A stretch of DNA of 64,000 bases, the filler included, from Jimgerdemannia flammicorona (Eukaryota), in assembly GCA_003990765.1 (NCBI GenBank). It is 3 parts of 3 records of this genome, joined end to end, with 100 filler letters (N's around TTAATTAATTAA, not from the genome) between each part and the next. Parts side by side here need not be neighbours in the genome. Positions count along the whole stretch, not along the records: positions 21,481 to 42,850 come from RBNJ01001467.1; 2 more parts are not named here. One strand, 5' to 3'. The notes under the pieces were generated by a model that worked only from the letters and a program-made list of their open reading frames with translations, did not search any database and had not been told where the DNA came from. This document shows positions 1 to 64,000 of this stretch, piece after piece. How positions within the stretch are numbered: position 1 is the first letter of the stretch; each line of letters opens with the position of its first letter. Both the position numbers and the translations under genes were made by a program.

Positions 1-834
1 GGCCAGTAAGTACTAGAACTAGTGGAGCTAGTAGTATAGATAGGTTGAGTTAGGGGAGGGCTAGAGGTTCTCTGTCTGGAAAAATAAGTATAGGATTTGA
101 AGAGACTGTGGCTGAGAGAGCGGGGGTGATTGCTGATAGTAGTATAACTAAGGTATAAGTGCACAATCCCCAAGCCACCAAAATCACATGTCACCCTCTG
201 AACAAGCCACTGAAATCACATGCGATCTCCAAACAAATCTGGAAATCATCTGCAAGATCACAAAACTGAGTCAAACTGAAGTTACAGTATATAAAGCTGA
301 GTTAATATGAAGTTATGGAATATAAGATTTATACAAATAGAATCTTATCAATTAGGACCAAATATATATATACTGAGCACCAAGATGTGTTAAAATAGAG
401 AACCAAAACAAATAATAATCACAACTTCTAAACATACATAAATATGACCACTGAGATCTACAACTACATCTATACTGACATTTGGAATACCATTGTCAAC
501 TGAGCCACACCCCCTCTACCCCTTATGAATATCCATAGTCTAGCACCTCTCTACTTTGTGGAAGCCCAATGGAATGCTCTGAATATGCTTAGCGAGGCCT
601 ACCAAATCGGATAAATCTCAAGCTACTACCAGATCAGCTACCTCTTAGAAGACATGGTTGAACATCACCATGATATAGATATTACCCAGATGTCTCAATA
701 CCAGAAACTCATCACCCATAAATACAAAGAACTCTTCTATAAGTACAGCACCTTTATTCTCTATCTCTGAGTCACTACTACTGATATGATCACTACTCTG
801 TCCTATGGCCAAATTGACAACATGATATAGGAAC

Positions 835-2875
835 TGTAAGACGGTTGCTTTTTAGAGTAACTGTTATGTAGATCTGGAAGGGTTTTCAGAAAGTTCTGGA
901 TATTCTAGAAGACTGTTTTCTTATAATCAAGATCAATTTCATATGGAGTATATCCTCTATGCTTATTGATTTCAAGATCAGGTTGATATCTCAACCAAAG
1001 TCCTTTTTTGGACTAGTTCTGGATGTTCAGGATTTTCTGTATTTTAGGAAGTTCAAGAAACTAAGACTAGCTTAGTTGAATTTACATATCGCTGCAGACA
1101 ATACCCAATTAGGAAATTTTATGATGGAGTTAGAGTGGGACCTAATGGGGAGCAGATTTACTTAAGAGTAGTTTGTGGGTTATTAAATAGGTTTATTCAC
1201 TATTCATGATATTGCTATATTAGAAGTAGTTGTATAAAGGGATATTGTAAGGAAGTGTTCAGGAATGTTCTTGTGTGTTCAAGTCTATTCAAGTCTGAGA
1301 TTCTGAGGTCTGGGGGAGGGGGTATTTATACTAGTGAGGGGCTATCTAGACTATGCTAAATATGGATGTAGTACTAAGTGTCTTGCTGAGTTGGAATGCA
1401 GTCACATAGTATAAGTGTAATCTGATATGTCAAGAGATCATCTGACTGCTGAGTTAGTTGGCAGTCATATGGTACAAGGCTAATCTAACTATACTATGAC
1501 TGCTAGGCTATCTATAGATTTAGATGCTGTCTGGGTAGTCTTCAATGATATCACTATCAATGACATTATCTCTGATGAAGTAGTTGTCTAGGAAAAGTGG
1601 TTTACAGATTACTTCTCCTTGTTCACTGAGGTAATAATACATTGGAACTTTGTCTCCATCCTACAGGATTGCATCATCTGTCTCATATGCTGGATAAGGT
1701 ATTGGTGGGTGAAGGAGTAGTGCATTGTCTTCACTTTCATTGGATTCACTGTCTGTATATCTTCTATAGGTTACAGTACTATAAGTCATGGGATTATAGT
1801 AAGCTGGTGGCTATGGTTCATATCACTCATACTCGGGTGGTGGGATTGTTGATTCAATCTCAAGAGTTGTCTAAAGGTACAGGTTGTGCTCTCTGGTCTC
1901 TTTATTATAGTTGAAGTAATCAGGGGTGAATGTGGGTTGATATTCATACCAGTGGTCATTATCTCAATAAGTCTTATAGGCAGTTATAAACTATTGTAAG
2001 TTCATTGGCAAGGTTGGCAGTATGATCAGGGTTGGTAGATATCCTTGGCTAGAGGTCATGTCAGCATCAGAGGGATCATTGTCTTCTGCTTTATCTTCAT
2101 CGAAGTAGATTATATCATAGACATCCTTTATAGTATAACTAACTTGAGGCATTTGTAGAATATGGTCGCCGGAGTGCAGGAAGGTTCTGTCTGTGGTCTG
2201 AATGTATTCAAGATACTTGTGGTTGAGTTCTTGGATCATGTCATTGATTTGGCCATAGAATAGGGTAGCAATCATTTTGCTGGTAGTAACTCGGAGGTAG
2301 GGAATAAAGGTGCTGTACTTATAGAAGAGTTCCCGGTGTTTGCAGGCAATGAGTTTCTGGTGTTGAGACATCTGGGTAATGTCTGTATCATAGTAGTGTT
2401 TGACCATATCTTCCAGGAGGTGGCCAATCTGGTAGTAGCTTGAGATTTGTCTGATTTGGTGGGCCTCATTAAGTATGTTCAGGGTATTCCATCAGGCTTC
2501 CATGAAATAGAGGGGTGCCAGGCTATGGATATTTATAAGGGAAAGAGGGAGTATGGCTCAGTTGACAATAGCATTCCAAATGTCAGTGCGGATGTGGTTG
2601 TAGATCTCGGTGGTTATATTTATATATGTTCAGAAGTTGTGATTGTTGTTTGTTTTGGTTCTCTGTTTCAATATATCTCAGTGCTCAGTATATATGCATT
2701 TGGTCCTGATTGGTAAGATTCCATTTGTATGAATCTTGTGTTCTGTAACTTTATGTTGACTCAGCTTTGTGTACTGTGACTTCAGTTTGACTCAGCTTCA
2801 TGATTATGCAGGTGATTTCCAGATTTGTTCAGAGGTCACATGTGATTTTGGTGGCTTGGGGGTTGTGTGCTTACA
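835..2875 (-). repeat. 3' LTR of copy B (~2.04 kb)
   Basis: Direct repeat of 9372-11399, bounded by the PPT. Confidence 0.93.
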
Positions 2876-3302
2876 ACTCTCCCCTTCTTAGCTTTTGACG
2901 TCCTCATCAGGGCCTTCTAATTTTGTTCTAGTGTTATTACACTATTTGGGAGGTCAAAAGTCCAGTGAAGTCCATTTTTCTCAGAAAGTGGCATACTTGT
3001 AGTACAGTTGCCTAATGCATTGGATTTATATATTAAAGGGTCATGTGTTCAATACCATGTGCCAGAAGTGATTCTGACGTCATTCACTGCTGGAGAATTT
3101 CCTCTAAGGAATCTTCTTAAATATCTATGCCTCGTTTCCCACCAGTAGTATAGAGAGAATAGGCTTGCTTTCAGTTTTGCTATTTTTCCAGAGGGCTAAT
3201 ATTCTTGTCTTAACTTACTGAGTTCTTGATTTGGTTTGTGATAATTATAATATTCAGAAGGGTAATATATAGTATGTACTGATAGGTGTCAGATATCCAG
3301 TT

Positions 3303-6300
3303 TTAGTTGTTCAAGGAATCATATTCCTGAACTAAATCAGTGGCATTCTGGAGGTTGGTCTTGGGTTCTCATATTGCATTATAGATTGGGTAACCTTTCT
3401 ATTTAACAAGGTACTCAGGGTGGTTCTTGTTACCACATTTGTTGAAGATTTGTTCAACTTTGTATTCTTCTTGGTTATTAATAATAACAGGTGCAGGTGG
3501 TTTGGTAGTCCAGTTTGGAAATAGCTTATCATCGTTTTCATTATATTACTTAAGATGTTGGATATTGAAGACTGGGTGAATCTTAATGATATCTGGTAGC
3601 ACCAATTTGTAGGAAGTAGGAGAGACTTGTGTGATGACTTTGAATGGTCCAATGAACTTGCTGTTCAGCTTTGTAGATGGTCTGTACTTGAGGTTGTCAA
3701 CTCAGTATCCTTGGATGTCTAGTAGAACTTTTTCTCTAATATCAAAGGTTTCTTCTTGATGGTGTTGGTTACATACTGTGACTGTTGTTCTTGAGCTCGC
3801 AATAAATTCTCAATTGCAATCTGGCTTACATTACACATTTGGAGTAAGAATTCTTCAATAGCTTCGACTATGGAGAGTTCATCAGTAGTTCAGATGAGTG
3901 TCAGAGGGGTGTTTGGGTTTTGTTCAGTGTTGGCAAAGAATGGAGTCATTCCAAGAGAGGCTTGCTTACTGTTGTTATAGGCAAACTCGACTGTGGTGAG
4001 GTATTCATACTAATCATCTTGTCTGTAAGAGATATAGTTTCTTAGCATTTATTCCAGAGTTCAGTTCATTCTTTCAGTTTGGCCATTAATTTCAGGGTAA
4101 AAGGCTGTAGATAGTGTAAGTTTCATTCCAAGATGTACATGGAGGGCTTTCCAAAAATGGCTGGTGAATTTCAGATCTCAGTCACTAACAATGATCTTAG
4201 GAAGACCATGGTAGCAGAAGATGTTGTCAAATAAGAGTGTAGCTATGTCTAGTGCTGTTGCAGTAGTAGTAGTAGGTATAAAGTGAGCTTGTTTGCTGAG
4301 ATAGTCTATAAAGACAATGATTGCATCCTTCCTATTCTTGGTTCAGAGTAGTTGTACAATGAAGTCCATAGAGATTTGTTCCCAATTAGCAGATGGTACT
4401 GGGATAGGGTGGAGTAAGCTAGGTTTTGCTAGTGTTGAGGACTTGTTCTATTGGCAGGCATCACAGGAAGTGATGTAGGTCTTTAGCTGATCTGCTATGC
4501 AGGGCCAATAGAAATTTCAGAAGATAACTTTATAGCATTTGTCAAATCCTAAATGTCCAGCTGTAGGGGCATCATGATGTTCAAATAGGATAGTCCTTCG
4601 GAGGTCTCAGTTGTTTGAGACATACAGTCTGTTCTTGTAGTAGATAGCATTGTCCTTGAGTTGGTATTAATGATACTGGGTATACTTGTCAGTATCATCA
4701 CTATTCAGAATTTCTCGGAGTACTTGAGCTTCTTTATCATCAGCATATGCTGTGATAATTTGTTTCATGATGGAGTTGGTAACCAAGGTGAGGGTTTGGA
4801 TAACTTCTTCAATTGGTGGTCTGGAGATTACATCAGCAACAATATTTTCCTTGCCAGAGCAGTACTGGATTTCATAATCAAAGTTGGTGAGGACTTTCAT
4901 CTATCTGGCTTACTTTTGAGAAAGAGTAACCTGTGTCTTGATATTGACTTATAACTTGTGGTCAGTCAATACAGTGAAGTGTGCTCCTTCTTGATATGGT
5001 TGCTATTTGATCAGAGTGTCTACAATGGCTAGCATTTCCTTCTCATGAGTTGTGTAGTTGATTTCAGCATCATTGAACTTGCAGGAATGATAGGCCACAG
5101 AGTGTCCTTCTTGCATGAGCATAGCTCCAAGGGCTAGATCAGAGGCATTAGTGATATTCATATGGTAGGGCAGAATTTGCTGCTTGAAGTACTGGAGTGG
5201 TTATCAGGGTATCCTTTAGTGCTTGAAAGGTGATATCTTGCTTGGGTCTCCAATTTACAAGATTGTTGAAGTCTTTTTGTTCTTCTTTCTTGCTATACTT
5301 GGTTATTTGGGTAAGGGCAGTAGCAATTTTGGCAAAGTTAGCAATAAATCACCTGTAATAGTTTGCTAATCTCAGGAATAACTGTAGATCTTTCAGCTTC
5401 TTGGGTCTGGGTCAATCCTTGATTGTGGAGATTGTGCTAGGGTTTACTTTGATTCCATTTGGCATGACAATATATCTAAGAAATTGGATTTCTTTTAGGA
5501 GAAATTCACATTTGCTAAGTTTTGCAAAGAGTTGGTTTTCTCAGTATTTTAGTAGTACTAGTTCAAGGTATTCAAGATATTCCTCCAGGGTTTTGCTGAA
5601 GACTAAGATGTCATCAATATAGACAACAACAAATTTGTCCAGGTAAAAGTGTAGGATAGTATTCATCAGTGTCTAGAAGGTTGCAGGAGCATTAGTTAAG
5701 CCAAAAGGCATAACCAGGAACTCAAAGTATCCATAGTGGGTTCAGAAGGCTGTCTTGTAGATGTCTTTTTCTTTCATGGCAATTTGCCAGTAATCATTTC
5801 GCAGATCAAAAGAGCTCATGAATTGTAGGTTGGTAAGTCTATCGAATATTTCATCGATCCTCAGTAGTGGGCAACAGTTCTTGATGGTCTGTTCATTGAG
5901 GTCACAGTAATCAATACATATTCACAGGTCTTCTCCTTTTTTAACAACAAAGAGGACTAGTGTACCATAGGGTGATATACTGGGTCTGATGAATTCTTAT
6001 TATAGGAGTTTGTCAATTTCTTTCTTGAGTGCATCAATTTCTCTTGGAGACATATGGTAGATTGACTTGAAGGCTGGTTTGGCATCTGGGATAGTCTTGA
6101 TTGCATGGTCTACTGCTCATTTGGGAGGTAGGCCTTTTGGGAGCTTCTTTGAGAATATGTCTCAGAATTTCTGGAGTAGTGGTCTGATATGGCTGTCAAC
6201 TTTGGAAAAGTCTTCTTTAGAGTTCTCAGGTTCTCCTTTGGATGGATGGATGGAGATAGCAAAAAGAGGGCATTTCTTGGTCAATTTCTTAAGTTGTAGC

Positions 6301-9300
6301 TTGTTGATGTAGGTGATCTTTGGTTTAGAGTCACTAGAGTTGAGTGGGTCCTTTTCACCTTGCAGTTTGAAGTTATGGCATCCTTTCTTGATGGTCAGAG
6401 AATGGTTTACCCAATCAATCATGGGGTTCTCTTGTTTCAACCATGGGGTTCCAAGAATGATCTCATTATCAGGAAGTGGTACAATTTGGAGAGTAACATG
6501 TACTCAATAGTCACCAATTCGGAAGGGTAGATTGTGGACTTCTTTGCTAATAACATGTGAGGTTCCATCAGCTGTGGCAACTGCTTGAGTTTGTTGTATG
6601 GGGGAGGTGAAGACCTTGAGTCTGTTGGCTGTTTTCTCATTGATAAAGTTGCCTGAGGTACCACTGTCTATCATAATCTTGACAGGTACTTGGTTGACAA
6701 AAGCTTGAAGTATAAGCAGTTTGTCTGATCCAATGGTGGTGATTTCAGTTATAAGAGTTTTCCTTCTGTTGGTTCTTCTTTGAGCCAGTTCATTGATACA
6801 AGAGAAGCAATCATTAATCATTTGGAAAGAGTACATTCCAATGCCATGGGGATATCGACCACTTGGTATATATCCATCTTTGATTTTCTTGTAGAATTGT
6901 TCTTCTTTGTTCATGGTAGGTTGGGCTGGGGCTTTGTTTGATGAGCCAAATCCTTTGGATCCTCAGATGGTGGGCAGTAGTTTGGGGACTTCTTTGACTG
7001 TCAGGGTTGACTCAATTTTTTCAAATAGGATCTGGGCAATACAGAATCCAATAGGGATCTTGAAGGGTGTCCAACTGTAGTTTCAGATAAGGACAATAAT
7101 TTCATCTGTATAATCTTCATTAATGACTCCTCCTTCTACTGAGAGTTCTTTTAATGCTAGGCTGCTGCAACAGCATATTCTTCCAACATGTCCTTCAGAG
7201 ATTTGGATGCTGATTCCTGTGTAGACTTACTTGACTTCTCAGTTGGAAACTGTAGCTTTTTTGGCTGCATACAGATCATATCTAGCTGCTTTTTGACTTT
7301 CTTTGATTGGAGTCTTAGCAGTTTGTCTTAACTTGACAAAGTCCAGTATTCTGGTGGTCAGGTTATTGAGGTAGTACAGAGTGGTAACAGTTACTCATAT
7401 TGCTGTTTGGGGTTTTCAGTTAGAGCAGGTGCTGGCCATGTGTCCTGTCTTTTGGCAGTAGAAGCATGCTCTGCTTCTTCGAAGTTCATTCCTTTCACCT
7501 TCAGTGAGTTTCTTGAAAGTACTTGGCTGGGTGAGTTCATGATTTCTGGGTATCCATGAGGTGGATATAGAGAGAGCTCGAGATGCTTCATGCTTGGGTT
7601 CTTCTTTCTTAGTCCAAGTCTTTTTCTTATTGTTGAATTGTCTTCAGAGCAGAATTGGTCCAGCTGTTAGGATTCACTTGATCATAGTCTTGATTCTTAC
7701 CAGGCACTATTGTTGGTAATCACAACCAACTGGGCAGCCTTGTTCTTGAATTTTTCTAGTAAGTCATTCAGGTAGTGCATCAAATAATGGTCTGCTCTTG
7801 TACCATTTCATGCTTCGTCATTGGTAATATATCCTAGGCCAATAGTGTTCAGGAGTGACTTGAGTTTTATACAAAAGGTTTTTAATTCTTCTTTACTATG
7901 TATATCGAATTTGAGGTTACAGAGTTTTACTCAGGATTCAGCAATCATAGTTTCACTGCAGTATTGAGCAATTATGAGTTATTTCAGTCCAGGGGCTGCA
8001 GGATGGGCTCCATATCCTGGGGTATTGTTTGCTGTATTCTGTGCAACTACTGCAGGTCAGGTGTCCCAAGTGAGGAGTTTTTCAGGAAAGGTTCACCACC
8101 ATTCTTTGGCAGGTCCTCAGAAGAATGTAACAACTCAGTGGACATAGGCTATAGCTATAGCAAAGAGTTGTTCCAGAGTATGGTCTTGATTGTTTGTCAG
8201 AAGGTGGTCAGCAACTCGCTCATTGGTCCATTGATTGGCTTCAAAGTTGGTATCAACTATACTAATAAAGCTTTGAACTTCTTGTGCAGTACCATTGAAG
8301 GTAGGTAGGCTCAGATTTTGGTAGATCAGGTCTGTTCAGCTAGAGCAGTAATAGTTGCTGCCATTATTGCTACCTGGGCTGTGAGGTCTAGAATCTGTTG
8401 GTTCATCATGTTGTTTACTAGAGGTGGTTGGACTACTGGTAGTGGTGTTACTGGTACTACTTGAGGTACTGGTGCAGAGTGTCATAGGGTTCTTTGGGTC
8501 TGTGTAAGTTGCTGGAGTAGTAGTTGTAGGTCTGGAGTGAGAGCTCAATAGATAGCTGTTTATTGCTGTATAGGTGTATTCTGTCCTGATAGAGGTGCTT
8601 CTCCTTCAGTGGTGTATCCAGGATCAAATTCACTGAGATACTCCTCCTCTTCTTCAGTTTGATCTCCATGTAATTGGGTTTGCTTGACATCAAAATAGAC
8701 AGAATCAGTTGTATATCTGATTTCAGATAGACTTAATTCAAAGTTAAGTTCTGGTTCAGTGTTGGTTTCAGATTTGGATAGAGCTGTAGCAGGGTCTGCT
8801 TCTGGCTCAGGGTCAGGTAGTTGATGAAGGGTTTCTCTCACTTCTTCTTTAAGAATATGGCAGGCCTTGCTGTTCTGGAATTGGTAGTATAGTGTGGTCT
8901 TGGTTCTGGTATGGTAAAAGTCAGTAGAGTTAAGCCACTTGGCTACTGAGGCTTGGGCTTCATGAGGGACTAAGACTAGAAAGACTGCTGCTGGTTGTTC
9001 TAGATCACTTGGATTTGTGGAGCTGACAAAACTCTTGTTGAGAAGAGTAAAGAAGGCTGCTATAAGATCTTCTTCATCTTGACTTGCTAGGTGTAGAGCA
9101 AGGAGTTCAGTAAATAGAGTTTCACTTATTTGCTGATTTAACTGGAGTATTTCTTTCTTCAAATGAAGTTTGTCCCACTTATTATAGGTGTAGAGGTCAA
9201 ATTGTCCTTGTACATCAGGTTCAATTCTCTCCAGATTGTCGGATAGTTTAAGATAAATTCCAGTTCAGAGGTTGGGCTTTATACCAACTTGTAGGAATTC

Positions 9301-9619
9301 TCAGAAGGGTTTGTAGTGGAGTGAGGAAGCATCTTGAAGTGGAATTGAATTATAAACCACTGCTATCAAGTTGTAAGAGGGTTGCTTTTTAGAGTAACTG
9401 TTATATAGTTCTAGAAGGGTTTTCAGGAAGTTCTGGATATTCTGGAAGACTATTTTCTTATAGTCAAGATCAATTTCATATAGAGTATATCCTCTATGCT
9501 TATTGATTTCAAGATTGGGTTGATGTCTCAACCAAAGTCCTTTTTCAAACTAGTTCTGGATGTTCAGGATTTTCCGTATTTCAGGAAGTTCAAGAAACTA
9601 AGACCAGCTTAGTTGAATT
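3303..9619 (-). pseudogene. gag-dUTPase-pol (PR, RT, RNase H, IN, chromodomain) of copy B
   Basis: Motifs read by hand across stops: CCHC knuckle (CFYCxKTGHMASTC), dUTPase (GGVINEDY, QILFEKI, GSKGFGSS), [26 protein letters not shown] and [19 protein letters not shown] and TLEQMLRNYI-like, chromodomain EEYKVEQI...YLVK. Many stops are reversible by C->T. Confidence 0.9.
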
Positions 9620-11399
9620 AGTGTATTGCTGGAGAGCAGATTTACTTAAGAGTGGTTTGTGGGTTATTAAATAGGTTTATTTGCTATTCATAATATTACT
9701 ATACTATGAGAAGTTGTGTAAAGAGATATTATGGGGAAGTGTTCAGGAATGTTCTTGTGTATTTGAGTCTGTTCAAGTCTGAGATTCTGAGGTCTGGGGG
9801 AGGGGGTACATATTTATACTAGTGAGGGGCTACATATCTGGACTATGCTAAATATGGATATAGCACTAAGTGTCTTACTGAGTCAGAATGCAGTCACATA
9901 GTATAAGTGTGATCTGATATGTCAAGAGATTGTCTGACTGCTGAGTCAGTTTGCAGTCATATTATACAAGGCTAATCTAACTATACTATGACTGCTAGGC
10001 TATCTATAGATTTAGATGCTATCTAGATAGTCTTCAATGATATCACCATCAATGACATCATCTCTGATGAAGTAGTCATCTAGGAAAAGTGGTTTGCAGA
10101 TTACTTCTTCTTATTCACTGAGGTAATAATACATTGGAACTTTGTCTCTGTCCCACAGGATTGCATTATCTGTCTCATATGCTGGATAAGGTATTGGTGG
10201 GCGAAGGAGTGGTGCATTGTCTTCGCTTTCATCAGATTCACTGTCTGTATATCTTCTATAGGTTACAGCACTATGAGTCATAGGATTGTAGTAAGCTGGT
10301 GGCTATGGTTCATGTTGCTCATACTTGGGTGATGGGGTTGTTGATTCGATCTCGAGGGTTGTCTGAAGGTATAGGTTGTGTTCTCCAGTCTCTTCATTGT
10401 AGTTGAAATAATTGGGGGTGAATGCAGATTGGTATTCATACCAGTGGTCATTATCCCAATAAGTCTCATAGGCAGTTATGAACTATTGTAAGTTCATTGG
10501 CAAGGTTGGTGGTGTGATCTGGGTTGATAGAGATCCTTGGCTAGAGGTCATGTCAGCATCAGAGGAATCATTGACTTCTGCTTCATCTTCATTAAAGTGG
10601 ATTATATTGTAGACATCCTTCATAGTGTAACTGACTTGAGGCATTTGCAGGATATGGTCATCAGGGTGTGGGAAGGTTCTGTCTATGGTCTGAACATATT
10701 CAAGATACTTGTGGTTGAGTTCTTGGATCATGTCATCAATTTGGCTGTAGGATAGGGTAGTAACCATTTCACTGGTAGTAACTCGGAGGTAGAGAATAAA
10801 GGTGCTGTACTTATAGAAGAGTTCTTGGTGTTTGCAGGCAATGAGTTTCTGGTGTTGAGACATCTGGGTAATGTCTATATCATAGTGGTGTTCAACCATG
10901 TCTTCCAGGAGGCGACCAATCTGGTAGTAGCTTGAGATTTGTCCAATTCAGTGGGCCTTGTTAAGCATGTTCAGAGCATTTCATTGGGCTTCCACGAAAT
11001 AGAGGGGTGCCAGGCTATAGATATTCATGAGGGGAAGAGGGGGTGTGGCTTGGTTGACAATGGTATTCCAAATGTCAGCATGGATGTGGTTGTAGATCTT
11101 GGTGGTTATATTTGTGTATATTCAGAAGTTGTGATTATTGTTTGTTTTGGTTCTCTGTTTCAACACATCTTGGTACTTGGTATATATGTATTTGGTCCTG
11201 ATTGGTAAGATTCCATTTGTATGAATCTTGTGTTTTGTGACTTCATATTGACTTAGCTTTGTGCACTGTGACTTTGGTTTGACTCAGCTTTATGATTTTG
11301 CAGGTGATTTCCAGATTTGTTCAGAGGTTGCATGTGATTTCAGTGGCTTTTTCGGAGGGTGACATGTAATTTTGGTGGCTTGGAGGTTGTGTGCTTACA
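9372..11399 (-). repeat. 5' LTR of copy B (~2.03 kb)
   Basis: Direct repeat of 835-2875, followed by the PBS. Confidence 0.93.
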
Positions 11400-12790
11400 G
11401 GAACTCAACCACAAGTATCTCAAGTATGTTGAAACTACAGACAGAACCTTCTCACACCTCAATAACCATATCCTGCAAATATCTTAAGTCAGATATATCA
11501 TAAAGGATGTCTATGATATAATCTGATTTGATGAAGATAAAGCAGAAGACAATGATCCCTCTGATGCTAATATGACCTCCAGCCAAGAATCCCTACCAAC
11601 CCTGATCACTCTGCCAACCTTGCCAATGAACTTACAACAGTTCATAACTACCTACAAGACCTATTGGGACAATAACTACTGGTATAAATACCAACCTGCA
11701 TTTACCCCTGATTACTTCAACTATAATGAAAAGACTAGAGAATACAATCTGTACCTTCAGACAACTCTCAAGATTGAACCAACCACTCCACTACTCAAGT
11801 ATGAGCAATATGAACTACAGTCACTAGCTTACTACAATCCTGAGACTCATAGTACTGTAACTTGTAGAAGGTATACAGATAGCAAATCTGATAAAAGCAA
11901 AGATGATGCATTACTCCCTCACCCACCAATTCCATACCCAGTATATGAAACAGATGATGCTATCCTATGGGATGGTGATGAAGTCTCAATATATTACTAT
12001 CTCAGCAAATAAGGAGAATTGATCTATGAATAACTCTTTCTAGATGACTACTTCATCAGAGATAATGTGATTGATGGTGATGTCATTAAAGACTATCCAG
12101 ATAGTATCTAAACCTATAAATAGCTTAGCAGTCATAGTATAGTTAGATTAGCCTTATACAATATAACTGTGAACTGACTCAGCAGTCAGATGATCTCTTG
12201 ACATATCAGATCACACTTATACTATATAACTGCATTCTGACTCAGCAGAGCACTAAGTACTACATCCATATTTAGCATAGTCCAGATAGCCCCTCACTAA
12301 TATAAATACTCCCTCCCCCAGACCTCAGAATCTCAGACTTGAACATATAAGAACATTCCTAAATACTTCCCTACAATATCCCTTCATATAACTACTCCTA
12401 GTATAGTAATATCATGAATAGTGAATAAACCTATTTAATAACCCACAAACCACTCTTAAGTAAATCCACTCTCCATTAAGTCCCACTCCTAACCCTGTTA
12501 CAAAATTCCCTAATTGGGTATTGTCTGCAGTGATATGCCAATTCAACTAAGCTGGCCTTAGTTCCTTGAACTTTCTGAAATATGGAAAATTCTGAATATC
12601 CAGAATTAGTCCAAAAAAGGACTTTGGTTGAGATGTCAACCTGATCTTAAAATCAATAAGCATAGAGGATGTACTTCATACAAAATTGATCTTGATTATA
12701 AGAAAACAGTCTTCTAGAATATCCAGAACTTCTAAAAAACTCTTCCAGAACTACATAATGATTACTCTAAAAAGCAACCCTTTAACAACT

Positions 12791-12805
12791 TGGTAGCAGT
12801 GGTTT
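12791..12805 (+). promoter_or_regulatory. Primer-binding site, probably tRNA-iMet (TGGTAGCAG[C>T]GG)
   Basis: Lies 3 nt after the LTR end. The same site occurs at 44981-44995 and at 9354-9368 (-). TGGTAGC is the usual iMet-type PBS start. Confidence 0.75.
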
Positions 12806-12875
12806 ATAATCTAATTCTGCTTCAAGATGCTTCCTCACTCAGTTACAAACCTCTTTGAGAATTCTTACAAGTTGG

Positions 12876-14063
12876 CGCCCCTTTCTCCACTATCTTACTG
12901 GTCATAATGATTTGGTAGGCAACCTTCTGAGTCTACTTTTTACAATTATTACCCTCTCTATCTTGGGTTGGTTTGCTGTACCTGTTGCAGGGTAGTGGGA
13001 GGAAGGCAATAGTAATGAGTTGCCCCTTTATCAGTATCTGATTGGTGTCTTCTCCACATTTTCACAGTTTCTGGTGTCTTTGGCTACATCTGGGGTGCAT
13101 CTGTTTTGGTGCAGTACCTTCTTCCTTTTGCCATCACCAACAAAGTATTGTTTTGGTGTATCTTGGGCTACATAGGGAGTTGGCCAACCTTAGGCATCAA
13201 GTGCTCAGTATAGGTTATCTGCAGGTCCTCAGTACCTGTGGTAGGGCTCTCTGGCTTTGGTGAGCTTCTCAGCAAGTACAGTTCTAGCATAGGTGACTGC
13301 TTTTTATGTATTATTGGGATGGGAGGGGAGATGGCCATCACAGATAGAAGGAAGGGTGATAATGGTGAACCAGTAGAGTATCAGGCTGGGGGCAGTCATC
13401 AGGACTGGGGTGGGTACTGCTTCAGTGGGGCCTTTTGATTGGTGCAGTATAGTTAGGTGGTAGGTGTCACTCTCGGCTTCTTTTGGTAATTCATGGGGTT
13501 GGGCCCTGGTTGTCTGGGGGGGTCAGGGGGCCCGAGGCTACCTATTTCAAGCATCTTGGCTGTACTTAACTGAAACTAAGAGCTTATATGACAATATAAT
13601 CAAGGCCCACAGGCTTGAGTAGTGGGATATTGAGGATCTCCTCCCACCTCATGTGTAAGTCCTTTACTCACCTTGACTGAGAGAACCAGACTCTGCCCGC
13701 TGTATTGTACTTTGATGAGGGTTTTTCTTTACCTGTCATTCTCTTTGAGATGACAGGAGCTATTCTATTTAGCTTGGACATGACCTTGTACATACATTGG
13801 GTTCTTGGGTGTGCACTTTTGGTCATTGGCATATAGCTGGGTTTCCCCTGGTGGTAGGGAGAGCATGGTATACAGAATGAGGTACAGGCCAACATAGACC
13901 CTGCTGCACCTGGCATAGTTGAGCTGTTAGACAATAGCTAGCCTAGATTAATGAGAGGGCAGTGTTTGATGGGTGGTGGGGGAGGGTTTTGGCCTATATA
14001 GTCTAGGTTCCCTTCCAATAAAAATCTGTGAGACATTAAGTCTGTTAAAAAAAAAAAAAAAAA
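12876..14063 (+). mobile_element. ~1.2 kb non-coding poly(A) retroposon (SINE-like/non-autonomous LINE), copy 1
   Basis: AATAAA followed by an A-tail, and a ~16-bp TSD AATTCTTACAAGTTGG. Absent from the same site in copies B and D. Homologous to 60661-61841 and 63673-64000. Confidence 0.9.
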
Positions 14064-17000
14064 AATTCTTACAAGTTGGTATAAAGCCCAACCTCTGAAC
14101 TGAAATTTATCCTAAACCATCTGACAACCTGGAGAGAATTGAACCTGATGTACAAGGACAATTTGACCTCCACACCTACAACAAGTGGGACAAACTTCAT
14201 TTAAAAAAAGAAGTACTCTGATTAAATCAGCAAATAGGTGAAACCCTATTCACCAAACTCCTTGCTCTACACCCAGCAAGTCAAGATGAAGAAGGTCTTA
14301 TAGAAGCCTTCTTTACTCTTCTCAATAAGAGTTTTGTCAGCTCTACAAATCTGAGCAACCTAGGATAACCAGCAGCAGTCTTTCTAGCCTTAGTCCCTCA
14401 TGAAGCCTAAGCCTCTGTAGCCAAGTGGCTCAACTCTACTGACTTTCACCATACCAGGACCAAGACAGTATTATACTACTGATTCCAGAACAGTAAGGTC
14501 TGCCATATTTTTAAAGAAGAAGCAAGAGAAACCCTTCATCAACTACCCAATCCTGAATCTGAAGCAGGCCCTACTACTGCTCTATCTGAATCTGAAACCA
14601 ACACCAAACCAGAACTAGACTTTGAATTAAGTTCATCCAAAATCAGATATACAACTGACTCTGTCTACTTTGATGCTGAGCAAACCCAATTACATAGGGA
14701 CCAAACCGAAGAGGAGGAGGAGTATCTCAGTGAATTTGATCCCAGATATACTACCAAAGGAGATGCACCTCCATCAGGCCAGAACACACCTATACAGTAA
14801 CAAACAGCTATCTATTGAACCCTTACTCCAGACCCACAACTACTACTCTAGCAACTTACACAGACTCAAAGAACACCCTCATACTCTGCACTAGTACCTC
14901 AAGTAGTACCAGTAACATTACTACTAGTAGTCTAACTACCTCTAGTAAACAATATGGCAAACCAACAGATTCTAGACCTTATAGCCCAGGTAGCTATAAT
15001 GGTAGCAACCATTACTGCCTTAGCCAAACAGACCCAATCTACCAAAAATCTGAGCCTACCTATCTTCAATGGTACTGCATAAGAAGTCTAAAGCTTCATT
15101 AGTATAGTTAATACCAACTTTGAAGCCAATCAATGGACCAATGAGTGAGCTGCTGACTGCTTTCTGATAAACAATCAAGACCACACTCTGGAACAACTCT
15201 TTACTATAACTACAGCTTATGTCTGCTAAGTTGTTATATTCTTCTGAGGACCTGTCAAAGAATGGTGGCAAACTCTTCCTGAAAAACCCCTTACATGGGA
15301 CACTTGACCTGCAGTAATTGCTCAGAATACAGCAAACAATACCCCAGGATATAGAGCTCATCCTGTAGCCCCTGGACTCAAACAACTCATGATTACTCAA
15401 TACTGCAGCGAAACCATGATTGCCACAACCTCAAATTTGATGTACATAGTAAGAAAGAATTTGAACCCTTCTGTACAAAACTCGAGTCACTCCTGAACAC
15501 TGTTAGCCTAGGATATATTACCAATGATAAAGTGTGAAATAGTACAAGAGCAGACCATTTATTTGATGTACTATCTGAATGGCTTACAAGAAAAATCTGA
15601 GAACAAGGATGCCCAGTTGGTTGTGATCACTAATAATAGTGCCTGGCAAGAATCAAGACTATGGTCAAGCAAATCCTAACAGCTGGACCAATTCTGCCCT
15701 GAAGACAATTCAATAACAAGGAAAAAACTTGGACTAAAAAAGAAGAACCCAAGTACAAAGCATCCCAAGCTCCCTCCACATCCATCTCTTAGATACCCAG
15801 AAATCATAAACTCACCCAGCCAAGTACCTTTAAGAAACTCACCGAAGGAGAAAGGAATGAACTTTGAAGAAGTGGAGCATGCTTCTATTGCTGAAAGACA
15901 GGACACATGGCCAGTATCTGCCCCAACCAAAACCTCTGAACAACAATATGAGCAACTATTACTACTCTATACTACCTCAATAACCTGACCACCAGAATAC
16001 TGGACTTTGTCAAGTTAAGGCAAACTACTAAGGCCCCAACTAAAGGAAGTCAAAAGGCAGCTAGGTATGACCTGTATGTAGCCAAAGAAGCTACAGTTTC
16101 CAACCAAGAAGTTAAGCAAGTCTATACAGGAATCAGTATCCAAATTCCTAAAGGATATATTGGAAGAATATACTGTCACAGCAGCCTAGCATTGAAAGGA
16201 CTCTCAGTAGAAGGAGGAGTCATTGATGAAGATTATACAAGTGAAATTATTGTCTTTATTTGAAACTACAGTTGGATACCCTTCAAGATCCCCATTGGTT
16301 TCTGCATTGCCCAGATCCTATTTGAAAAAATTGAGTCAACTCTGATAGTCAAGGAAGTCCCTGAACTACTGCCTACCATCTGAGGATCCAAAGGATTTGG
16401 CTCATCAAACAAGGCCCCAGTCCAACCTACTATGAATAAAGAAGAACAATTCTACAAGAAAATCAAAGACAGATATATACCAAGTGGCTAATGCCCTCAT
16501 GGTATTGGAATATACTCTTTCTGAATAATTGATAATTGCTTCTCTTGTATCAATGAACTGGTTCAAAGAAGAACCAATAGAAGGAAAACTCCTATAACCA
16601 AAATCACTACCATTGGATCAGACAAACTGCTTATACTTCAAGCTTTTATCAATTGAGCATCTGTTAAGATTATGATAGACAGCAGTACCTCAGGCAACTT
16701 TATCAATGAAGAAACAGCCAACAAACTCAAGGTCTTCACCTCTCCAGTATAACAAACTCAAGCAGTTGCTACAGCTAATAGAATCTCCTATGTTATTAGC
16801 AAGGAAGTCTGCAATCTACCCTTCCGAATTGGTGACTACCAAGTACATGTTACCCTCTAGATCATACCACTTCCTGATAATAAGATCATTCTTGGAACCC
16901 CATGGTTGAAATAAGAGAACCCTATGATCAATTGGGTAAACCATTCTCTGACCATTAAGAAAGGACACCATAACTTCAAATTATAAGGCAAAAAGAACCC

Positions 17001-20000
17001 ACTCAGCTCTAGTGACCCTGAACCAAAGATCACCCACATCAATAAGTTACAGCTCAAGAAATTGGCCAAGAAATGTCCTCTCTTTGTCATCTCCATCTGC
17101 CCATCTAAAGGAGAACCTGAGAACTCTGAAGAAGACTTTTCCAAAGTTGACAGCCATATTAGACCACTATTCCAGAAATTCCAAGATATATTCCCAAAGA
17201 AACTTCTGAAAGGCCTACCTCCTAAATGAGCAGTAGACCATGCCATCAAGACCATCCCAGATGCCAAGCCAGCCTTCAAGTCAATCTACTACATATTGCT
17301 GAGAGAAATCAATGCACTCAAGAAAGAAATTGATGAACTCCTAGAATAAGGATTTATCAGACCCAGTATATCACCCTATGGTGCACCAGTCCTCTTTGTT
17401 GTCAAGAAAGGAAGAGACTTGCAAATGTATATTGATTACCATGACCTCAATAAACAGACCACCAAGAACTGTTACCCACTATCTAGAATCAATGAAATAT
17501 TTGATAGGCTTACCAACCTACAATTCATGAGCTCTTTTGATCTATAAAATGATTACTGGCAAATTGCCATGAAAGAAGAAGATATCTATAAGACAGTCTT
17601 CCAAACTCACTATAGACACTTTGAGTTCCTGGTTATGCCTTTTGACTTAACTAATGCTCCTGCAACCTTTCAGATACTGATGAATACCATCTTGCATCCA
17701 TATCTAGATAAATTTGTTATTGTCTATATTGATGACATCCTAGTCTTCAGCAGAACCCTGGAGAAACATCTTGAACACCTTGAACTAGTACTACTGAAAC
17801 TCTAAGAAAACTGACTCTTTGCAAAACTTAGTAAGTATGAATTTCTCCTAAAAGAAATTCAATTCCTTGGACACATTGTCACATCAAATAGAATTAAAGT
17901 AGACTCTAGCAAAATCTCTGCAATCAAGGATTGGCCCAGACCCAAGAAGCTGAAGGACCTACAGTCATTCCTGGGATTAGCAAACTACTATAGACAATTT
18001 GTTACCAACTTTGCCAAAATCACCACTACTCTCACCCAAATGACCAAGTACAGCAAGAAAGAAGAATAGCCCTGGACTATGAAATAGGAAAAAGACTTCA
18101 ACAATCTTGTAAATTGGGGACCCAAGCAAGATACTATCTTTCAAGCACTGAAGAATGCCCTGATAACCACCCCAGTACTTTAAGTGACAAACTCTGCCCT
18201 ACTATATGAAGTTACTACTGATATGTCTAATCTAGCTCTTGGAGCAGTACTTATGCAAGAAGGACACCCTGTGGCCTATCACTCTTACAAGTTCAATTAT
18301 GCTGAAATTAACTATGCAACCCATGAGAAGAAAATACTAGCCATTGTAGACACTCTGATCAAATAGCAACTATATCTAGAAAGAGTACATTTCACTATAT
18401 TAACTGACTACAAGTCATTAGTCAACATCAAGACACAGACTACCCTTTTTTGAAAGCAAGCCAGATAGATGAAAGTCCTTACCAACTTTGACTACAAAAT
18501 TCAGTATTACCCTGGCAAGGAAAACATTGTTGCTGATGCAATCTCCAGACCACCTATTGAAGAAGTTATCCAAACTCTCACCTTGGTTACCAACACTATC
18601 ATAGAACAAATTATTACAGCATGTGCTGATGATAAGAAAGCTCAAGCACTCTGAGAAATTCTGAGCAGTGATAATGCTGACAAGCATACCCAGTACAACC
18701 AATACCAACTGAAGGACAATGCTATCTACTATAAGGACAGACTGTATGTTCCAAACAACCAAGACCTCTGAAGGACTATCCTATTCAAATATCATGATAT
18801 CCCTATAGCTGGACATTTAGGATTTGACAAATGCTATGAAGTTATCTCCCAAAACTTCTATTGGTCTTGCATGACAGATTAGCTAAAGACCTACATCACT
18901 TCCTGTGATGCCTGCCAATAGAACAAGTCCTCAATACTAGCAAAACCTGGCATACTCTACTCTATCCCAGTACCATCTGCTAATTGAGAACAAATCTCTA
19001 TAGACTTCATTATACAACTACCCTGAACCAAAAATAGGAAAGATGTAATTGTTATCTTCATAGACTATCTCAGCAAATAAGCCCACTTTGTACCAACTAC
19101 CACTACTGCAATAGCACCAGATATAGCTACACTCTTGTTTGACAATATCTTCCACTATCATGGTCTTCCTAAAATCATTATTAGTGACCAAGATCCAAAA
19201 TTTACCAGCTATTTTTGGAAAGCCCTCCATGCATACCTTGGAATGAAACTCATACTATCCACAGCCTTCTACCCTAAAACTGATGGCCAAATCAAAAGAA
19301 TGAACCAAACTCTGGAACAAATGCTAAGGAACTATATTTCCTACAGATAAGATAATTGGCATGAACACCTCACTATAGTTGAGTTTGCCTATAATAACAG
19401 CAAGCAAGCCTCTCTTGGAATAATCCCATTCTTCGCCAATATGGGACAAAACCCAAACACCCCTCTGACACTTATCCGAACTACTGATGAACCCTCCACA
19501 ATTGAAGCTATTGAAGAATTCTTACTCTGAATGCACAATATAAGCTAGATCGCAATCAAGAATTTATTGTGAGCTCAAGAACAACAGTCACAGTATATTA
19601 ACCAACACTGTCGAGAAGAAACCTTTGATATCAGAGAAAAAGTTCTACTAGATATTCGAGGATACTAAGTTGACAACCTCAAGCACAGACTATCTACAAA
19701 GCTGAATAGCAAGTTTATTGGACCATTCAAAGTTATTATACAAGTCTCTCTAATCTTCTATAAATTGGCACTATCAGATATCATTAAGGTCTACCCAGTC
19801 TTTAATGTCCAACATCTCAAGTGATACAATGAAAATAATGATAAGCTATTCCCAAACTGGACAACTAAACCACCTATACCTGTCATTATTAATGACCAAG
19901 AAGAATACAAAGTTGAACAAATCCTCAACAAATGTGGCCACAAGAATCACCCTGAGTATCTTGTCAAATAGAAAGATTATCCAATCCATGATGCAACCTG

Positions 20001-20498
20001 GGAACCCAAGACCAATCTCCAGAATACTACTGATTTAGTTCAGAAATATGATTCCTTAAACAACTGAAACCCAAACACTCCCACATCTATCAGTTCATAC
20101 TATATATTATATCTCCTGAATATTATAATTATCATGAACCAAATCAAGAACTCAGCAAGTCAAGACAAAAGAATACTGACCTTCTAGAAAATTAGCAAAA
20201 CTAAAAGCCAGCCTATTCTCCCTATACTACTGGTGGGAAATAAGGTATAGACATTTAAGAAGATTCCTTAGAGAAAATTCTCCAGCAGTGAATGATGTCA
20301 GAATCACTTCTGGTGCATGGTATCAAACACATAACCCTTTAACATATGAATCTAATACATTAGACAACTGTACTATGAGCATACCACTTTCTGAGAAAAA
20401 TAGACTTTACTGGACTTTTGACCTTCCAAATGGTGTAACAACACTAGAACAAATTAGAAGGTCCTGATGAGGACATTGAAAGCTAAGAAGGGAAGAGT

Positions 20499-21365
20499 TG
20501 TAAGTACACAACCCCCAAGTCACCAAAATCACATATTACCCTCTGAACAAGCCACTGAAATCACATGCAACCTCTGAATAAATCTGGAAATCATCTGCAA
20601 GATCATAAAGCTAAGTCAAACCAAAGTCAGTATACAAAGCTGAGTCAATATGAAGTCATAGAACACAAGATTTACATAAACAGAATCTTACCAATCAGGA
20701 CCAAATGCATATACCAAGTACTAAGATACATCGAAACAGAGAACCAAAACAAATAACAACTACAACTTCTGAATATACACAAACATGATTACTAAGATCT
20801 ATAACTGCATCTATGCTGATATTTGGAATACCATTGTTAACTGAGCAATACCTCCTCTACCCCTTATAAATATCTATAGTCTAGTACCCCTCTACTTCAT
20901 GGAAGCCCAATAGAATGCTCTGAACATGCTTAGTGAGTCTTACTGAATTGGACAAATCTCAAGCTACTATCAGATTGGCTGTCTCTTAGAAGACATAGTT
21001 GAATATCACCATAATACAGATATTACCCAGATGTCTTAATACCAGAAACTCATTACCTGTAAACACAGAGAACTCTTCTACAAGTACAGCACCTTTATTC
21101 CCCACCTCCAAGTCACTACTGCTGAAATGGTTGCTACCCTATCCTATGGCCAAATCGATGACATAATACAGGAACTCAACCATAAGTACCTCAAGTACAT
21201 TGAAACTACAGACAGAACCTTTCCACACCCCAATGACCATATTCTGCAAATACCTCAAGTCAGATATGCCATAAAGAATATCTATGATATAATCTAATTT
21301 GATGAAGATGAAGTAGAAGACAATAATCCCTCTGATACTGACATGACCTCTAGCCAAGAATCTCT
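20499..21365 (+). repeat. 3' LTR of copy C (truncated)
   Basis: Starts TGTAAG right after the PPT and matches the other family A LTRs. Confidence 0.9.
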
Positions 21366-21380
21366 TTTTTTTTTTTTTTT

Positions 21381-21480
21381 NNNNNNNNNNNNNNNNNNNN
21401 NNNNNNNNNNNNNNNNNNNNNNNNTTAATTAATTAANNNNNNNNNNNNNNNNNNNNNNNNNNNNNNNNNNNNNNNNNNNN
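21381..21480. other. Assembly gap with artificial TTAATTAATTAA linker
   Basis: 100-nt N block with a central all-frame stop linker; an identical block is at 42851-42950. Confidence 0.95.
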
Positions 21481-21774
21481 AAAAAACTAAAGCAAATATT
21501 AATAAAATGGTATAAAATATTAAAACTATTTAAACTACTAATATATCTATATTAATTTTTTATTATAAAAATAAAACAATATAATTTTTAAATAAATAGG
21601 TTATTTTCTAGAGATAGATTAGTAAAATATTTTCTTATTATATTTAGCTTCACGCTTAAGTTAAAGCTACTTAACAAAAATTTATTATCTCTTAGTTTGT
21701 TTTAAATTTATAAAATAAAGTTGGTTATAAATATATGTATTTGAGCGTCGATCTTTGAGTGCAGTGTGTGAAAT

Positions 21775-21920
21775 GTAGGATGTTTATGGAACGCAGCGTG
21801 TGTATAGAATGCGGAGTATATGGAATGTGTGTGTATGGAATGCGATATGTATGGAATGCGGTGTGTGTGGAATGCGGTATGTATGGAATGCGGTGTGTGG
21901 AATGCGTACGGAATGCGTTC
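21775..21920. repeat. Degenerate tandem repeat (TGTATGGAATGCGGTG-like), possibly subterminal repeats of a DNA transposon
   Basis: About 7 imperfect GGAATGCG-containing units at the border between AT-rich and gene-rich DNA. Confidence 0.6.
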
Positions 21921-22816
21921 TATCATGTGAATCATGTGACATGCAAATGATGCCAGGCTAAGTTAACAATAGATATAATAGATATTTTGCTGAGGGACGA
22001 TATGCGAGGACAGGATTAGGCCTATTGCCCTCGCCAGGCCATCGGCAGCTCGAGAATTGTCACTCTCTTTTGAGCACCGAACTTTGTGGCCATTAGCCTT
22101 CTGCGCCATCTGTTCCAATATGTTGCATGGCTCTAGTCTGGTCCTACGTATATATTAGTATTCGTCATCAGCTAGCCAAGTTATAAACATCTGGTCATTT
22201 GGCATGAAATAAGCGACAAGCGACATGGTCGCTAAGACAGAGCCTAGAAGCGTGACAGAGTGACGGCATTCGGGCAACGGCGTTTGAGGGAATGAAAACT
22301 CGACGTCTCAAAGAGCGACGGCGAGGTTCGTCCATCTATCGATGCACGTTGCCAGATCGAAGGTTCAGGCTCTGTTGAGATGTGCGGCCCTCTTTTCGCC
22401 GAGAGGGTCAGACTTAGTAATGGTTCGACGGCAATTGTTTCTGGTCCGGTGGACGGTATGAAACTAAAACCCGGAGTGAAAGCGATGACCGTGGCTGCGT
22501 TGGCGTGAGTTTTCTCTGTTTGTTAACCTTTACTCACCAGTCTTGGCAGCCCTGAAAAGTCAACTTATTAGTTCCTTGAGCAAGGACGAGCCATGGCTTT
22601 GGGGCTAATGTGAACTCTCATTCATGAATTGCGCACACATTTGAATAAACAACCACAAAGCGGATAATGGTCTAATCCATGTTGATATTGCTGTGAATTA
22701 TTCAAACTGGCTATGTACAACTGGCGGACGATGACATGAAATCCCGTCCTCAACACATCGGCACCAATCAGCTATACCTCTCAGTCTTCCGCTGAACTTT
22801 CAACACACCCTTCACC

Positions 22817-25800
22817 TCACTTGGTCCGATACACGCTCATAATTTCATCGGCCCACGGAGGTATCTCAACCTCCAACGCAGCCTTTGTCCCAATCCTCAA
22901 CCACATCTGCTCGGTCTCGTCCTGATCCTCGATACCCTTCATCCCACCCTGGGCCTCGACAATACACTTTCCCCACCCGCGCCTATTCCGGTTCAGCAAC
23001 GCGTCGATCTCAACTTTGAGCCTCGGGTTCTGCATCTGTCCAAACTGAGCAATCTTCAGCGACGTGATCGTCTGGTTATGATCCCTGAGCGCGTCTCTGA
23101 GTGCTTGAATCCCCGCGACGGGGATGCCGTTATGCGCGAGATCGATGGCGCGGAGAACGGAATTCCCCGGGAGCCATTCCTGGGCAATATAGAGGGCGCC
23201 CTCCTCGCCAATGAAATTGGACAGCCCACCGAGGAGGAGGGTCGCGCGAGTGAAGCCGAGGGTGACGAACTGGAGAGCCGGGTGGTTTCGGAGGGCGTCG
23301 ACGAGGTGGCGGCATCCAGTGGGGCCGATGCAGTTGGACCCGAGACCGAGATGAGTGAGCTTTGTGTCGTTGGCGAGGCCACGGGAGAGCTCGATGATAC
23401 CCTCGTCGCCGAGACGGCAGCAGGAGAGGTAGAGGCAACGGAGGTTGCTGGTGCCGGGCTCGAGGTGATGTCGGAGGACGGTTGCGGAGTGAATGGTGAG
23501 CCCGTTAGAGTCGATGTAGATGTTTCGGAGGGTCTTGTTGCGTTTCAGAGCGTTGAAGATGGTCTCCACCCCTTCGTCCAGAATACCCGTATTTAGGACG
23601 TCGAGTGTCTCGAGCGTTGTGTTCGTCTCGAGCATACGTGCGATGGGAATGGCGCCGGCCGGTTTGAGCGGGTTCCGCTTGAACCAGAGTGACTTGACCT
23701 TCGTGTTGAAGGCGAGCGCATCACAGATAACGGCAATAGCGTCGGCACCAAAGTTATTTCCGGCGATATACCACGTATCAAGCTTGCTATCTGGATCGCG
23801 CATATATTGTGCGATCTGCTCAGCACCCACATCGCCGACGATATTGTTCCCAAGTAACAGCCTCCTGATATGACTATTTTTCATAGCATTCAGCAGCGGC
23901 GTAATTCCGCCCGGTCCGACGGCTTGCTTACACATATCGAGCCTACCGTCGGGCGTAATGGTCCCGATCATAAATGTTACGTTCTTATCGGTCGGCAATG
24001 TCCCAGCATCACCCATATACCGCAGCAACGGATCGAGCTCCTCAAGCAGGCACGGCACGATGGGCATGGGTTCCGGGTTGAGTATCCAGTCGCTTGGTGG
24101 GGCAGCGAGCATCTCCTTCCGCTCAACCTCAGAGAAGAAAGCAGACCTGTCCTTGCGGCGATTGAGCTCCAGCTGGCGATTATAGTACCGCGCCGAAGTA
24201 CGATCAAGGAGCCTGCATAGCCTGGACACCAGCTTCGTGAACGCGCTGTAGCAGATCTGCTTCCGGAGCTTGTCGTCGCGCACAGCCGGGTTCACTTCTG
24301 CGAGCGGATATAGCAGAAGCGCGACCTCCTTGGCAAGCCTGCACCGTTTGTCAACCCCGGACCGGATGCGCGGAACGCCCAAGGCACAGGTGCTCGGGTA
24401 TAGGAGCTCGCCTTCGGTGGTATGGTGCATTGCATCGTCGTGCTCGAACGAGTCGACGAGTGTGCGGTCCTTGGTAAGCTGCGCCACGAACGCGGCGACA
24501 ATGGCGCGGTGCAATACATCACATTTGTCAGTACCGACCTTGTCTATGGCAAACTCGTCCTCGTGGATCTTGCGGTTCAGAACCGCCAGCTTGCCCAGCT
24601 CCTTCCACGACCCGTAGGTCGTTATGAACTGCAGTGTGCCCATCACGAGCTCCGGCTGGAACGCAAGGTATATGCGCATCCACACTCGAAAGAACAGTTC
24701 AGTGGGTTCTTCATCTTGGAATCTAGTGCGGGTCGCGAATGCCACCAGTACCAGATCGTCGACCACGGCGCGGGCGTTCCTCCCTGAAGATGATTTAGCG
24801 TCTTCGATGAACCGCGTGATAACCGCCTCATCCTCGAACATCTCGGCTCTGACCACGGGAGGATACTCGACGAGCCCATGGAAAGCCTCGTGCCTCGCAA
24901 CAACCGTGCGCATCGACGCCGACATTCCGATCGGGTACATGACGAGCTCGGGGACCTTGGGCTTCTGCGACCCAGTCCTAACGACAGCACTGGCCCTCTT
25001 TCGATAATGCTCGACGGATACAGCAAGCTTAGCCTCCAACCCTTGAAACTCCGTCTCCCTATCAATGTCAAAATCCGAATCGACGATGGCTTGAGCCATG
25101 ACGAACTTGGCCATGCGATCGACCGGCCACTTGGCAGGGGTGAAGTGACCGCCCGAATGGGAGATGGTGACGCCAGTCCCGTCAGCGAAGAGTGCGGCAA
25201 GGGCGCGAGTCTTGGCTTCCATCTCGACGGGGGTGCCGAGGTGCTCGTCCTGCAGGCCGTAGATGTGAAGCGTGGCGGTGTTCTGGATGGTGTTGGGCCG
25301 CGTGAGGTCTCGATGGGCGTCGGCACGGGAGGGGAAGCCTGAAATACAGATGCCGAAGCGGAAGGAGATGTTGTTGTGCGGTTGGAGGGCGGCGAGGAGG
25401 CCGATGAGGGTGGCACCCTGTGAAAAAGATTTAAGATGGTGCCATTTAGTATGTGGATGACTATCAAGATGCATGAAACCTAAAAGACATATATAATTAC
25501 CTGGCTAAACCCAATAATCCCATCAAACCTCTCCTCCTTGAACGCCTGATCGATATATCTCATGGTGACATCCATCCCGCCATATACCTTGCCATCATCG
25601 CTGGCGCTATACCACTGCCGCTGGTGGTTCATGGCCTGCTTCCACGTCGGATGCTCCACACCCGTCACGCCGTCGGGCGTGCTGCCAACGGTGTAGGCGT
25701 GCGGTGCGTTCAGGTAGGTGAAGGCGGCGTGACCCTCAAGCTGGCGCTCGAGCGGGCGGAGGGCGCGGCGGATGATGTGGGCGTTTTGGCGGAAACTGCG

Positions 25801-26852
25801 TTTGGGGGAGGAGAGGTATCAGTCGCAATGTTATTTAAAATTATATGCACGATGGATTGGCAACGGTTACATACCCATGCAGCGCTAAGATCTTCATGGG
25901 TCGTGTCTTGGGCCCGTTGTCACGGGCCTTCTTAAACTTGGGATTATTGGTGGCGCCGTGTTGCGAAGCTTGGTCCGGCCCGCGCTCCTGCACGGAGCGC
26001 ATGAAGGCAAAGCGGTGAGAGGCGAGAAACTCTCGCTCCTCGGAGGTCGATTCGCGACCGAGGAGCTGATTACGGTGCGGATAGCGGCCGAAGGCTTGGG
26101 ATTTAGGATGGGGCTTGTGAGTGAAATGTTTTGATGACAAGGGATGCTTGAGAAGGTTTTGAAAAAGAAGATATACCTTCAATCATGTCCAGATGCTGCT
26201 TGGCCGACCGATGCTGTGTGGAATACCTCCTCTCGGCTGGATATCTTTCCGCTAGCTCGCCAAACAGCTCGACAGATCTCGTGACGAAAGCGCGATCTTC
26301 AGCATGCTCGAGACAGTAGTAGAGAAAAAGCTTCTGTGGAGGCGAGTACATCGTGACGTGTTGTGGGTCGTCGAGGACGGCGAGGGCTATTTCGAGCGCC
26401 AGTGTGTCGAACGCGAACATGCGCGAGGAGCCGCGGTAAATGTTACGCGAGAACTGATCCATGAGGAGGATGAGGCAGAGGCGGCCAGCGGGAGAGGTCA
26501 TCCAGCGAGAGAGGATGTGTGGCTCCAAGAGGGAGTCGCTCTTGAGGGTGGACTCGACCTCGAGGAGCAAAGGCTCGAAGTGCTCCTTAATATGACTGTC
26601 GACCGCGGGGGTGCCAGAGAACCAGACACGGGTCGGGAGCTGGTATTGGGGCGACCAGTGGTTGTCGGCGGGGCCAAACCAGTAGGTGAGGATGGATTGG
26701 ATATGGACGCGGTCAGATTCGGTCAATTGCTTGTCCTCCTCCTGCGGGAGGAGGATGTATTGGCGGGGGGTGGGGGGGAGCAGGTCACCGCGGCCGTCCC
26801 GGGATGGGGGGAGGACGACGGCGATTTTAGTTGTTACAGGCGAAGGGTCCAT
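22817..26852 (-). CDS. Multidomain protein (~1263 aa): DUF924 + FSH1-like serine hydrolase + DUF2828/TROVE-like segment + RNI-like LRRs
   Basis: Exons 26852-26177, 26094-25875, 25795-25501 and 25417-22817 join via GT-AG introns into 3792 nt in frame. Motifs: LMDQFSRNIYRG / LEHAED / FGRYPHRN (DUF924); KILALHGFRQN / GFSQG / HSGGH (FSH1); YGSWKEL...FVAQLTKD (DUF2828-like); DGRLDMCKQ followed by LxLxxNxIG repeats. Confidence 0.85.
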
Positions 26853-27192
26853 TTGTTGGTTGGCAAAAGAAAGCAGGCAGTTGTGGTTGAGAAGAGGGCT
26901 TATTTAATTCATGATGTGATATTTATGCACCCAGAGCCGAATCACGCCAAAAGCCGCTCGCTGGTGAGTCACGAAACCGCAGCAAAAGAATATGGTCACG
27001 TGCTTCCCCTCACGAACACTTCGTAATACTGTATAGTTGTCTGTTTGACAATTATAAAATTCTGTACAAATCACATCACACTGTAGTCGCTCCCTAGCCG
27101 GACCAAAAAATCTCCAGCACCTCCATCTATCCACCTCCAACTTTCCTCACACCAAAAACCTAACATGCACCTACCGCCACATCCCCCCCCAC

Positions 27193-27961
27193 CTAATCAT
27201 CAAACTCAAGCTCTACCTCCTCAACGAGGTATCCTCCCACAGGTCCCTGCTCCTCCTCAGCTCTCGGCTCCTCCACCTCCTCTGCTTCGAGAACGTACTC
27301 CTCCTCGTGAACGACAGCCTCCTCCTGCTGTACGACCATGGTTTCGCGCTTGTCCTTCTCCACTACCATCGCCTCGCCCTTCTCGGCGGCTGGCACTGTC
27401 GACGACTTGGTGAGCCATTTTATGGGGTTTTTGTTGTAGACAGACCAGGAAGGGATGGTGACCTAGACGAAAAAATCATGGGGCGGCCGTTAGAACATGG
27501 TGTGAGAGCATATGATGGCGGAGAAATAGACGTAGGAGGTGTAGAGAACCATGTCGCACACGCGCGTAACACTTACAATCAAGGAGATGACGAGGCCGAC
27601 AAGGTAGAAGATTAGGGTGAGCTTGAGCGACTGCTGGAGGTATCCGACTACGAAGCCGATCGCCTAGAAAACGATCAAAGTTCCCGTGTAGCTCAGTCTT
27701 ACACGTCCTAATTAAATAGCCGTGGAGCACAGGTCTCACAACGACGTTCCATACGTACCGCGAACCCGATCAAAATGGCTTGCGTCAGGTTCTCGGAGAG
27801 CTTCTGGCCCTCAAAATCCTATTATACACGAAGATGAAGGTTTAGCATTGAAGGAAGCCATGACCTTGCCACGAAAACAAAGCTGCACACCTCCCAGAAG
27901 CCGCAAAGACACTTACAATTCTCCACTCGAACCAGTCGGCAATGGATGAGGCGGAGGACAT
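27193..27961 (-). CDS. SPC1: Signal peptidase complex subunit 1 (SPC12 family), 153 aa
   Basis: Exons 27961-27917, 27818-27759, 27663-27577 and 27462-27193 (GT-AG). Motifs DFEGQKLSE, two hydrophobic segments (GFVVGYLQQS) and IPSWSVYNKNPIKWL. Confidence 0.88.
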
Positions 27962-28502
27962 GTCGATGGTGGGATTGTGGAAAGTGAGAGGAACAAGGAT
28001 TCCGAGTGACGTGGCATAGGTAAATTTGAGGACGTGCGGCTTGGACGTGAAGCCGATGACATCATCACTTATGAAATGTATAGGATCCCTCCCAAAAAAA
28101 AAAAAAAAAAGATACTGATTAATGAGCAAAATAACGAATGTAGATTTCAACAGGTTGAATGAATGTCTCCAAAATGACAAGACAGTGGTAGAGTCGCGAT
28201 GTCCTCATCATAATTGGTCAAAAAATATTGTACAATGTACAAAAGCGATAGCGCAAACAGCCGATTTTTACGCCATCTGCATTCTTTTTTTTTTTTTCTT
28301 TTTCTTTTTTTTCTTTTTCTTTTTTTTCTTTGGGGAGTGTGTGAAGGGGGGCAAATTATTGTTTGTGATCCGGCCATTCCATCATCTACTCTCACCCCAC
28401 CTCCCACTCCCATACTAGGAAACGCAAATCCTACATGCCCAACCTCCATCTTTGCCGCACCCCAAATCCAGCAAAGATCTCATCCCAACCGACTCTCCCC
28501 CT

Positions 28503-30116
28503 CTACAAGAATCTCAATTGTGCCTGCGAGAACTTGATAGGCTGCCAGCTAAGCTTCGTCGGCTCGATACGCCTGGTGGTCTTCCTCTTATGTTTCTCAT
28601 GATCCTGCTGTATCTTATCGCTGATGGCGATGACGTGCTGCCCTTTGTAGTATCTGAGTGCGCCGATGAACTGCAGTGTGTGTAGTATGTCCTGAGTTGT
28701 AATGGCGGTCTTCTGCGAAATCTCCTCGACGGTAATCTCCTCCTGAGTGTTGAGTAGCATCTCGACGATGGTGTCGGCCCAGTAGGCGCGGTAGGAGAGT
28801 AGACCGAGGTCGGAGAGGGGCTTCTCAGGCGAGCCGACCTTGCCCTCGACCCGGGAGAGCTCATAGGAGAAGGCAATGAGGAGCTTGCCGAAGCCCATAC
28901 GCTGCCACTGTGGGAGAGTGAGGATGCAGGCGACGTTGTAGTTCTCGGAGGATTCCTTCTCCTTGGAGAAATAGCCGATGAGATGGCAGCCGACCTCGTC
29001 GCGGAGGGTCATGCAGTAGAAGAGGAAGGGATCGACATCGTAGTAGAGAGTTTTGTGGTCGAGGAAGAGCTTGGAGAGAAGGCAGAGGTTACGGCACCAG
29101 GTTTTCTGCTTGCGGCCGTCGATTTCGAAGAAGGAGATGTCCTGGTGGCGGTAGATTTCGTTGCCTGGTGGATGCTGGAGTTGGCATTTGTTGCGGTGGC
29201 GTTGCAACTGCTTCTTGGAGAGATAGTGGCTCAGACAGAACTCGCAGATGTAAATGGTGTCGGCGTGAGCGTACTCGGGCGGGTAGGGCGAGAAGTACCA
29301 GGTCTCAACCTCGTGCTTGCCGATCTGGATGCGGTTTAGGTTTTTGATGCGCGAAATCTCGTTCACGCACTGCGTCATTGAGCCCGATGTGCGCAGCTTT
29401 TCAATCTCCTTGTCCTTGGAGAACCCCGAGACGGGTCCGGGGTCCGCGGACTTCTCCGTCGACTCGTCCCCGTCGAGCATCATGTTGTCCTCCTCCCCGC
29501 TCTCTGCATCCTCCTCAACTTTCACCAGCTCCTTGCCTTCCTGGTCGGGCCCCATCGGGCTTGAGTCGCCCGCCTCCTCCTCCACGAACTTGCGTTTGTT
29601 GGGCGTTGTCGTCGGCGCGGGGCTCGCCGCCGCGTTGGGCGTGGAAGGATTGGCCGGGGATGCGGTCGAGTTCTTAGCCATGGCGGCTTTGGCCTTACGC
29701 CCCTTGGCCGCCTTCATGGGCGACTCCGGAGGCGGCGTGTCCATAGATTCCTTGCCATGGCCGAGCCCACTCTTGGTCTTTTTGGTTTTGGGGTAGACGA
29801 TCTCCATGGTTAAGTCTAGCTGGTCGACCTTCACCCACGAGTCCAAGCGTTTGTTGTACGAGACATAGTGGACGTAGTACTCGAGTTGCGTCGGATCGTC
29901 GGGCGAGACGCGCGTCATCAGAACCTCGGCCTGGAGCGGTTCCGGCAGCCTCTTGACGGTGACGACGCAACCGGGTGTCACGCTCTGGATCGTCTGGGCC
30001 TGAGGAGTCGAAATGGCGGAGGAAGCGAGGGGGGTGCCGGCACCAGAGACGGCGGGGCTGACGCTCCGCGTGCGATCCCGGCGTGCGGGTGAGCCGACGG
30101 ACAGCGTATCAGGCAT
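28503..30116 (-). CDS. ESA1: MYST-family histone acetyltransferase Esa1/Tip60 (~537 aa)
   Basis: Tudor-knot YYVHYVSYNKRLDSWV, KLRTSGSMTQ, WYFSPYP, C2HC finger, HKTLYYDVDPF, NYNVACILTLP, GSPEKPLSDLG. Start placed at MPDTLS (30116); the ORF is open further upstream. Confidence 0.95.
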   Translation of the reverse strand: MPDTLSVGSPARRDRTRSVSPAVSGAGTPLASSAISTPQAQTIQSVTPGCVVTVKRLPEPLQAEVLMTRVSPDDPTQLEYYVHYVSYNKRLDSWVKVDQLDLTMEIVYPKTKKTKSGLGHGKESMDTPPPESPMKAAKGRKAKAAMAKNSTASPANPSTPNAAASPAPTTTPNKRKFVEEEAGDSSPMGPDQEGKELVKVEEDAESGEEDNMMLDGDESTEKSADPGPVSGFSKDKEIEKLRTSGSMTQCVNEISRIKNLNRIQIGKHEVETWYFSPYPPEYAHADTIYICEFCLSHYLSKKQLQRHRNKCQLQHPPGNEIYRHQDISFFEIDGRKQKTWCRNLCLLSKLFLDHKTLYYDVDPFLFYCMTLRDEVGCHLIGYFSKEKESSENYNVACILTLPQWQRMGFGKLLIAFSYELSRVEGKVGSPEKPLSDLGLLSYRAYWADTIVEMLLNTQEEITVEEISQKTAITTQDILHTLQFIGALRYYKGQHVIAISDKIQQDHEKHKRKTTRRIEPTKLSWQPIKFSQAQLRFL

Positions 30117-30644
30117 AGGAAGTATGGGGGTGTAATTGTCCGAGATGTGGATGAGATCTAGGACATCAACAGTCAGCAATTGTGCTAAACGTATTTTTAT
30201 TTCTGAATTCCGTGCTTCAGAGCTGTGACAACAAGCAATTGGCAAGCACGTTCTTCAAGACTGGCCCAACCAACACAATCAACACACCTGCAAGTGCAAC
30301 AATGTGCGTATTATAGGGCGCTTCGTCCACAGGATTCCTTACTCAAGTATAAAAATTTGTTCAGTGGGTTTATTGGTGTATACCGAGATAGAATATGCTG
30401 GGATCTTGGCACGCCGTGGTTCAGTGCTCGGCGTAGCGAAGTGTATGGGTTTTACTGCGGTATGGCGTTCGTTTGTTGACTTTTCCTCCAAGGTGCATAC
30501 GTCACCGCCCGTCTGGTCACCTGATCAACCACAAAAATCACGCAATTTTCCTCTGCTATTACGATGAAGAGGTCAACCCAAACACGAACGTATGGTCTAA
30601 CCTGTATACAACTGACCTGGCTGGCAAGTTGGAGAGTCAGGGGC

Positions 30645-32731
30645 AGGTATGATAATAATAAGAATGCTGAAAACTAAACTTTATAATATATATATATTAT
30701 TAATTATTATAGAATCTATTATAACTAGAGTTTTATAATCTAATCTGATAATTGAGCTGACTCAGAAATTTACAAACCCAGAAAATGGTCAACTCAGAAA
30801 TCTATGAAATCTGAAACAGATTAAAAAAAAATAGCCAATTAATCTTTGAATTTAATCTTTATTTTTAAATCCAATTTATCTTAAAACTTAATTTATCTTT
30901 AAAACCTAATCTGAAATCTCTTAAGATTTAATTTATAATCTAACATAAGATCTGATCTGATCCAAAAACTGTTTTTAAAATAAAATATTTATAAAATATT
31001 TATTTATTTTAGTTTATATAAAAATATTCTCATATTATAATAGTAGTTAATAGCTTAGAAGAAATTAGATCTAAAGAGTTCTGAGATCTCCAACCTATTC
31101 TCTTCTTTTATCTTATCTTCTTTATTATTTAGATAATCTATTTTATCTTAGCTCTCTACTATATACTCTTATCTCTTAATACTAACTATATATATATAGA
31201 CTGAATCTCTTATAATTTATATTTAAAGATATTTTCTTTTTAAATTTATATATATATTAGACTTCTGGAGTCTAGTCAGAAATATTAAAGTAACTTAAAT
31301 ATTATTATTAAAAACTTAGAAAAATATATATAGAGGAGACTTCTTATATTTTATAATAAACTAAGAGTTAATTTATTTTAATACAATTACTAGAGTATTT
31401 ATATATATTAGTTAAATAATAGTTTATATATTTTAGCTAACTAATTTGATATATAACTACTCTATTTACTCTTTAGGCAAATATGCTATTTATATTCAGA
31501 ACAAATAGACTATTTGTTTTTAGAACAAATGATTTATTAGTTAGATAATATAACTAAATATTATTTATATTATTATTATTCCAAATGTTTAGAAAGTTTA
31601 GTATATTATTTTTTATATCTTATTTATATTTTTTTGATCTTTTTATATATTACACATTTATAATATTATTGCTAAGTCATATGATTACTATTTATAGTAT
31701 ATATATTATTATACTTATTTACTATATAATTCTTATTATATTCTTTTCTCTTTAGAAATTAATATCTTTATTAATTTTTATACTACTTATTTAAAGTTAA
31801 ATATTAGTAGAAATATATCATTCTTATTCTTATTATCAGCATTATTATAGTTACTAGATAAATCTATAGATATATATCAATATTCAGTATAGAAAATTAA
31901 TAAAATCTATAAATAGTTCTTACTAGTCTAAGACTGTCTAAAATAGAGTTAGAGATTTTTATCTAATATAGTTAAGGCTATCTATATAGAGAACTTAGTC
32001 TTCATTCTTTATTATATTTATTTGAATAAATAGTTCTTCAAAAAGATTAGAGAGGTCTTAAATCTATTGGTCAGAGTTGTTATTTAGAATAAAGCTTCAA
32101 TAGGATTTATAGTTTTGGTTTTAAAAGAGATCTAGAAGTAAGCTTCAGTGATTACTCTTGACTTAAGTTTATCAATCTTAAGAAAGAAGAGATTCTGAAA
32201 GTTTATTATTTATATAAAGTTAAGATTGAGAATAATGTAGAGAGTATGCTAGAAAACTTGATAAATTTTCTTATAATTTACTCAATAGAGAGTTCTTTAT
32301 AATATTGATAGATATAATGACTAATTTTATACTTATACTAGATTTTTAAATAGCTAATAAACTAATAGACTCTTTTAATAATTTTATAATAGTTGAGAAT
32401 AAAATATCTCAGATTCTAACTAGTGAGGTTAAGAGTCTTAAAGAGATAATTCCTTTCTTATAGTAATCTTAATATATGATCAAAAAGTTACTCTATATTA
32501 TTTAGAAAAGACTGGCTTTAGTAAACTATCTGATAGAGATAGGAGAATTAAAGGAGTATCTTTGTAGATTTTTTAAGAGATGATATTTATTACTTATCTT
32601 TTTATCTAGTATTTATATTTTTTTTCTAGTTAGTATTTTGTAGTAGTTATGACTGCTCTCTGCTTCAGTCTTATTATTATATATAACTGTTTATTTTATT
32701 CTATTTTTGAACAAATAACCTACTTATATAA
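30645..32731. other. Extremely AT-rich decayed repeat/transposon-derived DNA, unclassified
   Basis: Sharp compositional switch at ~30650 with almost no CpG. No motif could be recovered by eye. Confidence 0.45.
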
Positions 32732-33234
32732 TGTAATATAGTGGATGCTAAGATGGGCAAGTATGTTGGATTTCTTTATCTTGAATTCTTGTCTTCTTGA
32801 CTCTCAGAGTTAGTAGTTCCTTGAGGCCAAATATGTTTAAAGAGGTAATCCAAAGGTCCTTTTATCAGTATACTTGTTCTTTTTCTAATACTTTTCGATC
32901 TGAGGTTTATTCACTCTAAGATACTGGGTTATTTATATAAGTTTGCTAGCTATGAGAGGGTGGCTAAGTAATAAATAAGTCATTTGGACTTTGTTGAAAT
33001 ATTTGGTCAATGTCTAAATACTATACTAAATCAGGACATTCGATTTAGATAATGTCTAAGAATTTAGACAATGTCTAAGAATTTAGACAATGTCGAAATT
33101 AAGGACTACTAACTATAAGGCTATACTACTTTGGAACTGGGTGCGATCAAGTGTCTATTCCCTATTTCCTTCTTCCAAATTTGGTTATACCATCACAACT
33201 TCCTCCTGAATAGATGGTCTCATCCCTGAGGCAT

Positions 33235-33696
33235 CTATTCAAACTCCCAGGCTTCAACCATCTGTATGGTCTTGTACTATATAATTTGCTGCATGACTAT
33301 TTCCCAATGATGTCTTCTCACTTTCTCGAAGTTTGTGGGGGTTACTCCTCTCAGGTGGTCTATTGCTGGTTCATCTTCTTAGAATAACTTGTGGATCCTT
33401 TTGGCAATAGTGATCTGTGAGTGGGAGAGTTGACACTCGGCAATCCAGTCCTCTTTGGTCTTTACTAGATCCTGATTGAGCACCTGTCCAAGCTTGAAGT
33501 ACTCTTGGAATTCTGCCTGATATTGATAGGCTCTAAAGTGCGAGATCTGAGAGAGATGAGTCTGCACAATACTCTGAATATCATCATAGTATGCTTCTAT
33601 AGTCAGAGGCTTAGTGGTGTGCCATTGTCTTTTGATGGCTCTTTGGGCAGCACTAGTGATCTTGAGTACCATTGTGGTACTTCGGTTATTGGCCAT
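33235..33696 (-). pseudogene. Accessory ORF-X of family E (~153 aa, two C->T stops)
   Basis: MANNRSTT...EYFKLGQVL...SHSQITIAKRIHKLF*EDEPAIDHLRGVTPTNF...WEFE, located between the integrase and the PPT. A decayed homologue is at ~40290-40746. Confidence 0.7.
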
Positions 33697-36600
33697 GGTA
33701 CTTCTTGAGTTGGTTTTGATAAATGGTGGTAGGGATTATTGTGCCTGAGGGCTTTCATAGCCAGAAAGTAGTCCCTTTTATATCTTGTACCAGATAAGGT
33801 CCTTCCTACTTGGGCTCCAGTTTTCATGACCAAGAAGCTTCTACTATGTTCTGATATACTAGGACTTCATCTCCTATCTTGATAATCTCCAGGGGCTTGT
33901 GGGTTTTTTCTGCATTATTCCATTGTAGTGCCTGCACCTTGATTATATAATTCTCTGCCTTTTTCCTTATTTGATGCAATCTCCATATCTCTGTATCCAC
34001 ATGCTTCCAGATTGCGTCATTAGTTACTGACAAACTTCTACCAGAATCTTCTTCACTGAATAGTATTTCTCATGGTATAAAATGGGTGCTTTGTGATCAT
34101 ATATCCCACAGAGTGGATAATGCTATTGGTAGATAGTGGTCCCAGTTTCCATATTCATTACAGATCTTGGTAATGATATTCTTGAGGGTCTTATTGGTTC
34201 TTTCTGCTTGTCTATTTCCTTATAGGTAATAGGCTGTGGTCTTGATGTATTGGATCTTGTACTTCTTGTAAAGAACCTCATGGAACTGGTTGATGAATTC
34301 TGTTCCTCTGTCTGTAGTAACTTGCTTTGAGGTCTTGAATTGGCAGATGATTTCTCTGTGAAAGAAATTGGCAATTGACTATGCATTGGCTTCCTTGAGG
34401 GGTCCGGCCTCTATCCATTTTGTAAATAGATCCACTATTATAATGACATATCAGTTACCAGTTAATGTCAGGGGTAGAGGGCCAATTACATCCATTGCAA
34501 TGTGGGCAAATGGTATTGGTTTGATGTCTGCTGATCCAGGGGCTTGATCCCATCAGTCTTGTTTCTGTTTCTGGTATTTATCACAGGTCCTGACAAATTG
34601 TCTGATATCTTCTTCCATTCTGGGCCACCAAATAGTTCTTCTCACTTTGTCATATGTATTTGTTCCTCCTACATAACCCTGTTCATGTACTTCTTTCATT
34701 ACTTGATTCTTCCACAGCTCAGAGATGACTAATTGTTGTCCTTTCTTGAGTATTTCTCCATCAGTTTCGAATTGTTTCCATGTCCAATTAATAATTGTTT
34801 TTGTCCATTCTTTCAGATGTGGGGGCATCTTTCGCTGCCCCAGATAGCTGATGATTCTGTAGTACAGCTCCTTATTTATAGTGATTTTGTGGAGGTGAGA
34901 TCCTTCAGGGTGTCCATGAGAGGGTGTCGGCATTGGTGTTGGTTCTTTCAGGGTGGTGGGTGATTGTGGCATTGTATGCCTGCAGCTTCATGATCCATCG
35001 AGCATAGATTCCTTTGGGCTTGCTGGTAGTGAGCAACCAGGTGAGTGCTGAGTGATCTGTCTGGATAGTGAAGTGTCTTCTAGCCAGGTAGTAGTGGAAC
35101 TTCTCTACAGCCCAGATAACTGCAAGGCATTCCAGCTTATAAGACTCATAGGACTGCTCTGCCCTACAAGTACCTTGGCTGAGATAGGCTACTACAAATT
35201 TGGTACCATTTTTCTTTTGTGCAAGGACAGCTCCAAGTCCCATTGCACTGGCATCTGTTTGCAGAATAAACTCCTGAGTCTAGTCCAGTCTTCTCAAGAT
35301 TGGGGTCTGGGTTAATCTGGTCTTGAGCTCATAAAGGCTAGTTGCTGCTGCTGAGTCCACTGGAACTTAACCTCTTTTCTGAATAGATTATAGATAGGGC
35401 TGGTGATGTGGGAGAATCCTCTAATAAATCTTCTATAGTAGGATGTAAGTCCCATGAAGGCTTGGGCTTCCATAATACTGGTAGGTACTAGGTATGCTGC
35501 CACTGCCTTGATCTTTGTGGGGTCTGTGTGTGTTCCTTTACAGTTGATAATATGTCTGAGGTATGCGATCTCTTCTTCTCCAAACTTGCATTTCTTGGGC
35601 TTGATGTAGAGGCTATGTTTGTGAAGCCTTCTGAGGATTTCCTCAATATGTTCCAAGTACTCCTTGGCTGTTCGGCTGAAGATGACCATATCATCTATAT
35701 ATACCATCATCCATTTTTCCATAACATCTCTGAAGATGCTGTTTATCATTTACTGGAAGCTTACTGGTGCATTGTACATTCCAAAGGGCATGCAGAGATA
35801 GACATAGGTTCCATCAGGGGTGATGAAGGCTGATCTTTTGCTGGCTTCTGGTGTAAGGCCAATTTGGTAGAATCCTGAGAACAGATTCAAGGTGGTGTAG
35901 AATCGTGATTCATTCTCCAGCATGATGAGAATATCGCCAATATTTGGCAATGGTTGTCTGTCCTTCTCTGTGACCTTGTTGAGTCTTCTATAGTCTGTGC
36001 AGAGTCTTGATATAAATTCTCCTGGTTGGCTTCCTTTCTTTGGTGTAAGGACAATGGGGGAGAACCAAGGACTGTTGGCTTCTTTAATGATACCGGATTC
36101 CTCCATTTCCTTGATCTCTGTCTTGAGCCATTCTCTGTATGCTGGTGGAATGGGGTGGGCCTTCTGATAGATTGGCTTTGCATTTCCAGTATTGATATCA
36201 TGATAATACAAAGGTTTCTTGGTTTTGATGTCCTTGAAATCTATGGCCAGTATATCCTCGAATGTATGCAAGAGGCTCTGCAATTCTTCTCTAAGGGGAA
36301 AGTTTCTTCCAATTGTATAGGTGTGTTTGTCTTGGCTTTCCTCCTTCTTGTGCTCCAATTCGGTGATCTTAGTTGCTGCAAGGACTCCTCTTCCTATAGA
36401 GCTGAATCCAGCTCTCCCTCACTGAGTTTGTCTGATGTTTGTGACCTCCTTGATTCTTGGATTAAGGACAGGTAGGATGAGCATTTGTGCCAGCCGATCC
36501 TTCTTCCTTACTTCAAATGGGATTGTTGGGTTGTGGTTTCTGGTGAGGAGAAGGATTTCTCCAGTATAATCTGAATCAATGACTCCTCCTTCTATAGATA

Positions 36601-38842
36601 TTTCGCTTTTTGCCAGGCTACTCCTTGTCTTGAGGATTCCAACATGGTTTGGTGGGATGGTTACTTCAATTCCTGTTCCTAGAATGGTAGTGGTCTGTGG
36701 TTCGAGTATTGTATGTATAGTAGTAGATAGGTCCATTCCAGCTGCATTCTCTGACTTATACTGTAGTATAACTACATCAGGGTGAATCCTTTGTATCTTG
36801 ACTGTAATATCATCACTGTCATCCAATAACTCTGGTGGTCCATCTTCTAGTTCCTCCTGGTTCTTCTTTGGCTTGTTGGTAATCTTTTTTACCTCAATGA
36901 TACAAGAGTAGCAACGATCCAAGTGCTGGGCACAGTACATTCTTTCACCATGGGGGCACCTTCTTAGTGGGGCATATCCATCTGTGATTCTTGTATACTA
37001 TTCTTCCTCTGTCAATTGCTTGCCTTTTTCTTTCTTTGTAGTAACTATGTAGGCTTCTTCTTCTTGGTCTTCCTCTATCTTGGGGTGGACTCCTTTGTGG
37101 ACATTGATGGGAATTCTGATCTTCTTTCCCTAGTAGACAATCTGTATCTTCTGTGCACTGAGGTCAATCATTGCCTTGGCTTTATGAAGCCATTGATTGC
37201 TGATGAGGATATCATAGTTGGTTGCATTGGTGATGATGATATCCATGGAGATAGTGGCCTCTCTGAACTTGATTAGTATGTCTCAAATCTTTCCCAAGGA
37301 TGTTGCTCATATTCCATCAGCTGTGACAAATACCAGTTTGGTGGCTTCTTCTATCTCCCAGCCTAGGCGGTCTACTGCTTTCTTGGTGATGAGACATCCT
37401 CCTACTCCCATATCAATAATGGCTTCAAAGACTTGATCCTCGATCTGGCAGATAGTATAGACTGATGTTTTCTGATTATCTTCACTCTCTTCATCTGAAT
37501 CTTCTTGTGCATTATTGGCTTTGATTATTTTCCAACCTTGGTCTTTGCCGATATCTGAGATTCCTATTCTCATTTGTTGTCTGAAGGTTGGGATTTCTGC
37601 TAGTTAGCCGAAGGTTGTATTGACCTTTTGGTCCTTGAGGTCCTTGAAGATATCATACTTGAAGGTCTTGCTCTTACACAATTTCTGCTCCTTCTTTCCT
37701 TCACTTGATGGGGTGGTGTTTCTGATGATATCTTCTACTGCTCGTTCAAGTTCAGCATCTTGTTCCAGCTCCATATCTTGATCAGCTTCGCTCTGCTGGT
37801 TCTCTTTTTCGATGACTGTTTCTGGTTGTCTTGTTTGTGTCTAGGCCTTCTTAGGAGGTCTGCCTGGAGGTCTTTTGTAGGGACTGGATCAGACATCCTT
37901 CTTGCTTGAGATGGCAGGGTAAGCTTCTCATTCCTCCCTCTCTTCCTCAGATTCTTCAATCTCCTCAAAGGTGATAGTGTTTGCCTGCTTGCATTTTCTG
38001 GTTGCATTGCTTGGATTGGCCTTTCGCTTGGTTTCTATCATATATTCGGAGGCATAGTGGCCTTCTTCTTTACAGTTGTAGCATATTATTGATTGTCTTG
38101 TATTTGTAGTGGTAAACTTCTATACTGGCTTCTTCTTGAACTCTTTGACTATGTCACTGAGGTGTACAGTCATTTCTGTGAACTGTTTGGCCAGTTCCTC
38201 CATTGGGTCAACCTTTCTCTGTTCTTGTGGTTGTTATTGAGTATTTTGGTTGACTATGGTAGCTGGGACTGTATTGGTGACCCTTGGTGCTTGCTCAATT
38301 TTTACTCTTGTTATCCTTTCTATTGTATGGCCTTGAGGGTGTCTGGCAGTCCAGTATCTTTGGGCATAGGTAACCTTCTGACCCAGGTCTAGAGCCATTG
38401 GGGTAGATCAGATAGCTAAAGCGATTTCTTGATGAATGCCTTTCATGAAGATATTCTTGGCCACTTGGTCTTGAACTGCATCAGGGTAGTCAGCAAGAAC
38501 TATTTGATGTCAGATTCTTATATAGAATGTGTTTGGGTCTTCAGACATTCCTTAGTAGATAGTATTCAGTTGATCCTTGAGTGCTTGTTTGATTTCATCT
38601 GTGTAATAGGTTGCTTGGAGCCAGGCCTTAAAAGCTAGGAGTCTTGCTGGATCATCATTTCCCACAATATTAGCTGCAGTGAATGCAGTTCTCACTGGAC
38701 CTCTTAGGCTTACAGAGAGTAGGGCTACTTATTGTGTTGTACTTAAAATTCTTATGGCAGCATACTGCTTGAAATCATCAATGAAGATGATGATTAATTC
38801 ATTAGAGGTGTATCCATAGAATATGGGTGGTCTTATATCCAT
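33603..38842 (-). pseudogene. gag-PR-dUTPase-RT-RH-IN of family E
   Basis: Knuckle CYNCKEEGHY at ~38050-38090, PR AIIDxGxGGC, dUTPase AAGMDLS / GGVIDSDYTGEI / RLAQML (~36400-36800), RT MPFGMYNAP / YIDDMVIF, RH LECLAVIWAV / TDHSAL, IN zinc-finger and core. No chromodomain seen. Confidence 0.9.
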
Positions 38843-39260
38843 TTTGTCTGATTGTGTTAAGTGGGTTCTTATTGCGGTTATTCATTGATCAGCTTGAAAG
38901 TGAGGGATTTGTCTTGAATCACCAGCCAATGGGCACCAAGTTGTAACATAGTGGATGCTAAGATGAGCAAGTATGTCAGATTTCTTTATCTTGAATTCTT
39001 GTCTTCTTGACTCCCAGAGTTGGTAGTTCCTTGAGGCCAAATGTGTTTAAAGAGGTAATCCGAAGGTCCTTTTATCAGTATACTTGTTCTTTTTCTAACA
39101 CTTTTTGATCTGAGGTTTATTCACTCTAAGATACTGGATTATTTATACAAGTTTGCTAGCTATGAGAGGGTGGCTAAGTAATAAATGAGTCATTTGGACT
39201 TTGTTGAAATATTTGGTCAATGTCTAAATGCTATACTAAATTGGGATATTCAATTTGGAT

Positions 39261-39360
39261 AATGTCTAAGAATTTAGACAATGTCTAAGAATTTAGACAA
39301 TGTCTAAGAATTTAGACAATGTCTAAGAATTTAGACAATATCTAAGAATTTAGACAATGT
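39261..39360. repeat. 19-bp tandem repeat AATGTCTAAGAATTTAGAC x5 in the family E 5' LTR (x2 at 33051-33092)
   Basis: Read directly. The 57-bp length difference between the LTRs equals three units. Confidence 0.95.
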
Positions 39361-41044
39361 TGAAATTGAGGACTGCTAACTATAAGGCTATACTACTTTG
39401 GGACTGGGTGCGATCAAGTGTCTATTCTCTATTTCCTTCTTCCAAATTTGGTTGTACCGTCACAATAAGTATATATATTACTACTCAGAATGAATTAAAT
39501 CAAATTAAATTTAATTTAAATAGTTTAAATCAAAATAAGAGTTAATTTAATTTGAATCAATTCAAATTGAGATATAATTTGATTTAATTCGAGTTTAATT
39601 TGATTTAAACAAATCAAATTAAATCACAATTTAATTTAAATTAAATTAAATTCAAAATTTGAAACTAAATATAATAATTAAAAATATATATAATATAACT
39701 TACAATAATATATATATACTCTCTTAAAGTAATTATATTAATTATATTACTACTATCTATTGTAATATAGTAAATATGTAACTGAGTAAATATGTCAGAT
39801 TTTTATATCTTAAAAACTTGATCTTCTTTAACTTTATAGAGTTCTCAGAATATAGGAGTGGGTAAGTTCAAAGTATATCTACTCACAGACTTACTAGTTC
39901 TCTTATTTCTTCTTTGCTTTGAAGTATTTCAATCTGAGGTTTATTTACTCTAGATACTGGAAATATTTATATAAGTTTACTAGCTATAAGATGGTTAAGT
40001 TATGACTATATTTCCTATGAATTACTTTTCACAAGTATTAATTTTTGATATCTATTAAATCTTTGATGATCATCAAGATTTAATATCTATAAAATCTCAA
40101 CATTTGTAAAAATATTAATATTTATCAAAACTTTAACATTTGTAAAATAACTGCTATTTATAAGACTATACTATATTTGAGAATTGGATTCAGATACTAT
40201 AATCAAATATCTATTCTTCAGATTTATATTACTAATTTAGATTAACTGTTATAACTTTCTCCTAAATAGATAATTTATCTCTGAAATATCTTATTCACTT
40301 GAACTCCCAAGCTTCCACCAATTGTATCTTTTTATATTATATGATTTATATCATTATATTCACCCAATAGTATCTCTAAAGTCTCCTGGAACTACTCTTT
40401 AGAAATAAGCTAAAGCTGGCTCATTATCTTTGAACAACTTGTTAATCTGTTTAGTGATAGTAATTTGAGTATAAGAGAGTTAACACTCTCTAATCCAATC
40501 TTCTTTTTCTATCTCTGGCTATAAGTTTAGTAACTGTTCTAACTTGAAGTATTCTTGAAACTCAGTCCAGTTCTAGTAGATCTTAAAATATGAAATTTAT
40601 GACAAGTATATCTGTACTATGCTCTGAATACTATCAAAGGATTTCTTTATTATAGGTGGCTCAGTAGTATACCATTGTCTTTTTATAACTTATTGTATAG
40701 TGCTAGTGATCTTGAGGACTGTGGCAGTACTCTATTAATTAATCATAATACTTCTTGAGTTAGTTTTGATAAATAGTAGTAGAGATGATTGTATCTGAGA
40801 GTTTTTATAGCCAAAAGGTGGTTTCTTTTATATATATCTTATATAAGATAAGGTTCTTTCTACTTAGGTTCTAGCCTTTGTAACTATGAAGCTTCTACTA
40901 TATTTCAATATACTAGAACTTTATCTTCTATCTTAATAATCTCCAGAGGCTTGTAAATCTTTTCCACATTATTCTATTATAATATCTATGCCTTGGTTAT
41001 ATAATTCTTGATCTTCTTTCTAATTTAGTATAGTCTCTATATCT

Positions 41045-42563
41045 TGTAACAGTGACCCCAGAATGATGACATCAGCACAGGAGACAGCCTTTCTTTACAA
41101 GCCACCAGATCAGAGTACAAGAAAATCATACAGCATATGAGATGAGCAATAATGACCAACTGTGAGTCATTGTGACCACAGCACAAGCATCCTGAAGAAT
41201 ATAAAAGAAGGATCAAGGAACTGTAGTAGCAGCAACCAACAAGAACCACTAATCCCAAAATAGCTCAAAGACTTACCACAAACAAAATGTCTGCTGCCCA
41301 TCAAACCTCAAGGTCAAGAAATCACCAAGGTATCTCAGTCAAGGAAAGGATGTTCCAAGACATCAGAAGAGCCATGAGGACCCACTTAAGAAGGACTCCT
41401 AGTATCAACCTGGATACTGCAGACCCTTATCACTTCATTCTCTATCACTGTGAAATGGAAACAAGGATCACTATTGCTACCAAATACCTCCAAATGTGGC
41501 AGGAGTATGAAATAGAAAACCTCCTCTGCCAGGAGTTCCCACAAGCCAGCACCCAAGAGCTATAAGATGCCACTCCCATAGATATATGTGAAACAAGGAC
41601 AGCTAAGAAGATCCATCAGATCTTCAGACATGCACTATGGTCGATCCCCAACTTGGAGTATGTTAGAGTCTCAGACTTCAGAGACCTATCATCCTGCCAT
41701 ATCAATGCACTAGAAGCCAGGGTGGCTACAGAAACTTGGTCCACTATCACCCTCAACAGTGAAGAAGTAGAAGACTTCTGGCACCCTATCCTTCAGGACA
41801 ACCCAGACCAATTCCTGCAAGGATTGATCTCAGTATTCTAAGGCCCAAGCATCCAGGTTAGACCTCCCGAAGACCCCACATTTGTTCCCTATTTTGTGGA
41901 AGAGAACCTCATAGACTGAAGAGCTCCAGATCTTGTTCCTGATTTTCCCGCCACAGCTGAATGTGATGACATCATCAGTAATGACGTCATTCCATGCAAC
42001 ATCAACATATGCAAGATACATAATAAAGTATGCAAAAATGACAAATTCACGGATCTCATCTCCTTCAGTGATGATGATGACAAGGATGAAGCTCCCATAG
42101 TCCTGAACTTTCTGCTCTAAGTTCTGTGTTATACTGGATAATGCCAGCACCGGTATTCTGAGGTGATACGAAATTGTTCCAGCACCAGTATTTTGATATG
42201 ACACTAAATAATGCCAGCATCCTGAACCTGTACAACCATCAGTACCAACTCTGGAACTTAGTAGTTTTAGTTATTGGAATTTATATTTAGCTTTATATCT
42301 TAGCAACAATTGAATTATATTTTGTATAAATACCCCTCTTATTTTCTCTGAAATAAAGTCAGTTCCTTTCAGTGCAATATATACACTTCCTTGCAAGCAA
42401 TCTAAGAGATAACAAGACAGTTAAAGATAAGAAGTTTGAGGACTATAAGACCTTGGGAAGGCACTCCAATAAGAACTTGCTTATAACAACTTGAGTTAGT
42501 CTAAGAGATACACCTTGAAGAAAATCTGGCGTATTTGAAGGACTCAGCAACCACTATGTGACA
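41045..42563 (+). mobile_element. Solo LTR of a third family (F), 1519 bp, carrying an ORF
   Basis: TGTAAC...GTGACA ends with a 4-bp TSD ATCT. TATAAATACCCC at ~42325 and AATAAA at ~42352. Host sequence resumes on the far side. Confidence 0.85.
41287..42120 (+). pseudogene. Accessory ORF-X homologue inside LTR F
   Basis: ORFs 41287-41565 and 41653-41841 share one frame, which can be extended to 42120 through C->T-type stops. Contains YEIENLL...TAKKIHQIF...IPNLEYVRVSDFRDLS. Confidence 0.65.
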
Positions 42564-42850
42564 ATCTCTATATTTATGTATTTCCATATAGCATAATTAT
42601 TGAATAATAGAGTTCCTTGAGAACTTTTTTCTCTGAACAGCATTTTCTGAGAGATAAAATGGGTACTTTGTGATCAAATATCTCAGAGAGTAGATAATAC
42701 TATTGACAGATAGTGATCTCTGTTTTCATAGTTATTACAGATCTTAGCAATAATATTCTTGAGTATTTTATTAGTTCTTTCTACTTATCTATTTCTCTAA
42801 GAGTAATAGGCTATAGTCTGAATATATCAGATTTTGTACTTCTTGTAGAA

Positions 42851-42950
42851 NNNNNNNNNNNNNNNNNNNNNNNNNNNNNNNNNNNNNNNNNNNNTTAATT
42901 AATTAANNNNNNNNNNNNNNNNNNNNNNNNNNNNNNNNNNNNNNNNNNNN
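42851..42950. other. Assembly gap with artificial linker
   Basis: N block with TTAATTAATTAA. Confidence 0.95.
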
Positions 42951-43500
42951 ATATTTATGTAGACTTTTATCAGAATCTTATAGTAGCATATGGTTTTTCT
43001 AATATATTTTGATTATAACTTACTTAACTTTCTTAATATAGTACTGCTTTTAGCCCTAAACTTTATAATATTGTAGCTTTAAGTATAGATCTAATACTGT
43101 TTAAAAAAGAGAATAAGTTTTGCAGAGAGTTTCTTTTTATTTAAAGGAACAACTGCTATGCTGATATATTAGTACTAATTGAGTATATAGTGATATCTGT
43201 TTTGGAGTAGTATTTTCTAAGCTTACTCAAAGCAATCTCTATAACATCTTTCTAATCTAGACTAAACCAGAATTTATTACTATTCTCTAGCCTATCCTTA
43301 AGCTTATTCTCTAGTTAATCAATTAAAAGATTATATACTAGTATTATAGAGCTTATTGTTAAAATAGTTTGTTTAACTATATTCTTTATATAATTATTAA
43401 AATACTAATAGTTAAGAATAATGAATTATTATATTATTATATAGAGATGGATAAAATAAATATAGAGTCAAAGCAATTATCACTTACTTTCAAAACTCTG
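42951..43500 (-). pseudogene. Decayed hAT-like transposase fragment
   Basis: Allowing one frameshift and a likely intron, the minus strand reads ALSKLRKYYSK..DITIYSIST / VLDLYLKLQYY. This resembles the hAT KLxKYY...A(T/V)xLDPxxKL motif. Confidence 0.55.
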
Positions 43501-43528
43501 ATAATATTCCTTAATATATCCTACTTAC

Positions 43529-46500
43529 TGTAAGTACATAACCTCCAAGCCACCAAAATTACATATCATCCTCAGAACTAATTTGGAAACTATATGTGAG
43601 ACTATAAAACAAGTTACTGAAGAGATCATCTGGTTATACAAAATACACCAGTAAGTACAAAAATCCACTACCAAGATACAAGAATACCAGAAGAAGTACT
43701 ATAATCATAAGACTGACTCTGAATCTCTATAACTAGTTTGGTATACTGTACTATTACAAAAGGAAACTGAAAGTACCAAAATCAAACCAAGACAAGAAGA
43801 ATTCTATCTCATCTATCAAAAGATTCATGAACTATACTTATTAACTCAAGACCAAGATACACTATGACTATATGAGACCTCATTATTTAGTAGAAGTAAA
43901 ACACATTTGAATAACTTCATTTACTCTATCTATGTTACCTTTATTGGAGAATAACAGATGCTTCATCTGAACTCAAGAAAGCTGACATTGTCAAAACCAA
44001 TCTCAAGCCATCTATATGACAGATATTACTACTAGAAATTGCCTCAGATTACAGAAAATATCATTTCCAAGAAGTTTGAACCCCCAGCTGCAATATTGGG
44101 AGCCCTTACCCTAGATAAGAATGGCCAGTCCTTGCAAATGTGCCAGTAGACCAAAAAAAAAGAGAACCAAGATCTATTATCTTTGTACAACCACTGCTAC
44201 CAAAGACTACCTTAATCTTACAAGAGATAGAAGTGATGACATCTTTGAAACTAATGATATCAGAAGTCAGAAAACTGCTCAGACTTTGCCAGTGATGATG
44301 TCATTAATAGTGATGTCATCAAAGACTAACCAGATAGTGTCTAAACCTATAAATAGCTTAGTAGTCATAGCATAGTTAGATTAGCCTTATATAATATGAT
44401 TGTGAACTGACTCAGCAGTCAGATGATCTCTTGACATATATATCAGATCACACTTATACTATATGACTGCATTTTGACTCAGTAAGGCACTAAGTGCTAT
44501 ATCTATATTCAGCATAGCCCAGACCTCAGAATCTCAGACTCAAACATTTCTGAACACTTTTTTATAATATCCCTTCATATAACTACTCCTAGTATAGTAA
44601 TATCATGAATAGTGAATAAACCTATTTAATAACTCACAAATCACTCTTAAGTAAATCTGTTCTCTATTACATCCCACTCTTAATTCCATTACAAAATTTC
44701 CTAATTGGATATTGTCTGCAGTGATATGCCAATTCAACTAAGCTGGTCTTAGTTTCTTGAACTTCCTGAAATATGGAAAATTCTGAACATCCAGAACTAG
44801 TCTGAAAAAGGACTTTGGTTGAGACATCAATCTGAACTTAAAATCAATAAGTATAGAGGATGTACTCCATATGAAATTGATCCTGACCTTAAGAAACAGT
44901 CTTCCAGAATATCCAGAACTTCTAGAAAACCCTTCCAGAACTACATAATGGTTATCCTAACAAATAACTATCTTACAACTTGGTAGCAGTGGTTTATAAT
45001 CCAATTCTGCTTTAAGACACTTCCTCACCCTACTACAAACCCCTTTGAGAATTCCTACAAGTTGGTATAAAGCCCAACCTCTGAACTGGAATTTAACCTA
45101 AACCATCTGATAATCTGGAGAGAATTGAATCTGATGTACAAGGACAATTTGACCTCCACATCTACAATAAGTGGGATAAACTTTATTCAAAGAAAGAAGT
45201 ACTCTGATTAAATCAGCAGATAGGTGAAACTCTATTTACCAAACTCCTTGCTCTATACCCTGTAAGTCAAGATAAAGAAGATCTTATAGAAGCCTTCTTT
45301 ACTCTTCTCAATAAGAGTTTTGTCAGCTTCACAAATCTGAGCAACCTAGGATAACCAACAGCAGTCTTTCTAGCCTTAGTTCCTCATAAAGCCCAAGCCT
45401 CTGTAGCCAAGTGGCTCAATCTACTGACTTTTACCATACTAGGACCAAGATCAAATTATACTACTGATTCTAAAACAGTAAGGTCTACTATATTCTTAAA
45501 GAAGAAGTAAGAGAAACTCTTCACCAACAACCTGATCCTGAACCTGAAGCAGACCCTGCTATAGCTCTACCTGAACCCAAAACCAACACTGAACCAGAAC
45601 TTGACTTTGAATTAAGTCCTTCCGAAATCAGATATACAATTGATTCTATCTACTTTGATACTGAGCAAACCCAATTATACAGAAATCAAACTGAAGAGGA
45701 GGAGGAGTATCTCAGTGAATTTGATCCTAGATATACCACAGAAGGAGACATACCTCCATTAAGACAGAATACACCTATATAGCAACAGACAGCTATCTAT
45801 TGAGCCCTTACTCCAGACCCATAACTACTACTCCAGCAACGTATACAGATCCAAAGAACACTCTCACACTCTACACCAGTACTACAAGTAGTACCAGTAA
45901 CATCACTACCAGCAGTCCAACCACCTCCAGCAAACAATATGGCAAACCAACAGATTCTAGACCTCATAGCCCAGGTAGCAATAATAGTAGCAACCATTAC
46001 TATCTTAGCTAAACAGACCTGATCTACCAAAAATCTGAGCCTACCCACCTTCAATGGTACTGCACAAGAAGTCCAAAGCTTTATTAGTATAGTTGATACC
46101 AACTTTAAAGCCAATCAATAGACCAATGAGTGAGTTGCTAACTGCCTTCTGATAAACAATCAAGACCATACTCTGGAACAACTCTTTGCTACTACTACAG
46201 CCTATGTCTGCCAAGTTGTTATATTCTTCCAAGGACCCACTGAAGAATGGTAGTGAATCCTTCCTGAAAAACCCCTCACATGGGATATCCAACCTGCAGT
46301 AATTGCCCCAAATGTAGCAAACAATACCCCAGAATATGGCACCCATCCTGTAGCCCCTGGACTGAAACAACTTATGATTGCTCAATACTACAGTAAAACC
46401 ATGATTGCTGAATCTCAAGTAAAACTCTGCAACCTCAAATTTGATATACATGGTAAGGAAGAATTTGAAACCTTCTGTACAAAACTCAAGTTACTCCTGA

Positions 46501-49500
46501 ACACCATTGGCCTAGGATATATTACCAATGATGAAGCATGAAATGGTACAAGAGTAGACCATCTATTCGATATACTACCTGAATAGCTTATAAGAAAAAT
46601 CCAAGAACAAGAATGTCTAGTTGATTGTGACCATCAATAATAGTGCCTGGCAAGAATCAAGACTATAGTCAAGTAAATCTTAACAATTGGACCAATTCTG
46701 CCCTAAAGACAATTCAACAACAAGGAAAAGACTTGGACCAAGAAAGAAGAATCCAAGCATGAAGCATCCCAAGCTCCCTCAACATCTACCTCATAGATAC
46801 CTAGAAATCATGAACCCACCCAGCTGAGTACCTTTAAGAAACTCACTAAAGGAGAAAGAAATGAACTTCGAAGAAGCAGAGCATGCTTCTATTGCCAAAA
46901 GACAGGACATATGACCAGTACCTACCCCAACTGAAAGCCCCAAACAGCAATATGAGCAACTGTTACTACTCTGTACCACCTCAATAACCTGACTACCAGA
47001 ACACTGGACTTTGTCAAGTTAAGACAAACTGCTAAGGCCCCAACCAAAGGAAGTCAAAAGACAGCTAAATATGACCTATATGCAGCCGAAGAAGCCACAG
47101 TTTCCAACCAAGAAGTCAAGCAAGTCTATACAGGAATCAGCATCCAAATCTCTAAAGGACATGTTGGAAGAATATACTGTCACAGTAGCCTAGCATTGAA
47201 AGGACTCTCAGTAGAAGGAGGAGTCATTGATGAAGATTATATAGGCAAAATTATTGTCCTCATCCAAAACCATAGTTGGACACCCTTCAAGATCTTCATT
47301 GGTTTCTGCATTGCCCAGATTCTATTTGAGAAAATTGAGTCAACTCTGATAGTCAAGGAAGTCTCTGAACTACTACTCACCATCTGAGGATCCAAAGGAT
47401 TTGGCTCATCAAACAAAGCCCTAGCCCAACCTACTATGAGTAAAGAAGAACAATTCTATAAGAAAATCAAAGATGGATATATACCAAGTGGCCAATGTCT
47501 CCATAGTATTGGAATGTACTCTTCTTGAATGATCGATGATTGCTTCTCTTATATCAATGAATTGGCTCAAAGAAGAACCAACAGAAGGAAAGCTCTTATA
47601 ACTGAAATCACTACCATTGGATCAGACAAACTGCTTATACTTCAAGCTTTTGTCAACTAAGCACTTGTTAAGATTATGATAGACAGTGGTGCCTCAGGTA
47701 ACTTCATTAATGAAGAAACAGCCAACAGACTCAAGGTCTTCATCTCTCCAGTATAACAAACTCAAGCAGTTGCCACAGCTGATAGAACCTCCTATGTCAT
47801 TAGCAAGGAAGTCTGCAATCTACTCTTCCAAATTGGTGACTACTGAGTACATGTTATCCTCCAGATCATACCACTTCCTGACAATGAAATCATCCTTAGA
47901 ACCCTATGATTAAAACAAGAAAACCCTATAATCAATTGGGTAAACCATTCTTTGATCATTAAGAAAGAATGCCACAACTTCAAACTGCAAGGTAAAAAGG
48001 ACCCACTCAGCTCTAGTAACCCTGGACCAAAGATCATCTACATCAATAAGCTATAGCTCAAAAAATTGGCCAAGAAATGTCCTCTCTTTGCCATCTCCAT
48101 CTGCCCATCCAAAGAAGAACCCAAGAACTCTGAAGAAGACTTTTCCAAAGTTGACAGCCACATTAGACCCCTACTCCAGAAATTCTGAGACATATTTCCA
48201 AAGAAACTTCTGAAAGATCTATCTCTCAAATAAGCAGTGGACCATACCATCAAGACTATTCCAGATGCTAAGCCAGTCTTCAAGTTAATCTACCACATGT
48301 CTCTAAGAGAAATTGATGCACTCAAGAAAGAAATTGATAAACTTCTAGAATAAGGATTCATCAGATCCAGTGTATTACCCTATAGTATACCAGTACTCTT
48401 TGTTGTAAAGAAAGGAGAAGACTTGCAAATGTATATTGATTACCATGACCTCAATGAACAGACCATCAAGAACTATTACCCACTACCCAGAATTAATGAA
48501 ATATTCAATAGACTTATCAACTCACAATTCATGAGTTCTTTTGACCTGCAAAATGGTTACTAGCAAATTGCTATGAAAGAAAAAGATATCTACAAGATAG
48601 CCTTCCAAACTTGCTATAGACACTTTGAGTTCTTGGTTATACCCTTTGGCTTAACTAATACTCTAGCAACCTTCCAGACTCTGATGAATACTATCCTGCA
48701 CCCATACCTGGACAAATTTGTTATTGTCTACATCAATAATATCTTAGTCTTCAGCAAAACCCTAGAGGAATATCTCGAATACCTTAAACTAGTACTACTG
48801 AAACTCTGAGAAAACTGACTCTTTGCAAAACTTAGCAAATGTGAATTTCTCCTGAAAGAAATTCAATTCCTTGGACATATTTTTATGCTTAATGGAATCA
48901 AAGTAGACCCTAGCAAAATCTCCACAATCAAGAATTGGCCCAGACTCAAGAAGCTGAAAGACCTCCAGTTATTCCTGAAATTAGCAAACTATTACAGATG
49001 ATTTGTTGCCAACTTCACCAAAATCACCACTGCTCTCATCTAAATAACCAAGCACAGTAAGAAAGAAGAATAGCCCTGGACCATGAAATAAGAAAAAGAC
49101 TTCAACAATCTTACAAATTGGAGACCTGAGCAAGATACTGCCTTTCAAGCACTGAAGGATACCTTGATAACTACTCTAGCATTTTAAGCAGTAAACCCTG
49201 TCCTACTATATGAGATTACTACTGATACCTCTGACCTAGCCCTTGGAGCAGTACTTATACAAGAAGGATACCCTGTGGCTATCACTCTCAGAAGTTCAAT
49301 GATGCTGAGATCAACTATACAACTTATGAGAAGAAAATGTTAGCCATTATAGACACTCTGATCAAATGGTGACCATACCTAGAAGGAGTACACTTTATCA
49401 TATTGACTGATCACAAGTCATTAGTCAACATCAAGACCTAGGCTACTCTTTCCTGAAAGCAAGCCAGATAGATGAAAGTCCTCACCAACTTTGACTATGA

Positions 49501-52500
49501 AATCCAGTATTACTCTGGTAAGGAAAATATTATTGCTGATATAATCTCCAGACCACCAATCAAAGAAGTTATCCAAATTCTCACCTTGGTTACAAATTCT
49601 ATCATGGAATAAATTATCACAACATATGCTGATAATAAAGAAGCTCAAGCACTCCAAGAAATTCTAAGTAGTGACAATACTGACAAGCATACTCAGTATC
49701 AGCAATACCAACTGAAGGATAATATAATCTACTACAAGGACAGATTGTATGTTTCAAATTACTGTGACCTCCAAAGGACTATTCTATTTGAATGTCATGA
49801 TGCCCCTATAGCTGGATATTTAGAATTTGACAAATACTATGAAGTTATCTCCTGAAACTTCTATTAGCCCTGTATGATAGATCAGCTAAAGACCTACATT
49901 ACTTCCTATGATGCCTGCTAATGGAACAAGTCCTCAATACTAGCAAAACCTGGTCTACTTCATCCCATCTCAGTACTATCTGCTAATTAGAAACAAATCT
50001 CCATGGACTTCATTATACAACTACCCCAGACCAAGAACAGGAAAGATACAATTATTGTCTTTGTAGACTATCTTAGTAAACAAGCCCACTTTGTACCAAC
50101 TACTACTACTATAACAGTACCATACATAGCCATACTCTTGTTTGACAACATCTTCTGCTATTATAGTCTTTCTAAGATCATTGTTAGTGACTGAGACCCA
50201 AAATTCACCAGCTATTTTTGGAAAGCCCTCCATATATACCTTGGAACCAAACTTGTACTATTCATAGTATTTCACCCTGAAACTAATGACCAAACTGAAA
50301 GAATGAACCAAACTCTGAAACAAATACTAAGGAACTATATTTCCTACAGACAAGATGATTAGTATGAACACCTCACCACAGTTGAGTTTACTTACAACAA
50401 TAGCAAGCAAGTCTCTCTTGGAATGACCCCATTCTTTGTCAATACTAGACAAAACCCAAACACTCCTCTGACACTTATCCAAACTACTGATGAACCCTCT
50501 ACAGTCAAAGCTGTTGAAGAATTCCTACTCTGAATGTACAATCTAGGCCAAATTGCAATTGAGAACTTATCATGAGCTCAAGAACAACAGTCACAGTATA
50601 TCAATCAATATCACTAAGAAGAGACTTTTGATATTGGAGAAAAAGTTCTACTGGATATCCAAGGATACTGAGTTGACAATCTCAAGTACAGACCATCTAT
50701 AAAACTGAAAAGTAAGTTTATTGGACCATTTGAAGTTATTGTATGAGTCTCTCCTACTTCCTACAAATTGGTACTACCAGATATCATTAGGATTCACTCA
50801 GTCTTTAATATCCAACATCTCAAGCAATACAATGAAAACAATGATGAACTATTCCCAAACTGAACCATAGAACCATCTGCACCTATCATTATTAATGACC
50901 AAGAAGAATATGAAGTTGAATAAATTCTCAAAAAATGTAGCAACAAGAACCACCCCAAGTATCTTGTCAAATAGAAAGGTTATCCAATCTATGATGAAAC
51001 ATGGGAACCCAAGATCAATCTCCAGAATGCCATCAACTTAGTTCAGAAATATGATTTCTTAAACAACTAAAACTGAATACCCAGTAACTATCAGTACATA
51101 CTATATATTATCCTCCTGAATATTATAATTATTACAAACAAAATCAAGAACTCAGTAAGTTAAGACAAAAGAATAACTGACCCTCTGGAAAAATAGCAAA
51201 ACTGAAAGTAAGCCTATTCTCCCTATACTACTGGTGGGAAATAAGGCATAGATATTTAAGAAGATTTCTTAGAAGAAATTCTCCAGCAGTGAATGATGTC
51301 AGAATCACTTCCAGTGCATGGCATTGAACACATGACCCTTTAATATATGAATCCAATATGTTAGGCAACTATATTATAAGTATATTACTTTCTGAAAATA
51401 TAGACTTCACAGGACTTTTAACCTCCCAAATGGTGTAATGATACTAGAACAAATTAGAAGGTCTCGATGAGGATGTCAAAAGCTAAGAAGGAGAGAGTTA
51501 TAAGCATATAATCTCTAAGCCACCAAAATTACATATCATCCTCAGAACTAATTTAGAAACCATATGCAAGACTACAAAACAAGTTACTGAAGAGATTATC
51601 TGGTTACACAAAATATGCCAGCAAGTACAAAAACCCACCACCAAGATACAAGAATATCAGAAGAAGTACTATAACTATAAGACTGACTCTGAATCTCTAT
51701 TACTAGTTTGGTGTACTGTACTATTATAAAAGAAAACCGAAAGTACTAAAATTAAACCAAGACAAGAAGAATTCTATCTCATTTATTAAAAGGTTCATGA
51801 ACTATACTTATCAACTCAAGACCAAGATACACTATGACTATATAAGACCTCATTACTTAGCAGAAGTAAAATACATTTGAACAACTCTGTTTGCTCTATC
51901 TGTATTACCTCTATTAGAGAATAATAGATGCTTTATACTCAAAAAAGCCAACATTGTTGAAACTAATCTCAAGCCATCTACGTGACAGATATTACTACTA
52001 GAAATTACCTTGGATTATAGAAAATATCATTTCTGAGAGGTTTGAACCCCCAGCTGTAACATTGAGAGCCCTTGCCCTAGATAAGAATGGCCAGTCCTTG
52101 CAAATGTACCAGCAGATCAAAAAAAAAGAGAACCAAGACCTGTTATTCTTGTACAACCACTACTAAAGACTGCCTTAATCTTGCAAGAGATAGAAGTGAT
52201 AATATCTTTGAAACTGATGATATCAGAAGTCAGAAAACTACTCAGACTTTACCAATGATGATGTCATCAATAGTGATATCATCAAAGACTAATCAGACAG
52301 TATCTAAACCTATAAATAGCTTAGCAGTCATAGCATAGTTAGATTAACCTTATACAATATAACTATGAACTGACTCAGCAGTCAGACAATCTCTTGATAT
52401 ATCAGATCACACTTATACTATATGACTACATTCTGACTCAGTAAGATACTAAGTACTATATCTATATTCAGCATAGCTCAGATAGCCCCTCACTAGTATA

Positions 52501-52973
52501 TATAAATACCCCCTCCCCCAGACCTCAGAATCTCAGACTTAAATACACAAGAACATTTCTGAACACTTTCTCATAATACTCCTTTATATAACTATTCCTA
52601 GTATAGCAATATCATAAATAGCAAATAAACCTATTTAATAACTCACAAATCATCTTAAGTAAATCCACTCTCTTTTAGATCTCACTCCTAACCCCATCAT
52701 GAAATTTCTTAATTGGGTATTGTCTGCAGCAATATGCCAATTTAACTAAGCTGGTCTTAGTTTCTTGAACTTTCTGAAATATGAAAAATCCTGAACATCC
52801 AGAACTAGTTCAAAAAAGGACTTTGGTTGAGACATCAATCTGAACTTAAAATCAATAAGCATAGAGGACATACTCCATATGAAATTGATCTTAATATTAA
52901 GAAAACAGTCTTCCAGAATATCCAGAACTTCTAGAAAATCCTTCCAGAACTACATAACAGTTACCCTAACAAA
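43529..52973 (+). mobile_element. Ty3/Gypsy chromovirus family A, copy D (alternative U3; 3' LTR lacks its last ~13 bp)
   Basis: LTRs 43529-44977 and 51499-52973, PBS at 44981, PPT at 51481-51498. Internal region is colinear with copies B and C. Confidence 0.92.
44726..51070 (+). pseudogene. gag-dUTPase-pol-chromodomain of copy D
   Basis: Same motifs as copies B and C (GGVIDEDYIGKI, IPFGLTN, MDFIIQLP, EEYEVE...WEPKINLQN). Confidence 0.88.
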
Positions 52974-53135
52974 TAATGCTCCAAACAAGTCAGTATAATT
53001 TGAATCTGATTTGAATCCAGTCACATGGAATTCAAATCAGATTCGAATCAATTCAAATCAATTCAAATCAAATTCAAATTGGATCCTAATTTGGAAAAAA
53101 TAATAATTAACCAAAACAATCAACATAAATTGCCT

Positions 53136-53427
53136 AATATATCCACGAATATTCATCCAAATTCAATAAAACAAAGTGTACTGTATTCGCCTGATTAAGG
53201 GCTTTCCAGCAGTATAGATTTCATTTAATCTGGACCAGTATTTGTGGAGAAATTCAACAAAACCTTTTACAGAATGTGGCTCAACTATGACCTATGGACA
53301 TTTTGTTAATTTCCTCCATGAATACTGGTCCAATTTCAATGAAACCTATATTGCTAGAAAGCCCCTAATCAGGCGAATACCGCACACTTTGTTTCATTGA
53401 ATTTGGATGAATATTCATAGAGATATT
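53136..53427. mobile_element. Foldback/MITE, ~290 bp imperfect inverted repeat
   Basis: Arms ~53136-53264 and ~53300-53427 are reverse complements (e.g. GAATATTCATCCAAATTCAAT / ATTGAATTTGGATGAATATTC). Confidence 0.8.
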
Positions 53428-53874
53428 ATTCTTTTTGTCTAAGATTTATATGATATGAATTCAGTAGATTGGAATTTGGGGGTTTGCTAGAGCGGCAACA
53501 GTCACAGACCCAAGTGGCTGGCACAAGTGGCCAGATACACATGACTCAAGTTGCACCAGCTCGTAAGGCATATGAACTTAGAACTGTTCAATAGCCACAG
53601 CCTGCAGCCACAGTGCCAAGGTGGCACAGAAATATTTTTCTCTCTTTCTCAATCATTTCTTTTGTTTACTCAGACTTTGCCTCATACTATACTCTTTATA
53701 ATAAGGACTCTCAGCTGTTTGCTACAGTGCCAAGATAGTACAGAAATCTTCAACCTCTTTTCTCAATTATTTTTTTTATTTTCTTACTTACTTAGACTGT
53801 GCTCCACATTGTATATAAGGACTCTTAGTTGTTTATAATAAACTGCAAACTTGAAATCTTTTTCACTTCATTCA

Positions 53875-55959
53875 ATGGCTCAATATAACTACCTCTACCT
53901 TTTTAACATTTCAAACTCCTTCGAAATTTTATAAGAAGAATTTGACAAACTTTGGCCACTTGTTACCAATGTTTGGAGTCATTATTCAGATAGTTTTCTA
54001 GCAAAAAGAGATGAATGGACAGTATATATATTTTCTCTCAAAGTGGCATCAGTCTAGTATATATCAAGAGGGTGTTGAACCTGAGAAGCATAGAAAAATG
54101 AATATTTGTGACCCTAATCTCTGCTCTGCCAAAATTCAAATTACTAGAATCTCTTCTACATAAACTGTGCATATTGAACTATTTGGCCCAGGATCTACTA
54201 TTCATACTTATCCAATTGATGAGATTGATATACTCAAGAAGTCTCAGACATTGCTTGATCTTGTAACTGAGGAGACTGTGAAGAGTTATCAGCCACCAGA
54301 TATTGCTATATTAGTAAAAGAAAGTGCTATAGCAAAACTGGGTGAAGGAAGTGGAGTATAATATCTTCGAACAAAGGATATTGCAAACATTCAATAAGTT
54401 GTGTGGGAACTAGTCAATACATATCTCATTGAAAGTGAAGATTTGAAGATAGACATTACAGAGACTCTTAAATTTTTACTAGAAAATAGATATCACATTT
54501 AAGAAATATCTTCATCCTCTACTTTATCTTCTACCTCATCTTTTATCTCATCTTCTACCTCATCTTCTACCTCATCTTCTACCTCATCTTCTATCTCATC
54601 TTCTACATTCATTCTGCCTAAACAAGAATTTGTTTTTGCTATCTCAGAGTAATCTCAAAAACTTTCAAAATATGGCTGGCTGATACTTATTGACTCAACA
54701 TACAAGACAAACAAGTGGGACTGGCAGTTGTTTATCTTATACATTCATGATGATATTGGATACTAATATATAGATAGACACTTCTTTGTAGATAGAGAAG
54801 ATAATACTATCATAACTTAGATACTTAAGATAGTTCGAAGGTTTTTACCCAACTAAAGTCCTTGATATATTCTTTCTGATCAGAGTACCATTGAAGCTAA
54901 TATGTACTATCAATAAGGTCTTTCAAGGTCTAGAAGCTGGTGAGATGAAATGTACTATTATTTTGTATACAGTTCATATTATGTGAACATAGATATTAAA
55001 GATATATGGTGATGCTGCCTGCAATAAGATGATTCTGACTATGCATTGATGAACTAAAGCTAACTGTAAGGAGAATATACAGCAAGCAATTGAGCTTGCT
55101 CCCACTTCAGCCATCAAAAATTACATTATGAAGAACTATGCTAATAATATAGAGAAGTAGGCACTATGGGCTCACCAATACTCACTACTTCTGCTTCAAG
55201 TAACAACTACCAATACTGTAGAATCATTTCACAGTGAGCTCAAGACTACTATATCATCCTCTCATAGTTTAATTGGTATGTTTACTTTTTTTTATTATTA
55301 ATTAATTTTATAATTTTAATATTAATAATTATTTAATTGATTTTTATAATTTAATAATAATATTTTAAACTACAGGTGTATGTATGAAGACTATCAAGCT
55401 TGATACCAAGAAGAGCCAGAATGCTCAATGAGCAGAATTGCAATTTCATACTCATAAACTCTCTATTGCTGCTGTTGATAATGCTGTTCTTACTGAAATC
55501 TACAAGTTCCCCTATTCTCTCCAGTGACTTCTTGCTGATGAGGCCCTTTTTGTACTGAACTGAATTGAGAAAGAGAAAGCCCCACTAGGATTGATTAATG
55601 CTGAGTATTATTGTCGATTTTTCATGCATTACTTGATATTATATCAATATGTTTTTCATAAGCATTTTCACAGAACAACAAAGCTACTCATAGAGTATAT
55701 CTGGTAAGATTTTCAAGATATGTTTGCTAAGGCTGGATATTCAGTATATGAGCATCATGAAATAGTTGAAGTTCATGAGTTTGAGACCAAGGAGCAGAGA
55801 GAGGCTGAGAATTTGTGGTTGGAAATGAATGAGATAATAGAGAGATTTCATAATTCATTTTGGTGGATTTTAGATAATGGTGACAATGCAAAGACAGTTG
55901 AATTTCTTCAACATGTGCAAGCATCAATTGAGCCAATTCTTGAGGCCTATCGCCTTTGA
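53875..55959 (+). pseudogene. MULE transposase with SWIM-like finger
   Basis: IDSTYKTNKW, ILSDQS, TVHIM, TTTNTVESFHSELK, an intron at ~55276-55375 and a decayed CxC...CxH. Multiple stops and frameshifts. Confidence 0.88.
54511..54607. repeat. 12-bp tandem repeat TCTTCTACCTCA (Ser/Thr-rich insert) in the MULE ORF
   Basis: About 8 imperfect units, read directly. Confidence 0.85.
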
Positions 55960-55966
55960 GTTTTTG

Positions 55967-56005
<39 letters not shown>

Positions 56006-56238
56006 TTTTCATTTATCGCATGTTACCGATTTCTCCAAATTGAGTTACTGTGGAAGTTTATACGGCCACTTGGGCCGGCCACTTGGGTCTGTGACTGTTG
56101 CCGCTCTAGCGAACCCCCCGAATTTGGCAATTCGAATTGATCATGTGATGAATTCGAACCGATTCGAATTGATCATGTGATGAATTCGAACAGATTCGAA
56201 TTCGAACTGATTCGAATTGACTCGTTCGGAGCACTATT

Positions 56239-56597
56239 CATATCTACAAGAAGATATAATATCTCTGTAAAAGCTACTATATTATACTACTGCTAGAGTT
56301 CTGAATCCGGAAGATAATTGCTTGAAAATGATATGTATGATGTGCACATGGATACACTATTGCTTCTGCAAGCATATCAACAAGGCACATGAGCATTCCT
56401 GATACTGGGTTGTCCTGTGTATGGGTAGATCCAAGACATTCCACTGCCCAAACCCGCATTACACGTCATCAGAGCTTGACAGAGACATCAACGCTGCCTA
56501 CAACGTCTTCCTGCACTACCTCACTGTGAACTACACGCAAGAAGAGCCAGTTACCCCAGCATTGGGGCCTACCCCTTCAAGGCTCTCGGATAACTAG
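56239..56597 (+). pseudogene. Fanzor/TnpB (IS607/Fanzor2-like) C-terminal fragment
   Basis: Reads YLCKSYYIILLLEF, then after a frameshift KMICMMCTWIHYCFCKHINKAHEHS*YWVVLCM GRSKTFHCPNPHYTSSELDRDINAAYNVFLHYL...ALGPTPSRLSDN*. These match the WxHYRF, SKxFxC..C and DRDxNAAxN motifs. Confidence 0.8.
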
Positions 56598-56655
56598 GGT
56601 CTTGTGCAGGACTTGTGCATTCCACAATTTAGACTTATAGAAATATGAGTTTTTA

Positions 56656-59661
<3,006 letters not shown>

Positions 59662-59791
59662 TACCCTTCGCTTCAAAAAGACAGCTTCGTGGTGACCATA
59701 TATTGTATGTATTAGGAACGCGTCTTATAGACACATCACGTGATGCCTGCAGATTGTCAATCACATGATCTGGATAGTTAAGATTTAAGCT

Positions 59792-60518
59792 TAGTACTCT
59801 CAAATAAATCAAGTTATAATAATTTATTAAAAATACATTAAAATTTAATGTTTTTTATTATTAAATTTATCTTAATTAGTATTTCTAATTAAATTAAATT
59901 AAATTAAATTGAGTTTAATTTAATAAAAATAAAAATAAATTTAAAATTTATTAAATTTGAATATATATTTTTAAATTTTGAAAAATTAGATTTATATTAA
60001 ATTTTAACTTTTAATTTATATAATTTATATAATAATTTTACTATTATAACTTATTTTTATATCTTTTCTCTAATCTTTCTTTATTATTTTTTAAATATTT
60101 TACAATATTCTAAATACTTAGAAATTATCTCTTAATACTAAGACTTTACTAGAATATTTTATCTTTTTTCAATATTAAGTATCTCTTTAAGCTACTTTAG
60201 ACTAATACTAAATTAATTTAATTTGAAATATTTAAATTAAATTGAGAACTAATTTAATTTAAATTTCAATTTGAATCTTAATTTTAAAAATTCAATAATA
60301 TGATAAAAATATATCTAAATTTAATATAATTTAACTTATTAAATTCAACTTATTTAAAAAAATCCAATATAATAAAAATTATCAAATTTAGATATATTTT
60401 GATTGAGTTATTATATTTCAAAGTTTGACTCTTAATTTTGAATCAAATTAGACCTTAATTTAATTTAATTAAAATTAACTCTAATTTAATTTATTTTAAT
60501 TTTTTTTTAAAAGTACTA
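59792..60518. mobile_element. Very decayed member of the TAGTGCTC/TTCGAA TIR family
   Basis: Ends TAGTACTC... and ...AGTACTA, with TTTAAATT/TTCAAA repeats consistent with decayed TTCGAA. A similar end lies at ~39479-39660. Confidence 0.45.
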
Positions 60519-60660
60519 CTTTAAACTTTTTAAAATTTTCTAAATTTAAATATTTCTTAAAAACTAAAATTATTATACTTAATAATAATAATAAAGTTAT
60601 ATCTTATCTTATTAAAATATCTTATATAAATTTAAAAATAAGTTACAATTAGTTATAAGT

Positions 60661-61841
60661 CAGCTCCTTTCTCCGCTACCTTACCAGTCACAAGGTTTGG
60701 TAGGCGAGCTTCCGAGTCCCCTTTCCCCTAATATTACCCCCTCTACCTTGGGTTGGTTTGCTGTCCCTGTAGGGGCATAGTGGGAGGAGGGCAATGGTGA
60801 TGAGTTGCCCCTTTATCAGTATCAGATCGGTGCTTCCTCTACTTTTTGCGGATTCTGGTGCCTTCAGCTGCATCTGGGGTATACCCGTTTTGGTGCGGCA
60901 CCTTCTTCCTTTTGCCATCACCAACAAGGAGTTATCTCAGTGTGTCTCAGGCTACGTAGGGAGTTGGCTGACCTTGGGCATCAAGTGCTCAGTGTAGGTT
61001 ACCTACAGGTCCTCGGTGCCTGTGGTGGGGTCCTCTGGCTTTGGCGAGCTTCTCAGCGAGCGCAGTTCTAGCATAGGTGACTGCTTTTTGGGTGTTGTCG
61101 GGATGGGAGGAGAGATGGCCATCACAGATAGGTGGAAGGGTGATTACAGTGAACCAGTAGGGTGCCAGGCTGGGAGCGGTCATCGGGGCTGGGGCAGGTG
61201 CTGCTTCAGTGGGACCTTTTGATTGGTGCAGTGTGGTTAGGTGGTAGGTATCACTATCGGCTTCTTTTGGCAGTCAGTGGAGTTGGGCCCCAGTCATCAG
61301 GGAGGGTCAGGAGGCCTGAGGCTACCCATTTCAGGCGTCTTGGCTGCACTCAACTGAAACCGGAAGCTGACATGGCAATGTGATCAAGGCCCACAGGCTT
61401 GAGTAGTGGGGTATTAGGGGTTTCCTCCCGCCTCACGTGTAAGTCCTTTACTCACCTCAACTAGGAGAACCAGGCCCTACCCACCATGTTGTGCTTTGAT
61501 GAGGGTTTTTTATTTGCCTGTCATTCTCTTTAGGGTGGCAGGGGCTATTCTATTCGGCTCGGGCATGGCCTTGTACATACGTTGGGTTCTCAGGCATGCG
61601 CTTTTGGTTGTTGACATATGGTTGGGTTTCCCCTGGTGGTAGGGAGAGCATGGTGCGCAGAATGAGGTGTGGGCTTATTAGCCCTGCTGCGCCTGGTATG
61701 GTTGAGCTGCTGGATAATAGCTAGCCTAGGTTAATGGGGGGGCAGTGCTTGGTGGGTGGTGGGGGAGGGTTTTGGCCTATATAGTCTAGGTTCCCTTCCA
61801 ATAAAAATCTGTAGGACATGAGTCTGTTAAACAAAAAAAAA
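60661..61841 (+). mobile_element. ~1.2 kb poly(A) retroposon, copy 2
   Basis: 16-bp TSD ACAATTAGTTATAAGT (60645-60660 and 61842-61857), AATAAA and an A-tail. Confidence 0.92.
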
Positions 61842-62204
61842 ACAATTAGTTATAAGTTTAAAATAACTAATAATAGAGAAATTGACTTAATTAAATTATT
61901 CTATAGTTAGCAATATAGATTTAGAAACTCTAACAAATTTAGAGAAAATCTAAATAATATAGTATATCAGATTTAAAATCTATAAATATAATTAGAAAAT
62001 TAGTAAATAAAAGATCTATATATTATAATAACTTACTCAATAATTATATATATGTATTAGTTTTAAGTTACTTAAGTTAGATATCTTTAATAACCACTGA
62101 GAAGAACTATCTATTAATATATATATATCTAGATCTTTTAAGTAGATTAATATTTTGAGCTTATAAAAATAAAAAAAGAAATATAAGTTTAATTTATCAT
62201 TATT

Positions 62205-63672
62205 TGTAAGTGTACAACCCACAAGCCACTGAAATCACACGCGACCTCCGAACAAATCTGAAAATCACCTGCTTGATCATGAAGCTGAGTCAAGCTAAAG
62301 TCACAGCATACAAAGCTGAGTCAATACAAAGTCACAGAACACAAGATCTACACAAATGGAATCTTACCAATTAGGACCAAATGCATATATACCAAGCACT
62401 GAGACACATCGAAATAGAGAACCAAAACAAACAACAACTACAAACTTCCAAACACACAAACATGACTACCGAGATCTACAACTGTATCCATGCTGACATT
62501 TGGAATGCCATTGTCAACCGAGCCACACCCCCTCTGCCCCTCATGAATATCCATAGCCTAGTACCCCTCTACTTCGTGGAAGCCCGATGGAATGCTCCGA
62601 ACATGCTTAGTAAAGTCCACCGAATCAGACAAATCTCAAGCTACTACCAGATCGGCCGCCTCCTGGAAGACATGGTCAAACACCACCATAATACAAACAT
62701 TATCCAGATGTCTCAATACCAGAAGCTCATCGCCTGCAAACATCGAGAACTCTTCTACGAGTACAGCATCATTATTCCCCACCTCCGAGTTACTACCAGC
62801 AAAATGGTTGCTACTCTGTCCTATGGCCAAATCGATGACATGATATAAGAACTCAACCACAAGTACCTCGAGTATGTCAAAACCACAGACAGAACCTTCC
62901 CACACCCCAATGATCAAATCCTACAAATGCCCCAAGTTGGATACGCCATGAAGGACATCTATGATATAATCCACTTCAATGAAGATGAAGTAGAAGACAA
63001 TGATCCCTCTGATGCCGACATGACCTCTAGCCAAGGATCTCTGCCAACCCTGATCACTCTACCAACCTTGCCAATGAACTTACAATAGTTCATAATAGCA
63101 TACGAGACTTATTGGGACAATGACTACTGGCACGAATACCAACCTGCATTCACCCCCAATTACTTCAACTATAATGAAGAGACCAGAGAACACAACCTGT
63201 ACCTTCAGACAACCCTCGAGATTGAACCAACCACTCTACCACCTGAGTATGAGTGACATGAACCACAGCCACCAGCATACTATAACCCTGCAACTCACAG
63301 TGCCATAACCTATAGAAGGTATGCAGATAGTGAATCCAATGAAAGTGAAGACAATACATCCATCCTTCACCCACCAATACCTTATCCAGTATACAAGACA
63401 GATGATGCTATCCTGTGGGATGGAGACGAAGTTCCAATATACTATTACCTCAGCAAACAAGGAGAAGTAATCTGCGAACCACTCTTCCTAGATGACTACT
63501 TCATCAGAGATAATGCAATCGATGGTGATGTCATTGAAGACTACCCAGACAGCACCTAAACCCATAAATAACCTAGCAGTCATAGTATAGTTAGACTAGC
63601 ATTGTATGATGTGACTGTGAACTGACTCAGCAGTCAGACGATCTCTTGACATATCAGATCACACTTACAGTA
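62205..63672 (+). repeat. Least-decayed family A LTR (5' or solo), interrupted by retroposon copy 3
   Basis: TGTAAG start with no upstream PPT. Retains many CpGs lost in the other copies. Confidence 0.9.
62381..63559 (+). pseudogene. Accessory ORF-X in U3 of the family A LTR (~392 aa)
   Basis: One frame with three stops (62846, 63086, 63254), each C->T-type and each a sense codon in other copies of the LTR. Confidence 0.75.
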
Positions 63673-64000
63673 CAGCTCCTTTCTCCGCTACCTTACCGGT
63701 CACAAGGTTTGGTAGGCGACCTTCCGAGTCCCCTTTCCCCTATTATTACCCCCTCTACCTCGGGTTGGTTTGCTGTGCCTGCAGGGGCATGGTGGGAGGA
63801 GGGCAATGGTGATGAGTTGCCCCTTTATCGGTGTCAGATCGGTGCTTCCTCCACTTTTTCGCGGATTCTGGTGCCTTCAGCTGCGTCTGGGGTGTACCCG
63901 TTTTGGTGCGGCACCTTCTTCCTTTTGCCGTCGCCAACAAGGTGTTGTCTCGGTGTGTCTCGGGCTACGTAGGGAGTCGGCCGACCTTGGGCGTCAAGTG
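63673..64000 (+). mobile_element. ~1.2 kb poly(A) retroposon, copy 3 (runs off the window)
   Basis: Same 5' end CAGCTCCTTTCTCCGCTACC as copy 2; the most CpG-rich copy. Confidence 0.88.

Follow-up and report, generated by a model that had tools for sequence, protein, structure and literature searches.

LTR retrotransposons carry few accessory genes, and the functions of these are mostly not known. In retroviruses the genes of regulators are 3′-terminal or lie within U3; sag of MMTV, a vertebrate retrovirus, is a sense ORF in U3, hence present in both LTRs, and its product is a membrane glycoprotein. Among the retrotransposons, the Ty3/gypsy element Cer1 of C. elegans produces from a spliced mRNA the protein CERV, which is required for export of the genomic RNA and is 517 aa long and encoded by five exons sharing sequence with Gag (PMC10309623). 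The ORF3 modules of bdelloid rotifers are common to different retroelement types, which suggested modular gene sharing, and they are recognizable as enzymes or env-like proteins, namely GDSL esterase, DEDDy exonuclease or fusion glycoprotein (PMC5408684). The chromodomain of chromoviruses is a C-terminal integrase extension that directs integration, and extra ORFs have been drawn in some fungal Gypsy elements, dUTPase-bearing ones among them (PMC2864245).

The ORF analysed here, ORF-X, was found in a stretch of 64,000 nucleotides (filler included) from Jimgerdemannia flammicorona, referred to as the window. The copy that lies next to the 3′ LTR of the Ty3/gypsy element E is very probably the dead copy of a real accessory gene borne by retroelements, and related ORFs reside in the LTRs of two other families, A and F. 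Like CERV, ORF-X is a lineage-restricted protein with no known homologues and, in E, occupies the same position, after pol and before the 3′ LTR; it is set apart from CERV by its length of 150-370 aa, its own start codon and its ability to be LTR-internal or fused to Pol. The likeness to sag, a sense-strand ORF within U3, holds for A and F and not for E, and ORF-X differs in being predicted as an all-helical soluble protein of LTR retrotransposons; the Pfam scan of 17 proteins gave no Sag homology. Whereas the bdelloid ORF3s have recognizable domains, ORF-X fits no known family. The extra ORFs of fungal Gypsy elements (PMC2864245) may overlap with ORF-X. A description of the ORF-X family was not found in a literature search; it is an undescribed protein family, although retroelement accessory ORFs are, as a kind, already known.

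Element E has LTRs at 39464-38942 and 33197-32732 that are 84% alike, termini TG..CA with TTAT on either side, and the gene order gag(CCHC)-PR-dUTPase-RT-RNaseH-IN. On the minus strand, its ORF-X starts with the ATG at 33696, in the context ACCATGG, where it shares 11 nt with the 3′ terminus of pol (whose stop is at 33688-33686); it finishes as EAWEFE* with the stop codon at 33235-33237, 27 nt before the PPT (AGGAGGAAG, 33207-33199), which is followed by the 3′ LTR from 33197. Two premature stops interrupt it, at codons 106 and 140, and it is 75% identical to an open 153-aa homologue, P0006. Its assignment as the end of pol was rejected, as it is in a different frame and has its own conserved start. 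The second E-type copy, G, belongs to a fragmentary E-like element (39927-41048 plus 42562-42847) interrupted by F.

In the A family, ORF-X has 365 codons, is contained wholly within the 2-kb LTR and is present in five copies in the window (Table 1). The LTR around the copy at 62462-63559 starts at about 62204 and is cut at about 63670 by another insertion. In the 3′ LTR of A1, ORF-X spans LTR nt 241-1338 of 2023 and is followed by a TATA sequence (TATAAATACCCC) at LTR nt 1528 and by AATAAA at nt 1661. The chromodomain-bearing pol of A2 ends at about 20080, its PPT and LTR start at about 20490-20500, and its 5′ LTR was split by the insertion of A1, with a 5-bp duplication GTTCC. A3, a sister family with the LTR pair 43531-44967 / 51501-52976, retains only the last ~20 codons of ORF-X, so ORF-X is dispensable in cis. 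F is a solo LTR, with a probable 4-bp duplication ATCT. Its ORF-X, 68-80% identical to the open homologues P0017 and P0018, consists of an N-terminal half that is the shared domain and a strongly acidic C-terminal half. It ends at LTR nt 1075, and both TATAAATACCCC (position 42325, LTR nt 1280) and AATAAA (42352) are placed 3′ of it.

Table 1. Position of ORF-X copies and of the elements that carry them in the window
Feature	Position	Strand	Details
Element E, full-length non-chromo Ty3/gypsy	32732..39464	-	LTRs, PPT, gene order
E ORF-X pseudogene	33235..33696	-	153 codons; family HMM 151.6 bits
G, decayed E-type ORF-X	40375..40746	-	many stops; family HMM 95.9 bits
F solo LTR	41046..42563	+	1518 bp, ends TG..CA; inserted in G
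F ORF-X pseudogene	41287..42120	+	277 codons, 3 internal stops; family HMM 233.9 bits
F-type ORF-X relic	32117..32272	-	heavily AT-mutated; tblastn E=2e-7; family HMM 11.7 bits, E=5e-5
A ORF-X pseudogene	62462..63559	+	3 internal stops; family HMM 88.5 bits
A ORF-X copy, A1 5′ LTR (9372-11397)	10012..11109	-	5 internal stops
A ORF-X copy, A1 3′ LTR (835-2857)	1520..2617	-	8 internal stops
A ORF-X copy, truncated 3′ LTR of A2	20785..21365	+
A ORF-X, A2 5′ LTR, first part	444..835	+
A ORF-X, same split A2 5′ LTR copy, second part	11398..12111	+

The peptide strings quoted in the original prediction, which had proposed a single protein shared by E, A and F in spite of dissimilar LTR DNA, were all found in the sequence where it had located them, and blastn gave no similarity among the LTR DNAs of the three families, as it had held. 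Direct comparison of the E, A and F proteins is only marginal. BLASTP related E to A with E=0.001 and E to F with 0.096, and A and F had no match in the region corresponding to the shared domain; profile-profile alignment with hhalign gave 1.1e-5 for E-F, 5.8e-4 for E+F versus A, 0.094 for E-A and 0.19 for A-F, so the pairwise evidence is weak. Out of 1.84 billion library proteins HMMER retrieved 16 at E<=1e-3, and an exhaustive HMMER search provided seven divergent new members, none belonging to the E, A or F families. The decisive test was an indirect one: the profile of these seven members scored 60.7 bits with A, 74.8 and 61.2 with E, and 52.8, 55.4 and 31.2 with F-type proteins, and for each of the six proteins none of 3000 shuffles per target matched the score. 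Hence, the ORFs of E, A and F make up one family, as had been predicted. Single-family profiles placed above all 1000 shuffles seven (E), six (F) and three (A) of the seven new members, and a profile built exclusively from database proteins, searched against the six-frame translation of the window, detected at E<=5e-5 exactly these copies, namely five of A together with E, G, F and the F relic, while the four remaining rows were below 0 bits. With this profile the window copies reach 70-234 bits, and the F-type relic at 32117-32272 only 11.7.

The database relatives are all metagenome proteins, and include open homologues that are 59-84% identical to the window ORFs, of which E has 11, F 6 and A 2. 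The relatives contain the motif A-x-R/K-I-Y-x-L/I-F, a pattern of the ARKIYxLF type in which the original prediction had seen a possible likeness to uncharacterised Glomeromycota proteins. In alignments of 16-28 sequences the motifs are colinear over a conserved core of ~130 residues: [YF][YFE]x[ILM]Gxx[LI] is followed by Ax[RK][IV][YH]x[LIV]F and this by PxA[IL]x[HN]L..V(T/S)..(F/W)..LS. A deviates at the second motif (ARKHRELF), and the only nearly invariant column is F105. The Pfam scan, carried out on the window ORFs and 14 database members, assigned the 17 proteins to no family at cut-offs of E<=10 or E<=1, retroviral ones included, the rows MHC_I_2 (E=0.019) and TBK1_ULD (E=0.018) being at chance level; an env-like protein was rejected on the same basis. 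In the PDB, the best match to the sequence profile was an unrelated mitoribosomal protein (E=0.055), and among the viral contigs searched with the E and F alignments no relative was present in 62 and 242 pattern matches, respectively. The ESM Atlas returned for P0005 and P0006 only bacterial or phage clusters (0.93-0.95, 145-173 shared features), a result judged uninformative. The ORF-X profile is ready for searches of fungal genomes.

All ORF-X copies of the window are pseudogenes, which the original prediction had not noticed. Between the A4 and A1 copies dN/dS is 0.21-0.23 in frame and 0.75-1.18 in the shifted frames, with 52/26/78 differences at the three codon positions; between E and G, pN is 0.22 and pS 0.87. 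An LTR pair of a single element, taken as neutral control, also gave a dN/dS of 0.33 because of the strong transition bias of this genome, whose repeats are heavily mutated (122 transitions versus 3 transversions in that LTR pair), so that it is the difference from the shifted frames that carries the signal of selection. Read in this way, the substitution pattern indicates that the ORFs diverged under coding constraint. An absence of any shared protein, with the likeness of E, A and F arising by chance among helical low-complexity ORFs or from non-genic frames, could account for the non-significant shallow profile comparisons (E-A, A-F), for the 3 of 11 first-round profile-sequence tests that were no better than shuffles and for the 2 of 7 new members missed by A-only profiles. 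However, an independent profile that gives 31-75 bits unreached by any shuffle, the 16 library proteins retrieved from such a large collection, the open homologues, the excess of differences at third codon positions and the confident model obtained from the joint alignment (pLDDT 89.3) leave to chance an almost negligible probability.

In E, A and F, ORF-X is the 3′-most sense-strand ORF, and so it is in L001, a relative of A from a metagenome with an integrase 42% identical to that of A; the six other divergent members come from contigs of about 1 kb. This confirms the orientation and the terminal position in the genomic RNA that had been claimed for E, A and F, as well as the distinction between A, a chromovirus, and E, a non-chromovirus; from the proposed placement like that of nef or sag, the sag-like part stands for A and F, in U3, while the gene of E is placed like a post-pol accessory gene instead. 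With respect to the PPT, the domain is fused upstream (L001), separate upstream (E) or downstream (A and F), and in the last case it is therefore inside U3 of both LTRs. In L001, rve, SH3, Chromo and the ORF-X domain follow each other in a single frame, which has its stop directly before the PPT and an LTR with the start TGTAAG; that the domain can belong to Pol had escaped the original prediction. Within Pol, the Pfam Chromo match covers residues 327-380 in L001 and 2003-2051 in A2, upstream of ORF-X in both, and none was detected inside ORF-X. The fusion is represented by one lineage, with two database sequences, and since the L001 contig has a stop within integrase it could be a decayed read-through. 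The L001 domain resembles the integrase extensions in being a further C-terminal addition to Pol, past SH3 and the chromodomain, and the ORF-X of E begins where pol ends; it differs in that it is not a chromodomain and is a separate gene past the PPT in A and F, and a targeting role would be an extrapolation. Members of the family belong to at least four lineages of elements, chromovirus and non-chromovirus, which may have exchanged or retained the gene, as the original prediction had it, and the three arrangements differ solely in the location of the PPT, which provides a route for a coding sequence into the LTR. The original prediction had added that the gene is spread even by solo LTRs; the copy in the F solo LTR is a dead remnant with three stops, and so this is not a mechanism of spread.

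AlphaFold modelled P0006 with a pLDDT of 54.5 from the E+F alignment and of 89.3 (pTM 0.81) from a 28-row cross-family alignment, with seven helices. Foldseek gave no PDB row under E=1.0. VIA-align against 48,161 chains had a best Z of 4.5 and none of at least 5; its helix-turn-helix rows, a TetR-type protein (Z 4.5), the VirB core (Z 3.3) and sigma-F region 4 (Z 3.0, rmsd 2.4 Å over 48 residues), are within the noise of helical models, and the helix-turn-helix family models had no sequence match in the Pfam scan. In BFVD the best row corresponded to DUF3102 phage proteins (probability 0.87, TM 0.43 on the query, 126 columns, 19% identity), a non-significant lead (E=0.56) with no DUF3102 match in Pfam for any of the 17 proteins. 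A homodimer model, built without alignment and of moderate pLDDT (62-68), scored 0.48, against 0.19 for the best of three controls, with at least 77% of contacts in agreement between runs and a partner pLDDT of at least 62. In a microbial benchmark, 21 of 30 proteins solved as same-chain pairs and 0 of 23 single chains reached the mark that it passes; in a eukaryotic one, 17 of 29 pairs and 0 of 30 single chains did so (only 1 of 7 for the pairs lacking an older solved relative). The predicted interface is the long helix 40-76, which bears the YFKLGQIL motif, so that the family now offers a confident model without known fold match and a candidate dimer interface on its most conserved motif. 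The core has a net charge of −6 to +2, i.e. it is not basic, which counts against a strong DNA binder. The C-terminal tails are acidic in 8 of the 9 that have at least 9 residues (net charge −20 to −33 in five F-type proteins, and −8, −6 and −3 in three tails of 9-32 residues), and where a member continues beyond the core, aromatic residues are in most cases embedded in the acidic sequence; in the E-family proteins the tail is nearly absent (EFE).

We propose that ORF-X would be a dimeric nuclear factor acting together with integrase, or on LTR DNA or chromatin, where it would serve as a tethering or targeting module like other C-terminal extensions of integrase; where the gene is apart from pol, its product would come from a transcript that is subgenomic or LTR-internal. 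This role, taken by itself, is possible and at the same time doubtful, and the whole explanation, a real accessory gene whose product is such a factor, is plausible, though we lean slightly against it. Should ORF-X prove to partner integrase or to regulate the LTR, this would give a new handle on site choice or on escape from silencing by fungal retroelements, and the annotation of transposable elements would gain as well, since such ORFs are currently labelled hypothetical host genes. The same elements can be arranged in a bolder manner, decidedly unlikely as it stands, in which ORF-X would be a dimeric regulator of new fold and a movable cassette, shifts of the PPT converting what was a domain of Pol first to a gene of its own and then to an LTR gene; from the LTR unit, defective relatives such as A3 could receive the factor in trans. 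Each LTR, solo ones too, would then be a self-contained unit with upstream U3, ORF and its own poly(A) signal.

A transactivator of its own LTR, with a role like that of foamy-virus Tas or HTLV Tax, is an unlikely function for ORF-X that nevertheless agrees with its 3′-terminal or U3 location. Dimerisation, as the passing dimer model would permit, would let the core bind to U3 DNA, with the acidic-aromatic tail recruiting the transcription machinery; three consecutive helices of the confident model (60-75, 81-88 and 92-105) recall sigma-F region 4 (Z 3.0), F, W, L and I are embedded in the acidic tails of most tailed members, and the three LTR families have the core TATAAATA(C/A)CCC in common. 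However, Pfam, PDB, Foldseek, VIA-align and BFVD provided no significant fold or sequence match to DNA-binding families, the core lacks basic character, the E family has practically no tail, and an in-frame fusion to integrase is unexpected for a transcription factor. That fusion also fits poorly with an RNA export or packaging factor which, like Rev or CERV, would form multimers on genomic RNA that is unspliced and take it out of the nucleus. The position of ORF-X in E, the Arg-rich N-termini (MPPIRRWRNPRG, MPAARQTSRSRNHQG) and the predicted self-association speak for such a factor, but unspliced expression of ORF-X would make it needless, and we regard it as quite improbable. The heavy mutation of repeats (122 transitions against 3 transversions between the LTRs of one element) would provide a reason for a protein that counteracts the genome defence of the host (RNAi, heterochromatin or RIP/methylation) and that any LTR with the gene would give in trans; the gene is accessory, being absent from A3, and evolves fast, between-family pairwise scores being 1-40 bits. 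Nevertheless, known suppressors showed no resemblance to ORF-X, every copy of the window was mutated to death regardless, and we regard this function as highly improbable.

A and F have in common a C-terminal motif YF[IV][RE][DE]N.ID (BLASTP E=0.14); this motif and a DIIHF/DLISF likeness are mutually non-colinear and were left unused. Against the proposed factor stands the tail of P0027, which is 138 residues long and nearly neutral (net −3, with 18 K+R).

ORF-X is a conserved, retroelement-borne accessory gene of 3′-terminal position, movable relative to the polypurine tract (PPT). Comparison of the window with itself resolved nested LTR retrotransposons, whose features are collected in the table. 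Element E has the gene order gag(CCHC)-PR-dUTPase-RT-RNaseH-IN, the chromodomain being absent, and G is a fragmentary E-like element with an ORF-X copy more decayed than that of E. Family A comprises chromoviruses with the order gag-dUTPase-PR-RT-RNaseH-IN-SH3-Chromo, copy A1 being inserted within the 5′ LTR of copy A2; the chromoviruses of the window are Tf2-type. Between A and E the integrases are 25% identical and the RT regions about 26-40% alike. In E the start of ORF-X overlaps the final 11 nt of pol in a different frame, and its end lies 27 nt upstream of the PPT. The copies of the A frame show zero indels among them and 3 to 8 stops each. Since TATAAATACCCC (nt 1528) and AATAAA (nt 1661) of the A LTR come after the ORF, the latter is located in U3; in the E LTR a matching core motif, TATATAAATAACCC, is followed by AATAAA. 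From these positions it follows that in E, A and F the 3′-most sense ORF of the genomic RNA is ORF-X, as the original prediction had it, and the PPT, hence the LTR border, is placed 3′ of ORF-X in E and 5′ of it in A and F. ORF-X is dead in all copies of the window. The core TATAAATA(C/A)CCC is common to the three LTR families, which lack blastn similarity; it lies at nt 1528 of the A1 LTR, nt 1280 of the F LTR and nt 261 of the E LTR (window positions ~1330, 42325 and 32937), and AATAAA comes 27-28 nt after it in E and F and 133 nt after it in A.

Elements, ORF-X copies and host genes of the window
Feature	Position	Strand	Description
Copy A1	835-11397	-	2023-bp LTRs, TGTAAG...CTTACA ends; 5-bp duplication GTTCC; PPT present
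MYST acetyltransferase	GC-rich island at 22-30 kb		583 aa; Tudor-knot, zf-MYST and MOZ_SAS (Pfam); one uninterrupted frame
FSH1-hydrolase/LRR protein	GC-rich island at 22-30 kb		895 aa (Pfam)
DUF924 protein	GC-rich island at 22-30 kb		Pfam
Element E	32732-39464	-	LTRs of 523 and 466 bp, 84% alike; TG..CA ends; TTAT at either flank
Element E PPT	33207-33199	-	
E ORF-X	33696-33235	-	Start context ACCATGG; 153 codons ending EAWEFE*; stops at codons 106 and 140
F solo LTR	41046-42563		1518 bp; TG..CA ends; inserted in G
F ORF-X			277-codon frame, 3 stops; upstream of TATAAATACCCC and AATAAA
Sister family A3	43531-52976	+	A-like interior, 86% like A2; LTR pair 43531-44967 / 51501-52976
A ORF-X	LTR nt 241-1338		365-codon frame, present in 5/5 A-family LTR copies

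A word-indexed search of 5.8 billion proteins gave 11 relatives of the E ORF (59-75% identity), including P0006, open, of 153 aa and ending EAWEFE; six of the F ORF, including P0018 (271 aa, MPAAR... to ...LNFLL); and two of the A ORF. Of the latter, P0005 spans residues 1-128 with an identical start, and P0004, open over 247 aa, corresponds to the C-terminal part at 62% identity and has an identical end. All these relatives come from short unnamed metagenome contigs, and their openness is by itself biased evidence, as gene callers output open frames only. An independent test of coding was provided by dN/dS on the window DNA, in frame and in shifted frames. Between A4 and the two A1 copies the in-frame ratio was 0.21-0.23 versus 0.75-1.18 in shifted frames (codon-position differences 52/26/78); between E and G, in-frame pN was 0.22 and pS 0.87, with 0.70 and 1.27 in shifted frames (43/28/66). 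The A1 LTR pair (835-2857 and 9372-11397), which records post-insertion divergence only, gave 0.33 in frame and 0.66-0.76 in shifted frames (47/27/51). Its 122 transitions and 3 transversions across the ORF region indicate that mutation bias lowers the neutral dN/dS, so that evidence of selection lies solely in how far the values depart from those of shifted frames and of this pair. We read these values as probable purifying selection on ORF-X during the active period of the lineages, after which RIP-like decay set in.

Direct comparisons of the three proteins are marginal. BLASTP gave E=0.001 over 54 residues for E-A and 0.096 for E-F, with no A-F match in the corresponding region, and hhalign with alignments of two to six rows gave 0.095-0.18. 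The profile-profile significance expected among A, E and F was obtained in part after addition of database relatives: it held for E-F (1.1e-5 over 104 columns, probability 82%) and for E+F against A (5.8e-4), and failed for E-A (0.094) and A-F (0.19). In the first 11 profile-versus-sequence tests, with 3000 shuffles each, five scores were reached by no shuffle, three by 1-3 shuffles, and three were not significant. Searching the joint E+F+A alignment against all 1.84 billion representative proteins returned 16 proteins at E<=1e-3, nine within or near the three families and seven divergent newcomers (P0027-30 and P0032-34), which score just -2 to 40 bits pairwise against E, F and A. A profile of these seven members alone, which were chosen with a profile containing A, E and F, so that selection could favour composites, scored A (P0005) at 60.7 bits, E-type P0006 and P0008 at 74.8 and 61.2, and F-type P0018, P0024 and P0026 at 52.8, 55.4 and 31.2, while 0 of 3000 shuffles exceeded 16 bits. 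As A reaches 60 bits with a profile free of any A sequence, the profile members resemble A. Single-family profiles scored new members above all 1000 shuffles in 7/7 cases for E, 6/7 for F and 3/7 for A; with A, two of the remaining members were reached by one and three shuffles and two were not significant. P0027 and P0032 are matched by each of the three profiles, and P0033 by those of A and E only. Colinearity of the joint alignment extends over ~130 residues. A and F have in common two segments absent from E, and the spacing, identical in both, is 40 residues between PxxN and IG. The mean AlphaFold pLDDT of P0006 went from 54.5 with 15 E+F rows to 89.3 (pTM 0.81) with 28 rows of all groups. 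We conclude that the proteins of E, A and F form one family, as first proposed, and that A is its most divergent branch.

The P0006 model comprises seven helices (2-22, 40-75, 81-88, 92-105, 109-114, 120-125 and 128-151), YFKLGQIL forming the end of the long second helix and AKRIHKLF the fourth. This confidently predicted fold has no convincing Foldseek counterpart in the PDB (best E=1.0). Pfam holds no family for ORF-X (two chance-level rows, E ~0.02), the PDB gave no match by sequence, and no convincing match appeared among the 48,161 chains compared with VIA-align (best Z 4.5) or in BFVD (best row a phage DUF3102 protein, E=0.56, probability 0.87). The HTH proteins found by VIA-align, a TetR regulator (Z 4.5), the VirB core (3.3) and sigma-F region 4 (3.0), fall within helical-model noise, and an HTH-like nature of helices 60-105 is only a possibility. 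A P0006 homodimer model passed its controls, scoring 0.48 against 0.19 for the best of three; at least 77% of contacts agree between runs, with pLDDT of at least 62. The mark used was reached by 21/30 microbial proteins with a structure solved as a one-chain pair and 0/23 with one solved as a single chain, and by 17/29 eukaryotic pairs and 0/30 single chains, with only 1/7 among pairs lacking an older solved relative. In the predicted interface, helix 40-76 of one copy, with the most conserved motif, pairs antiparallel with that of the other, and the model supports possible self-association. The ORF-X core is near neutral (net charge -6 to +2). Past it, eight of nine members with a tail of at least 9 residues have acidic tails with embedded aromatic and aliphatic residues (net charge -20 to -33 in five F-type proteins; three others, with shorter tails, at -8, -6 and -3); the exception is P0027, with net -3 over 138 residues and 18 K+R.

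The domain can also be joined to Pol. P0040, a longer cluster mate of one new member, starts with a chromodomain, and its metagenomic contig L001 (2776 nt) encodes in one frame the rve core, SH3 and Chromo and then, beyond a ~70-residue linker, the ORF-X domain, with one stop, within the integrase core. The frame ends in TAA directly 5′ of AGAGAAGGG and an LTR beginning TGTAAG, after which comes a PBS-like ACTTGGTAGCAGCGG. Over 385 residues, the integrase-chromodomain of L001 shows 42% identity with its family A counterpart (E=1e-101). Related chromoviruses therefore hold the domain in two ways, at the Pol C-terminus 5′ of the PPT (L001) or as a gene of its own within the LTR, 3′ of the PPT (A). 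In L001 the linker retains MPRNNNTSRHQ, resembling the MPxxR starts of free-standing proteins, which suggests a recent fusion or read-through. The L001 LTR (1890-2566) has six tandem 22-bp units, and as the PBS-like sequence directly follows, the contig joins the pol 3′ end, one LTR and the 5′ leader, either by assembly collapse of two LTRs or as a tandem or circular form. In A3, ~760 bp of unrelated sequence occupy the ORF-X site of the LTRs and only the last ~20 codons remain; hence, ORF-X is dispensable in cis.

As in A and F, the sag gene of MMTV is an ORF inside U3. We know of no U3-borne ORF in a fungal retrotransposon; the Botrytis element Boty carries an antisense gene. Extra ORFs are an already known kind of gene in LTR retrotransposons: CERV of Cer1 (PMC10309623), the ORF3 modules common to different rotifer retroelements (PMC5408684), env-like ORFs, and an 'add. 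ORF' without a name in the drawings of certain fungal chromoviruses (Figure 3 legend of PMC2864245). Full-text literature searches yielded no account of the ORF-X family; the supplementary tables of PMC2864245 may bear on the point.

Regarding its role, we tentatively favour a nuclear factor that would work with integrase or on LTR chromatin. The arguments are the integrase C-terminal site, seen once, the start right where pol stops in E, the predicted dimer and the acidic tail. Integrase C-terminal additions are the usual place of targeting modules. Transactivation of the LTR by ORF-X is somewhat less probable, export of RNA in the manner of CERV or Rev is rather unlikely, and antagonism of genome defence slightly more so. 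A free-standing ORF-X behind a 5-kb gag-pol could be made via a spliced subgenomic RNA or an LTR-internal transcript; in E, where 13 open codons precede the ATG, a +1 frameshift into them is a possible alternative.

The window alternates GC-rich stretches (53-58% GC at 22-30 kb; 48% at 56-58 kb) with repeat DNA of 28-43% GC. The islands 22817-30254 and 57316-58391 (-) hold host genes, which are ordinary eukaryotic ones at 22-30 kb, the two ORFs at 57.3-58.4 kb being without Pfam match. Repeat decay is nearly all by transitions, and a 2.4-kb block at 30.3-32.7 kb (30300-32700) has 28% GC; the almost wholly transitional LTR divergence and this block point to RIP-like or deamination-driven decay. 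dUTPase is encoded by both A (13900-20800, +) and E (33200-38950, -), 5′ of PR in A and 3′ of it in E; dUTPase-bearing Gypsy elements are described from basidiomycetes and Tuber in PMC2864245. Together with the Tf2-type chromoviruses and the decay by transitions, these elements suggest that the host is a fungus. A Cys/His motif, Y.P...CPHG...Y.....D.C[FY]SCI.E, common to both and adjoining dUTPase (dUTPase-motif-PR in A, PR-motif-dUTPase in E), may be an unannotated zinc-binding module. Just 3′ of the A2 5′ LTR, a 1.19-kb insertion (12877-14063, +) with a poly(A) end and a flanking direct duplication of ~14 bp (TTCTTACAAGTTGG) gave no Pfam domain in three frames; the two further copies at 60663-61845 and 63675-64000 match it at 81-83% and each other at 93%. 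By its appearance the insertion is a candidate non-autonomous non-LTR retroposon.

Follow-up and report, generated by a model that had tools for sequence, protein, structure and literature searches.

In TnpB and Fanzor systems the omegaRNA is encoded at the 3' end of the protein gene, and its guide is read from the flanking DNA past the right end of the element (Saito 2023, PMC10432273). The Fanzor2 (Fz2) type occurs broadly in fungi, according to the same source. ApmFz2, the mimivirus 'TnpB-like protein L79' (PDB 9b0l, 520 aa), has D324, E467 and D501 as its catalytic triad, and E467 is 50 residues away from where the canonical residue would be (ApmFz2 paper). The same rearrangement was described for Fanzors by Jiang 2023: the canonical RuvC-II position is taken by Pro or Gly, and a Glu found about 45 residues further on is the alternative. 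Two other kinds of described locus are close to the one presented here. In Spizellomyces punctatus there are partial Fanzor and ghost omegaRNA loci, in which a decayed or missing protein gene is accompanied by a retained right end or omegaRNA region, and Ty3/Gypsy insertions lie in or beside Fz genes (Saito 2023, PMC10432273). In Mucorales, Fanzor1 is found inside the terminal inverted repeats (TIRs) of MuDR-type elements–for example, ROr-4, PBl-3 or MCi-4 (Bao and Jurka 2013, PMC3627910).

The locus described here lies in a 64,000-nt (64-kb) stretch of Jimgerdemannia flammicorona DNA, which we call the window. The original prediction had placed a TnpB/Fanzor remnant with a candidate omegaRNA region at 56239..56655, tail-to-tail with CHK1. 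We consider it quite likely that the locus is a solo Fanzor2-type element that was inserted at the end of a CHK1-like gene and has since decayed. As a locus it is one more decayed Fanzor copy, and the abundance of this superfamily in early-diverging fungi was known before. The MYST acetyltransferase ORF of the window, which shares 59-60% identity with proteins of Bifiguratus adelaidae and Calcarisporiella thermophila, 52-60% with those of Mucorales and Mortierellaceae, and 73% with one further assembly, points to a Mucoromycota host that has no close named relative in the database searched. Its coding part and its left neighbor are as follows.

52972..56238, no strand given: probable Mutator-like element with long TIRs, left neighbor of the remnant
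56239..56319, + strand: first coding fragment, in frame 1 (family profile positions 465-490, E 0.68)
56337..56597, + strand: main coding fragment, W.HY.F helix through C-terminal tail, in frame 3 (i-E 1.5e-7; stop codon TAG at 56595-56597)

All three predicted groups of motifs occur on the + strand, in the order that had been stated. Frame 1 contains LCKSYYIILLLEF* at about 56263-56304 (+), and frame 3 contains a 109-codon stretch at 56271-56597 (+) that reads ...MMCTWIHYCFCKHINKAHEHS*YWVVLCMGRSKTFHCPNPHYTSSELDRDINAAYNVFLHYLTVNYTQEEPVTPALGPTPSRLSDN* and has one internal TGA, at 56400-56402. The remnant's last 64 residues match the Pfam domain PF07282 (Cas12f1-like TNB) with an E-value of 0.002 and a score of 18.7 bits, below the gathering threshold (curated cut-off 26.3 bits), and only positions 37-60 of the 60 in the profile are covered. 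A score under the cut-off is expected, because the fragment lacks the first CxxC. When we compared the 64-aa piece with 1.84 billion representative sequences by exhaustive phmmer, seven proteins matched at E ≤ 0.001. Five of them (P0004-P0008) are true relatives, all short, with E-values of 1.8e-4 to 6.4e-4 and 49-65% identity, and two of these five have a named source, Diversispora epigaea; P0002 and P0003 are unrelated repeat proteins and were set aside. It was through this exhaustive search that the relatives were reached, as a search for longer homologs with the 64-aa piece returned six candidates, none of which scored.

From an alignment of 30 full-length relatives (alignment A1) we built a family HMM with a profile length of 596. 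Across the six frames of the window, its significant match is at 56337-56543 (+), with an i-E of 1.5e-7, and spans positions 504-588 of the profile. The second match, at 56239-56319 (+), is weak when taken alone and is collinear with and adjacent to the significant one; elsewhere in the six frames the HMM gives only low-complexity matches (E 3.7-6). The first fragment reads HIYKKI*YLCKSYYIILLLEF*IRKII in frame 1 and corresponds to the family's 'H.kklakwLvenyevvLLPkFetsqmv', a segment that contains the canonical RuvC-II position, occupied by Pro in the family. The two fragments together represent the last ~130 residues of a TnpB-like protein of ~600 aa, broken in frame and extending over 56239-56597 (+).

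Used as a bridge to longer proteins, the short relative P0007 gave 422 matches at E ≤ 0.001, with the domains PF12323, PF01385 and PF07282. Full-length members of the family are about 560-630 aa long and have a long low-complexity N-terminal extension, which distinguishes them from the 520-aa protein 9b0l. The family is large, and its named members are from Mucoromycota and Glomeromycotina; the few full-length members with a name come from Racocetra persica and Diversispora epigaea (Glomeromycotina). Its close metagenome relatives are on contigs of 2.0-2.7 kb, in which a second gene would not fit. In three of the metagenome loci (L002, L007 and L014) we saw no terminal inverted repeat that was convincing, and a 26-nt inverted match between the 5' leader of L002 and its 3' hairpin was rejected, being no better than other AT-rich chance pairs.

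Among all PDB sequences, the best match to the A1 profile is ApmFz2 (9b0l), with an E-value of 9.5e-46 over profile positions 185-577. Next come an AI-designed nuclease (6.7e-17) and, at about 1e-15 and weaker, TnpB/Cas12f-type (OrfB_Zn_ribbon/IS605 OrfB) chains, and there is no Fanzor1 chain among the 20 PDB matches listed (E ≤ 0.001). In A1 an invariant Pro, that of 'LLPkF', occupies the canonical RuvC-II position, and an invariant Glu lies inside 'dEayTSKTC'. Counting along the alignment of the profile to 9b0l, we found that this Glu aligns with E467, and the original label of 'RuvC-II Glu' for E.YTSKTC is right for this clade. The family thus resembles ApmFz2 in having a relocated Glu, within 'E.yT.KTC', about 50 residues past a non-acidic canonical position; it resembles Fanzor2 also in the PF12323 helix-turn-helix (HTH) of its full-length members and, presumably, in having a guide-RNA template at the 3' end of the ORF and downstream of it. 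Judged by these sequence comparisons, which were made on the family and not on the fragment alone, the clade is Fanzor2-like. What the locus exposes is a large and little-described group of Fanzor2-like proteins, 422 of the longer kind, in which the few that are named belong to Glomeromycotina. In the text of the Fanzor papers covered here we found neither Mucoromycota nor Rhizophagus mentioned by name, nor Glomeromycota in the part of it covered for that name.

In contrast to ApmFz2, the window copy has only one catalytic residue of three and only the C-terminal ~130 residues of its protein. It has lost RuvC-I with the rest of the N-terminal ~465 residues: profile positions below 465, which include the RuvC-I Asp (DPG.R motif), are without a match throughout the window. 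In the profile alignment an 18-column in-frame gap, between codons 56418-20 and 56421-23, takes out 'dEayTSKTCgeCGklhekL', the block that carries the relocated catalytic RuvC-II Glu and the first CxxC. 'LLLEF*' is parted from 'IRKII...' and from the frame-3 piece by a frameshift and by a gap shorter than this one. The second CxxC of the zinc ribbon reads CPNPHY, with one Cys left, and the C4 zinc ribbon is incomplete. RuvC-III, as LDRDINAAYN at 56475-56504 (+), aligns with the DRD of 9b0l that ends at D501, and its Asp is the sole survivor of the three catalytic residues. The claim that this copy is dead, with its 'E.YTSKTC..C' block deleted, therefore holds on four counts: the N-terminal loss, the 18-residue deletion, one internal stop and at least one frameshift. 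As read from its sequence, the window copy is a fossil that cannot be a nuclease.

On the left the remnant is bounded by the probable Mutator-like element (MULE). The core TIR of this element is a 63-nt inverted repeat (53478-53540 / 56056-56118, 90%), and its outer TIR (52972-53075 / 56238-56120) is composed of arrays of AATTCGAAT-type units, identical in 86 of 101 aligned columns, with transitions making up 11 of the 15 mismatches. The left TIR is split by a palindromic insertion that has 128-nt arms at 53135-53262 and 53301-53428. Between the TIRs, ORF fragments have MULE and ZSWIM RNaseH-like matches at 54653-54766 (E 0.0031 and 7.1e-5), which fall short of the curated cut-offs. The outer TIR ends at 56238 and the Fanzor remnant begins at 56239, outside the TIR pair, in agreement with the proposal that the N-terminus is cut at the TIR. 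No 9-bp MULE target site duplication (TSD) is readable in the flanks, and left of the MULE, including the 1.9 kb directly to its left, we found only low-complexity matches (E 0.04-2) for the 5' half of the Fanzor. With neither a TSD nor a Fanzor 5' half beyond the left arm, two orders of events fit the data: the MULE may have inserted into the Fanzor before part of it was lost, or the Fanzor may already have been truncated. Short ORFs at 48.8-51.0 kb look like Ty3/Gypsy, without a Pfam match, and we call them Gypsy-like by eye.

These results bear on two other ways of reading the remnant. It is scarcely credible that the motif matches are chance products of a frame-scrambled, AT-rich spacer without TnpB ancestry. 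Such an origin would suit the sub-threshold Pfam score and the repeat proteins that make up two of the seven phmmer matches, but the family-HMM match is unique in six frames of 64 kb, identity to short relatives reaches 63-65%, all the pieces are collinear, and there is independent conservation at the nucleotide level 3' of the ORF. With the HMM match, the phmmer relatives and the PF07282 hit all in its favor, the prediction of a TnpB/Fanzor remnant is confirmed at the level of sequence: the stretch reads as genuine and as more than chance. It is also very improbable that the adjacent Mutator-like element carried the remnant as Fanzor1 cargo, on the pattern of the MuDR-type elements of Rhizopus, Phycomyces and Mucor. 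The likeness is that both have a Mucoromycota host and a Fanzor beside Mutator-type TIRs, which the remnant in fact touches. However, in those elements (ROr-4, PBl-3, MCi-4) the Fanzor is cargo inside the TIRs (Bao and Jurka 2013, PMC3627910), a precedent at odds with a remnant that lies beyond the TIR pair and whose family, with the PF12323 HTH, is nearest to Fanzor2. Related metagenome copies, moreover, share an end of their own, GTAGGCG, with no MULE TIR. We regard the MULE as an independent insertion that bounds a Fanzor2-type remnant.

The region 3' of the coding remnant was compared with a set of related metagenome loci, the best 80 of 470 confirmed ones (from 599 candidate stretches), to which the L numbers refer. 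Its features, and the gene that they meet, are as follows.

56564..56575, + strand: motif A, GGGGCCTACCCC, present as the exact or a variant pattern at a fixed offset in relatives
56598..56674, + strand: conserved non-coding 3' region and putative omegaRNA template, aligned locally with DNA past the ORF in L002 and L043
56617..56665, + strand: imperfect hairpin of 19 pairs with the loop AGAAAU, by RNAalifold on the window, L002 and L043
56668..56674, + strand: terminal heptamer GTAGGCG, the inferred right end, where similarity among copies stops
56675..56695, + strand: putative guide flank, by position relative to the putative right end; antisense to the kinase codons ..MVFVGER
56656..56754, - strand: last exon of the CHK1-like kinase, an ORF with its splice acceptor read by eye

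Motif A is located 74-89 nt 3' of the DRD codons, on the + strand, in L002, L014 and L046. Its exact form occurs in three of the 80 loci (279,099 nt, both strands searched), each time at that offset, and variants occur in L003 and L062; in the whole window it is found once. It is translated in three different frames–as G-T/S-Y-P in L002 and L046, as W-G-L-P in L014, and as L-G-P-T-P in the window. Protein tails that bear RuvC-III (116 tails, from P0004 and P0006-P0129) include 24 with LGxTP, 13 with GxYP, 4 with WxLxP and 10 with a G[VA]GS end, leaving 65 with none of these. Judged by these sequences, the 'ALGPTP' tail of the remnant is a DNA motif and not a peptide motif.

The conservation continues past the stop codon. 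When window positions 56598-56690 were aligned to the post-ORF DNA of L002 and of L043, none of 500 dinucleotide shuffles did as well (z = 5.3 and 6.3), and both alignments end at TGTAGGCG, at 56667-56674 of the window. For the other seven of nine loci the alignment is not significant (L014, 23/500 shuffles; L007, 31/500; L003, 92/500; L046, L062, L009 and L018 worse). By blastn, comparison of the remnant with the 80 metagenome loci gave only weak coding matches and a 44-nt post-ORF match at E 1.3, and in an all-against-all comparison of 3' tails similarity is mostly confined to the DRD.NGARNI codons. The heptamer GTAGGCG follows motif A at a distance of 104-118 nt in the window, L002 and L014; it is present in L043 too, L003 has the variant TGTAGCGC, and in every copy the sequence beyond it is unrelated. 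By this pattern, GTAGGCG is probably the right end of the element. The predicted extent of the feature, 56239..56655, is correct in its start and too short at its end, as the conserved element continues to 56674.

Within the conserved region, the hairpin in the window, L002 and L043 has 92.9% of its cells paired, compared to 38-55% with slid partners, and five pairs are changed on both sides; 12 of 500 shuffles reach the observed values. We searched 343 kb with a covariance model of the hairpin and recovered the three training sequences and four weak matches, of which L008, L030 and L012 (E 0.57-3.1) are on the + strand directly 3' of a Fanzor ORF and L024 is not. After L008 and L030 were added, the five sequences have 92.5% of cells paired (0 of 500 shuffles), compared to 40-55% with slid partners, and nine pairs changed on both sides (3 of 500 shuffles), compared to one to three; the counts lean towards structure, with the alignment having been fitted to the model and consisting of the three training sequences and two weak matches. 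The compensatory changes are supportive and not decisive for a folded hairpin, which is itself a model prediction. In single-sequence folds the candidate region has no unusual energy (z = -0.41, -1.25 and -1.23; other strand, -0.14). An Rfam search of 56000-57000 (E ≤ 10) found nothing in 56540-56680 and only chance miRNA- and snoRNA-type matches in the MULE TIR repeats, and RNAalifold on four sequences over ~140 nt gave only a 3-pair stem. A pseudoknot-like pairing of motif A with the terminal heptamer was also considered. The two are complementary in the window, L014 and L002, with a compensating variant in L003, but the pairing forms in only two of five unconstrained folds, and in L043, L008, L030 and L012 it is missing or shifted; we mention it as a lead only.

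By its position, and by analogy with characterized systems, the 3' module, which extends from the 3' end of the ORF across motif A and the hairpin to the heptamer, may be the template of an omegaRNA. Counted from the DRD codons to the putative end it is ~195 nt long, comparable to the 205-nt scaffold of ApmFz2 (ApmFz2 paper). The original prediction had put the scaffold at ~56540-56640 and had staked it on conservation downstream of the ORF. Such conservation exists, with L002 and L043, and the predicted interval overlaps the conserved 3' element; its end is at 56674, not 56640 or 56655, and the ordinary fold energy lends the proposal no help. An omegaRNA that read through the right end would carry 56675-56695 as its guide.

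On its right-hand side the element meets the kinase gene. The kinase stop, at 56656-56658 (TTA on the + strand), is inside the 3' arm of the conserved hairpin, and the stop, the last five codons (AYTHS) and one base of the sixth-last codon (Ser) overlap the right end of the element, at 56656-56674. Upstream exons of the kinase match Pkinase in Pfam. A 92-aa exon matches human Chk1 chains at 2.2e-10, with one plant CIPK24 chain marginally better; a 190-aa ORF has weak matches to AMPK chains only; and the C-terminal exon, which has no match in PDB or Pfam, contains a GD..EW..F motif that we take to be a mark of Chk1. If the heptamer is the right end, then the element was inserted inside the last codons of the kinase gene, and the last five residues of the kinase, its stop and its proximal 3' UTR would be derived from the element. 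The ratio of observed to expected CpG is 0.96 and 0.79 in two 500-nt windows over the remnant (56001-57000) and stays at ~0.8-1.2 on through the kinase gene to 59500. In the transposon field on the left it is mostly ~0-0.15, apart from one window (0.46). The switch occurs inside the right arm of the MULE, in which the repeat units contain CG where those of the left arm have TG/CA.

What the preserved right end does, or did, can be read in more than one way. It is possible, although we think it somewhat unlikely, that motif A, the hairpin and the heptamer form a transposon end that works at the DNA level, as a recognition site for a recombinase or transposase or as an end hairpin, and are not (or not only) an omegaRNA scaffold; the two roles are compatible. 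Conservation and covariation of the hairpin would fit RNA and single-stranded DNA alike, the fold energy is not unusual, and terminal structures are important for mobility of the IS200/IS605 type (Bao and Jurka 2013, PMC3627910). Against this, the right-end region is also the omegaRNA template in every characterized TnpB/Fanzor (Saito 2023, PMC10432273; ApmFz2 paper), and the element starts within the 3' end of the ORF, as described for omegaRNAs. We are doubtful, too, that the surviving right end has been co-opted by the kinase gene. The placement of the kinase stop and last five codons within the conserved element suggests it, and the CpG profile fits the remnant as part of the gene's unmethylated domain, but the part nearest the gene is also expected to survive by purifying selection against deletions that hit the gene. 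More speculative again is the specific version in which a Fanzor2 landed in the last codons of an essential checkpoint kinase and its right-end hairpin was kept as the source of the final five residues, the stop and the 3' UTR or termination signals, or the related one in which a right end without its protein still yields a ghost omegaRNA. Such a ghost omegaRNA would have a guide that matches the 3' end of CHK1 in its uninterrupted state, and intact members of the family at other places in the genome could use it in trans.

On the account that we favor, the locus began when a solo Fanzor2-type element, comprising an IS607-lineage gene for a TnpB-like RNA-guided nuclease and a 3' guide-RNA template, inserted in a Mucoromycota fungus, its right end falling among the final codons of the CHK1-like kinase gene. 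The 5' three quarters of the element would then have been lost, leaving a remainder that starts where a Mutator-like element, inserted later, has its outer TIR. In the coding tail a stop, one or more frameshifts and a pair of in-frame deletions would have arisen, and the catalytic Glu and half of the zinc ribbon would have gone with one of these deletions. The last ~110 nt, with motif A, the hairpin and the terminal GTAGGCG, would be the best preserved part; in working relatives this region is predicted to be transcribed as the omegaRNA scaffold, with a guide from the flank. A decayed Fanzor copy that keeps its right end is an already known kind of locus, and the window copy resembles the partial and ghost loci of S. 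punctatus in this respect. It differs from them in that they are Fanzor1 loci with 30-nt inverted repeats and functional ghost omegaRNAs (Saito 2023, PMC10432273), whereas the window copy is Fanzor2-like, has no inverted repeat that we found, and is known from its sequence alone. The overlap of the insertion with the coding end of the CHK1-like gene may be a small case, open to testing, of a housekeeping gene whose 3' end has incorporated the end of a transposon. For the family as a whole, motif A, the hairpin and GTAGGCG, with their variants, provide a starting point for defining its omegaRNA and its right end.

Within the Fanzor2-like family, the position of the stop codon varies around a fixed nucleotide motif near the 3' end of the ORF, GGGNCCTACCCC (proteins P0009-P0129, found as relatives of the remnant in the window, and metagenome loci L002, L014, L046 and L062). 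Some of the proteins stop upstream of this motif, 10 stop within it (..GVGS*), and the rest translate it in one of three frames. Because the stop wanders and the motif is read in three frames, the C-terminal 'motifs' annotated in these proteins are a side effect of a nucleic-acid element.

Many of the related metagenome contigs are only about 2.0-2.4 kb long and contain a Fanzor ORF and nothing else apart from short leaders and trailers; the contigs of loci L018, L002, L007, L023, L029 and L033 span 2.0-2.7 kb, and that of L018 ends 15 nt past a GTAGGCG, the heptamer inferred to mark the right end of the element. These short contigs suggest repeat-collapsed assemblies of solo elements that lack a transposase gene.

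The Mutator-like element (MULE, 52972-56238) that bounds the Fanzor2-like remnant on its left has two long TIR arms, which differ from each other mainly by CpG-type transitions: AATTCGAAT units are retained in the right arm, and the left arm has AATTTGAAT or AATTCAAAT in their place. Within the right arm the CpG observed/expected ratio rises from ~0-0.15 to ~0.8-1.2, with a boundary near 56000-56100, as if a methylated, deaminating domain stopped just short of the CHK1-like kinase gene. The MULE also contains a 12-nt tandem repeat (7 copies, 54500-54618) in its coding remnant, a (TTA)n microsatellite (55961-56009) immediately inside the right TIR, and the following feature, which resembles an insertion of a nested foldback or MITE:

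53135-53428, palindrome within the left TIR, with 128-nt arms (86% complementary) and a 38-nt spacer

GC content is only 12% over a 500-nt stretch (60001-60500) immediately upstream of the region that holds the kinase gene, and AT-only inverted repeats lie nearby at 59832-59962.

GC and AT skews are strong and opposite in sign over blocks of ~10 kb, at 44000-54000 and 2000-12000 (GC about -0.2 with AT +0.15, and the reverse). This pattern fits the A-rich coding strands of retroelement remnants lying in both orientations. The following retroelement-type features were recorded:

35750-36418, minus strand, RVT_1 match
48.8-51.0 kb, plus strand, integrase- and chromodomain-looking ORFs, read by eye only

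A gene island of 53-58% GC (22000-30300) is surrounded by transposon sequence of 28-42% GC and includes:

22817-25504, minus strand, 895-aa ORF with an FSH1 serine-hydrolase domain and leucine-rich repeats
28503-30254, minus strand, MYST/Esa1-type histone acetyltransferase
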